A stretch of DNA of 63,758 bases, filler included, from Octopus bimaculoides (GCF_001194135.2; 5 parts of 5 records of this genome joined end to end with filler, not necessarily neighbours in it), one strand, 5' to 3'. Shown: positions 1 through 63,758, numbered from the whole stretch's first letter. Numbers and translations: made by a program. The notes: generated from the sequence alone by a model not told the origin.

Positions 1-330
1 ATATATATAATACAAAATGGGGACAAGAACGCAAAACATCCAGACAGGTGATACAAGAAAGGGACAAAAAAAAAACATCCAGATAGACGATACAAAGAAA
101 ACAAGGACAGGTCATTCGGAGTTTTCTTTCATCAGTCGAGTTCCAGATTATCTTTGCAATTTCGGCTGGTTATACTCATGATTGCTCCAATTTGGCCAAC
201 CCCAAGGAAAGACTAAGCTATGAGCATCAGATTCCTTGGAAGAAAGCAGCGAATGTATACAAGGAGGGAAAAAAATGAACAATGTTACACAAATACAATA
301 AAAATAACAGGACATAACAACAAGTGTCTT
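1..330 (-). repeat. Probable Penelope-type terminal-repeat fragment; similar piece at ~12120-12260
   Basis: Both abut (TA)n, carry CTGATGA followed by cttgtcctgtttt-like text on the minus strand, and contain short internal duplications; no complete hammerhead. Confidence 0.35.
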
Positions 331-1639
331 TCATATATATATATATATATATATATACACTGAGAGGAGGTGGGTCAGTCAGGGCGGCGCCCCAAGACCC
401 ACGAGTTTAAGCGGTCCACAAGCCAGACGAGGAAAAAATACGAAGATGTACCTTCGATAAATTTAAAAGAAACGAAGAAAGTAAATGAAAGAAGCTTGTC
501 AACGAATTGCCAAGAGAGTTAAATGAAAGACAACAGAAATCAAAGAAAACGAAAATAAGAACAACGTCAACTCTGACAACAGTTACAAGAACTTCAGCAG
601 AAACGACAAGAAAAAGAGCCAATGGTGATGAAAGGTGTGGGTGTATACTTATACATACATACATACATACATACATACATACATACATACATACATGCAT
701 ACACATACTTGCACACAGAGGCCGGCGTTAGTATTTGACGAAGTTGAGAAGCTGGTCAGCTTTTACGTAGAGCTGTGGTATGTAATCTTCTTAGGTAATA
801 AAATCTAGAGGCAAAATTCTCTCCTTACCAAAAAACATAAATCATGTCAACATCCTTATAGGCACATATTCACACACATGCACGTGTGTGTGTGTGTGTG
901 TGAATGTGTGTTTGTGTGCGTGTGTGTGTGTATCTATGTATATATATATATATATATATATATGGGGATACAGATATTGTTTGCTCACTGTCACCAAGTA
1001 TCTCAATTCATTCGTTGTAACTAGTTTGTGATCGAGGTATTTTATTTTGCAACGTACTATTTTCCCCTTGAGTTTGTGATTTCAGAGAAAGGTAGGAAAT
1101 TCTTCATATTTTGCATCGTTGGTATTTTGACTTTACAGTTTGAATTGTAGAATTGTCTACCCAATCGAAACATTGCAACAGATAACAGTGAAATATAGAA
1201 TTTAAAAAAAAGGCTTTTTTGACTCAGATAAAGTCTTTGAGAACATTCACGTCTACTTTTCAAAAATATATAATTTGAAATAGTCTGCTTTTGTTTTGGA
1301 CTGAAAATTTTTTTGTATTTAATTCGTACGAGTATTTTTTAAATATTCTTTTAAAAGTTCTACCATAACTGGATATTCGTGGATATTTTAAACATAGTCG
1401 TGAAAATGATACTGTTCTTTCTCAGGAAAGCTCCAAAACAAGGAATACAAAAAATCAAACCAAGATCTTGTGTCTCCCTCAACTTCTATCATTTCTTATG
1501 AACCTGCTGAACGTTAAGAAAGCTTCCCTATACCAATTGATCATGAATATGATAATGTTCTTTCTTAGGAAAGCTTAAAAAAAGTGCAAAAGGAAAAAAT
1601 CAAGCCCAGATATTGTATCTCCCTCAACTTCCACTGTAA

Positions 1640-3681
1640 TTGGACCTGCTGAACGTTATGAAAGCTGCCTTATACCGATGGAACTTCATAATCCAGATGT
1701 GACTGTGATACCTGTTCAAAAACTGCCAAACAGGATACTGAAATTTTAGTCAAAATGGTTCCAGGCTTGTGTGCACATCAAAACAAACTAATAAACTTGG
1801 CTAAATGCTCTGATAATGCTTTCATTTTAAGAGGCTTCAAAAACTGGAGAAAGGCTCATGAAATTTGTTTCTCATGAAAAGTCAAGCACTCATAAATTTG
1901 CAACATCTAACATTCATTTCAAAAATTAACAAGAAATTACACGGTCAAACTTGAACAAAGCCAACCGTGATAATCAAAATAAAGCAAGGCATGCTTTGCT
2001 TAAGATAATATCTTCTTTGAAGTATTCAGCCAAGTGTTGGCAATTCGAGGAAAGCATATGATGAGGGCAACTTGTTAAATCTTCGACGTGAAGATGTGCA
2101 TGAGCTAAGAGTTTGATTGAACAGAAAACACAGCTTCGCCGATGCTGAAATCCAAAAATGATATTTTAAAAACAATAAGCCATACGGTTTTGAAAGGCAT
2201 AATGAAGAAAATTAACAAAAAATCTAAGCAGTTTGGAATAATTATTGAAGGTACACAAAATATTCAAGGTAAGGAACAGGAGGTCATTTGTGTTCGTTAT
2301 GTGAATAATTATTTTGAAATTGAAGATGTTTTAGGAATCTACAATATAGACAGTACAACTGGTAAATCTCTTTGTCAACTGATTCTTGATGTAATTCTAT
2401 GCCTTCAGTTACTAATTCAAACTCTTCGATGCCAGACATATGATGGTGCAGCTAATATGGCAGGTAAACATCGTGGTTGTCAAGCAGTAATAAAGAAGAT
2501 TCAGCCTCTAGCCCAATACGTGCACTGCGGTGCTCATGTTTCTCAACTTATAGCTAAGTCCGTTCAACAAGCTTCATTTATTAAAAATGTTCCCGATTTC
2601 GTGAATGAATTGGGGAAACTATACAGTACATCAGAGAAATTTAAGCACGCGTATTTATCACAATATGATGAAGAAAATGAAGTATCGTTACCACGCTCCT
2701 TAAAACCTGTGTGCCATACTCGATAGCTAACACGACTTCCTGCAGTCAAAGCCCTTCTTGAAAATTATCAGATGTCCTCATTTCTTTACAAGAGACATCA
2801 AATGTGTTTGGCACCAACATTGCATCCAGAGCTAATGGTATTCTTACGTGTCTCTCTACGGGCCAATACGTTCTTGGATTGCATGTTGTAGTTCCGTTAC
2901 TTTAACTCCTTGAAAGATTGAACAAATCTTTTCAAAGTATCACCGTCAATCTAGGTGGATTGTTGCGTAGTGTCAAACTGGTGCAGGATGAGCTAAAAAA
3001 AAATCTACGCAAGGAAGAAAAATTTCAGGAGCTGTTCAATACAGCAGAAAAAAATGATTTATCAACTCGATATTTCTTCTTTGGAGCTATCCAGGCAACT
3101 AAAACTTCCTAAAAGATACCAGGACGAAAATGCTTTAAAATATCAACACTGCACTGTTTTGGATCATTGTAGAGTGCAGTATTTGCAGGTAGTGGATACT
3201 GCAATAGCAAATTTGAAAGATTTTTTTTTTCACAGGATTTGGCAGATTGTGAAAAACTGAGCAGTATTTTACTCAACAGAAATTTTTGTGCTGAAATGAT
3301 CAGTATCCTGAGCTTGATGAATTTTCTTTAAGGAACAAAATACTTTTTTATAGAAATCATCATAGTGGATCATCTCCCGAGGATCATCGTAAAATATTTG
3401 GTAAAATGCAACCAGCAGTTCATCGCATGTTTCCATATGTTGAGCGATTGCTCAGGCTACTTTTAATGTTTCCAACCAGTTCTTGTGAAGCTGAAAGATC
3501 TTTTAGCGCTCTGCGGAGACTCAAAACTTGGCTGCGCTCGACCATGACTCGGCAAAGGTTGAATTATATTGTAATATGCCATGTTCATTGAGATGTTTAG
3601 GAAAAAATTAGTTGTGAAAAAGTGGCTAAATTGTTTATTGACGGCAATGATGCAAGATATAATACATTTGGAAAGTTCTAA
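1640..3681 (+). pseudogene. Decayed hAT-superfamily transposase (ZMYM1-like/DUF4371 type with C-terminal hAT dimerisation domain)
   Basis: Fragments in several frames: TTF-type Zn-finger region (GFKNWRKA..HEKSSTHKFA), QFGIIIEGTQNIQGKEQEVICVRYV, QTYDGAANMAG, YVHCGAH, LKPVCHTR(W) and PTSSCEAERSFSALRRLKTWLRSTMTRQRLN. Multiple stops and frameshifts; the first catalytic Asp motif is degenerate. TIRs not identified. Confidence 0.88.
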
Positions 3682-3829
3682 AAGACAATAATTTTACTTT
3701 ATATTTTTTATTTAAGCGCATATGTTTTATTATTTTTTTTATTTGATATAACAAATTCTTTTTAAGCTTATTTTTTTTATATCTGAACTTCATTTGAATA
3801 TATAAAATTTAATTAGCATAAAATTTTAC

Positions 3830-5420
3830 TTATGTGACAGGGTCCGGGGAAGGCACCATAAGCAATACGAACATGCTCCTTTTAAGATGCAGCAAATGTT
3901 GGTATTTTCAACGTAAATAAGGCAAGGATGTACATGCTGACGCATGGAAGATTCAGTCAGAATGTGTAGAGAGCACAGTATAAGAGGAGTATAAAAATAT
4001 AGAGAGAAGTAAGTATTAGAAGGCGGGGGGGGGGAAAGAATATACAAGGGAGTGAGAGGAGGGAGAAATTTAAGCAAGGTCAATTGACTGGTACTAAACA
4101 AAAGCTGTATTGGCTGAATCACAGAATTTAGTAAGGTAACTGGTATTTGAAAGAAAGATAATTTGGAGGGGAGATATTTTAGTCAGGAAGAAAAAGAAAG
4201 TGGGTATGAATAAAGCAAGATAGAATGAGGAATTTAAGTACGGTTAGTTGACTGATGGCATTCAAGGGCTTTCTGGCCGAATCACAAAACTATGTACTTG
4301 TAAGTTTAAGGAGAGAGAGGGTTGGAGAGGGAGTTGAAATAAAAAGAAAGAACAACATTTTTAAAAGGTAAAGAAAAATACGGAGAGAAGTGTTTAATTG
4401 ACAATAAAGGAATTAAACGGGAGATATATTGTTGGTTTAATATATAGTGGTATTGAGGGTGGATAAGAAGGAAAATTTATGAAGTTTAGGGGAGTGGGTT
4501 TGTAAATATTTGTATTCTGAGAATAGATTTAGTGACCGATGTTTGCAGGTGAATATTATACCGCTGCGTTCATTAAGACAATCCATGGATTGCAGAATAG
4601 CCGAGACCTCGGCTATGCAGAGATCACTCTTGTTATTATAGCTGTTGTAAAGCTTGGCGTGGGTGACTATAGACCACGAGAGAGTGTAAGGAGTTGAATC
4701 AAGCGTTAGTTTACTGATAAGTTGGATGTACTGTTGGATTTTGTTTGGAACTTGAGCTGGAGTAGTAGCTGTTCACTCTAGCTTTGAAGGTGGTGCTACA
4801 TGAGCCGATATAAATGTAGTAACAGTTGGCACAGTTGATACTGTGCACTTATAAACAATATTTTTTGTGAGACAGCCGTTATCTAAAGGACAAGAGGTTG
4901 GGCATCTGAAGTTTTGTGGGTGGTGTTCCGGATGAACTTGTGAGGGGATTGCTATTTAGTGTGGAGTTGGTGTTAGGGTTCTTATTATTGCTGGCGTTAA
5001 GATTAGTATTTGTTAAGGAGTTGAGGGTGGTGTTGCATAATATAATATTTATTGTGTCTGGTGGAATCCTCGGTGTTGTCTCTATTTTTACAGGTGTCGT
5101 TGGGCGTTGTGGTAAATTTAGGGATCGGATGTTGCTAATGGGGGCGATTTGTTTTGGGTTTATATGTATGGAGCTAGGGGTTATTTTGAGTTAATCTATT
5201 AGGGTTGAGGTTAGCTGGTTGTGGATTTCTGAGTTTCTTGTTAAGAAACCAGGTAACTCCGGCAGTGTTGGTGGTGGAGGAGTAGGACAATTTCATAGAC
5301 TGGGGGTTAAATAGTTTTCTTAGGGGGCTAGATTCGGGGAAATGTTTTTCGAGTAGGACGAAGAAGAGTTTAGGTATTCGAGTCTAAACGTTAAGGGTGA
5401 AGGAACCAAATACCATCCCA
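3830..5420 (-). mobile_element. Penelope-like retroelement 3' part: RT-thumb/linker, low-complexity insert, GIY-YIG endonuclease, 3'UTR
   Basis: Minus strand reads TRIPKLFFVLLEKHFPESSPLRKLFNPQSMKLSYSSTTN, then N/T/P-rich sequence, then CPLDNGCLTKNIVYKC...YIGSCSTTFKAR...WSIVTHAKLYNSYNNKSDLCIAEVSAI...CLNERSGIIFTCKHR, with frameshifts. Confidence 0.85.
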
Positions 5421-5436
5421 GGTTCTAGTTCATTTA

Positions 5437-5502
<66 letters not shown>

Positions 5503-5673
5503 CACATATATACATATATATGTGTGTGTATGTATGTTATATATATGTTATATATGCGTAATGTAAATATGTATATACGAATGTGATAAGTATGTGTGTA
5601 TAAGTGTGCATATGTATATGTAAGTGTGCGTATGTGTGTGTAAGTGTTAGGTAGGAAGACAGATTGAATGGTT

Positions 5674-5957
5674 TTATTTTGAAAGAATCTGAACAACAAT
5701 TGTCAGTATTAGCAATAGAAAGAGAAATGGCGTTGAACTTTTGGTGGCAGACGAAGGGAGAACAGAACAATGAGCGTTATAATTAGTGTGTTTTCTTGTA
5801 CAGGAAGAATATCCCATGGCCACTGCAAGGTAGTTTTGCTCTTTGACTCCGGTAATCAGATGAGACATCGGTCCTCGGGCATAAGCAACAACATCCTTGC
5901 CACCATGAGTTTCAGCTGCCAAAGGAACGGCACTTTGTTGTAGGTAATTTTTCAAAG
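5674..5957 (-). CDS. ALPL-like: Alkaline phosphatase terminal coding exon, copy A (C-terminal catalytic segment plus GPI-anchor-type tail)
   Basis: Translation (x)LKNYLQQSAVPLAAETHGGKDVVAYARGPMSHLITGVKEQNYLAVAMGYSSC...PFLFLLLILTIVVQILSK* matches the ALP C-terminal signature QSAVPLxxETHGGEDVxxxAxGPMAHLxxGVHEQNY. A pyrimidine-rich acceptor (tttttctctttaatcttctag|CT) gives a phase-1 start at 5957, as for the last exon of vertebrate ALPL. Hydrophobic C-terminus. Confidence 0.92.
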
Positions 5958-6806
5958 CTAGAAGATTAAAGAGAAAAAGAAAAACGAAAATTAATTAATG
6001 AATAAAAACATATAAATTATTTAACACGCATGTATACACCCACACACATACATACATACATACATACATACATACGTACATACATACATACATACACATA
6101 TTTATATATACTTATAATTTGTTTGTTGAAAGAATTAATCTTAATAGATCTAAAAACAATGCTAGACCAAGCATAATATAAATTTGTTTAAGAAAAAACT
6201 TGATTGTGCCACTGGATACATAGAAGTTGGTTAGCTCATTTCCATCTTTTCTTGTTTTATTTATTAAGGAAGGACCTTAGAGGGGATTTTTGGTCTCCTA
6301 CAGTAGGTATACGCTGGGGGATTTGGCTGGACGGTGAATGTCAATTTTCACTCATGATTGCAAGTCGACATGCTACTCGAAATGCTTTAGCACTTTTCAA
6401 GTCACCACATAATGTCTGATACTATATGTCCACGCTAATTGATATATCTCATCGTGGCGGATAGGCTATGTGTCAAAGGATCAACGTCTTTATTGCATAT
6501 TGTAGCCTCATAGCAATAAATAAAGAATTTTGAATGTCTTAATCTCAATATCCCAGAATGTATCAGGCAAATAATATACCTAAATGGACTCGTTTGCTAC
6601 TTTCAGAAATCATTTAATCTATATATATATAAACTTGGAAATATTCGCTGCGACTTTGCGTTGATGAAATGTTTCAAATTTTAATTTCTCAACGTAAACT
6701 TCTTAACAGCAAGAGGGAGAGAGGGTTATCCTGTATGCACGCCAACAAATATGTGTTTAAAAATTACAGTTAAATTAAAAGTTACTAAAATTATAAATTG
6801 ATATAA

Positions 6807-6845
<39 letters not shown>

Positions 6846-7355
6846 NNNNNNNNNNNNNNNNNNNNNNNNNNNNNNNNNNNNNNNNNNNNNNNNNNNNNNN
6901 NNNNNNNNNNNNNNNNNNNNNNNNNNNNNNNNNNNNNNNNNNNNNNNNNNNNNNNNNNNNNNNNNNNNNNNNNNNNNNNNNNNNNNNNNNNNNNNNNNNN
7001 NNNNNNNNNNNNNNNNNNNNNNNNNNNNNNNNNNNNNNNNNNNNNNNNNNNNNNNNNNNNNNNNNNNNNNNNNNNNNNNNNNNNNNNNNNNNNNNNNNNN
7101 NNNNNNNNNNNNNNNNNNNNNNNNNNNNNNNNNNNNNNNNNNNNNNNNNNNNNNNNNNNNNNNNNNNNNNNNNNNAAACATTAGAAATAACAGTGAAAAA
7201 CATTAAAACATGCGCGAGCAAATTAAATATTTAAAAGCTACGAGCAAACGAATTGCAGTTGCTAAAAGTAACAGTCAAAACAACGCTTGAAATATTTATT
7301 AGTTAACAAATCTTTATAGCGTTCTCAAATGGAATTTTTACTGTTATGAAAACAA

Positions 7356-7465
7356 TTATGGAACACGTGGTGGTTACACTCCATGTGCGTATGTGCAGCA
7401 TCTTTAGTTACTATGGAAACATAGTTCTTTGTTAACAGTTATGGAACACATGCTGGTTACACTCC
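7356..7465 (+). repeat. 27-bp direct repeat pair flanking an X-box-like motif
   Basis: ttatggaacacgtggtggttacactcc (7356-7382) vs ttatggaacacatgctggttacactcc (7439-7465). Confidence 0.85.
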
Positions 7466-8439
7466 TTGGGGATCTAGTTAGTTTTATTCCCAAAATCTGC
7501 ATTTTTTAAAAGGAAGTAAAAAAATCTGAAAATCGGTTATATTAATGCAGTTTTCCACGCTTATTCCTGAGAAACTATGAACTTGTGGAGAAAAAAAATT
7601 GACGAAAAAGGTACAGACGTTCAAAAATCAAAAACACTGTATTTTTAGCCAATAATGACAGAAATTTTCTGCGCTGTAGCGTTGTCAACTTTAAGGTTGT
7701 ACCTTGTGAAATGACCTGTTCATTGTAGGTTTTAAATAAACAGAAATACCTAATAGTGTCAACATGTATCATCTTACAGTTTCTTTTGTCTCTTCATTGA
7801 TTTCTATAGTGTTTTGTATGTTTTTATTAATTTTTTAAAAATTTGCTATATTGATATATATTTGTATGTATGTGTTTGTTTCACATTAGTTTTTACAGCT
7901 GTACTTTATGAAGCCGTTGATTTCTACGCACAGGAATCAATATGAGTTGCGTATTTCAGTATTATGTATACTTGTCATGTATATGTGTACATCCTTAATA
8001 TATATGTGCATGTAGATGTATGTATTCATATATAAGTTTATATGTACATTTACGCATTCATATATGTGTGTGTGTGTGTGAAAAATGGGCGTCTGTCTCC
8101 AAAACTCCAACGCTGAGTAATGTTCTCATGTTTGGATTTGTGAACAACGATAAAAATAATCAATGTATTACCTCACGGAAAAGGAAAAGTGGGGTGGGCA
8201 GGTTTCCTTGATTTTGTTTTTAATAATTTTTTTTTTGTTTCATACAATGGAAAATTTCCTCAAAATTTCTCTCTTTCACATCCCACCCCTTAATTATGTG
8301 CCCTTTTTTCCTTCCGTGTCATTTAGGAAATAACTATTCTGATTCATTCTGCTAGCTTCAGCTCCACAGGGTTTATTATTTCTACCTCAGCTGGACCCAA
8401 ACCTACCAATTACATTACTTGCCCACCACACGTATATCT

Positions 8440-9342
8440 TTACCTCCACATCTCAAGAAGGGGTGGAGGAGGAGCACACGACCGGGTGATTAATAAGTTC
8501 ACATCATAATCCTGACATGTTAGTGTTGAGTTCAATCCAACTCCATCACACCTTGAACAAGAATCTTTTAGCCTAGTTTTAGTTTGATCTTTTTTTTTAA
8601 TCTTCAACCCAATTTGGGTTTGAAAGAAGGGACAGTGCCCACACCCTTTATGGACATCTAGATGAGTGAGGTTAATGGTTAATGCCATTGGTGTTCCTTG
8701 TAAACTTTCGTAAACCAATATCTGTTGGAAAGATATGAGCAGGGTGGGATTTCCTGAGGGAAGGCATTTTGAGGGGGAAAAATTGAGCATAGTGATAAAT
8801 GTGAGGCCTTGTAGGAGTGGACATAAGAGGGATGATGAGAAGAAAAGAGGCAAGTGGGATGGGACCGCTTGAGAGGAGGTGACGTGAGCTCAGTTAGNNN
8901 NNNNNNNNNNNNNNNNNNNNNNNNNNNNNNNNNNNNNNGTGCCCACACCCTTTATGGACATCTAGATGAGTGAGGTTAATGGTTAATGCCATTGGTGTTC
9001 CTTGTAAACTTTCGTAAACCAATATCTGTTGGAAAGATATGAGCAGGGTGGGATTTCCTGAGGGAAGGCATTTTGAGGGGGAAAAATTGAGCATAGTGAT
9101 AAATGTGAGGCCTTGTAGGAGTGGACATAAGAGGGATGATGAGAAGAAAAGAGGCAAGTGGGATGGGACCGCTTGAGAGGAGGTGACGTGAGCTCAGTTA
9201 GCTGCAAGGAGCAGAAGCCATATAGTACAGTAGAAATGGCAGAAAGAGAGGACACAGAATGTCTGTGCATCAGAGGATGGAGCACGTCTGTGCATCAGAG
9301 GATGGAGCACGTCTGTGCATCAGAGGATGGAGCACGTCTGTG
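8440..9342 (-). mobile_element. Decayed non-LTR (CR1/L2-group-like) RT C-terminus and 3' flank; partly duplicated across an assembly gap
   Basis: PLMHRHSVSSLSAISTVLYGFCSLQLTELTSPP...HP..V...PQNAFP resembles the LxHRRxVSSLxxFYxxxxGxCSxEL RT C-terminal block; degenerate. Confidence 0.55.
9261..9342 (+). repeat. 25-bp tandem repeat, 3 copies plus a partial
   Basis: (gtctgtgcatcagaggatggagcac)x3 + gtctgtg, no spacers. Confidence 0.95.
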
Positions 9343-9889
9343 GGTGACTTAATAGTTAATCTGTCAAGTGGCCAAAGCATTGGGAGCGAAATTGGTTAAA
9401 TAGAAACTGTATAGAATCCTGCCAAATGAAGTACAACTAATTTAAAGAGCCAACCTAGTCTCACATCAAATATGTAACCAATAAGGGGGTGGGGTGGATG
9501 AAGAAACCTGTGATCCACAGCGACCCACAGTTCCCTGTCAATAGAATTATTCATCTGATATTTAGTTTAATTTTGTTTTGATGTTCCACAATTTATTCAT
9601 CGAATGGTGTATTTTTCTTAATAGTTGAGAAACATTCAGTTGAAACATTCAGTTGAAACTCTGGCTATGTCCATCATGTGTCACACTGATTCTGTCCCAG
9701 AATTGCATTAAGGCCACATATATCTATGGAATACTCAGCCAAATTACATTATTAGATCCTGGACCTGTAATTAAAAGGCCTAACCATATCACACTGGGTT
9801 GTACTGATTCTACTTATAGATTGTTGTGGGTACATGTGTGTTGTGGTATACCCAGCCAGTTATATATTAATATAATGTGTAACCAAGAC

Positions 9890-10094
9890 GTCGAGCTGGC
9901 AGAAGCGTTAGCATGCCGGGCAACATGCTTAGCGGTATTTCTTCTGTCTTTCGTTCTGAGTTCAAATTCCGCCGAGGTCGACTTTGACATTTATCGGGGT
10001 CGATAAATTAAGTACCAGTTGCGTACTGGGGTCGATATAATCGACTGGCCTCTCCCCAGAAATTTCGGGCCTTGTGCCTTGAGTAGAAAAGAAT
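9890..10094 (+). mobile_element. tRNA-derived SINE, family A
   Basis: A-box-like TGGCAGAAGCG, B-box GAGTTCAAATTCC, body ggtcgacttt...ggggtcgataaattaagtaccagtt...ctggggtcgat; about ten copies in the window. Confidence 0.85.
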
Positions 10095-10116
10095 ATGTGT
10101 AACCATAAGACTACCA

Positions 10117-10230
10117 GCTGACAGAATCATTAACACACTGGGCAAAATGCTTTACATTTTGGGTTCAAATTCCACCTAGGTTGACTTCAACTTTCATTTT
10201 TTGAGGGTTGATAAAATAAGTACTAGTTGA
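10117..10230 (+). mobile_element. SINE family A, degenerate partial copy
   Basis: gctgacagaatcattaacacactgggcaaaatgc...ggttcaaattcc...gataaaataagtactagtt. Confidence 0.65.
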
Positions 10231-11399
10231 ATGTGTAACCAGTTCGGTTGATCATACAACTGGAATGATCATCTTAGAAACAGATGAAGATCCATTTCCT
10301 TTAGTTTTTGTTTACTTATACACATCAGCAAATGAGCCAATGAGGTAATCTCTGTGTGGTTCTTCAATTTGCTAGAAATAACAGCCAAATCTCCCTCACA
10401 CTATGCTCTAACATTTTAAAAATGAAGGACACATTAAATAATGTTCTACATCTTCATTGAAAATACAGAATGGCTCATTCTGGCCTGGCCTGGGTTTAAA
10501 CTGACAGGCATTCGTTGCAATCATTGCGAGTGTGCTGCCAGTACAAATTCCCACGAACAACTTTTTTACGCATGTTGTGCCTAGATTTACTGCGCCTTTT
10601 TTTTTTTTTTTGTAGGGATAACACTCTTTTCTTGCAAATAATTTACTGCATCCATCTCTATTTTCAAAATCTCCTTCAGAGTAGTACAATTAAATGGCTT
10701 GAATGTGGATGCGGCCATTCAAAGCAACAGTAAAAACAGAAAAACATAGGAAAACTTCACGAAATATATATAAAATATATATATGAAAACTATATGAAAA
10801 ATAAATAAAATATTAAGGCAATTGGCGAGAAATATGTACAATAAAATTCTAAATGATAAATACAAATTTTTCAGAAAGTTATTTAAAAAAACCCAAAAGA
10901 GTGATATGCACAAACAAAACGTGCGAGTGAAGCAAGGTGCGTGTGAAGTGAATCCCATAGTGTGAAGAATCAACACAACGTGCGGTTGTCATGGTAACTA
11001 GCTGTTAATGCCTCGCTGTCTGCTGATTGGCTAAAATTACCCAAATTTTCCCAACTTTAATTCCAAATAACATCAGATTCTTTAATTTACGAGATAAAAT
11101 AATTAATTGAGCGTAATCAAAATTCAGAACTGCGTCGATACGCCACCATGGATATGTGTCTATTATGTATGGATGTCTCCATATGTGTCCTTGTGTGTTT
11201 GTGTGGAGTATGCGTGTGTATATGTGTGTGTTTGTCCATATTACTTATGTACCTATCTATCTACTCAGCTATCTATTTGCCTGCATTTCCATTTACCTAC
11301 CTACCTATATATATATATATATATATTCGCTTACATAACAGCCTACTAACAAATCTACCTATGTATGTATAAACTGTGGGTATTTGAGTATCACTACCT

Positions 11400-11690
11400 T
11401 CTATGTGTAACTCCTATTTAGTACAGAAGATGTTTCGTTTATGAGGACGTACTCCTGTATTTCTCTAAGTATTGGACCCTTCGGGTGCTTGGATAAAATG
11501 TGGATGTCAAGTGTGCCTCCATGTTAGACTTCGGTATGTTGGTAGAGTATAGAGGACTGTTTTCTTGTTATAATGTCTCAAATGTCTATTTAATCTCTCC
11601 GCAATGCTTCTAGATGTCTCACCAATGTAAATCATGTTCTTGTCGTTACAAGAACCCTCTATGCACCTTATATTGTAGACTACATTTCTA
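11400..11690 (-). mobile_element. Penelope-like GIY-YIG endonuclease fragment (different subfamily)
   Basis: NVVYNIRCIEGSCNDKNMIYIGETSRSIAERLNRH, then after a frameshift LDIHILSKHPKGPILREIQEYVLINETSSVLNR; abuts a (TA)n tract. Confidence 0.8.
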
Positions 11691-11769
11691 TATGCATATA
11701 TATGTATATATATATCATGGGCTCTCCTGTCGTTAGACGACGTATGAGGCTTCGGCAATCTCTTGCCGA

Positions 11770-11990
11770 ACAATCACATAGATGATTTGTGTATAGCGAT
11801 CAAATTCCCTCCATCAAAACGACATTACTTGTATAGGTGCCCCGTATACTACATGTCAAATGACAAAAATGATCGCAGAGCAACGTGAAATGAAGTGTTT
11901 TGCTCAAGAACACAACGCAACGCCTGGTGTGGGAATCGAACCCATGAACTTGCAATTGTGAATGCAATACCCTAAACACAAAGCCACACA
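11770..11990 (-). mobile_element. tRNA-derived SINE, family C
   Basis: Minus strand tgtggctttgtgtttagggt...gggttcgattccc...gcgttgtgttcttgagcaaaacacttcatttcac; related copy at 15260-15500 (+). Confidence 0.7.
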
Positions 11991-12536
11991 TATATTCTCC
12001 GAAACGGATGCGTCGCGTTCAATTAAATAATAAATACTATATATATATATACATGCATATATGGGCACAGGACGTCACCAACGGTGCAAATAATATGAAA
12101 TACGTAAACACGAGAAAAAAATGGAAAACAGGACAAGTTAACACAGAGAAATGACCTTTCATCAGTTGTCGGCTGTCGATCTACTTCTCATTTCGAGCAT
12201 TCAACGACAGTATGCTCCAATAAATTCGAGCATTCAACGACAGTTGCTCCCATAAATTCTAAAATGAAATTTAGGATTTATGAAGGGTCAAAGTTGAGAA
12301 CAAAAAAATTATAGTGGACACATACAAGGAAACCGAACGGAAATGAACTTGGTGGGTCGTTAGACCAGAACGAGAGGAAAATAGTGAACGCTGGGAGAAA
12401 CATTTTTTGAAAAGAGAAAAGATAGGAGAGATGTATGTATGTATATAAAGATGTGTGTGTGTATGTGTGTGTGTATATATATACTTATACATGTATATAT
12501 ATTATAATGTATACATATATAAACATACACATGCAC

Positions 12537-12569
<33 letters not shown>

Positions 12570-13668
12570 NNNNNNNNNNNNNNNNNNNNNNNNNNNNNNN
12601 NNNNNNNNNNNNNNNNNNNNNNNNNNNNNNNNNNNNNNNNNNNNNNNNNNNNNNNNNNNNNNNNNNNNNNNNNNNNNNNNNNNNNNNNNNNNNNNNNNNN
12701 NNNNNNNNNNNNNNNNNNNNNNNNNNNNNNNNNNNNNNNNNNNNNNNNNNNNNNNNNNNNNNNNNNNNNNNNNNNNNNNNNNNNNNNNNNNNNNNNNNNN
12801 NNNNNNNNNNNNNNNNNNNNNNNNNNNNNNNNNNNNNNNNNNNNNNNNNNNNNNNNNNNNNNNNNNNNNNNNNNNNNNNNNNNNNNNNNNNNNNNNNNNN
12901 NNNNNNNNNNNNNNNNNNNNNNNNNNNNNNNNNNNNNNNNNNNNNNNNNNNNNNNNNNNNNNNNNNNNNNNNNNNNNNNNNNNNNNNNNNNNNNNNNNNN
13001 NNNNNNNNNNNNNNNNNNNNNNNNNNNNNNNNNNNNNNNNNNNNNNNNNNNNNNNNNNNNNNNNNNNNNNNNNNNNNNNNNNNNNNNNNNNNNNNNNNNN
13101 NNNNNNNNNNNNNNNNNNNNNNNNNNNNNNNNNTATATATATATATATATATATTATATAATATATAAGATACAAAAAAACAAAGGGTAGCAGGTCTGGT
13201 ATTACACGTCCAACAACTATTTCTAAGGGTCTGGGGTTACGTAATAATGTTGGCAGATGCAGTTCGCATAAAGTCAAGATTATGCAACCAGTGGTAGATG
13301 CATACAAGCATTAGGTAAATCCGGCCTCCGTCTTCATGATGGAGAGGTTGTTTTTCTGTGTCTTTTTACTCTGTGTAAATCTGCTCAATTTACGTATAAA
13401 TATCTACATATTTATACACGAATATTTATCGTCTGAATATCCTCAGTCTTTGTCTCCCTCTATTTATATGTATATGTGTATGTCTATATTATATATCTGG
13501 CCTAAGCGGTTTCATTTGTTTATTTGCATCATTCTCTCTCACTTTCTCGTTTTTTCTCTCTTCCTTTCTCCTTTTGGTGAAGAATTAGGGTCTCTCTGTG
13601 TCTGTCCTACGTGTACGTTTTGTAGTATTTAATGCATTTACATGTGTGTGTGTGTGTATATATATATT

Positions 13669-14001
13669 CTTTTACTCTTTTACTTGTTTCAGTCATTTTA
13701 CTGCGGCCATGCTGGAGCACCGCCTTTAGTCAAGCAAATCGACCCCAGGACTTATTCTTTGGAAGCCTAGTACTTATTTTATCGGTCTCTTTTGCCGAAC
13801 CGCTAAGTTATGGGGACGTAAACACACCAGCATCGGTTGTCAAGCGATACACATATACGACGGGCTTCTTTCAGTTTCCGTCTACCAAATCCACTCACAA
13901 GGCTTTGGTCGGCCCGAGGCTATAGTAGAAGACACTTGCCCAAGGTGTCATGTAGTGGGACTGAACCCAGAACCATGTGGTTGGTAAGCAAACTACTTAC
14001 C
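13669..14001 (-). mobile_element. tRNA-derived SINE, family B (CORE-like central block, internal microsatellite)
   Basis: Minus strand head ggttcagtccc...ccttgggcaagtgtcttctactatagcc...; tail ggtgctccagcatggccgcagt.aaatgactgaaacaagtaaaagag; truncated by a gap. Confidence 0.85.
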
Positions 14002-14880
14002 NNNNNNNNNNNNNNNNNNNNNNNNNNNNNNNNNNNNNNNNNNNNNNNNNNNNNNNNNNNNNNNNNNNNNNNNNNNNNNNNNNNNNNNNNNNNNNNNNNN
14101 NNNNNNNNNNNNNNNNNNNNNNNNNNNNNNNNNNNNNNNNNNNNNNNNNNNNNNNNNNNNNNNNNNNNNNNNNNNNNNNNNNNNNNNNNNNNNNNNNNNN
14201 NNNNNNNNNNNNNNNNNNNNNNNNNNNNNNNNNNNNNNNNNNNNNNNNNNNNNNNNNNNNNNNNNNNNNNNNNNNNNNNNNNNNNNNNNNNNNNNNNNNN
14301 NNNNNNNNNNNNNNNNNNNNNNNNNNNNNNNNNNNNNNNNNNNNNNNNNNNNNNNNNNNNNNNNNNNNNNNNNNNNNNNNNNNNNNNNNNNNNNNNNNNN
14401 NNNNNNNNNNNNNNNNNNNNNNNNNNNNNNNNNNNNNNNNNNNNNNNNNNNNNNNNNNNNNNNNNNNNNNNNNNNNNNNNNNNNNNNNNNNNNNNNNNNN
14501 NNNNNNNNNNNNNNNNNNNNNNNNNNNNNNNNNNNNNNNNNNNNNNNNNNNNNNNNNNNNNNNNNNNNNNNNNNNNNNNNNNNNNNNNNNNNNNNNNNNN
14601 NNNNNNNNNNNNNNNNNNNNNNNNNNNNNNNNNNNNNNNNNNNNNNNNNNNNNNNNNNNNNNNNNNNNNNNNNNNNNNNNNNNNNNNNNNNNNNNNNNNN
14701 NNNNNNNNNNNNNNNNNNNNNNNNNNNNNNNNNNNNNNNNNNNNNNNNNNNNNNNNNNNNNNNNNNNNNNNNNNNNNNNNNNNNNNNNNNNNNNNNNNNN
14801 NNNNNNNNNNNNNNNNNNNNNNNNNNNNNNNNNNNNNNNNNNNNNNNNNNNNNNNNNNNNNNNNNNNNNNNNNNNNNNNN

Positions 14881-15102
14881 ATATATATATATATATACAT
14901 ATATATACATATATACATACATGCATACATACATACATACATACATACATACACACATACACACACATATATATGAAAAATAGAGAGATAAATAAATAGA
15001 TATGTATATGTATGCATGCACACACATATAAATACATGTGTGTGTATGTGTGTGTATGTGTGTGTATGTGTGTGTGTTTGTGTGTGTGTGTGTATGTGTG
15101 TG

Positions 15103-15137
<35 letters not shown>

Positions 15138-15223
15138 ATGTGTGTGTATGTGTGTTTGTGTGTGTGTGTGTGTATGTGTGTGTATGTGTGTGTGTGTTTG
15201 TGTGTGTGTCTCTGTGTGTGTGT

Positions 15224-15258
<35 letters not shown>
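14881..15258. repeat. Compound (TA)/(TACA)/(TG) microsatellite, representative of dozens in the window
   Basis: Direct inspection; other large tracts at 27060-27185 (GAGACA-type), 31786-31854 (ATT), 35337-35400 (AAT), 43527-43820 (GAA/CTA/TAA), 44455-44550 (GA), 46518-46617 (TG). Confidence 0.95.
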
Positions 15259-15259
<1 letters not shown>

Positions 15260-15260
<1 letters not shown>

Positions 15261-15500
15261 GGCACATAGCTTAGTCATTAGGGTGTTGCACTCATGATCG
15301 CAAGGTCATGATTTCGATTGCTAGACAGGTTGATGCGTTGTGTTTTGGGGCAAAGCACTTCATCTCAGGTTGATCTGCGTTCACTTCGACACCTGACGCG
15401 TGGTATACAGTTGACCTGTTCAGAGAACGTCGATTTGATGGTGAGAGTGAGCTAATGTACAGCATGGACATTTGATCACTATAAACAAATCAGTTGTTCA
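15260..15500 (+). mobile_element. SINE family C, diverged
   Basis: gcttagtcattagggtgttgcactcatgatcgcaagg...gcgttgtgttttggggcaaagcacttcatctc...atttgatcactataaacaaatca. Confidence 0.65.
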
Positions 15501-16819
15501 GGTCTTCGATAGGTATCCATCATATATATAACATAACTAGTTCGAGAACTCTTTGGTTCCACCTTGTATATANNNNNNNNNNNNNNNNNNNNNNNNNNNN
15601 NNNNNNNNNNNNNNNNNNNNNNNNNNNNNNNNNNNNNNNNNNNNNNNNNNNNNNNNNNNNNNNNNNNNNNNNNNNNNNNNNNNNNNNNNNNNNNNNNNNN
15701 NNNNNNNNNNNNNNNNNNNNNNNNNNNNNNNNNNNNNNNNNNNNNNNNNNNNNNNNNNNNNNNNNNNNNNNNNNNNNNNNNNNNNNNNNNNNNNNNNNNN
15801 NNNNNNNNNNNNNNNNNNNNNNNNNNNNNNNNNNNNNNNNNNNNNNNNNNNNNNNNNNNNNNNNNNNNNNNNNNNNNNNNNNNNNNNNNNNNNNNNNNNN
15901 NNNNNNNNNNNNNNNNNNNNNNNNNNNNNNNNNNNNNNNNNNNNNNNNNNNNNNNNNNNNNNNNNNNNNNNNNNNNNNNNNNNNNNNNNNNNNNNNNNNN
16001 NNNNNNNNNNNNNNNNNNNNNNNNNNNNNNNNNNNNNNNNNNNNNNNNNNNNNNNNNNNNNNNNNNNNNNNNNNNNNNNNNNNNNNNNNNNNNNNNNNNN
16101 NNNNNNNNNNNNNNNNNNNNNNNNNNNNNNNNNNNNNNNNNNNNNNNNNNNNNNNNNNNNNNNNNNNNNNNNNNNNNNNNNNNNNNNNNNNNNNNNNNNN
16201 NNNNNNNNNNNNNNNNNNNNNNNNNNNNNNNNNNNNNNNNNNNNNNNNNNNNNNNNNNNNNNNNNNNNNNNNNNNNNNNNNNNNNNNNNNNNNNNNNNNN
16301 NNNNNNNNNNNNNNNNNNNNNNNNNNNNNNNNNNNNNNNNNNNNNNNNNNNNNNNNNNNNNNNNNNNNNNNNNNNNNNNATATATATATATATATATATA
16401 CATATATATACATACGTACGTACTTACGTATGTATGTATGTATGTATGTATGCATGTCGGTGTTGTTAATCGTAGATCAGCCTATCTTTCCTCTTTCATG
16501 TTGGAAAGGTCAGCGTTTATCACTGCCGCTGACCTCCATCCCAATCAGGACATTTTGTGTTAAGTCTTAACTCTGGAATGCAATAGAATGAAGTGACACA
16601 AGAAATTCCTCCGAATTACGTCACATGTCTGGCTTCAAAGACATCTTGACTTCCTGAAGATTGTCTTGCCACAATGAATAGCTGAGAAACTAATCAATCA
16701 TGTTGACATTTCTGAAAGTTTCTCCAATTCTGTGTAATACGCGCTTATGTGTGTGTATGTGTGTTTATACATTTACATACACACACAATCACACACACAA
16801 GTCTACATACATACATACA

Positions 16820-16851
<32 letters not shown>

Positions 16852-16921
16852 CTCAGTATAAAGAAATAAGATTAAATTTCCAACAAGTAGATACCAGTAA
16901 ATGTATGTAGAATACAAATCC

Positions 16922-16974
16922 CAGGTAAATCCTCACGTATGACAGGTAAATCCTCACGTATGACAGGTAAATCC
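16922..16974 (+). repeat. 21-bp tandem repeat, 2.5 copies
   Basis: (caggtaaatcctcacgtatga)x2 + caggtaaatcc. Confidence 0.95.
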
Positions 16975-17279
16975 AATAACTCTTATGCAGAATTTTAAGA
17001 AAATCAGAGTATTAACAACAATCAATGATATGTACAAAGAAAATATCGTTACTTTAGATCACACCTTAAAAATCCAACAATTGTTTCAATTGCATTAAAA
17101 TATACAAACACACACATATATATATATATTCATACACACACACGCATACATACACACACGCACGCACACACACACACACGCATACACACACACACACATG
17201 CGTAATATCAAAATTAATATGCACTAAAATTTATGTCAACACAACATTATCAAGGTAATCTAAATTAGTGTTTAAAGAA

Positions 17280-17625
17280 GAATATAATATATAAGTGTTG
17301 GTATATTGATTCTTCTGCTACTAGCTGGGAATCTAGATTTTATAATCATTCTAATTCCTTTTAAATACAGAAGAAAATGTAATTCTACTAATCTTAGTAA
17401 ATACATTTGGAATTTAAAGGATAAGAATATTAAATATGACTTAAAGCAGTCCATTATTACTTATGCACCATCGTATAATACTGGTAATTCTATTTGTGAT
17501 CTTTTCCTCGAAGAATTATATTTGATAATTATTTTAAAATTAATTTTATTAAATTTTAATGGGCACTTAACTTTAAGATGATGCCATAAATTCAGAAAGA
17601 CATTCAAATATTTCAATTATTAATT
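17280..17625 (+). mobile_element. Penelope-like GIY-YIG endonuclease remnant
   Basis: NIIYKC-WYIDSSATSWESRFYNHSNSF, then STNLSKYIWNLKDKNIKYDLKQSIITYAPSYNTGNSICDLFLEELYLI...LLN, typical of the PLE endonuclease C-terminus; frameshifted. Confidence 0.82.
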
Positions 17626-19348
17626 ATAACAATATTTTAATTAATTGTTATATAATAAGGTTAATTTCTATTAAAGTGCTTAATATAACGAGTAATTAGT
17701 TATAGCGATGTAAAGTATCCGAGCTTGGATTAAGTATAACGTAAAATTCTTATCTATAATTTTTATTCTTTAATTATCCACCGAGAGCATCAAGAACTGT
17801 ATATATTATTAATCATAGTAAGTTTTCAATTATTATATAATAATCTTAATTCATATAAAAGGGTAAAATACAAATAAACAGGTATTTAATTATCTTATCC
17901 GTTATTTTTACTTTTTAGTTATCTAGCGTTGTCATCAATAATTGTATATATTATTATTGATTATAATAATTTTTAATCATTATATAATAAGGTTGATTCC
18001 TGTGTAAGAGTTTATCATAATGAATAAATAGATATTTGGTTGCCTTTTTTGTAATTTTTATTTTTAAATTATCCAGTGAGATCCTCGGTGGTTGTAAATG
18101 TTGAATATAATAATTCTTCAGTTATTATAAAATAAGGCTAATTCCTATAGAAGGTTAATTCCTATTGAATAAATAAATAATTAATTATTGCGATGTAAAG
18201 TATATATTTTTATTGAGCATTACGTGGAATTATCATCTGTACTTTTTATTCTTTAATTATCTATTAAGCATAACGTAGAATTCTTGTCTGCAGATTTTGT
18301 TCTTTAGATATCCAATGACGTCATCAATTTTAGTAGATAAATATACTCGTTTTCTATGTTAGGTTTTTTAATGTAGATTTCAAATTGTCAAAAAATTTGG
18401 AATTAGTATGATACTTTTTATATTTTATTTTTATAAACTAAATTAGTTATTCAATGACGTCGCTCTTAGTTGAATGAATGAATGAATGTCTAAAGTTAAA
18501 TTTGGTTTGGCGTTTCTTTTTGTTAGCGTTTTTTAAAAGGTAAAATTTTTTCAGATATTCACTAACTATTTCACCAATTTGGATTACTTTCATAACATGT
18601 TACGTTGACATAAATTTTCGTACATATTATTAATTTTAATAATATCATGTATATGTGTATGAGTGTGTGTGTGTGTGTATGAATATATNNNNNNNNNNNN
18701 NNNNNNNNNNNNTATAATGCAAGAGAGTTAGGGGTTGAGGATTCAACCCACTAAGGGATGGTATCTATCCAATATATTGCTGGGAGGGTACCCAATTATT
18801 GTTACACTAGTGTTATACCAAGTGTAATAAGTGGGTGCGGGTAAAAGGGGGGTTATTTTACCCTAAATTTATATAGCAATAAGAAAATGGAGGAGAATAT
18901 GCGGTATCCATCGACTTGCAGACAGTGTATTCCATTGAATTTATTTATTTATTTTGTAACTAAAATGACAAAAACCACAATATACAGATGCTTATGACAT
19001 ACCATGTCATATTAACAATTAAGGTTACAAATATAAAGTACATTTAGCAATTGGAGAATATACAGAAACTTACAGAGGTTTCTGCCTAGCTTTGGCATGC
19101 CCATTCTATCCCTATAGCTCCTGCGTGCCGGAGTAATTAGCATAAACTCCAGTCACTCCTTATGTCCCACCCGATGTCACTACACCCACCCTCTACCACT
19201 CTCTCTCCACGATCCATTCCCCCTCATCCTCACCCACACCCTTCTAGTACTCCAACTCCCTATGTATTTACTTCTTCTCTCTCTCCTCCCAGCCTTCCAC
19301 TTCCTCTACCACCCCTCCTACATCTAACTCATCCACCCCTCTCCATTT

Positions 19349-19630
19349 CAGTCTATTGTTACCATTCCTCCTGATCTTCCCCTCTCTGACGCGGAGCGCT
19401 CTCTTCTCAGTAAGGGTCTGCGCTTCATCCCCCTCACTCCATCCAATAATGGATTTCAGACCCGTGCTGATATTCATAGTTTTGTGTGCTGCGTCAGGCT
19501 ATATGCACTATTCCACAACACTCCACCTGCATCTAATGAAGACGACTGCTTCACCGATCAGGGCCGCCGACCATTCCACTGGACGCCAGCTCCCGGCCAG
19601 TTCCAAGCAGTTGATTATTTTGCAAGTTGA
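19349..19630 (+). mobile_element. Penelope-like element N-terminal (pre-RT) region, truncated
   Basis: Open frame QSIVTIPPDLPLSDAERSLLSKGLRFIPLTP...RADIHSFVCCVRLYALF...HWTPAPGQFQAVDYFAS with the PLE LSKGLxFxP motif; ends at a short direct duplication gttgattattttgcaa/gttgatcattttgcaa. Confidence 0.78.
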
Positions 19631-19779
19631 TCATTTTGCAAAGTGATTCCTCAGATGAAAAGATAAAAAAATATTTTCAAAGAACACCCAAGAAAGATAT
19701 ACCTCATAATTGGTGAGCCAATTCCTATAACTGACAGAAGTGGAGAAACTGTTCAAATCTATAGACTTGGAGGATATCA

Positions 19780-20600
19780 TTGCCCTATATTCCTCCGGGA
19801 TCGATAAAATAATATACCAATCATGTACTGGGATCGAAGCTATCGGCTAACTCAAAATTGCTGCCCTTGTGGCCAAGATTAGAAATCCTGGATCGTTTCT
19901 GTTTGGCTGCCACTTTTCAATTTCTTCAACTTTTGCTCCAATTGATTTCATATTTGGTGTATTTGCGTAGTTTTGTAAAATAACCGTTGGCATGAAATTC
20001 ATTTTTGCCATAAATTGATAAATAAAGTATTAATAGCTTTTAAAGTTTGCAAATTTAGGGTAATTGTAGCCAATCGAAAGCCACAGACATATAGGTGCCT
20101 GTTTCCATAGTAACAAACCAAGCTGTTACCAAGCTGGTTGCCCATGTGTTCTTTTTATCGCTTATTAAATGCTTGAAACGCATGAGGTATGAGATGTGCT
20201 AAACATAACAGCCAAATAGACCTTAAATTATACGCGAAATTGTTTTTTTGCATAATCGTATGATTTTCCCGTGTGTAGAAAACAAATTCGCAAAAAATTT
20301 TTGAAAATTCCAAAAAATAAGAATCGTATGAGTGGTTATATGGCGTGCGTAAATCAGAATTCCACCAATATTTCATTTGTTTACAGTTGACAACATGTGC
20401 TGTCACGCACAAAATGACAGCTTCCAAATCCTGTTTTCTGATTGGATAAAAATTATGAAACTTTAAACCTTTGTAATTTTTTTCTGGAAAAAGTGAATTC
20501 ACCGCTGAAATTCAAGCGTAGAAATTACATCAATACACCAAATTTTATAATTTTCAACAAACTTTAAAATTTCTACGGGTGCAGCCAAAGAGAAAGGATC
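19780..20600. repeat. Dispersed repeat, probably DNA-transposon-derived; related pieces at ~10960-11160 (opposite strand) and ~51225-51290
   Basis: aaatttagggtaattgtagccaatc (20051-20075) is the reverse complement of gattggctaaaattacccaaattt (11025-11048) apart from a substitution and a 1-nt indel; tattcctc(c)gggatcgat...ctggatcgtttct recurs at 51228-51277. Confidence 0.5.
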
Positions 20601-20632
20601 CGAAATCCTTATTAGATATTATTCCTGCAATG

Positions 20633-21050
20633 TGGTGAGCTGGCACAATTGTTAGCACGCCGGGCAAAATGCTTCTTCATGTTCTGCGGTCAAATTCCGC
20701 TGAGGTCGACTTTTTCTTTCATCTTTTCGGGGTCGCCAAAATAACTGTCAGTTGAACACTGGGGTCGACGTAATCGACTTACCCTCCCCCAAAATTGCTG
20801 GCCTTGTACCAAAATTTAAAACCAATATTATTATTATTAATAATAAGGCGAGATGGCAGAATCGTTAGCACGCTGGGCAAAATGCTTTGCGGCATTTCGT
20901 CTGCTTTTACGCTCTTAGTTCAAATGTCGTTGCAATCGATTTTGCCCTTCATCTTTTCGATAATATATGTATCAGTTGAACACTGGGGTCGATGTAATTG
21001 ACTTACCCTTGCCCCGAAATTTCAGGTCTTGTACCATTAATAGAAACGAT
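20633..21050 (+). mobile_element. Two tandem SINE family A copies
   Basis: Copies at ~20633-20825 and ~20845-21050 separated by an (ATT)n tail. Confidence 0.8.
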
Positions 21051-21204
21051 TGATATTTCTATAATCGTTATTGTTTGTTGTAGCTATTTTTATGATAATG
21101 TTTATTACTGAGATTTTTTAAAGAAAAGAGAGAGAATAGTACACACCAAAATATTTCCTTCTGTTTGTTGCCACCAATCTTCAACAACAAAAATGTCCAG
21201 TCTA

Positions 21205-21470
21205 TCACCACAAAAACGAAATTAAAAGGATGGTAGAAACGATGAAAGTTCTTTTGTTTATTGTTATCATAGGTGTATTTGATGTTGAACAGTGATTCTT
21301 GTTTGAACCAATGCACGATGAGTAAGCCAAGGCAATTGGCACAAACACTTGCTCCCTTACACCGTGAAATATATGAGACATAGGACCACGAACAAAAATC
21401 GCAATTTCCTCAGCTCCATGCGTTTCACGGGAGAGAGGAACTGTAGCTTGTTGTCGATAAGATTTATCAG
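21205..21470 (-). CDS. ALPL-like: Alkaline phosphatase terminal coding exon, copy B (not in the ORF track because it has no Met start)
   Basis: Translation (x)DKSYRQQATVPLSRETHGAEEIAIFVRGPMSHIFHGVREQVFVPIALAYSSCIGSNKNHCSTSNTPMITINKRTFIVSTILLISFLW*. Acceptor atttttgtcttttcttag|CT, phase 1. AATAAA on - at 21101-21106, about 100 nt after the stop. Hydrophobic GPI-type tail. Confidence 0.92.
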
Positions 21471-21880
21471 CTAAGAAAAGACAAAAATATGATAAATAAA
21501 TAAGTAGAAATGTATAACGAAAAGGAAATCCGAAGGAAGAAAAAGAAAAAAGAAGGGAAATTATCGAAATATGTCTTTATGTTGCTTTCTTTTGAATTGT
21601 CATTGTCAGAAAACATTTCCACATTTTAATTTTCTTATTTTTCAAACACATAATGCAATGTGAAGAAGAACATAGGTGTGGTCAGTTATAGCGTTGTCAC
21701 GGTTAAATCCAAAAACGGGGGTAAAGTGAGATGGCAGGTAAGTTAATAAAATAATGAAGTTAATTAGTTAAATTAGATTGGTGTTTAGTTAGTAGTCATG
21801 CAGATTAGTAGTTGAGTAGAATGAACACATTGCTAGCGAGGTACCAAAAAAGCTAAATCTCAAGAGCAGGTGTGTGTGTG

Positions 21881-21929
<49 letters not shown>

Positions 21930-21995
21930 NNNNNNNNNNNNNNNNNNNNNNNNNNNNNNNNNNNNNNNNNNNNNNNNNNNNNNNNNNNNNNNNNN

Positions 21996-22038
<43 letters not shown>

Positions 22039-22599
22039 CTTCCCGCTGATCAAGGATAAAAAATGTTCCGGCCATGCCTACCAAGACTTTCTTTCAGATG
22101 TAGTGTATCTTGGACAACATCATATAACGTGTCTTTCATTTTTTAAGATTGTAGAGTTTAGATATGAAAGTGGTTTGACTGCTATCTCTAGCAGCCCGGT
22201 TGTTTTTCCTGTAATAGCTTCAGATAACAGCTAATGAACGGTGGCACGTACGTTGATTACTGACTGGAAATCGGATAACTCCATACCCGTGGCTTGCTGG
22301 CAAACACTGAGTACTGTATCTGAGTGGTTCATATTTGAAAATATACTAAATATATTCCTCTATTTCAGTGGTACAGAAGCTTATTTCTTTTGTTGTTAAA
22401 TCTCTACAACAACACAATATCTCCCAATGCATTTGTACGCGCAAAAACACTCGCAGCACACACTTACACATACATACAAACACACACCAAGGCATACGGA
22501 CATAATTGCTCACGTCACGGAAAGAGTTAAGTTAACCAGATTGGTGTCACAGAACAAGGGTACAGGAGGAGGGATCTGTATGAGCACCCCCTACTTACA

Positions 22600-23460
22600 A
22601 AGGGGATAGAAGATGCTCTGCGGTCAGTTTGTGTGAAGCTTGAGGGATTCGGTTGATAAAAGAGGTTATAAATCAAATTATAAAAATAAATAAAATGATA
22701 ATAATAATAATGATACAATCTATAAAAAGAAGTAATAAGCATAATATTAACTATAAAAACAATAATATAAGTACAAATATTAATAATACAAATATGAATA
22801 CTAATAATTATAATAACAACAACAAACATAAAAGAGAAAACAATAAAAATATAAAGATAGCTAAGGAAAACAAAGACAAAGTGGATAGTAACGAAAATAG
22901 TAAACAACCTAACGTAAATAATTTTAAATTAATGGCAGACTCTAAACAGAAAATAAATATAATGAGGATAACTCTGAAAGCATAGAATACAAGCACAGCT
23001 CTATTAGTAAGGAAACAGAGAAAGCTTCTAAAAATAAAACTTTCGATTGCGCCAAAGGAAAATGATGTCCATTAAATTCTTTCTGTAGGGAAAATGGTGT
23101 AATATATGGGTGTAAGTTAGTATCTGAGGGACAGGATTACTACTATATAGGTTCAACGGAAAATTATATAAAAAGAATAACTAATCATAAAAACACTTTT
23201 AGGGATAGGAAAAAAGAGGTTAGCACTAATCTTAGTAAACTAATTTGGACGATTAAAGATAAAAATAAGGACTATATGCTTAAGTGGGAAATAACGAGCC
23301 GAGCAAAATCTTATAGCATTGGAAGCAAAAGATGTGAATTTTGCGTCGAGGAAATTTACCAGATTTTTTACATCAAAACACAAATTAATCAACAAGAGGG
23401 AAAGAGGACCCTGTTGTGTTCATAAAGTTATATACACATTCAATAAATTTAAATAGATAT
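22600..23460 (+). mobile_element. Penelope-like element 3' part with Asn-rich insert and complete GIY-YIG domain
   Basis: 23066-23425 is open: CPLNSFCRENGVIYGCKLVSEGQDYYYIGSTENYIKRITNHKNTFRDRKKEVSTNLSKLIWTIKDKNKDYMLKWEITSRAKSYSIGSKRCEFCVEEIYQI. It is preceded by the Asn-rich ORF 22653-22985. Confidence 0.85.
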
Positions 23461-24079
23461 CATTAAATAAGCACTGTGTAAATAATACATAATAATACTT
23501 AAGAATAGTTCATAAAGTTAAATATATTTTCAATAAATTAAATAGATTTGGTTAAAATAAACACCGTGTATATAACACCCATGAATTGCGCATCTTTACT
23601 ATAAATTAAATAGACAACTATATATGAACCCAAACTATCAACTAATATATCTGAATAAATAATTATATTTAACGGTAACTAATATAAATTTTCCAAAAAG
23701 AAAAGTAAATAATAGTGTCGATATAAAATAGATAAATAAAAGTAACAGTTGGGTACATACTTAGATTTATTTTATCAATAATAAGAGCATAGAGGAATAT
23801 GTTATGGATATGCTGGCTTAAGTTTGGCCAAAAGGGAGGAATAAGGACAAAGAGAAATGTGTTATGGACATACTGAACAGAGTGAAAGGTAGTGGCTAGC
23901 TTGTAAACGGTTAATCGCCACTACCATAAGAGTGAATAGCAACATGACCTACTTCTTCTGAACTATGTCCACACATACACACATATATATACAGATATAT
24001 ATATACAGATATATATATACAAATATATATATATAAATGTATATATATATGTATATATATATGTATATATATATATATG

Positions 24080-24124
<45 letters not shown>

Positions 24125-24168
24125 NNNNNNNNNNNNNNNNNNNNNNNNNNNNNNNNNNNNNNNNNNNN

Positions 24169-24180
24169 TTAATTAATTAA
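24169..24180. other. Artificial scaffold spacer TTAATTAATTAA inside N gaps (also 50342-50353, 60399-60410, 62512-62523)
   Basis: The identical 12-mer is flanked by N runs at four gaps; it is palindromic with stops in all six frames. Confidence 0.9.
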
Positions 24181-24224
24181 NNNNNNNNNNNNNNNNNNNN
24201 NNNNNNNNNNNNNNNNNNNNNNNN

Positions 24225-24256
<32 letters not shown>

Positions 24257-24265
24257 GTATGCATA

Positions 24266-24432
24266 TATACGACGGGCTTCCTTCAGTTTCCGTCTACCAA
24301 ATCCACTCACAAGGCTTTAGTCGGCCCGAGGCTATAGTAGAAGACACTTACCCACGGTGCCACCCAGTGGGACTGAACCCGGAACTATGTGGTTGGTAAG
24401 CAAGTTACTTTCCACACAGCCACTCCTGCGCC
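24266..24432 (-). mobile_element. SINE family B 5' half
   Basis: cgacgggcttccttcagtttccgtctaccaaatcc...gggactgaacccggaac...ccacacagccactcctgcg. Confidence 0.85.
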
Positions 24433-26229
24433 TGTCTGTTTAAAAAACGTTTTCATCAAGACTTCAGTGACACTAAATATTCTATAAGCAAGTTCTAATG
24501 CCTAGTTACTTTCCACCCATCCTCCTGTATACACTCACACACACTCACACGTACACGCACACACGTATGTATATATTATGTATATTTTATGTATACATTT
24601 ATGTATTTGAAAGTGTAATGTATCGACTGAACGCTGACAATTAAGGTTGTTACCCGTGGCGAATGCACATATGCCAATAGCATTTAAAGATTATTAACTA
24701 TATTACTATCTAATAAAAAAAAAGTGAATAATAGCAAGTTATTTGCGATGTTAGACAATGTCATAAACATGTCAAACGATAAATGTAGGATTTGATGTTA
24801 TCTGTACTTTAATTTAATTGATTCTAAAAAGACGTATTAAGACACCCACTGTCTCTCTGCAGTTAGCAATGAATGCAATTCACGCTGCTAAAGCCATAAA
24901 CTGGCCGCCGAAATACACATTATCTTCAATAATTCCAATTGAATACTTTTCATATTTATGTATTATAGTAGAATCAATTCAAGCCTCTTGACACGTTAAT
25001 GACGATTCTGAAGTAAATCTCACATCATCTGTGGTTATTGGTCTGCCGAAATAGTGATTATCTTTTAACTTGTTCGCAACTTCTCTTATTCTAGTGCACA
25101 TAAATTTGTAACGGTGCGTTACGGCCTAGTCATCAGCAGAGAAACTTGAATTTATTATATCAACCTCTTCCTGCTGTTGCAGTTCCCTTTTCAGCTTGAT
25201 ATTAACACGCACCAATGCCATGTACGATCAAAGTTGTATAGCTCATAGGCAAAATGTTATCTATTACAGACAGTATTTTAATACGTGTATTCTATACGTA
25301 GACTTTCAGTCATATCACTTTCTGAGGCAACAAAGCTTAATTTTTTTTTTTTTTTTTTTGTAATGCTGCTCGCTATTTTCAAGTGTCTGAAAATAAAATC
25401 GTGCACCAAACAGATAACATACATTCTACGATACATTTGCCCTCATATATTACTCATTTTGTTACGTTACACGTCCAGAGCGTCAGCCAGCTCCCAAACA
25501 AGATACGAAACTTTTGAAAACTGATCACTGATGGCAGATGAGGAAATCCAATAATTTACATCAGAAAGAATGACATGCAGATCAAATTAATGAACGATAA
25601 CAAACATATACCGAAAACGGTGGGGAATTTGCGTTAAAAATACTGATGAGTAACTGATTATCTAAATGGTAGTCCATTAGGAGAAAGCATGCTATAATTT
25701 ATTCGCACGTTAGCTTAATTAAGTTACCGTAAACAGATAAATTGCAATAGTTAATTGTATCTTCTTCATACATGATTATACACACCTTTCACTTATAATT
25801 TACAGAAACAAAGTCGTAGGTCTTCAACGAAATACGTTTCAAGAAATTTTGTTGAGATTTTGGACAGATCTTATTAGAAACGAAATATTGCCTGGAAATT
25901 ATCATTACGCATAATTCTCTTCCTTTTATTTTAATTAATATATCACGGCTCGGATAGATTTAGAATTCTTGAAACCTTCTTCAGAATACTTTCGTACAAC
26001 TGTTAAACAAACTGTATTTCACGGCATGAGTGAAGAGAAAATCATTCATTCAATCAGAACCGAAATGTCTGCTTCAGCTTGAAGCCGATTTGTTTTCGCG
26101 CCATTCATGGAAAAATTATATTTTTGCATGATCTTCTATAATGTACGCAACATTTCCGGTTTTAATGAATCGGTAATTTTGTCTACCATTTTATGAATTT
26201 GTCTAATAGTTCGAAAAATTATAACATTT

Positions 26230-26345
26230 CGAAGGGATGAAAGACATACTCAGAATTTTGAACTTGGACTCAGAATACAAAGAAAGAACATATGCCGCCA
26301 AGCATTTTGTCTGGCTTGATGACGATTCCGCCACCTCTGCACCTT
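26230..26345 (-). mobile_element. SINE family A 5' fragment
   Basis: Minus strand ggtggcggaatcgtcatcaagccagacaaaatgcttggcggcat...ttctgagtcc. Confidence 0.55.
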
Positions 26346-27373
26346 AAATTTCAACTTAATAATGCATAAATAAAACCACTTTCAATCACAGGTAATATAT
26401 TCAGAAAATAAAGCAACAAGGTAAAAGGAATTTGTAAAAGAATATAAGTATAGGTGAATTGAAATTATTTCAAATGGGGATTTTCAATATATTAACTGAT
26501 TCAAAGCATCAGCTTTGATGATGTCATTGATGACATAATAGCTGTGAATAATACGTGCATTGCATAAAAAGGACAACCTTAGATTAAACTAAAACATTGT
26601 TGTTTTAGAAAACTGTTAAATGGATTTCTAACATGCAAAAATTTCAAGACCATGCTATGGTATTTTTTTGTTTTTGTTTTGAACAGGAGCTTAATGGAAT
26701 TTTAAAATTATATTATAAAATAATAAACTGCCGTGAATACTTAGTAAAAATAACTAAATAAATAAATTTAATTATACCTACTAATTTGCTTTACAGAGTT
26801 ACTATTTAAGCATTTTAAATAGCCAGTGGAATTATCTATTCAGGGAAATATACCCTGCTGCATTAAATATTGTACTCTTCAAAGTTAGCATTTGCCGGGG
26901 GTTAATGGATGTATGATGTATGCATTATTTTATCTCTTTTCATCGCACATCAAATGCTTTGCAGCTTCTCATACTTTCGCCCACACAACTGCATTATATG
27001 TGCTACGATTTCTCATTAACTCACACAGATAACCGCACTATCACACGCACGCATTTAGCATGTGTGAGAAAGAGAGACAGAGACAGAGACAGACAGACAG
27101 AGAGAGACAGACAGAGAGAGACAGACAGAGAGAGACAGACAGAGAGAGACAGACAGAGAGAGACAGACAGAGAGAGACAGACAGACGATTGTCTGAACAA
27201 GTCTATATACACAATTGTGCGACTATTATATAAAGTGCATTGCTATCTATCTAGCTATCAATCTATCTATCCATATCCATATGTCTGATATATATATATA
27301 TGTGTAATATGTACATGCGTATATGCGTGTGAGTATGTGTGTGCTTGCTTGTACGTTGTGTGTAATGTGTATA

Positions 27374-27425
<52 letters not shown>

Positions 27426-27561
27426 CATATATATATACATATATAAGTATAGATGCATATATATATATATATTTACAAACATAAATATATATGTATATAT
27501 GTATCTATCTATCTATCTATCTATCTCTCTCTTTCTCTCTCTCTTTTTCTCTCTCTCTCTT

Positions 27562-27592
<31 letters not shown>

Positions 27593-27604
27593 ATATATAT
27601 GTGT

Positions 27605-27640
<36 letters not shown>

Positions 27641-28376
27641 GTATGTATATATATTTACATACATACATGTGTATTAACACATGCGAACATACATATGTGT
27701 GCGTGTTTAGCGTGAAGGTGTGATCGACCTTAGTATTGTTGTATCCATCAACGCATCCGAAAATATATTTCATTTTCATCATTAACCGAATTGCACTGTC
27801 TCTTGAGTCACTCAATTCCAGTTTAAATCGTTAACCAACTAATTATTATCGACGCAAGAAAAACATATAAATGAATGTATCTGACAAGATTTTTGATTAA
27901 ATCGAGGACTTTGAAGGCCACATTTCGAACTAAACTAAATGAAATACTATAAATATTGGTATATGGACACGTTTGTAAACCAATAAAAGATATACTACAT
28001 TTTAATTATAAGCGTTTATTTTTGTTGCAATAAAACATTTATTTATGCAAAATATAGTAACACTCACATCATTGAATACGTATATCTAACTATGAATCTG
28101 TCTATCTATATATCTACATCTCATTTTCTCTCAATCTCTCTGTTAGTCTGTCTGTCGCTTCATATACGCGCGCTCAAACACATAGGGACCACATACACAC
28201 CGGCACGCAAACACACACCGGCACGCAAACACACACACGCATACACACACATAAAATTTAACATAACAGACAGTTGAAGGTTGAGTCGAAACGATAGTCG
28301 TACTGTAGAAAGTCTAGTGGCAAATCCAGGTTCCGTTTCGTTCATCAATTAGTATTATATATTTGAAATATATATA

Positions 28377-28412
<36 letters not shown>

Positions 28413-28429
28413 CAGACATATATACATAT

Positions 28430-28465
28430 ATATGAGTGTGTAAACACTCCAATCGCAGTTATACA

Positions 28466-28511
<46 letters not shown>

Positions 28512-28547
28512 TGTATAACTGCGATTGCAGTGTTTACACACTCATAT
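28430..28547. repeat. 118-bp near-perfect palindrome centred on (TA)n
   Basis: 41-bp unique arms with one mismatch around a (TA)n core. Confidence 0.9.
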
Positions 28548-29524
28548 TCTCATACGAAATTCTGCAACTGGTAATGATGGCTCTGAATTCTGTAGAAAAT
28601 CTTTAGAGGTAAAATTTAAAGGGAGTACGTCGCATTCTAACACAAAGGTGAGACACAGTTTTAACTTGTATATATTTAATATACTTGGAAGTGTTTTAGG
28701 ATTTCCGATCAAGATACTGTATCCTTGCTAGCAGTTAAAATATATGTGCACGGGTGTGTGTAAGAAGAACAAAATTTGATCATGATTTTGGTGGCAAGGA
28801 CTGGGTTGCGCAAATCATTTTGGGTATAAACAAGGACATCATCATCAGTTTAAGCATTATACACAAACGTTACAAGGAGACGTAGGTTAATAATATCATG
28901 GAAAAATTGCACCAAGAGAAACAAGACCTAACCACTGAATTGATTCAATATTCCACGATTTATGTAAGAGCTTCTGTGTAGACACGGAACCTAAAAGACA
29001 TAGCAGTTGCATTTCTATTCAGACCTCACATATCTATCTTAATATGCCGGGATTTATACAACGAAAGCAATATTCATTGGCATGAAATTACATGGCTGCA
29101 GTAACAAGAACTCCAAATTCTGCTAAGATTAAAAAAAAACGGTTTTCAGTTTCCAATTTAAAATTAACATATTATGTCAGCTTTTGAAACAGTATATCTT
29201 GTTAGCAGTATCATTGAAGCATCTAATCTCAAAGTCTCAAATTCTGAGAGTGACCACAAATCTGTTTTAATAGTTTAAAAGGTCAGCATGCGCATGTAAC
29301 CAAAATTGTAAGAGAGAAATTAGTTTACAAATCGCACCCAGAAAAACAAACACTACATTTTATAAACAATAGAAAATAAAATAATATGTAAATAAGTTTC
29401 GCAGTCACATATTTTCACCGATCAATGAAAGGTCTTTTACAAATGAATAATTGTTAGTTATTCTTGAAAATGTTTCCGGTATCCCAAGAAAAGATATCTC
29501 TATAAGAATTGTGTAAATTAAAAT

Positions 29525-29930
29525 CGTGGTTGTGCGATAAGATGTTTGTTTCCCAAACATGATTCTGAATTTAATTCATTGGGTGGTACGCTTGGCAAGT
29601 GTTTCCTATAATGTTGGGCCGACCTTGTGAGCAGACAGAAAATGCAAGAAGATAGTCATATATGTGTGTGTGAGAGTATGTGTGAGTGTTTGTGAGTGTG
29701 AGTGTGTGTGTGTGCGCTCGCGCCTCTTTGTGTCTCCGTTTCTCGCCCACAAACGCTGGACAATCTGCGTTGGTGTATTTCGATCCAGTTACATAGCGGT
29801 TCGGTGAAAGAATAGATAGAATAAAGTAACAGACTGAAAAATTAGAATTACTGAAGTCGATTTGTTCAACTAAAATTCTTCAAAGCGGTACCTCAGCAGG
29901 GCTGCCATCTGATGTTTGAAATAAAAGATT
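29525..29930 (+). mobile_element. Old, diverged SINE family B-related copy
   Basis: ttggcaagtgtttcc...gggccgaccttgtgag...agcggttcgg...gatagaataa...gtcgatttgttcaactaaa. Confidence 0.6.
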
Positions 29931-31026
29931 TAAAAAATGATGTCACGTGTCTTTGGTTTAATAAACACATTTGTTAAATACACAACTACATAAGCATTTA
30001 CATAACATCTTTATGTTCAGACATTTCTCATGGCCGACGTAAATACAGACATTTTGAAGAAGAGAAACACTACTCTTTTCGTCGAATTACCAGAAATAGC
30101 AGACAATTCCCAAATTCGAACTTCCCGTCATATAAAATTACATATCCATTACGTAATCGCACCCAAATAACTATTATCATAATTTGATGGACATGAAGAT
30201 GTATTGCAAACAGTAATTTCTATTTGGTGAAAGCTGAACTGGGTCCTCAGACAGTAACATAAACAACAATAGCAAGAATTGAAACTTATAACAACTCCAT
30301 TGATAATAAATATGATTCAATTATCAAGACAAGAATATGTATTGAAACCAAATATTGGTTCTGCGGCACATGAGAGAAATGATATCTAATCAGAAAACAC
30401 ATTCACGTTTCAACTATATATCTTAAAAATTACATAGCAGTTGTCGAAGCATTATGCAATCTTGCATTCACTTCAACTGTGTTCCGCATCTATGATCTGT
30501 AGATCTTTGACTATCATACGGGTTTCCTAATTTAGCGTTACTATACTTTTTATTTGACAAATATTCCCACACAACCTTATCACAAAGTTTGATGAACCTG
30601 TAAGTAGTAACTGGTTGTGGGAGTGAAGTGTGGAACCTGTTATTCAGCCTGACATTTTGTTGTTGCGTGTCGCACTCTACAGTGCCTAATTTTCTTACGC
30701 ACGAATACAAACGCACACACACAATCACACACACATACGCACATACACACACCCACACTCAAACACACATTCACTCACATACACACACATACACAAACGT
30801 ATATATATATATATATATATATATAAATTTAAATAATAAGGGTGAAAAATTGAGTATTAATTTGATTAATATCAATTTAAAACCAGTGGCCTAGCAAATT
30901 GAAAAATCTGAAAATTCAGAAAAATTATATTACATACATATAAGAGGGATGACCACTTTTGAAATATCTCTCAGTCCCTCTCTCTCACTCTCTCTCTCAC
31001 CCATATGTAGTGGTCTTATATGTATG

Positions 31027-31062
<36 letters not shown>

Positions 31063-31133
31063 AATGAAATTTGTGCGCATATAATAACAATCAGCTGACA
31101 CTAAAAATCTGTAGTGAGACATATCTCTCTCGA

Positions 31134-31180
31134 GGTACCTGATGAGATCCAGACTTATGGGCTGAAACATATGTTGTACC
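31134..31180 (+). ncRNA. Minimal type I hammerhead ribozyme motif (Penelope pLTR type)
   Basis: GGTAC-CTGATGA-GATCC(AGACTTAT)GGGCT-GAAA-CATATGT-T-GTACC: stem I GGTAC/GTACC is perfect, the core is intact, stem III is the palindromic ACAT/ATGT, the cleavage triplet is GUU, and AATAAA follows at 31182-31187. Stem II is weakened (G-U, A/C mismatch, U-G, C-G, C-G). Confidence 0.72.
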
Positions 31181-31369
31181 CAATAAAGATTTAATACCAA
31201 ATCCACATCCTGTTAATTAATTTTTTAACCATAATTCCCATTGCGGAGTTCCTGAAGTAGATCCAACAGAAGTGTACCGCGACTGCGGAAGACAACACGT
31301 AGGCTGAACTGTACTGATGTTCTACTCAATATATAAACACACTAATCGACATACACTTATTCTCCCTTA

Positions 31370-31782
31370 CTCTTTTTTCTTTTACTCTTTTACTTGTTTC
31401 AGTCATTTGACTGCGGTCATGCTGGGGCACCTCCTTTAGTCGAGCAACTCGACCCCAGGACTTCTTCTTTGTAAGCTTAGGACTTATTCTATCGGTCACC
31501 TTTTGCCGAACCGCCAGGTTACGGGGACGCAGACACACCAGCATCGGTCGTCAAGCGAAGCTGGGGTGTCAAACACAGACACACAAACGTATACACACAC
31601 ATACATATATATACATATATACGACGGGCTTCTTTCAGTTTCCGTCTACCAAATCCACTCACAAGGCTTTGGCCGGCCCGAGGCTATAGAAGAAAACACT
31701 TTCCCAAGGTGCCACGCAGTGGGACTGAACCCAGAACCATGTGGTTGGTAAGCAAGCTACTTACCACACAGCTACTCCCGCG
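31370..31782 (-). mobile_element. SINE family B, full length
   Basis: Complete head, central block, internal (CA/TA) tract and (TAAAAGAG) tail. Confidence 0.88.
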
Positions 31783-31784
31783 CC

Positions 31785-31854
<70 letters not shown>

Positions 31855-32446
31855 NNNNNNNNNNNNNNNNNNNNNNNNNNNNNNNNNNNNNNNNNNNNNN
31901 NNNNNNNNNNNNNNNNNNNNNNNNNNNNNNNNNNNNNNNNNNNNNNNNNNNNNNNNNNNNNNNNNNNNNNNNNNNNNNNNNNNNNNNNNNNNNNNNNNNN
32001 NNNNNNNNNNNNNNNNNNNNNNNNNNNNNNNNNNNNNNNNNNNNNNNNNNNNNNNNNNNNNNNNNNNNNNNNNNNNNNNNNNNNNNNNNNNNNNNNNNNN
32101 NNNNNNNNNNNNNNNNNNNNNNNNNNNNNNNNNNNNNNNNNNNNNNNNNNNNNNNNNNNNNNNNNNNNNNNNNNNNNNNNNNNNNNNNNNNNNNNNNNNN
32201 NNNNNNNNNNNNNNNNNNNNNNNNNNNNNNNNNNNNNNNNNNNNNNNNNNNNNNNNNNNNNNNNNNNNNNNNNNNNNNNNNNNNNNNNNNNNNNNNNNNN
32301 NNNNNNNNNNNNNNNNNNNNNNNNNNNNNNNNNNNNNNNNNNNNNNNNNNNNNNNNNNNNNNNNNNNNNNNNNNNNNNNNNNNNNNNNNNNNNNNNNNNN
32401 NNNNNNNNNNNNNNNNNNNNNNNNNNNNNNNNNNNNNNNNNNNNNN

Positions 32447-32488
<42 letters not shown>

Positions 32489-33003
32489 TGTATTTTTTAT
32501 GCCTATGACTATGTGTGTGAGAGAGAGTGAGAGAGAGGGAGTAAGAGATATTTCAAAATTCTGAAGTTACTAACAATACGTCGCAAATGCAAACTCCACT
32601 ACAATTTTTTTTTTCAAAAAAGTTTTTGTTTTTCTTCCTGCTATGCAGCTGCTATTCTCCACTAAAACAAGTTTTCATTCGAAAATATATACAATCAGAT
32701 TTCAATGGAATTATTCAACCTATATCTTTGAGCAACGTCTAAATATATTTACTTTCCCTTCCGACTGCTTATGTCAAAAGAATTTTAATATTCGAGGAAT
32801 ATTAGCAACGAATATAAATTGATTTACTTGTTCGGAAATTCACTTAATTACTACATAATTCTCTCTCGATATGCAATTTGGGCAGCTATTCAGAAGGTGA
32901 AGCACTATCCGAATTAAATTATTGGAATTTAAATAAATTTTCTTTATGACATACAATCATAATGAAATGTACTCATCATGCACATGTAAATAACGAAGCA
33001 TAC

Positions 33004-33036
<33 letters not shown>

Positions 33037-33062
33037 TACACACACTCATGCATACGTGTATA

Positions 33063-33098
<36 letters not shown>

Positions 33099-33148
33099 NN
33101 NNNNNNNNNNNNNNNATATATATGTATGTGTGTGTATGTGTGTGTGTA

Positions 33149-33181
<33 letters not shown>

Positions 33182-33876
33182 ATTTATATATACATACATA
33201 AATACATACATGCATAAATATATCCTGAGAGACGACAGTATTGATGTCTATATGAATCTTACCGTTCGTTAATGAATGTCTTGTTAATTGTCCATGTGTA
33301 TACATAGAATAATAATTATGCATGGAACCTCATAAACAATCAGACATACCGATATTTGTTCACATTAACAGGTCTCTATGCTAAAGAGCGTTTATAAATA
33401 TATTCGTTTCGGGATATGTAAACAGAATATGCAAATGAAAATTGTTGAAATATATAAAGACGAGTTCACTGAAATGAAGAGACAAATTTAACCGAATACA
33501 TATCTCTGCGGTTGTCATAAATTCCAACTTTTCTGTTTTCAATTTCATGCATAAGAAAGTACAGCTATTTTATTCAGTTTCGTAACAATAATTTATTGCT
33601 TCAGCCAAGCACATATAACTATATAGAACACACATGCACACAAACGCACACAAAAACGCATGTGCATATATATATATACATATACATGCGTGTCTGTCTG
33701 TTTGTTTGTTTGCGTGTGTGTAAGAGCTTGTATATGTGGTGCAGATAAATGCTTCGGAATTTCTACAGATTCTGAAAATCTACCGCCGTAGTAAGAAGGA
33801 GAATAATAATAACAGTAATGCTGGACGAGAGAGCGAGCAGAGCATGCCAACAAAGTGACTCTGGGTTACAAACATA

Positions 33877-34312
33877 GGCGCAGAATTGACTGTGTGCTTA
33901 GTAGCGTGCTTACCAACCACATGGTACCGGGTTCAGTCCCATTCTGTGACACCTTGGGAAACTGTCTTCTACTATAGCCTCGGGCCGACCAAAGCCTTGT
34001 GAGTGGATTTGGTAGAAGAAAACTGAAATGGGCTAGTCGTGTATTTATGTGTATATGTGTGTGTTTGTTTATGTGTGTGTGTATCTGTGTATGTGTGTCT
34101 GTGTCTGTGTTTGTGTCTGTGTTTGTCCGCAATCATCGCTTGACAACCGATGTTGGTGAATTTACCTCCTCGTAATGTAGAGGTTCGGCAAAAGAACCCG
34201 ATAGAATAAGAACTAGGCCTACAAAGAATAAGTCTTGGGGTCAATTTGTTCGACTAAGGGCTGTGCTCTGCAGTCAAATGACTGAAACAAATTAAAGAAT
34301 AAAAGAGTAAAA
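33877..34312 (+). mobile_element. SINE family B, full length
   Basis: ggcgcagaattgactgtgtg...gggttcagtccc...gcagtcaaatgactgaaacaaattaaagaataaaagag. Confidence 0.85.
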
Positions 34313-35335
34313 TATTACGAAGCTTAGTGCACCAGGCACATGCATCACATGATAAGGGTGCATCAGGCACATGCATCACAACTATATGTGCGTGACATTG
34401 GGACCTTATATCAAGATAAACAACGCATGGCATTGCAGGTAGGGGCTCAGAATTTTCTTCAGATCGATTAGCCCATCCCGCTGAAAAGGTTCCAAAGTAA
34501 GGGTTGTTCAAAGATGTTAAACTGGGTTACAAATATAGGCGCAGAAGTGGCTGTATGATTAGTACCGTGCTTAACAACCACGTGGTACCGGATTCAGTAT
34601 TTGTAACCCCATGCTTTCAGAGGGAAAATATTCAAATATTCACCCATCAAAGGATATGTTCAACTGGTGAAAGGCAAACATCTGACGAGCAAATTTGTAG
34701 CATTGATCAGAATATATGTTGCATCCCATGTACATGATATCCAGTGCTTGGTATTGCATATAATTCGGTCAAATCCGAAATCCCAATTTTTGAAGATAAG
34801 ACGGATTTGTACTGACATAGGGGATTACTGGAAACATTCAAATGCTATGTCAAAGGCAGTTACAGTGAATCACAATTAAATGAAATAGCAAATGAGATAG
34901 ATGAGATTAGCAAAGCAAGTCAAACCTTCACGTATAATTTTATCAAACACAAGCTGTTTTAAGTAGAGGTTCATTTGATGTTATATGAGATGACATTACT
35001 CACTTTCCACGAACAATTATGTGTCAGATATCGGGTCATTCCATAAATAATGGGGTTTTTTTTTTTTCAATTCCATGAATTAAAAGATCAGAGTGGGTGA
35101 GATGTCTAGCTGCATCAACTTGCCAGAAACGCAGGTAATAATTTTACCTTGTGCTTATTCTTAGTGCAATTTTAAAGAGTGCAGTTCGGGTTTATGAGAT
35201 TACCATGTCGCGCACATATGGTTGTGATGCATGAGCCTGGTGTACCTCTATCAGACGGGTAGTCATGATTGATATAATGGGCTCCATATATTTTACCCCA
35301 GTGTCACTTTGATGGCATGCACTACTCTCTCACTC

Positions 35336-35398
<63 letters not shown>

Positions 35399-36188
35399 GA
35401 TGAGAAAAAGAACAACAAAAAGAACAACAACAACAAAATATCAATAACAACAACAATTGCATTCTCCACCACCATCCAAATAAACGAAGAAATAATATAA
35501 CAGAATTGTAGAAAAGAAATGAAAAGTTGGTCTGGAGATTGATATGTGAAACATTTGCCGCGGAGCATGATACCACAACGAAAGAATACAAAAAAACAAA
35601 AAAAAAATACTCTTTATTAAAAATGTAAGAAGGCATGTTACACTCGCAAGTTGTAACTGCATTTTGTATATATGTATGTATGTATGTATGTATGTGTGCC
35701 TGCGCGTGCGTGTACGTGTGTGTGTGTGTTTATATGAAATGTATTGTCTTAAGACTAATGTATATTCTATTTTATTCAATATGAAAGGAAGGACTTGTGT
35801 TAACTTTACCGCAATTTTTTTGTACTTTTATTTCCCATTTACCGACGGCTAATTGTGACAATTCGCTATTAAAGAATAACGATAAATTGTCAACAAGAAA
35901 TGTTTTCAATATTTCCTACAGAGGAAGCATAATCCATTAAAGTCTGATACATATTTTATATCCATGTTTGTACAATCTTTTATGACAAGGATATTTCCTC
36001 GCATATTTGTAATCGAGAAATGTGGACTAAGCAAATTTGGCATTCAAGAACTATTCTTTTATTATACACCTAAAATAACTTAATATCAAGGGTCATTTTT
36101 GTTTTTTTCAAATTAAATATGTTGAAAATAATACTTTCTCTCATAAAATGATCGGAATAATACTATCAAAGCTACGCTGAGTTGTTCC

Positions 36189-36223
<35 letters not shown>

Positions 36224-38377
36224 AACAACAACGACAACAACAACAGCATGAAGATGTTCCTATATTGGCTGCCAGGGCGATAAAATGTTTAGTACAATAC
36301 AAGAGCTGTGAACAATAGACACAATAACATGAAATTTATATGAATAGTGGGAAAACACCACCTAGGGTCTACCAGTCACCCATCTGAGTAGGAGTACCGA
36401 AGAAAGAACTTCTGTCTCCTCTGTACCTTTTAGCCTTAAGGCCTGTGCTTATAGTAAGTTCACTGTAACCATTCTTGTTATATTCAGTGACATTTGTACA
36501 AATTTTCTTAGAGCTACACGTCGCCCTCCAGTCTCTTTTTCTTTTCGAAGTGGAACTTGAGAAAATTCATGATGAGTGAATGCAGGGTATCATTGATATG
36601 GTGACGTAAATTACCGAAAGTCCTGCTACCAGATATATGGTCAAATAAATTAAGAAAATATACGTGTTCATTCTAACTACTAGATTATTTTACGTATGGA
36701 AAATTCGTTTCCCCATTAATGCAAGGAAAATATCTTAAAAGCTTCATTCGTTTCTGTAGGAAAGGCTGGCCATTTACAATATTCTATAATACACATTAAG
36801 CAATAATTCATCACCTTAACATCATTAATCTCTAAGTGCTGAAAAATAGACATGAAAATTGGGACCATGTATTTGTAAACTGTACCTTGTTATTTAAGAA
36901 ACAATATTAAAATTTTCCGGTAAATACAGCAAAAGAACTTACACTCTAGAAGGATACACTAAGAGTAGCTTTCTGTATTATTCTATCTACCAACCCTTGT
37001 ACCAATGAGGATTTCTTAAACCCATAGTTAAGTTTTAATGAACATTAGCATGCCAAAATTTAGAAAAAAAGAGCGTTATGAAATTACAAGTATCTGCCTT
37101 ACATTAAGTCAAATTATTTGTTACAACTGCAATATTCTAATAATATTCATTTCCGGGGTTTCTGTAACATTTTGACAGCTCAAATAAAGGCGTTATCTAG
37201 TCACGAAGCTGCTTATAAACTTGGAAGTACCGATATCAATCCACTAGTTTGTACGGAGATATCAAGTTATTTACCCATCCAAAAACAGATCAGAACATAT
37301 TTGCTAACCTGCGGATGTTACAGCTCTGATACTAATATAGATAATTGCCTTATGTAAATGTACTGCTTCAAAGGTGAAAAGGTTGTTAAAATATGACTGA
37401 AATTAGGAACTTAAAAAGATAAAGAACACTAGAACAAAGTAACTAATGCCAATTGAATTCATTCGAGAATTTAAATGTCAAACACTAGATTATCTGGCAG
37501 TGAAATGGTAACCTGGAATATTCAAGTGCCGTTATGTATAGAGCTACATTATCATTTCCTCAAGCAGAATAAATGAAGCGGCTTTAATTAACGTAAGATG
37601 GCTGAAAGGCAGCCCAAAAGGTTTAGAGCTTTTAAACGTAAAGAAAAACAAGGGGTTTTACTGCGGAAATCGTTAAAGACGACAAAGATAATTTCGCTCC
37701 AAATATACAAATAAGCTGAAGAGCATTTGACAGAAAGGCTCAATCAGCATATGCATTCTTCGATCCACATACACCAATGCTGCAAGGGTAGAACGAAACA
37801 AGTTAAACAATTAAAGAGATAATGAAAATAGAGACAGCCTGTGGTTACCATCTAATTGAGACGTGCTTGTTCTTTTCTCTTTATTTTTCTCTACCACCGT
37901 ACATCATCTCTGTAAAAGATTGTAGGCTCGAAGCGTTTAACACTTCTTCCAGTTTTCCCGATCGTCAACTTAATAAACTCTGTTTGTTTGTTTTTTCACC
38001 TCATCTTTATGATGCATTTCTTCTTGTTTTACTTTTATACCATAATGAAAATAGAAGACAAGATGCGTACTAAAATCCATCCGTCAATATTTGCCTTAAT
38101 CCAACAACGTGGATTGTGAAAAGCAACAGAACTACGTAAGATTTCATTTAAATAATAAAGTAGATACCAAGTAAATGTATTTAAACACTAGCGTTTCCTA
38201 AATATAGATTAACAGACATGCATAATGAATCTGAATCTCAGATCAAATTGGCGATGCTTCTTTTTTATTAAAAGATATAATCGATCACATACTAACTAGA
38301 TTCCTCAAAGTGGATGCGACAGTATTATCATAGGAGGGTGGCATGATGCGTTCCTTCATGCATGTATGTGTGTGCAT

Positions 38378-38426
<49 letters not shown>

Positions 38427-39388
38427 TGTGTGTGTTAAATTTGTTTAGGGGATACGTTTTCAATATGCAAATAAAACCCCTGCTCCTTTATGCCGGCCAC
38501 AGTCAAATGATGCTGACTGCTGAACTAGTTTCTTTCATAATATTATCATTATATATATATATTAAGGAGACCACTAGGTGGACTGTTAATGTGCTACAAT
38601 AATCCTTTGAGATCTCAGATATTATTTTTCTGAATCTCCTTGATTCTTTCAATGTGCTTGTTCCCTGGTATTAAATTGATAATTATTATCCAATTTTTTC
38701 CCCTACTGATTTAATTATATATATATATATATCAGGCCCCGTGCGTTTAGTAGAAATGATCATTACTATATATATAAGGAAGAGTCTAAATTCAGAGATG
38801 AGAATGTTATAGTAATTGTGAATGAATATTCTTGTATTTTTTTTTCTTTCGAATATGCAAGACCATACACAGAGGAAGATACGAGCGAACGAAACTGAAA
38901 GCATCAAATAATACATCTCCGGAATTTCGATAAAGGATTTGACCAGATAAAATAACTAAAAATATAGATGAACAAATAAGAGCAGAGTATTTCTTTAGGC
39001 TCGATCCTGGCCTTTCTTTCGCTATAGCATAAATGGACATATACGAGGAATAATTTAACAAACTATAGGAATTTTTTAGAAATATATTTTGTATCTAAAA
39101 CATAGGATTAACATAACATGCACATAAACAGCTGAATGTGTCTATAACTTACGCGTCTTTTTTTAACATTAGCATCTTTGCTGTAATATTCTAACACGTC
39201 AATAACCGGTTTACTGCATACGTATGTGGAAAATGTATATTAGCAATGGAGATCGATGTATTTGGTGAAGAAATCCATATAAAAATATAATGAAAGCAAT
39301 CAATATACTAAAAACAATCAGCCTGAATAATATTAAAGATATAAAATCGAATATATATATATATATATGTATATATATNNNNNNNNNN

Positions 39389-39420
<32 letters not shown>

Positions 39421-39547
39421 TGTGTGTGTGTACATATGTGTGTTTGTGTGTGGTTACATAGGCATATATACATACATGTTAATTCTGTATAAGAAACTAA
39501 CGGTCGCAGTATGCTTACTCCAATACGGGTAGTAAAAAGTAGATAAA

Positions 39548-39598
<51 letters not shown>

Positions 39599-40639
39599 CG
39601 TAGATAAGTAGATAGAATGATATATATATATATTTATATATATATATATATATATATATAGATAAATAAATAGATAGATAGATGCATACATACATGCATG
39701 CATACAAACATACATACATGCATACATGACACATATACATACCATACACGCATGCATACACACATGCATATCCAAATCACATACTATAAATAATCAAACT
39801 TAACAATACAAAAGCTGTTGACATATCAAAGTAACAGTGATCAGCAAGATCTGAAGGAGAATTACACGAGGGAAAATATGAATAAGCCAAAAATATGCTT
39901 TTCAGTAGAATATCCGTGAGATGGAAATGTTTTAGAAGCTAATGATATAAGAGTCAGTGGATTAAAACTCGGGATATTCTCATCAAAACGCTAAGGATCA
40001 TTCAAAGTCAATGAATCGCAAGGAGAATATTCAAATCAAGTTCCGTATCGGAACAGTCATGAGAAGCAATTAAGCCCCCGGATAGTAGCTCTGTGGTTAT
40101 TAAACCTGAATAATACAAAATCTAGAGGGAAATGTCAATTCTCGCAAAAACCTGATTAACATACCTAAAGGGTTTGCACTAAGTGCTTGATTTATAATCA
40201 ATGACCAACTGAAAAAGACAGAAAATACAGCTGAACTATCATCCAGAGGAAAAACGAATAAAATTATCAAAAGAGTAATGAAAGGAAAATATTCTTTCAA
40301 CCTGTAGTTCCGTACCGAAAATGAATACAGTATACGATGCTTTCAGTGCAGTGTTATTGCATGGAATTCATGTTCACATGGAAAAACTTTCCCAGACAAA
40401 CAGAGGAAGAGAACCAACACAGTTTCTGCATACAGAACACATAAAATATGAAGACCGATTAAGTTACGCCTACAAACATTGTACCAGTCCAACCCATGTT
40501 TGATGGAAACATGAAGCATTGGTACTTTACAAATAATAACAATACATATTCAATCTTTACTAACCACAAATAACCCCGCGTAAACAGATGAGTATATAGT
40601 GCATACAGCCCTGTTGAAAGTGAATATTCCAACTAGATT

Positions 40640-41225
40640 TAATAAACTCCGCCATTGTGAAGGCGGAGGTATTGTTCACAGCCGTCTTTGTTTGTTTGTT
40701 TGCTTGTCTGTTGACAAGATATCTCAGGAACCGCTGGATGGATTCTGATGAAACTTTCAGGGATGTTTGGCCTCGTTACTGGCACGAACCGATTAGATTT
40801 TGTAATCGATCCGGTACCAGGCAAGGATTCTGGATTATTTGCAATATTTACTTTACATAATTACGATCTTACGTCAACTTTCAAGTCTTTCTCAATTATC
40901 TCCCTTTAGGTTGTAACTATTTTGAATGGGGAATTTGTTAACTTTGGCTTGTACTATATAAAGTTAAACTATCTATTACTGTTACTAAATTTTATACAGC
41001 CACCTTCACATTTTATGACTACCATTGGATACTTGATTAGTGTTCTGGTTTTTTTAATTAATTTTTGAGAGCGGTCAGGTTTATTTTTAGTATTCTCATT
41101 TGAGAGAGCAGTCGAGCTTATTTCAGATATTCTCATTTTAAAAATCATCTCTGGCTAATCAATCGTTGAGAGGATGTTGGTGTTGCCTTGCCGGAGGTTT
41201 CGCTTTCTGAATGTTTTGTTTTTTT
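40640..41225 (+). mobile_element. Non-autonomous Helentron-associated (HINE/DINE-1-like) element
   Basis: 5' hairpin CTCCGCC(attgtgaa)GGCGGAG at 40647-40668, then a (TTTG)n microsatellite, core aaccgctggatggattctgatgaaacttt, and a 3' subterminal repeat GCCGGAGGT at 41190-41198 followed by a T-run. Confidence 0.68.
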
Positions 41226-43400
41226 ATGGCTTACTTTAAAACATTTAAACAATAACCTAAACATGAAAAAGAGAAGAATGCACGCTTCCTTTACGATACA
41301 CCTCCGAGAAAGCAAAATACGATTATATTTCTCACAAATACCAGCATATCACTTTTTTCTTGGTAATCTATAAACCTCCGAAACATATCCAACAAACAGG
41401 ATCATTAAGCAATAAAAATTGACAATTACTTTAGTGTATGAAAGCCTAACTTATAACCGAGCAGTTTATAATTAATTGGTATAAAGTATAATAAACTAAA
41501 TTACACGAAAATGAGGACCGTTGATATAATCCAACTTCAGTGATCCATCAACATTACGGATATCTTCTAATCATATCATATCATCTTTAAGAGAACATCT
41601 AAATGCCTGGTAATTATTATGCTTTTCATTGAAATCAAGAATGCAAGCTCCTATTTCACTGGAATATGTCATGGGGTATAATTTTCGATAATGATAGTGC
41701 ATATATACTTCACTCTAGCTAAATATTTTCTCACCTTGAGCTGGGCAATGAATAGCAGTTCGCACATTACAGAGTAAGACGGTGGAACACGCTTAAAAGT
41801 CATTTCCTCTTCATGAATGACATATAAATCAAAGCTGCCAATCATAACCACCTTTCAGATATCCACAATATTGGCAAGCAGTTTGTCAGAGATATTAAAA
41901 TGTCCGAATGACTGGAAAAATACAAAAACGTGATTTTAATATTTATAGAATGATTTATAGGGAGTTGACAACGAGGCAAAATGGTAAGTCGAGCAGATTA
42001 TTTGAACATCATGGAGAGGAGGTAATACAGTAGCTGGACAATCTTGTTTTCTGTATAATATTTGATCATGTATGAAATTAACATTGTGCGTGGGAAATAT
42101 GTGCCAATATTACAAAGAAGAGGAAATTTGTTTGAAATTCATCTAAGCAGCAAAAATAATTACCTGTGGCATTAATATATTTGCAATGTCAGTCATAATA
42201 TTGGTTTTATAGAGCTGGAGTGAAATCAAACTCACCTATTATCTGTAAAACATAAACATAGGTATTTTCTGAATCGGCATCACATGAAGAATCTGGAATC
42301 TAGTAGCTATATATCGAAAGAGTGTGTTTTAGAAAGTTTAAATTACGGACAGACTATTAATAAAGGATATTGGTAAAACAGATATCTACATTATTTGCTG
42401 GATTTCTAACTCACATTAAAGACTTGTAAGTTCCTGTATTTTTATCACACGTTGAGTAGTATATTAAATACTGCCGAATTATATACTATTCCCTAAACTG
42501 TATTAGATATCGAACAGCAAAAAAAAAGCGGTATCTTTATCTAAAGCAACTGGAATAGTTTACATAAGCGTGTCATATGCGTTAACTCTCGGGAAACACT
42601 GAAATAAAGACAAGTAACAAAAGAATGGGCATAAGTATGTTCGATTAACCAACTAGAAGAAAACCTCCTCCCTCTCTTGAAATCATATTCGGATTTCAAG
42701 TACAGAAATACCAGCACAGATAAGAATTCAGATATGCACTTATCAATAGTGACGGTCACGGCCTTATTGTCTACAATTGCCGGCCTGTTTGTCCGAGCTT
42801 CCTTTAAGCAATACACCACCAACAAGATAAACAATAAACACCGATCCGTAATCAACACGCCCTCTGTAAGAAATTATAGAAATATAACGACCACGCGTCT
42901 TGCTTAGACGAATATATTTCATCTGAATATGGTGAGAGGAACATTATTTGTAATATACCCAAAGGCATCGCTATTAGACATATCTAAAATATCTATAAAT
43001 CCTCAAAATATTGATTACAAATATAGCCTGTCTAAGAGGTTGAATAATTCACTACATATTGTCAACATGCCAGACACTAGCTGCCAACAAAATTACTTGC
43101 AGAAAATACAACTATATAGCTTTATAAACATCTTGCCACCTAATTCAAGATTTTATGAGAGTAATTGAAAATTAAATTCGCTATATTGTTAAACTTAAAA
43201 ATTCAAATAACACAAATCCCACGATCAAAGGAAACGTAATAGGCGTGTCAGTAAATACAAATTCTGATTTCAGTGCAAGGTGAGCAGTTTTGATGAGGGA
43301 GGTTTGGTTAATGTAATCAACCAAGAACATGAGTGGCATTTCAAAGAAAAAGGCCACCTCGGTTCGATTTGGTATCAGAAGGCAAAGAGCTTGAAGAAGT

Positions 43401-43458
43401 ATTTATTTATTTATGTGTTTCAGCCAAGTGGCTGCGGTCATGCTGGTGCACCACCGTG
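43401..43458 (-). mobile_element. Extremely 5'-truncated copy of the same LINE tail
   Basis: atttatttatttatgtgtttcagccaagtggctgcggtcatgctggtgcaccac is identical to the tail at ~50065-50118. Confidence 0.7.
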
Positions 43459-43659
43459 GGTGAAGCTTTTTTTTTACAGCGCCATAATGTGTCTTCCAGT
43501 TTCTGCCATCATCATAAGTATAATGGCGAAGAAGAAGAAGAAGAAGAAGAAGAAGAAGAAGAAGAAGAAGAAGAAGAAGAAGAAGAAGAAGAAGAATCCC
43601 CGATAGACACAATATCTTCAATCAACAGCCTCATAATATTGTATACTGTGCGACGTCTA

Positions 43660-43760
<101 letters not shown>

Positions 43761-43834
43761 GGAAGAAGAAGAAGAAGAAGAAGAAGAAGAAGAAGAAGAA
43801 GAAGAAGAAGAAGAAGAATGATAATAATAACCCT

Positions 43835-43957
43835 TTCTATTATAAGCCCGAGACCTGAAATTTGGGAGAGGGGCCCAGTCGATTAGATCCACCCCTGTAC
43901 TTCACTGGTACTTAACTTATCGACCCCATAATGATGAAATGCAAAGTTGACTTCGGT
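43835..43957 (-). mobile_element. SINE family A 3' half embedded in trinucleotide repeats
   Basis: cagtcgattagatccacc...ctggtacttaacttatcgacccc...aaagttgacttcgg. Confidence 0.7.
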
Positions 43958-44016
43958 GGTGGCGGCGGCGGCGGCGGTTTCTTTTGTGACGGCGGTGGGT
44001 GGTGTTGGTGGCGGGC

Positions 44017-44059
<43 letters not shown>

Positions 44060-44086
44060 GCAGCAATGATGCTGCTGCTGCTGCTG

Positions 44087-44131
<45 letters not shown>

Positions 44132-44450
44132 TAAACTCTCTGAACTATAAACTCACTGCTACTACAATTATAAACTTTCAATCCCATTTTGAGGTATATA
44201 TGAAAGGACAGTACTGTCTTCTTTCTGTCCATAAGAGATAACATTCAAAGACAATGCAGGCGACATTCATTTAGAGACTTATGAAGATCTAGTAGAATGT
44301 GGTCTAATGCTATCTGCCGATTTGTGTAATGCATCAATCTTTGCAATAATCATAAAGATGGTAGGTATATATACGTTCCTTTACCAAAACTGAGAAACGG
44401 TAAATTGTATTTCATTGAAGGAAAATGATATGTAGTATATTGAACGTTGT

Positions 44451-44535
<85 letters not shown>

Positions 44536-45304
44536 TAGAGAGAGAGAGAAAGAAAGCACTATTTTTATAACCTTGAAGCAAAGCTTAAAAGCAATATCTA
44601 TGATAGAGTACCAAAAAGGGTATAAGAACTTTTTAATATCTAACAGCTTTAAGACTCACTAGTTTTCATTTATATATGCACCTCTCAAATCTCTATCGGC
44701 AACAATGATATAATGGCTACAAATAGTAAGAAAGATCCAATTAAATATACGTCTCAAACACTCTTAATACCCAAATAAAATGGCCTCTGAACAAACTCGA
44801 AACGCTTTCTTATTTCAAATATCGTTATTCCTTTCCTTTGGCTGCCATAGCAAGTGCATCTCATCTTTATATTGCCCCTTCCTCTCTATGCAATTCATCC
44901 CCTTGAAGAGATATTTAGTCAGTCATTCACTCAAGTGATATCGTTGTGCTTATTTTAATTGTGAACTACGTAGCTAAGAAGCCATTATTCATTTTATCTC
45001 ATGACAATAACATATTTAAATATTCACCAGATATATCCATAAAGAGAAATTCATCCGGCACATTTGTAACATTCAACCTAAAACACATGGAATAAATAAA
45101 TTGCACCACGCCAAATGAGTAGCCTTCTCATTCTTCACATCTTATTTAAAAGAAGCATCCGGCATTTCCAAAACATTACGCATAAAATACAAGAAATATG
45201 TCCCAACATTTATGTAAATGAATGCCAGCAAAAGATGCATGGTCAAATATATTTAGACATAGCATTTTCAAATTTTGGACAAGGTCAGCACTTTCCGGAT
45301 TTGG

Positions 45305-45372
45305 GTAAAGCGATTGCATCGACTCCGAAAGAATGAAACGAAAAGTCGACCCCGGTGGAATTTGAACTCATA
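45305..45372 (-). mobile_element. SINE family A fragment
   Basis: aaagtcgaccccggtggaatttgaactca. Confidence 0.6.
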
Positions 45373-45602
45373 TAGTAATACATGTCAAAAGCCCACTAAA
45401 TCAAAAGCACGAAAAATAAATTTAAATAACCAATTTTAACTCAACAAAATATAGCCACATTGATTGAGTCATTCTCTTTTAGTGTCTTTTACTGAACAGA
45501 CGTGCTCTTCTGCTGCTCTCATTTAATTGTAGGTTTCCCCTTTTGAGAATAGCTGACTTCTCCAAAAGAAGTCATGTACAACACAAAACGTAAGACCAAA
45601 TA

Positions 45603-46120
45603 GTTTACAGAACGCTGTCTCTGGCAACAAACATGATAGAGATAGCATCTTAGGATGCCATCGAAAAGTGCCTTCCACCAATTTGTCACGACATGAAATA
45701 CATAAATAGAGGAAGGTGCTTCGGCTCAGTCGAGGAGAAATTCGCTTCCGCAGAGGAGGGAAAGAAACACTCAACGTGACCCTTAAAGTCGGTAGATCTG
45801 GTGTTACTTACGACTTACCTCGGAAGGCGAACATCGAAAATAAGGATAGAGGAGGTCCCACCAGAGATCGATGCAGTGCGGCTGGTGGCAACTATACTGC
45901 TGAACCTGGAAGATAGAGCCCCTATCCTTCAGAACACCAGGCTACACCAGCAGAACTGTTGGGGCCAAGGTCTGGAGCTAATACTCCAGGCCGCCCAGAG
46001 GGACTTGGAAGAGATACCAGAGCAAATAATACTGCTCGCCGAGACAAAACTAAGAGTTATGGTGGAGGGAAGAAGTCCAAGGTGCTTAAGTGTAGGCAAA
46101 AGGGCCACGTAAAAACATAT
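45603..46120 (+). pseudogene. Non-LTR retrotransposon ORF1 (gag-like) remnant with zinc knuckle, L1/Tx1-like
   Basis: One frame with internal stops: VYRTLSL...YLGRRTSKIRIEEVPPEI...KLRVMVEGRSPRC, then after a frameshift LKCRQKGHVK (Cx2Cx4H knuckle remnant). Confidence 0.62.
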
Positions 46121-46525
46121 TCCTTGATACACAAATTTACGTCATCATATTAATTAAAATATAGAATATTTTACATGCCGTAATATTACATTACTGAAAG
46201 GAAAATGTAATCAAATGTCTTTCACTTGCGTATCTCTATTCCGATCTATTGACCCGGTTATCATTAGTATTCACACAAATGTTCAAAGATTGAGTCCGTA
46301 GTGCATACGTTTTCAATGATTGCCCATGTGAGATGTTGTTTACTAACATATCGATCCCCTGTTTTGTGATGTGAGATATGCATAAGGGATTCGCTGTATA
46401 GTTTTCTGGACTACACTGTTCGTCTTTCGTATAAATGGTACACATAGAGACATATTATTATAAACGTAAATACATATAAACATACATACATATACAATAT
46501 AACCTATGTATACCTCTGTGTGTGT

Positions 46526-46619
<94 letters not shown>

Positions 46620-47579
46620 TTACTTACGAACGAGATTATTTGATTTTGTGTAGATTTTTGTTTGAATATGTATATTTAACTGTTTATGAAAGACTGCAAA
46701 ATTCTGTATTTTTACTTTTGTTAAGCAGACTAACAGAAAATTGTAATGCTGTCAAAATAACCGTAGCAGTTCTAAAACAGATCAATAGGTTTTAAAGAAG
46801 CGAAGTATATGTTCCATAGAGAGGCGTAACCTGAATGTAATATTGCTATAATGTTATAGGAATGAAGCCTGTTGAAGATACTGCAACAATAGTTGTGACT
46901 CTGGCCAAATATCATGGATTCTAAATGTATTCATTGTTTGTTTCGAAGTGACTGAAAGACATTTTGCAGCATTTTTCTTTTTTTTTTTTTATTAAAAAAA
47001 GTAAAACGAATAATGTGGATTGTGCAAGCAACAAACTCAGGAAATAAACCACTGAACTGAAAAGTATGGCCTAAAACATCTTGAAAGCCATTCCATAGAC
47101 ATGTTACGTGGGTGCTCATTGTTCGTGTTTTATTTTAATGGAAATGACGCCTCGCATATATCGAGTGCCAATTCATATTCAGCTGTTATAAAAATGGTTA
47201 TTCTTAAACCGAGAACAAATCACATTTACTAACAAAGGGTAATGTATTTTGTTTTGCTTTTGTTTTTGTACCGCTTTAGCCATACATAAACCATTCTGAG
47301 AGTAGAAATAAGATCATTGCGTTTCTAGCCGTGGCCCTCTGGCTTTTTAAAGAATAACGGATCCTCACATTTTATTATCCGTTGTATATATTAATTCGCT
47401 TCTCTATTACAATAGAATTTCCTTTGATTATGATTTTTTTTATCAATTAACCTCTACGGACCAATTAAATAGAACATCGTTCTGTGCGTCTCCTGTGAAT
47501 TCCGCCGCTGAAAAGAAGAAATTACGCCGAAACATTTGGGTTTCTTGGGACGTTTGACGTTAATTCAAGTTACGCTCCA

Positions 47580-47639
<60 letters not shown>

Positions 47640-49128
47640 GGCAAATTTGCAAAATCTTCACCCGAACCGGACAAAATGCTTACTGGCTTTACCCTTTATG
47701 TTCAATTTCCGCCAAAATCGTCACTGAGATCGAAAGACTCTACTAGCTTCCTTCCCCACTCATAATGTCAGGCATTGTGCTTGTAGTAGACCGCATTATT
47801 ATGCCTTGTCTTTTAATTACTTGTTGTTGTTGATTTGTTGCTTTAGTTTTAATGCTAGGTACTCACTATTTTCGATGTCCTCTACATGTGACCGTCTTTA
47901 AAAACAATTCAGTCATTTCTTATTAAGGAAAAAAAACATAGTTTTGTGCTATTAATCTGATCTCAGTTCAGATTCAGTAAGCGTGTTTCAAAATTTAGCG
48001 CCCTACCTCTAAGTTTTCAGTGTATTTTTTATATAATTATTACAACATTAACTGGTACATAGAACTAAAGATTTGCATATGAACCATACACAAAACGAAT
48101 GCATAAACACATCTATTGTCTACCTGAAAGACACGGTATCCTTCAATCAAAAACCAGAGACAAAGATATTATACCTTTAGCATAACTTTTCTAGTCAGTG
48201 AATACCACCAATTATAATGTGCTTCAAGCTTCATATTTTGCTGATAATCAAGCGTAATGACAACGGCTTAAACTCTACCAGTCTAGCATTGGCTCCAAAT
48301 AGTGTCTCCATATTTTTCGTCAAGACAAAAACTAAATATACTTTATGATAGTACACTAGTAGGCCAAGGTCTGACTGCTGATGCCATTAGAGTCTAACAT
48401 TTATAGATTATCAAATGCCAATATTTCAGTACTTGTTTGTACAGATTACAAATCCAGTCGGACGGAAATTATTTTAGTTCCTATAATTTCGAAAAGGTAC
48501 GAAATATTTAATGCATTTTGTCAAACAAGTTAATCAGTCCAGATGTATAGTCCTGGTTATTTTCAAAGAGGATAAGAATACTGATATGAAGACATGTGAA
48601 ATCAACCATAATTAGTTTGTATGTTCCCCATGTTAATATTAATAATAGAAAAAATTGATATAAAATAAAATGAAAAATGGACATCCTAGGTATAAAATCA
48701 AAAGATATAACTCTTGGCATCAGAGCTTTGCTTCCTTTTGAGTGATTTACGATTGTTATTCCCAAATACGACTAACAAAGCCGAACTCCCTAATGATGCT
48801 TTCATAAACTTACAAAAGAGTTCCAGACAATTCTTAGTGTACACAGCTCTGATAAGTTACATGATAATACATGAATTCAACGAACATTCAAATAAGCATA
48901 TGTTCGAATGGTCTTATATCATATGTGAATTAAAATAGTATATGTGCTTATATATATATATATATATATGTGTGTATGCGTGTCTGTATGTATGTATAGA
49001 TGTATGTATATATATATAGATATGCATATATAACTTCATATACATATATATATGTGTGTGTGCATATGTATATATATATGTATATTATATATATATACCT
49101 ATACATATAAATATAGATGCATACATAT

Positions 49129-49159
<31 letters not shown>

Positions 49160-49507
49160 GTATACAGGTAGAAAAAATAATAAACATATATATATATATG
49201 CTATATGCATATATGTGTGCGAGTATGTGAGAATACATATAACATTTCTATGGATGTATAAACTGATGAATTCTGCGTACCATGGCACATTGCTATGTAT
49301 TTAATTAAAATAGTACAATGGATTGATACTGGCGCGATTAAGCAAAAAAGATTCAACTCTGTATGATTTATGTGCACAGACGGAAAATATATGTGTGCCT
49401 TTGTGTGTGTTAGCGTGTATATATGAATATGATTGTATGAATGGGTCTGTGTGTAAATAGATGATATGTATACGTATGATTTTATGTATAACTATGCATA
49501 TATATAC

Positions 49508-49546
<39 letters not shown>

Positions 49547-50010
49547 TGATGACACACACGTATATATAGATATATACATATGTATGTATGTAACATTTTA
49601 CAATACAAATACTACAGAATATTAAAATGTGCATAGTCTTTGACCCAAGTTTACATAAATATAAGCAAACATACACACACACATCCCGGCCTCACAGATT
49701 CTCATAAATATCTCTTCCTGTTATCATAAATGTTTTTCATTTATTCACTGGTCGATTTATTATTCTTTATCTGTATGTAATGTCTTGTTCTGTGTGATTA
49801 TAAATGCGCACACATACATACAGATATACGTATGTGTTTGTGCGTGTGTGTGTATATGTATGTTTATATATATGTATATATTATATATACATATATATAT
49901 ATGTACATATGATATCTGGTATTCCCAAATATATATATATATATACATAATATATAAATAATATATATATGCATTAATATGTAGTATATATGCATATATA
50001 TATGCATATA

Positions 50011-50049
<39 letters not shown>

Positions 50050-50053
<4 letters not shown>

Positions 50054-50297
50054 TTATTTATTTATTTATTTATTTATGTGTTTCAGCCAAGTGGCTGCGG
50101 TCATGCTGGTGCACCACTGTGATTTTCACGTTCCTTGCATGGCTCTTCTCCCCCACCTGACATGGTCCAATCAAGAGTTTTGATGGCACATCTGGTGTAT
50201 AAGAGAATTTGACACAGCTGCCCTAAACTGCGTCTCATTACGAGCCATTGGTTCGTCTGGTATCGTGGAGAGGAAAGCGTCAAGTTTTGTCTTGAAG
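50050..50297 (-). mobile_element. CR1-group LINE 3' end (RT C-terminus, 3'UTR, (TAAA)n tail)
   Basis: FKTKLDAFLSTIPDEPMARNETQFRAAVSNSLIHQMCHQNS* followed by a UTR ending ggtgcaccagcatgaccgcagccacttggctgaaacaca(taaa)n; runs into an N gap. Confidence 0.75.
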
Positions 50298-50397
50298 NNN
50301 NNNNNNNNNNNNNNNNNNNNNNNNNNNNNNNNNNNNNNNNNTTAATTAATTAANNNNNNNNNNNNNNNNNNNNNNNNNNNNNNNNNNNNNNNNNNNN

Positions 50398-50430
<33 letters not shown>

Positions 50431-52619
50431 TACATACATACAAATATATATATAGCATACATATAATTATATGTATATAGGTTTTATATATATATATATA
50501 TATACGCATGAATGCATTTATATATGTATGAATGTATCCCTAAGAACACACACCTCTATTGAGACGTATGTGCGTCTTCGCTTGTCAGCTAAAACAACCT
50601 GATGATAGTAAGTAATTTTACACAATAACATTTTACACGAAATAAAATAGAAGGAAGAATATTTTCTATGTGTGCGCTTCTGACAGCGGGATGCATTAGA
50701 CGAAAAATTGACCCTGTCTATTCGATTAGTGTTCATTTATTTACAGACATATCAAGTGATTGCTATATGTCTGAACTCACTAAGACATTAATTCTATATT
50801 ACGGTCCCGAAATATCGTTTGAAGAATGATGAGAAAACAATGCGAATATTTTGATCATAATTCATGTTACCACGCTTGATATATCATTATTGTATTTGGG
50901 GACACATTTGCGCCGATTAGGACATGACGAATTTAATTCGTTGTGTTTATTCAATGCGTTGGTGTATTGTTTTTGAATTGAAAAGTTGTCTCAGAATACA
51001 ACAATTTTAGAATATAATTGGGTAGGTGAACTTAACGCTTCAGCTCCGAGACCCAAATTGAAAATATTGACTTTTATTATTATATTTCAAATCACATATT
51101 CATTTCTAGTTTTGTGTCCAGTCTTGTTTGCAACTTTATGAACATGATGATGGTTAACTTTATAATTAGATTTTCGATGGAGCTGCCATTGAATTATCAT
51201 ATATTTATATTGAAAATATAGATAATATTATTCCTCGGGATCGATTGTTGCACTGGTTCGGAAACTGGATCGTTTCTTCCTCCACATAACTTGGTATAAA
51301 AACCCACGAAGAAGAATGCTTTTCACATCTTTTAAATAAACTCAGTAATTCTCATCTTACAACAAATACACACACGCGCGCGCGCCACAGTTGCAAAAGA
51401 TAGACGGTTCGATGTGGTAACGTCTAACAAAAAGCACAAAAGAAACTTCTGAGAAATAACGAATAATATCAAACGTTTTATAAATAAACCAAACGATTCT
51501 CAGATCAAGCTAGAACACTGGTTCCACATAGTCAGTTCATGTTATAATATTTATTTCCTATAAGAAAGCGAAGCTTCGAGAATAATCTCAGAATGGTTTC
51601 TTTTACGATACACGGTACTGATGATAACCAGGTATCTAGAAAAGCATTCACCAGAGGACATTATGCAATGACTTTTCGTGCTTAAATAACTATTGCTAAA
51701 AGTGAAAATTATTCTCAAAAGCAAATCTGAAAAAAAGGGGGTTTTTTTCTGGCCTAACATGTACCAGATATATCTGAAATGATCTAAATGTTTGCTCACG
51801 TGAGATGAATATTTTGATATCCGTAACATTGCGATCGTTTCGTAGTCAATACCACGGAAAAATAACTTATTTTACTGCATAATAAATGATTCTACCTGTC
51901 TGCATTAGTGTACATGTTTCAAATTATATAATACTATTATAGAATTTCCAGGGTAATACAGGTACAGAAGGCTAGATCTTCAAATCGTAGAATATCATGG
52001 AAATATTCATCTTTAACTCAATATATACATGCAAAAACAAAATATCATCTCCAAAATATTAATGTATGGAAGACAATAGTTGATAAAACATTTTTCTATA
52101 GAAGCTGGGAGAAGATTTCGTGAGATTTAAAAAGTAAAGTTTGCAGTTTTAATATTTTACTACATGTCCCTGGTCCCTTTTATAGGACATGTTTTATTGA
52201 TTATTGTTTTCCATTCATTACTGTTTCGAAGATAACCTTTTGCTTTCATATATAAATATATATATATATGCATGCTTGGAAGGAAGATGTGTAGCATGTA
52301 TGATCGTTGCATTGACAATGACAGAGAAAGTTGAGCAGAGACTCTACATAAAATTCTGCCAAAAGCTTGGCGATACCTGATCAGAGTCCTGCGCAAATGA
52401 AATGAACGTTCTTAAAATTATTTAAATGTTTGTATCTACGCATTTGAAAAATACTCATTTTTGGGCAGTGAAAATACTTTTTGAATTTCGGAAGTTTCAC
52501 AAAAATTTGCCGAAAACAAAACATTATAGCATTTCCCTTCGAATTACCATGCAGTTATTGTATATAACGAACTACAAAATAAAGCCAGTTCGAATTCCAA
52601 TGCAAGAACTACTTATATT

Positions 52620-52830
52620 GGTCTCGAATATTGGCACAAGGCCAGCAATTTCAGGGGAACAAGAAAGTCGATGACATCGATCTCAGTGTCTAAATGGCAC
52701 TTATTATATCGACCCCGAAATGATGAAAGGCAAAGTCGACCGCGGCGGAATTTGAACTCAGAATATAATCTGAGCTCAAAGAATCACGAAAGCATTTTAT
52801 CCGGTATGATAACTGTTCTGTCACCTCACC
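52620..52830 (-). mobile_element. SINE family A
   Basis: ggcacaaggccagcaattt...tcgaccccgaaatgatgaaaggcaaagtcgaccgcggcggaatttgaactcaga. Confidence 0.82.
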
Positions 52831-53634
52831 GCCTGACCAATTACTAATATTGACATAATTTTCGGGGTTTCTCTTTACAGGATGCAACAAACATACATTT
52901 CAGAAAGTAGTCAAAAACGTTAGCTTATGTAAATGACACAATACATATATAGATATGGAAAGTAGCTCCGAAAGAAAATTGAAACCGGATTAAGTTGATC
53001 ATAATATATATCCATGAAAACTAGATAGCCGATATTCATTGTCGAACAATGAATACTTGTGTAAGAAATATACACCCACTACTTTACTATTTTCCAAAAT
53101 TCTAAGTGTTTTCTACACGAATAGAAATGACAAATATATTTTTTTGAAAATCAACTATTTTATCAGATACAATAGATTGAAAGGCTTCTGTACTGTAGGC
53201 AAAACGCCTAGATATAGACAGCTGTTGGATGGAAATCGCAAATCTTATACATGTGTTGTACAAATCAATAATACAATACAAACGTATGCAAATGGTTACT
53301 TTATTGAATTTCGTCAGCGCGTAACAAGAAACCTTAACACGTGCAGATTCTAGAAATCTGAAATATTTATGTAAGTATGGATAATTTTCTGTCGTTTTCT
53401 CTCAAATGCGCCACAAATTTTTGTACATAACTGTTGCAGATTGTTTAATTCAGAGCCTAAGGCCATAATTCGATGCACACACACACTCCCACTATATATA
53501 TAGTTTTTAAAACTGCAAATATGTGAATTTTTACTTGAAAATTTTCCGTGACCTGGAGTGCAAATAAGACTTCGTACTGGAACAATTGTAACTGATCATT
53601 AATGATGTGTTAAAATGCCTTTCTTTGTCTTCTT

Positions 53635-53669
<35 letters not shown>

Positions 53670-53748
53670 ATCTAAGTCTAAAAGAGCTGGGCTTATGCTA
53701 GAGACCCGTCAAACTTTAAGTTACCTTGAGCCGAAACAAGCTCTGTTG

Positions 53749-53786
<38 letters not shown>

Positions 53787-53836
53787 TTTATATATATATA
53801 TATGTATGTTTTATATATATATATATACTCTTATGT

Positions 53837-53876
<40 letters not shown>

Positions 53877-54371
53877 CTTTATGTATATGTATTTATATGC
53901 TATATATATGTATGTTTATATATTTATATGTACGTATGTATTAACTATGAATGCCAAAGTGTGAGTATGTATGTGTGCGTATGCGAGCGTGTGTCTGTGC
54001 GTTTGTGTGTATGCGCAGATGACTTCTCGTATCGATCTGTCATTCGTAGGTGAGTGTATGGAAATCTTCTGGTCGTATGAAAGTGGAACTGTTCAGAGAT
54101 GAGCATTAACACTAAGAATTATGGAAAAGTTTTTGAACACCCATTTCATATTTTGCAAAAGCAAGTTCTTCAAAGCTGAAATTAACCTCTCCTCACCTAT
54201 GGTATCTGACATTAGCTTTTGCATTCAAGTTGATGTTATTCCTAATGTTTTGTCATTATTGCTGTCTTTGTGGCTGGTACTGGTGCTGTTGACAGTGCTG
54301 TGGGCATTGAATCGATGTAGCTTGGTGGATTACTTCCTTACCGTCTCTTCTCTCTTTATTGTGGATAGACC

Positions 54372-54531
54372 CCAAGAGTGGCTGTGCGGTAAGTAGCTTG
54401 CTCACCAACCACATGGTTCCTGATTCAGTCCCATTGCGTGGCCTCTTGGGCAAGTGTCTTGTACTATAGCCTCGGGCCGACCAAAGCCTTGTGAATGGAT
54501 GTGCTAGAGAGAAACTGGAAGAAGCTCGTCT

Positions 54532-54577
<46 letters not shown>

Positions 54578-54790
54578 TGTATGTACATGTTTGTGTGTCT
54601 TCGTTTGTCCCTCCAACATCGCTTGACAACCGATGTCGGTGTGTTTATGTCCCCCGTAACCTAGCGTTTCGGCAAAACAGACCGATAGAATAAGTACTAG
54701 GCCTACAAAATATGTCCTGGGGTCGATTTGTTTTACTGAAGGTGGTGCTCCAGCGTGGCCACAATCAAAGGACTGAAACGAATAAAAGAA
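54372..54790 (+). mobile_element. SINE family B, full length
   Basis: gagtggctgtgcggtaagtagcttgc...ggtgctccagcgtggccacaatcaaaggactgaaacgaataaaag. Confidence 0.85.
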
Positions 54791-56548
54791 AAAATATATG
54801 TACGGTTTTGAGTGCGAGTGTGTATTTGTGTGTAGCAAAACAACTAAATACTTGATCTTCACCACCATTCTTCCTCTGAGATTTTGTAACTTCTGTCTAC
54901 ACCATCCTATTTCTTTGCAGTCGATCAGGGTATACTCAGCCACACATTTGTTTTTTTTTTTGGGGGGGGGGCTATTTGCTTGACGAGGGTATATATTCAG
55001 CAAACTTAATATAGTTTGTATTTTACGTGGCTAGTTATGTGGCGTTTAAAGCTTCATATACTTATGCATAGACATTTGCTTTACGTTATTAACATTGGTT
55101 ATAAGTCCACATAAATTCGAATTAGCTGTAGATCACATTCTGTGGATGTGATATCACAAACTGGAGAATTAGTTTATCGCTTCTGAATTTCACTTACGAG
55201 GATTTTCAACTTTGCTATAAAATACATATCATTGCTCTTATGCAAAAGTGTCGTAAGTCCAAAACGTTGTTTATTCAGAAAACGAAAAAATAGTTGCATT
55301 ATTCCATTCCTTTTTACATTAGCAACAGTTTCAGCTTAACAATAATACTTTGTTGTGTGCATAAACTCGTGACTCCATGCATGTATTATATTTTCAGTCA
55401 GAAATATTTTTGCAAAACTGTCGTATGTGGGACTTACTACACTTTTGAAAAATGCTTAACCGTGGTACTACACCATGGCAATTTTCGTATTGGCATCTGA
55501 AGCAGCTGAAAATATGATAGTTTGACCAAAAGATGTGGCTATTTCAAGCAAAATTAAATATTGAAAAAACGCATTTGGGCAAATTTTGACATACGACAGT
55601 TTAACATAATAACAACAATATATAGTTAAAAGTTTCTGCAAAATATCCTTGATGCACTCTAAATCTTTGTAGAAAACGTCTTTAAAATACTAAATTTCGA
55701 AAAACGCAGAATAGAAAGAAAATTTTCCAGTGTATATGAATGTAAGCATTTTTGCCGCTGAATATTTCGAACTCTGTCTTGTAGGGAGGTTAATCCATCT
55801 AGCACAAGTTGATATCAGTTTTGTCTTTTTCCAGTTTACTTTCGGATTTAGAATTGTTGTAGAGTATTCCTCTTTTGCCTTTCGTAGTTGATAATTTTCT
55901 TCTTTTATCCCCGCCCCCCGCAAAAAAAGAAAAAAAACATTTTTCTTTCTTATTCTTGCAGGAAAGATCATATGTTCAAAATTATGATTTTCGCATACAT
56001 CCTTTCGTTGATTCAATTTACAATTCACAACAATTTAAACGTGAATTGATTAATATTCTCTGTTGCTGACCGCATAATTCTATTAAATAGCTGTTGATTT
56101 GCTTTTCCAAAACCAGTGTCCATTGTTGAGCTTGCAGATGTCATCATTGTGTACATTCTCTCAGCAATTTATTACACACACACACACATTCGGATGTGTG
56201 TGTGTGTGTGTTTAAAAAAGGCCTTCGTTAAATCGTACTGTGATATATATATCACCATAAAAATGCAAAACTCATTCCTTCTTGATTTGTTTATTGCCTT
56301 CATTATGCATACATACATATATGTATACATACATACGTACATACAATAAAACATACACAGTTTGACCTGACGGCATTAGCTGGTGGAAAACAAGCCGCTT
56401 CGTTCTGTAATTGTTGATTTTGTCCTACGTACTCTCCATTGTGCTAGTGCTGACTTGTTTTTCTCTCTTTGTTTTCAGTATTAAGATTTTGTGTTTAATC
56501 TTTCGTAATTTCGAATTTACAATTCCCAGATAATAAGCGAGAATTGAT

Positions 56549-56570
56549 TACTAACGTTTTTTTCTTACAG
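56549..56570 (+). promoter_or_regulatory. Strong candidate branch point plus 3' splice site upstream of the GPCR
   Basis: TACTAAC (perfect branch consensus) followed by gtttttttcttacag. Confidence 0.45.
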
Positions 56571-56987
56571 CGTAATTCTATTAAAAAGCTGTATGTTTTT
56601 CATACCAGTGGCCATTGTTGAGCCGGCAGATATCATGCTTATATACATTCTCTCAAGTATTTCTTCTATTCTCATATTTGTTAACTCACACGTAGGATTT
56701 TCAATGCTGTTAAATTATTTATTTGGTGTCATAAATGTTTCACCAAGTGCATTAAAGTGTATGTGGAGGAGTGTTAATAACACCAGAATATGTCGCGAGT
56801 TGCTCTTTCTTGCTTGAATGATTGAAATCATATATGTGCAAATGTGAATGGTTCTGCACGCAGGTTTGAAAATACAAATTTTAAACTGTTAAATATCATT
56901 TAAGTTTATCTCGTCCCCTACCTTTTTCGAGAACATTATTCTTATTTTCAGAGTTCTAAATATAGCGTAATTAATGCTGAAATTAAT

Positions 56988-57016
56988 TTTTCCTTTTTTT
57001 GTTACCTATATTTCAG
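56988..57016 (+). promoter_or_regulatory. 3' splice site preceding the GPCR coding exon
   Basis: T-rich tract ttttccttttttttgttacctatatttcag immediately upstream of the open frame; implies at least one upstream (probably 5'UTR) exon. Confidence 0.55.
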
Positions 57017-57080
57017 AGATCAAGTGACTTACCCGGACTTTACATGTTACCAGACAGTCAGACCAGCTTTATTTGCTGCT

Positions 57081-58340
57081 ATGACGTCATCGGCAACTAT
57101 TACCACTGAACGGATATTCAATCAGACTATGAAAGTTCCATTTCACTTCAGCATCAACGATGCCAAGACAATTCTACAGCAAGAAGCAGAATCAAAATGG
57201 TTTACTCCTACAGCTGAAATGTTCTTCATTTTTTCCTATTCTGTTCTAATATGTTTTGGCTCAGTTGGCAATGCCTTGGTCTGCTACATTGTGATGCGTA
57301 GCCCAGGGATGCGAACAGCCCGTAACATGTTCATCTTTAATCTGGCAATATCAGATTTAAGTCTATGTTTATTTACACAGTCCTTGAATTTATACCGTAC
57401 ATTGAATAACCAGTGGAAGCTTGGTGCTTTCATGTGTAAATTTGGTTCTTTATTCCAGGGAATTAATATATTTGTGTCCACCAGCAGCATTATGGCCATT
57501 GCTCTGTATCGTTTCCAAGTAATTGTACATCCGACAATTTCTGGCGTACGGTGGCGCTTAAGAGTTACAGTTGCACTTGTTGCGATATGGGTGGTGTCAT
57601 TTTTGTTAGCCAGTCCGCTGTTAGTGTTCACTATTCACAAATCTTCTCAACCAATAGAACAAGTAGATATATACCTTTATCATTGCATTGAAGATGTGAG
57701 ATTAAGACTTGAAAAGGGTGCATATTCCGTGGCTTCACTGATATTTCAGTATCTCGGCCCAGGCATTATAGTCATTTTAGCACACACAAAGATTTTCAGC
57801 AAGCTAAATTACCGTATTGTTAATCGAAGTCAGATGACTCCAGCTCTACACAATACGTGTGGTTATAAATCTCAGGAGCGAAAAGCTAAACGAAAAAGAA
57901 AAACTAAAATTTTACTAACAACTATAGCCGTTGTATTTGCCTTGAGTTGGTTACCTCTAAATGTATTCAACATTCTTATTGACTTTAAAGGATCAGCTTT
58001 TATACACAAAAACATTGACGTCAATTTGACGTTTGGAATATGTCATTTGCTTGTACTCAGCTCCGCTTGTACGAACCCGGTATTATATGGCTGGTTGAAT
58101 GAAAATTTTCGCCGAGAATTTTTCAGTATTTTATCCTGTTGTATTTGCGCATCAAATTTAAGAAAACGGTTACGTTCTCTAAGAGCAACCACGCGGGTTG
58201 ATGATGATCATGAGATTGCTGTTTACCAGCAGTCGGATTACCCGGGTGAACAGTCGAATCCAAAAGATCGATATCTTCACAAGTCTTTACCAGTTGAAAT
58301 AGGAACTCCTGCGACATATCAAGTAACAGCATCTGTGTAA
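57081..58340 (+). CDS. NPFR-like: Class A GPCR, neuropeptide F/neuropeptide Y receptor-like, single coding exon (419 aa from the first ATG)
   Basis: Uninterrupted ORF with seven hydrophobic segments and family motifs GSVGNALV, MRTARNMFIFNLAISD, W-x-LG-x-FMCK, SWLPLNVFN and SSACTNPVLYGWLNENFRREF. N-terminal NQT sequon and a Cys cluster after helix 8. The frame is open back to the acceptor at 57016, so the N-terminus could be longer. Confidence 0.93.
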   Translation: MTSSATITTERIFNQTMKVPFHFSINDAKTILQQEAESKWFTPTAEMFFIFSYSVLICFGSVGNALVCYIVMRSPGMRTARNMFIFNLAISDLSLCLFTQSLNLYRTLNNQWKLGAFMCKFGSLFQGINIFVSTSSIMAIALYRFQVIVHPTISGVRWRLRVTVALVAIWVVSFLLASPLLVFTIHKSSQPIEQVDIYLYHCIEDVRLRLEKGAYSVASLIFQYLGPGIIVILAHTKIFSKLNYRIVNRSQMTPALHNTCGYKSQERKAKRKRKTKILLTTIAVVFALSWLPLNVFNILIDFKGSAFIHKNIDVNLTFGICHLLVLSSACTNPVLYGWLNENFRREFFSILSCCICASNLRKRLRSLRATTRVDDDHEIAVYQQSDYPGEQSNPKDRYLHKSLPVEIGTPATYQVTASV

Positions 58341-59000
58341 TGTTTATCGCTGCTTCATTTTCCTATTTCGAAACATATTTTTGCTCTTGTAATATATATT
58401 CTATTTTTTATCACCTTTTTTCCCGTTCTTCTGAAAAGAAAATATCTATTGCACCCCAATTCTAACCGCTTCCATTGCAGAAGAGAAAATACAAAAAGAC
58501 ATTTTCTGATAAAAAAAAAAATATATATCATGAATAGGTCAGAAATGAAATGGGGTTTAATATGGGATATGTTAAACTTTACAGATATGTCGCAAATATC
58601 ACTTATCATCACTGATGGAATCCATGTCCTAAAGGAAAGAGATCCTTACGAATCTATTTAAAAGGTTGGCTGAAATGAAATTCAGGTGATATTTATTTTA
58701 CTGTGTGAATGTGTACTATTATTTTCAATTAAACACTAAATGAAAAAAGAAACCCTCAAATTTACTTGTCTCATTTGTAAAATAAGGAGTTCAATATTCA
58801 ATTATAAATTATCATACACACACACTATATATACAATTATATATATATATATNNNNNNNNNNNNNNNNNNNNNNNNNNNNNNNNNNNNNNNNNNNNNNNN
58901 NNNNNNNNNNNNNNNNNNNNNNNNNNNNNNNNNNNNNNNNNNNNNNNNNNNNNNNNNNNNNNNNNNNNNNNNNNNNNNNNNNNNNNNNNNNNNNNNNNNN

Positions 59001-59044
<44 letters not shown>

Positions 59045-60454
59045 ACGCGCACACACACACACACATATATATATTCACCTTACAACGATACGTTCCCAGC
59101 GAGTCGAAATTCCAACGTACTTTTAATTGTCGTCTTTACCTAATCAATCTTAAATCATTAAAGGCCTTTGAAAAGTAAATGTCATCACAACCGTAATTTC
59201 TCTTAAAATCTGTAAGTTCTGTGACATGAGAGAATATTTAATGCTGTTGAAAGGAGTTCGAGATAGCAATGATAGTATTTAAAGAGTTATTTCTCGTTTC
59301 TTAGCTTAAATCTTGCTGAATTAGGTCTCCGCTTTCTTTGCTCCATACTTTAGTAGTTTCAAGTCGATCGATAATATACGATTGAGGACGAATGACAAGA
59401 AACGCCATAACAAAACTAATGATTTCAATGACGAATAGAAAATAATCGGATTACGTAATTAAATGCTTCTTAAAGATATAAGCGTACAACCTTAATTGTC
59501 ACCTTCCCCTAATCAGAAGCTAATTATTCCACAGAGTATTCCACGTTCGTTAAAATTCAAACATCGGGTCATTTATCTATTTGTTCCGTTTTTATTCATT
59601 CATCTTTACCACCCACTATTCCTGAGACGGTCGCGGTGTTTGAGCCATGCACCATTGGTTCCTATTACAAACAACCGTATTAGACTTCACTGCTGGATTC
59701 ACAAGAATGACCAAATGAAACTGAATGTTATCAAACGATATTCGACCAGGTCTCCCTGGTAACTTGGCATGCAGAATCCGTCTTACAATAACTTCTTGCA
59801 ATATTCTAACCCCATGTACTGGAGGTGTGATTTATGAATGCGGAGGAGTTGCAGTTCGACCGGTACAGATGATTAATTTGTTGTTAATAATAAATAATTA
59901 ACATTCCGATCTCCATTTTCCTTTCCTCCTTATATAGAATAGAATTCGAATTCAAGACACGCGGAAACTATCAATCAAGGGTAACACGCGAAATGCGTAT
60001 AAACATATATCTATAGATATACAGGGGCATACAAATGCATATATACATACAAACATATATATGTGTACATATATGAATATAGCTATTATGTATGGACATG
60101 CACGTGTGTAACCTCATTATATATATATGTGTGTGTGTGTGTGTGCACATACACGAATTCCGCGTGCATTAAAATATATCTAGTTGCCTACGTACATAAA
60201 AGCACCTGCTATATAAAAATATACAAAAATACATATATATATATATATATACAAACATACATATATATATATATATATATACAAAAATACATATATATAT
60301 ATATATATACAAAAATACATATATATATATATATGTGCATATATATATATATATNNNNNNNNNNNNNNNNNNNNNNNNNNNNNNNNNNNNNNNNNNNNTT
60401 AATTAATTAANNNNNNNNNNNNNNNNNNNNNNNNNNNNNNNNNNNNNNNNNNNN

Positions 60455-60677
60455 TAGTGGAATAGTTTCATTTTTAAAGTGAAAGTATTTGACATGAGTG
60501 TTTTTGTTTCACTTTTGACACGTAATACTTAAATAGTGGAGGAGATATTATGTTGCTGTGGGCTCGAACTATGCAAGAAGTTAAAACATTTTTTTGGACT
60601 AAAACACAACCGAGACCCTAAGTAAGGCACGTGTAAAATTTGAATGAAATTGGTTGTGTAGTTGTCGAGTTTTAGGG

Positions 60678-60759
<82 letters not shown>

Positions 60760-60802
60760 TGCCAGACAGACAGACACACATTCTCATTTTTATATATATA
60801 GA
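60455..60802 (-). mobile_element. Non-autonomous Helitron 5' portion
   Basis: Minus strand A|TCTATATATATAAAAATG...(GTCT)n...aactacacaaccaatttcattcaaattttacac: 5'-TC after a host A, with a typical internal microsatellite. The 3' end is lost in the gap. Confidence 0.65.
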
Positions 60803-60854
60803 TTACCATTTCTTCTCTTTTGTAAGTGTGGTTCTATTCAGCTGCCTATAGGTG

Positions 60855-61110
60855 CAGAAATGGCTCTGTGGTTAACAAGCTTGCTCTGCAACCACATAGT
60901 TTTGGGTTCAGTTCTATTCCATAGTACATTGGGTTTCTGCTATAGCTCCAGACAAACCAATGAAGTTTGAGTGAATTTGGAAGACGAAAACTGTGTTAAA
61001 GACCATCATTCATATATATTTGTGTGTGCGTGTGTGTGTGTTTGCCCCCAGCTACCATCGCTTGATATCCAGTGTTTTGTTTATGTCCCTATAATTTTGC
61101 AATTTGGCAT
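60855..61110 (+). mobile_element. Old, diverged SINE family B-related copy
   Basis: tggctctgtggttaacaagcttgc...gggttcagttc...ctatagctcc...catcgcttga. Confidence 0.55.
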
Positions 61111-61124
61111 TTTATATACATAAT

Positions 61125-62170
61125 GCTGGTGGCACAACAAATAAAAAAAACCAACCTAGTACACACTGTGAAGTGGTTTACATTAGGAAGGGTATCCAAT
61201 TGTAGAAGCCGTGCCAAATAGACACTGGAACACGATGCAGTCCGAGGCCCATGAGATCTTGTCAAAGTATCCAATATGGAACATGGACACGCAATATAGT
61301 GATGACAATGTGTGTATGTGTCTGTTTCTATCTTGTTTGACACAGCATAATAGTTGCAAATGAGTATTACTGTCATACAAGTAGTGTTATTCATTTCCAA
61401 TGTTCTACAGAAACAGCTCAGAGGAAGCTAATGAAGTTGATTACATAATTCATGATCATTCAATAATATATATCATCATTGTTTTAACATCCACTCATGC
61501 TGGCATGGGGAAGATGGAATTTGTTGAAATGGATTTTCTACAGCTGTATGTCCCACCTGTCACCAACTCTCATCAGTTTCCAAGTAAGGTAATATTTCCC
61601 CCATGACCAGACACGTTTTTGCAGAACATTGGAAATGAAGGACACCACTGGTTTGACAGTGACACTTGCTTACTTACATCTGTAACAATGAGGGTCACAT
61701 CTAGCACATGATGTCTTGGCAAGGAGATAGTAATAACACACATTATATATATATATACATACATATATATAAATACATATACATATATATATATATATAA
61801 ATACATATATATATATATATAAATACAAATATATATATATATAAATACACACACACACACATATATATAAATATAAATACATATTCATATATATATCATC
61901 ATTATCATCATTTAGCATCTGCTTTCCATGCTGGCATGGGTTAAACAGTTTGACTGAAACTGGTAAGCCGGAGAGCTGCACCAGGTTCCAATCTGATTTG
62001 GTATGGCTTCTATGGCTGGATGTCCTTCCTAAATGTATTACACTCGAAGAGCGTAATAAGTACTTCTTACATGCCATTGGCATGGGTACCAGTTATGTGA
62101 CACTGGCATTGACCACAACTGCACTTTCACTTGGCTTGACAAGTCTTCTCAAGCATGGCATATCGCCACA
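61125..62170. mobile_element. Cluster of three copies of a fourth retroposon family (D) with a (GAT)n-type tail: ~61125-61370 (+), ~61470-61730 (-), ~61897-62170 (-)
   Basis: Shared ttaggaagggtatcc/ggatgtccttcctaa and catcatc...tttccatgctggcatggg blocks. Confidence 0.6.
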
Positions 62171-62194
62171 CAATAGGCTTCTTTAAGTTTCCTA

Positions 62195-62418
62195 TTTCTT
62201 TACTGCTCACAAGGGGCTACACACAGAGGGGACAAACAAGGACAGACAAACGGATTAAGTCGATTATATCGACCCCAGTGCGCAACTGGTACTTATTTAA
62301 TCGACCCCAAAAGGATGAAAGGCAAAGTCGACCTCGGCGGAATTTGAACTCAGAACGTAGCGGCAGGCGAAATACTGCTAAGCATTTCGCCCAGCGTGCT
62401 AACGCTTCTGCCAGCTCG
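62195..62418 (-). mobile_element. SINE family A (variant 3' end)
   Basis: tcgaccccagtgcgcaactggtacttatttaatcgacccc...gtcgacctcggcggaatttgaactcagaacg...gctaacgcttctgccagctcg. Confidence 0.85.
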
Positions 62419-63758
62419 TCAACATTTTCGTTTAAGCTTCCATCTAGGAAATCCACCCACACAGCTTNNNNNNNNNNNNNNNNNNNNNNNNNNNNNNNNN
62501 NNNNNNNNNNNTTAATTAATTAANNNNNNNNNNNNNNNNNNNNNNNNNNNNNNNNNNNNNNNNNNNNAATTTAAGATTAATTAGCTACTTCTGAAATAAG
62601 AAATATAATATAGATAATATTTTTTTTTTCAGAACATTCCAAAAATATAATAGTGCAAATAGATGCTTTGGATGACAAAAAAAATTCAAACTTACCGCCA
62701 GGTTGTTCCGACATTTCAGATGGCTAACTGAGGAATTATGGGATTGCTCTGGTTCGGGCCAGAAAGTGGAACGAAGTTAGCAACAAATGTACACTAACAA
62801 AGAGAGAGAGGGAGGGGGTGTCATGTGGTCTTCTCAAAGCAGACGAACGAGTCCCTGAGAGAGGGGGAAGGGGAGGCAGAATATATTAGAAAACACCTGG
62901 ACGAGTTTCTTTGAAACAAAATGAATATTTTATCGAAATTTCCGATGATATGGATAAAAAATTACAGGTTATGCAGCGCATACCTTGCTTGCCTGATAGT
63001 GCACGTCCCTGGTATGTATGTATGTATGTATGTATGTATGTACGTATGTACGTATGTATGTATGTATGTATGTATGTACGTATGTATGTATGTATGTATG
63101 TACGTACGTACGTGGGCTTGTATGAGCCTCACCCATTTTAGTCTTGTCAAATTGTAGGTTGTCTTCCGTTTTTTTTTAGTCAGAAGAGGAAAGGGCAGCA
63201 CCCATGACATTTTTCAGCATCTCTGAGACTGGTGGGAGGAAAAGAAAAGGTTATTTCTTAGATCAAAGAACTTACCAGAATGTTTCCAATAATGACATGC
63301 AGGAATCAACTGATGGCATTGACCTGACCAAAAAGAGGACAGTCTCCTGGCAGGTTCTAGGTGTGACCATCCCAGCTTTTTCTATGTTAGTAATTACAAT
63401 GTTCAATGTATCCTTCCTTTCTTTAAGGTCATTGGAAAATTTAGCTGTTATTTCTTGTAAGCCAAACAACCCCCCTCTGCTAAAGACTCTCAAAACCCTG
63501 CTGGAAGATTGCACTTCGTTACAGAACAGCTCTTTACGTTGTTTTTATTGTTGTTGTTCTTGTTGCTGAAAACCATTAAGTTGTAGATACAGCTGCAGGA
63601 ATTATGGCACAATTTAATGACACCACAAACCATCATCATCATCATCATCACGGTTACTGTCAACACCACCAGCACCACCATCACCACCTCCACCACTACT
63701 GCCAACACCACCAACACCATCATCACCACTATATCTATCACTATACTACCCCACCCAC

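What the first reader, a model, noticed from the sequence alone, without database searches (positions are those of the whole stretch)
5674..21470. Two intact, ~50%-identical alkaline phosphatase last exons with no recognisable gene body between them: candidate mutually exclusive C-terminal cassettes that swap part of the active site
Seen: two minus-strand exons (5674-5957, 21205-21470) start at the same phase-1 acceptor position, stay open to a stop, and share 26 of 52 aligned residues from the exon start to YSSC. Each ends in a different hydrophobic GPI-type signal. I found none of the ~10 upstream ALP exons (GDGMG, DSAGT, HATP, GGGR, GRIDH, DHSH, NGPG motifs) in the sequenced part of 5958-21204, and the five small gaps there are unlikely to hide them all. 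Known: this exon supplies the Zn-ligand His of ETHG (E. coli His412, PLAP His432, TNAP His437) and the residue three positions before it (PLAP Glu429, GCAP Gly429, TNAP His434), a determinant of specificity and amino-acid inhibition. Here that residue is Ala in copy A (PLAAETH) and Arg in copy B (PLSRETH); the following motif also differs (GGKDV vs GAEEI). Inference: one shared gene body could splice to either exon, giving isoenzymes with different catalytic pockets and anchors by alternative terminal-exon choice rather than whole-gene duplication.
Basis: partly seen in the sequence, partly recalled or inferred. Interest (0 to 1): 0.85.

Follow-up and report, generated by a model that had tools for sequence, protein, structure and literature searches.

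The report
Octopus alkaline phosphatase: two alternative last exons
An octopus alkaline phosphatase gene carries two diverged but intact copies of its last coding exon one after the other behind a single gene body, so it probably makes two membrane-anchored enzyme variants by choosing one ending or the other, although no transcript has been examined yet.

Summary
Observation confirmed. Minus-strand exons A (5674-5957) and B (21205-21470) are both alkaline phosphatase (ALP) last exons (Pfam E 6e-11 and 3e-10). They share 26 of 52 residues in the catalytic part. Each keeps the Zn-ligand His, two Cys, a hydrophobic tail and a stop. No other ALP exon lies in the window.

The orthologous Octopus vulgaris locus is gapless and collinear with the window. 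It shows one gene body whose last common exon ends in a phase-1 donor. A B-like exon follows after 5 kb and an A-like exon 10.4 kb further on, with nothing ALP-like between them.

Between the two species, the catalytic part of both exons has dN/dS 0.10 (A) and 0.19 (B), with simulation P at most 0.0012 and 0.0074. Neither exon has a frameshift. Acceptors and AATAAA signals are conserved.

Hidden exons, a misjoin, a second gene and a dead pseudo-exon are therefore each unlikely. The best reading is tandem-duplicated alternative last exons that give two GPI-type isozymes.

No splice junction was seen. One deposited O. vulgaris CDS joins the body to A and skips B. Homologous C-terminal exon swaps are a well-known class; I found no ALP precedent. 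Three other mollusc ALP genes have a single last exon.

The parts
21205..21470 (-). Exon B, the proximal alternative last coding exon of the ALP gene. It has 87 codons plus a TGA stop at 21205-21207. It encodes the Zn-ligand His (SRETHGAEE), GPMSH, two Cys (C-x7-C) and a 14-residue hydrophobic C-terminus.
   Evidence: It is 87% identical in protein to L001 18351-18611. Core dN/dS is 0.19.
21471..21510 (-). 3' splice site of exon B. The tract is 78% pyrimidine and ends in TTAG. The exon starts with CT (phase 1).
   Evidence: The last 60 nt are nearly identical in O. vulgaris.
21101..21106 (-). AATAAA about 100 nt after the stop of exon B. It is the candidate poly(A) signal of the proximal terminal exon.
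   Evidence: It lies at the same place in O. vulgaris (L001 18720, +108 from the stop). This is a consensus match only.
5674..5957 (-). Exon A, the distal alternative last coding exon. It has 93 codons plus a TAA stop at 5674-5676. It encodes the Zn-ligand His (AAETHGGKD), GPMSH, two Cys (C-x10-C) and a hydrophobic C-terminus of about 16 residues.
   Evidence: It is 86% identical in protein to L001 29042-29317. Core dN/dS is 0.10. The deposited O. vulgaris CDS CAI9740640.1 joins it to the gene body.
5958..5995 (-). 3' splice site of exon A. The tract is 78% pyrimidine and ends in CTAG. The exon starts with CT (phase 1).
   Evidence: It is conserved in O. vulgaris.
5673..5678 (-). AATAAA overlapping the stop codon of exon A. 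It is a candidate poly(A) signal and would give a very short 3' UTR.
   Evidence: It is present in both species. This is a consensus match only. Another AATAAA lies at 5053.
5996..21100 (.). Spacer between the two terminal exons. For transcripts ending in A, it is part of the last intron, which runs on upstream through exon B. It holds microsatellites, SINE-like repeats, a ~147-nt tandem repeat, a GIY-YIG fragment and six assembly gaps. It has no ALP exon.
   Evidence: It is collinear with L001 18612-29039, which is gapless and also has no ALP exon.
21511..24124 (-). 3' part of the intron shared by both isoforms. By comparison with O. vulgaris, the penultimate (NGPGY) exon and its donor lie roughly 1.5 kb beyond the edge of the piece.
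   Evidence: Window 23095 aligns with L001 15819, and the donor is at L001 13306.

Best explanation
The window holds the 3' end of one octopus ALP gene of the TNAP/IAP type. Its last coding exon was duplicated in tandem long ago. Both copies are still coding and probably serve as alternative last exons.

Mechanism (inferred):
- The donor of the penultimate (NGPGY) exon carries one codon base.
- It splices either to the proximal acceptor (exon B), with cleavage at the AATAAA about 100 nt after the B stop, or it skips B and splices to the distal acceptor 15 kb downstream (exon A; 10.4 kb in O. vulgaris).
- Either junction makes a Thr codon (A+CT) and continues in frame.

The two products would share about 440 residues. 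They would differ in the last roughly 50 mature residues, which include the Zn1-ligand His, its neighbours at the mouth of the active site and the C-terminal disulfide loop. They would also differ in the cleavable hydrophobic signal of GPI type.

Shown here: the gene architecture, the phase compatibility, the absence of a second gene body, the conservation and purifying selection on both exons, and the consensus splice and poly(A) signals.

Inferred: that both junctions are actually made, that both tails direct GPI anchoring, and that the isozymes differ in kinetics.
For: 1. Both ORFs are ALP last exons with the metal-ligand His, GPMSH and both Cys.

2. No other ALP exon is in the window.

3. 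The O. vulgaris orthologous locus L001 (GCA_951406725.2, OX597838.1) has no N and is collinear with the window at 88-94% non-coding identity. Its ALP body exons lie at about 5982-6236, 7646-7744, 9923-10064, 12401-12594 and 13176-13306. The B-like exon follows at 18349-18614 and the A-like exon at 29040-29320. Nothing ALP-like lies between them.

4. The penultimate exon ends ACA A|GTATGT, which is phase 1. Both last exons begin with CT.

5. Window versus O. vulgaris, 52-codon core. Exon A has 10 synonymous and 4 non-synonymous changes, dN/dS 0.10, Fisher P 9e-5. Exon B has 6 and 4, dN/dS 0.19, P 0.012. I placed the observed number of substitutions at random. Doing so gave this few amino-acid changes and no stop with P <= 0.0012 for A and <= 0.0074 for B.

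6. The 400-nt B-upstream flank shows 5 gap events and the 600-nt downstream flanks show 7-10. The exons show none (B) or a single in-frame 3-nt one (A).

7. The acceptor tracts and an AATAAA after each stop are conserved in both species.

8. The deposited O. vulgaris CDS CAI9740640.1 joins the body exons to the A-like exon and skips B.

9. Both tails have a cluster of small residues, a polar spacer and a 14-17 residue hydrophobic end, as in TNAP.

10. Homologous C-terminal exon substitutions are a recognised and enriched class: 77 of 236 human events (PMC9741552).
Against: - No RNA evidence was reachable. Neither junction has been seen by me.
- The one annotated model is unreliable. The gene is split into two models. 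The 195-aa model starts at an internal ATG. It leaves exon A at a cryptic donor that is GC in the window. It ends in an antisense hAT fragment. It may be ab initio, or derived from protein alignment, because the annotation pipeline mixed evidence types (PMC10700109).
- Exon nucleotide identity (90-92%) is no higher than that of the flanking introns.
- The selection signal rests on 10-14 substitutions per core and on two species only.
- The tails evolve at about the neutral rate (dN/dS 0.6-0.75).
- The poly(A) signals are bare consensus hexamers.
Confidence: 0.6

Rival explanations
1. Only one of the two exons is used. The other is a leftover of a partial duplication, or of a tandem paralogue that lost its body, and is no longer spliced into any mRNA.
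For: There are no transcript data. The only annotated CDS uses A and never B. Exon nucleotide identity equals intron identity. The tails evolve near neutrally. The B signal is the weaker one: whole-exon P is 0.013-0.04.
Against: - Both cores show far fewer amino-acid changes than expected by chance (P <= 0.0012 and <= 0.0074).
- Both ORFs are open in two species. The reference paper puts the O. bimaculoides split from O. vulgaris at about 34 My. That the window species is O. bimaculoides is my inference.
- A versus B synonymous divergence is saturated (dS 1.4-2.2). A copy that died soon after the duplication would not still be an intact ORF with all key residues.
- The exons have no frameshift indels, although the flanks have many.
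- Acceptors and AATAAA are conserved.
Confidence: 0.25
2. There are two separate tandem ALP genes. Copy A has its own upstream exons, hidden in the assembly gaps or in badly assembled sequence.
For: 2645 N lie between the exons, and gap sizes are only estimates. About 6 kb of the window (7176-13669) has no counterpart in O. vulgaris.
Against: - The gapless O. vulgaris interval (10.4 kb) has no ALP hit at E <= 1 with 119 queries.
- The readable window sequence has none either.
- The gaps are flanked by microsatellites. The O. vulgaris interval between the exons is likewise full of long microsatellite arrays.
- The window-specific sequence looks like a transposable element (GIY-YIG fragment).
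Confidence: 0.03
3. Assembly artefact: a scaffold misjoin or a collapsed or duplicated haplotype brought two unrelated ALP 3' ends together.
For: The assembly is gap-rich. At least one local artefact exists, the perfect 263-nt duplicate around gap 8898-8938.
Against: An independent long-read, Hi-C curated assembly of another species has the same order, strand and neighbours (PMC10700109). The two exons are only about 55% identical in DNA, far too different to be haplotypes.
Confidence: 0.02
4. Exon A is used, but by a different transcription unit that starts between B and A (for example from a transposon promoter) rather than by the ALP gene body.
For: The spacer is full of transposon fragments. 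The O. vulgaris model continues from A into a hAT-derived exon.
Against: A 50-residue ALP fragment cannot fold or bind Zn alone, so the ALP-type constraint seen on its core would be unexplained. The acceptor phase matches the ALP donor. No ORF with a signal peptide or other partner exon was found in the spacer.
Confidence: 0.05

Closest known systems
Tandem-duplicated exon substitutions at the C-terminus (homologous alternative 3' exons). Examples are tropomyosin TPM1 / Tm1 / lev-11 and Drosophila pip. From my own knowledge, KRAS 4A/4B and CDC42 also belong here.
   Same: Two homologous exons lie in tandem and share one upstream donor. Each carries its own stop. The products are identical except for a homologous C-terminal segment that also carries the membrane-attachment signal. 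The class is well documented: 77 of 236 human events are C-terminal (PMC9741552). Clusters of terminal exons are also described (PMC9013439).
   Different: The gene family is ALP, for which I found no report of this arrangement. The swapped part includes a catalytic metal ligand and residues at the mouth of the active site, not only a tail. Expression of both forms is not shown.
ALP isozymes made by whole-gene duplication: human ALPL, ALPI, ALPP and ALPG, and Bombyx membrane-bound and soluble ALP (my own knowledge).
   Same: Isozymes differ at the residue three before the Zn-ligand His (TNAP His434, PLAP Glu429, GCAP Gly429) and in their GPI signals. Those are the same positions at which A and B differ.
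   Different: Here only the last exon is duplicated and the rest of the enzyme would be shared. The test for a second gene body was negative.
Acetylcholinesterase H and T forms, which use alternative 3' exons to give GPI-anchored or tailed enzyme (my own knowledge).
   Same: An ecto-enzyme changes its C-terminal anchoring signal through the choice of 3' exon.
   Different: The AChE exons are not homologous to each other and do not contribute to the catalytic domain. Here both endings look like GPI signals.

Membership tests
Alkaline phosphatase (Pfam PF00245), C-terminal exon | Significant match to the family profile | tested here: met
   A scores 42.3 bits and B 40.2 bits against a cut-off of 24.4, over profile positions 373-422 of 423. 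PDB TNAP, IAP and PLAP hits reach E as low as 5e-20.
Alkaline phosphatase (Pfam PF00245), C-terminal exon | Zn1-ligand His in the E-T-H-G motif, followed by G-P-x-x-H | tested here: met
   A has AAETHGG...RGPMSH and B has SRETHGA...RGPMSH, in both species.
Alkaline phosphatase (Pfam PF00245), C-terminal exon | C-terminal Cys pair (the TNAP C472-C480 disulfide) | tested here: met
   Both exons have two Cys. The spacing is x7 in B, as in TNAP, and x10 in A.
Alkaline phosphatase (Pfam PF00245), C-terminal exon | GPI attachment signal: small omega residues, a polar spacer and a hydrophobic end with no cytosolic tail | tested here: inconclusive
   A rule-of-thumb hydropathy check fits both tails and TNAP. 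No GPI predictor or experiment was available.
Alternative last exons derived from tandem exon duplication | Two homologous exons in tandem on the same strand, within one gene, with no gene body between them | tested here: met
   Window. Gapless O. vulgaris locus.
Alternative last exons derived from tandem exon duplication | Same splice phase, compatible with one shared upstream donor | tested here: met
   The donor in O. vulgaris is ACA A|GTATGT at L001 13306. Both exons start with CT after the AG. In the window itself the donor lies beyond the edge of the piece.
Alternative last exons derived from tandem exon duplication | Each exon has its own stop codon and polyadenylation signal | tested here: met
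   The stops are TGA and TAA. A conserved AATAAA lies 101-108 nt after the B stop, and another overlaps the A stop. These are consensus matches only; their use was not shown.
Alternative last exons derived from tandem exon duplication | Both copies maintained by purifying selection | tested here: met
   Core dN/dS is 0.10 (A) and 0.19 (B). Simulation gives P <= 0.0012 and <= 0.0074. This rests on two species only.
Alternative last exons derived from tandem exon duplication | Transcripts with each of the two junctions | not testable with these tools
   No RNA-seq or cDNA was reachable. One deposited CDS (CAI9740640.1) joins the body to A, but the basis of that model is unknown.
Separate tandem ALP paralogues (whole-gene duplicates) | Each last exon is preceded by its own set of ALP exons | tested here: not met
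   No ALP exon lies between B and A in either species.
Decayed pseudo-exon | Stops, frameshifts or neutral substitution pattern | tested here: not met
   Both ORFs are intact in two species. Indels are none or a single in-frame one. Non-synonymous changes in the cores are in deficit.

The most novel reading that the evidence does not exclude
Octopuses, and perhaps all coleoid cephalopods, make two alkaline phosphatase isozymes from one gene. They would do so by mutually exclusive use of two ancient, homologous last exons. The exons exchange the segment that carries the Zn1-ligand His. B has a rare Arg three residues before that His, and A has a unique Lys three residues after it. The GPI signal is exchanged as well. 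The outcome would match what vertebrates achieved by duplicating whole ALP genes, and the choice could be regulated by tissue.
Probability: 0.5. Interest if true: 0.55.

Novelty: new member of a known kind. Interest (0 to 1): 0.45.

Why it matters
If both endings are expressed, this would be the first alkaline phosphatase I can find in which isozyme diversity comes from the choice of terminal exon rather than from gene duplication. The swapped piece includes a catalytic metal ligand and the position known from human PLAP, GCAP and TNAP to set inhibitor specificity. That would provide a natural pair of enzymes identical except for about 50 residues. Such a pair is useful for dissecting how this segment and the GPI signal tune ALP. 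It would also add a clear case of homologous C-terminal exon substitution in a cephalopod. On the practical side, the current O. vulgaris annotation of this gene is broken and omits exon B.

Tried and rejected
- **Word-indexed protein search.** The 93-aa and 87-aa exon peptides returned nothing, although a 93%-identical protein exists in the collection. This is a sensitivity limit for short queries, not evidence of absence.
- **Exact look-ups.** The ATG-started sub-ORFs of A and B are not on record.
- **Profile searches.** The full profile search and the body+tail profile search found only one cephalopod protein, P0076. No third Octopus species and no squid or cuttlefish locus could be reached.
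- **Literature.** Three searches for ALP with alternative last exons or octopus ALP isoforms found nothing relevant.
- **Flank comparison.** A and B share no flank similarity beyond the coding part, so no recent segmental duplication is visible.
- **Paralogue clades.** I asked whether A and B belong to distinct mollusc paralogue clades. They do not visibly do so. Nearly all ALPs are closer to A than to B, so B is simply the more derived copy.
- **Antisense ALP-like ORF.** A weak match at 22244-22390 was considered as a relic of an inverted paralogue. It remains undecided.
- **RNA genes.** tRNA and Rfam scans of the window found nothing.
- **Structure prediction.** Not attempted, because the N-terminal half of the protein lies outside all reachable sequence.
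Full report
**1. The observation**

On the minus strand, 5674-5957 (A) and 21205-21470 (B) each follow a pyrimidine-rich tract and an AG. Each starts with CT and stays open in the same frame to a stop: TAA for A and TGA for B.

Both peptides match only the last 50 positions of Pfam Alk_phosphatase, above the gathering score. Both match solved TNAP, IAP and PLAP chains.

They share 26 of 52 residues from the exon start to YSSC. DNA similarity is 62-66% and confined to that coding part; the flanks share nothing.

Each exon keeps the ETH motif with the Zn1-ligand His, RGPMSH and two Cys. Each ends in a 14-17 residue hydrophobic stretch preceded by small residues and a polar spacer, the layout of the TNAP GPI signal.

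The identity of the ligand His and of the specificity residue three before it (TNAP His434, PLAP Glu429, GCAP Gly429) is established knowledge of the family. I did not test it here.

**2. Gaps and other exons**

It found the two last exons and nothing else convincing in 1-24124.

No gap touches either exon. The gaps are flanked by TG, TA and TACA microsatellites. The gap at 8898-8938 lies between two perfect 263-nt copies (8635-8897 and 8939-9201), so it is an unresolved overlap of contig ends.

**3. The orthologous locus**

A profile search of the representative library gave P0076 (195 aa). It is 93% identical to A over 45 residues and carries GGRIDHGHH, DHSH and NGPGY upstream of that stretch. 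It is CAI9740640.1, 'alkaline phosphatase 1 [Octopus vulgaris]'.

Its locus L001 (GCA_951406725.2, OX597838.1:13237625-13280139, reversed) has no N. The window is collinear with it, at 88-94% identity in unique non-coding blocks. This excludes a misjoin.

The window species is therefore a close relative of O. vulgaris but not O. vulgaris itself. The gap-rich assembly and the level of divergence fit O. bimaculoides, which split about 34 My ago according to PMC10700109. That assignment is my inference.

Gene order in L001:

| Feature | L001 coordinates |
|---|---|
| Body exon | ~5982-6236 |
| Body exon | 7646-7744 |
| Body exon | 9923-10064 |
| Body exon (GGRIDHGHH...DHSH) | 12401-12594 |
| Body exon (NGPGY) | 13176-13306 |
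| B-like last exon | 18349-18614 |
| A-like last exon | 29040-29320 |

The frames of the body exons join correctly. The penultimate exon ends ACA A|GTATGT, so one base is carried over. With the CT that opens either last exon, this makes ACT (Thr).

Between the B-like and A-like exons there is no ALP hit at E <= 1. That interval holds only microsatellite pseudo-ORFs, SINE-like copies and a LINE-like fragment.

The window ends about 1.5 kb short of the penultimate exon. That explains why no body exon is seen upstream of B.

**4. Are both exons alive?**

| Measure (window vs O. vulgaris) | Exon A | Exon B |
|---|---|---|
| Protein identity | 86% | 87% |
| DNA identity | 90% | 92% |
| Core synonymous / non-synonymous changes | 10 / 4 | 6 / 4 |
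| Core dN/dS | 0.10 | 0.19 |
| Fisher P | 9e-5 | 0.012 |
| Simulation P, core (kappa 1-4) | <= 0.0012 | <= 0.0074 |
| Simulation P, whole exon | <= 0.003 | <= 0.04 |

DNA identity in the exons is no higher than in the adjacent introns (92%). However, the changes are concentrated at synonymous sites of the 52-codon core. The simulation placed the observed number of substitutions at random and asked how often so few amino-acid changes and no stop would result.

The tails evolve at about the neutral rate (dN/dS 0.6-0.75) while keeping their hydrophobic character.

The 400-nt B-upstream flank shows 5 gap events and the 600-nt downstream flanks show 7-10. B has none and A has one in-frame 3-nt indel.

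A versus B synonymous divergence is saturated (dS 1.4-2.2). The duplication is therefore far older than the species split, and a copy that died early would not look like this.

The acceptor tracts are conserved. An AATAAA lies 101-108 nt after the B stop in both species, and another overlaps the A stop in both.

**5. What it most likely is**

The best reading is one gene with two homologous alternative last exons. Choosing the proximal exon requires cleavage at the B poly(A) site. Skipping it gives the distal exon A.

This step is inferred. I could not reach any RNA data.

The only annotation-level support is that the deposited O. vulgaris CDS joins the body to A and skips B. That model is poor for four reasons:
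- The gene is split into a 422-aa model that stops out of frame at L001 9993-9995 and a 195-aa model that starts at the next ATG.
- The 195-aa model leaves exon A at a cryptic GT, which is GC in the window.
- It ends in an antisense fragment of a hAT transposon.
- The pipeline mixed transcripts, protein alignments and ab initio predictions, so the basis of this model is unknown.

**6. Functional differences (inference)**

| Position relative to the ligand His | Exon B | Exon A | Among 247 ALP sequences |
|---|---|---|---|
| Three residues before | Arg in both species | Ala (window), Asp (O. vulgaris) | Arg in 1 of 247; Ser is usual; Ala and Asp are common |
| Residues directly after | GAEE | GGKD | GGED in 64%; GGKD only in the octopus A-type |

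The disulfide loop is C-x7-C in B and C-x10-C in A. The two forms could therefore differ in pocket electrostatics, inhibitor profile and anchoring efficiency.

In its core, A is closer than B to nearly all other ALPs. B is the more derived copy.

**7. Distribution**

The best-matching ALP genes of Patella vulgata, Pecten maximus and Gigantopelta aegis have the same exon boundary. Each has a single last exon, and none has a second copy within 10 kb downstream. The arrangement is not general in molluscs. Other cephalopods could not be reached.

**8. Comparison with what is known**

Homologous C-terminal exon substitutions from tandem exon duplication are a documented and enriched class. They account for 77 of 236 human events (PMC9741552), and clusters of terminal exons occur in Drosophila pip (PMC9013439).

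Three literature searches found no ALP example. Known ALP isozymes arise by whole-gene duplication.

I therefore rate this a new member of a known kind, pending RNA evidence.

**9. Verdict**

Confidence in the alternative-last-exon reading is 0.6. The main rival, that one exon is unused, is at 0.25. Interest is 0.45.

Noticed in passing
window 2142-3591 (+); L001 31739-33415: A decayed hAT-type transposase lies downstream of exon A. It has DUF4371 (E 3e-10) and the hAT dimerisation domain (E 2e-7), and is broken into several ORFs. It is 93% identical between the two species. Its antisense strand (window 3052-3108) supplies the last coding exon of the O. vulgaris model CAI9740640.1.
   Followed up: partly
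L001 9993-10001 and 29177; window 5820: The O. vulgaris annotation splits this ALP gene into a 422-aa model that stops out of frame and a 195-aa model that starts at the next ATG. It omits exon B. The cryptic donor it uses inside exon A is GT in O. vulgaris but GC in the window.
   Followed up: partly
window 8635-8897 and 8939-9201: A perfect 263-nt direct duplicate lies on either side of the 41-N gap at 8898-8938. This is an unresolved contig overlap, not a biological repeat.
   Followed up: yes
window 7176-13669, including 11507-11773 (-): About 6 kb of the window has no counterpart in O. vulgaris. It contains a GIY-YIG nuclease fragment (E 1e-5), possibly from a Penelope-like element. It is probably a lineage-specific transposon insertion.
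   Followed up: partly
window 9884-10046, 20634-20781, 20847-21005; L001 17406-17570, 18947-19111, 25968-26132, 28707-28877, 32219-32383: A SINE-like repeat of about 165 nt is present in many copies in both species, at 72-87% identity. It has no tRNA or Rfam match.
   Followed up: partly
window 17641-18355: A tandem repeat with a period of about 147 nt, 4-5 diverged copies, lies in the spacer between the two exons.
   Followed up: no
window 22244-22390 (+), antisense to the gene; L001 ~17589-17675 (-): A weak ALP-like ORF matches TNAP residues ~179-227 (DW-SDN--P ... FENI-NI), with best E 5e-5 among 119 queries. It is interrupted by a SINE in O. vulgaris. It is either a relic of an inverted ALP copy or a chance match.
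   Followed up: partly
window 5802-5957 versus L001 29042-29197: The synonymous differences in the core of exon A are almost all T in the window and C or G in O. vulgaris. dS is 0.33, whereas intron divergence is about 0.08. This suggests a local GC3 shift.
   Followed up: no
The word-indexed protein search reported no candidates for the 87-93 aa exon peptides, although P0076 shares long exact stretches with A. Negative results from that tool for short queries should not be trusted.
   Followed up: yes
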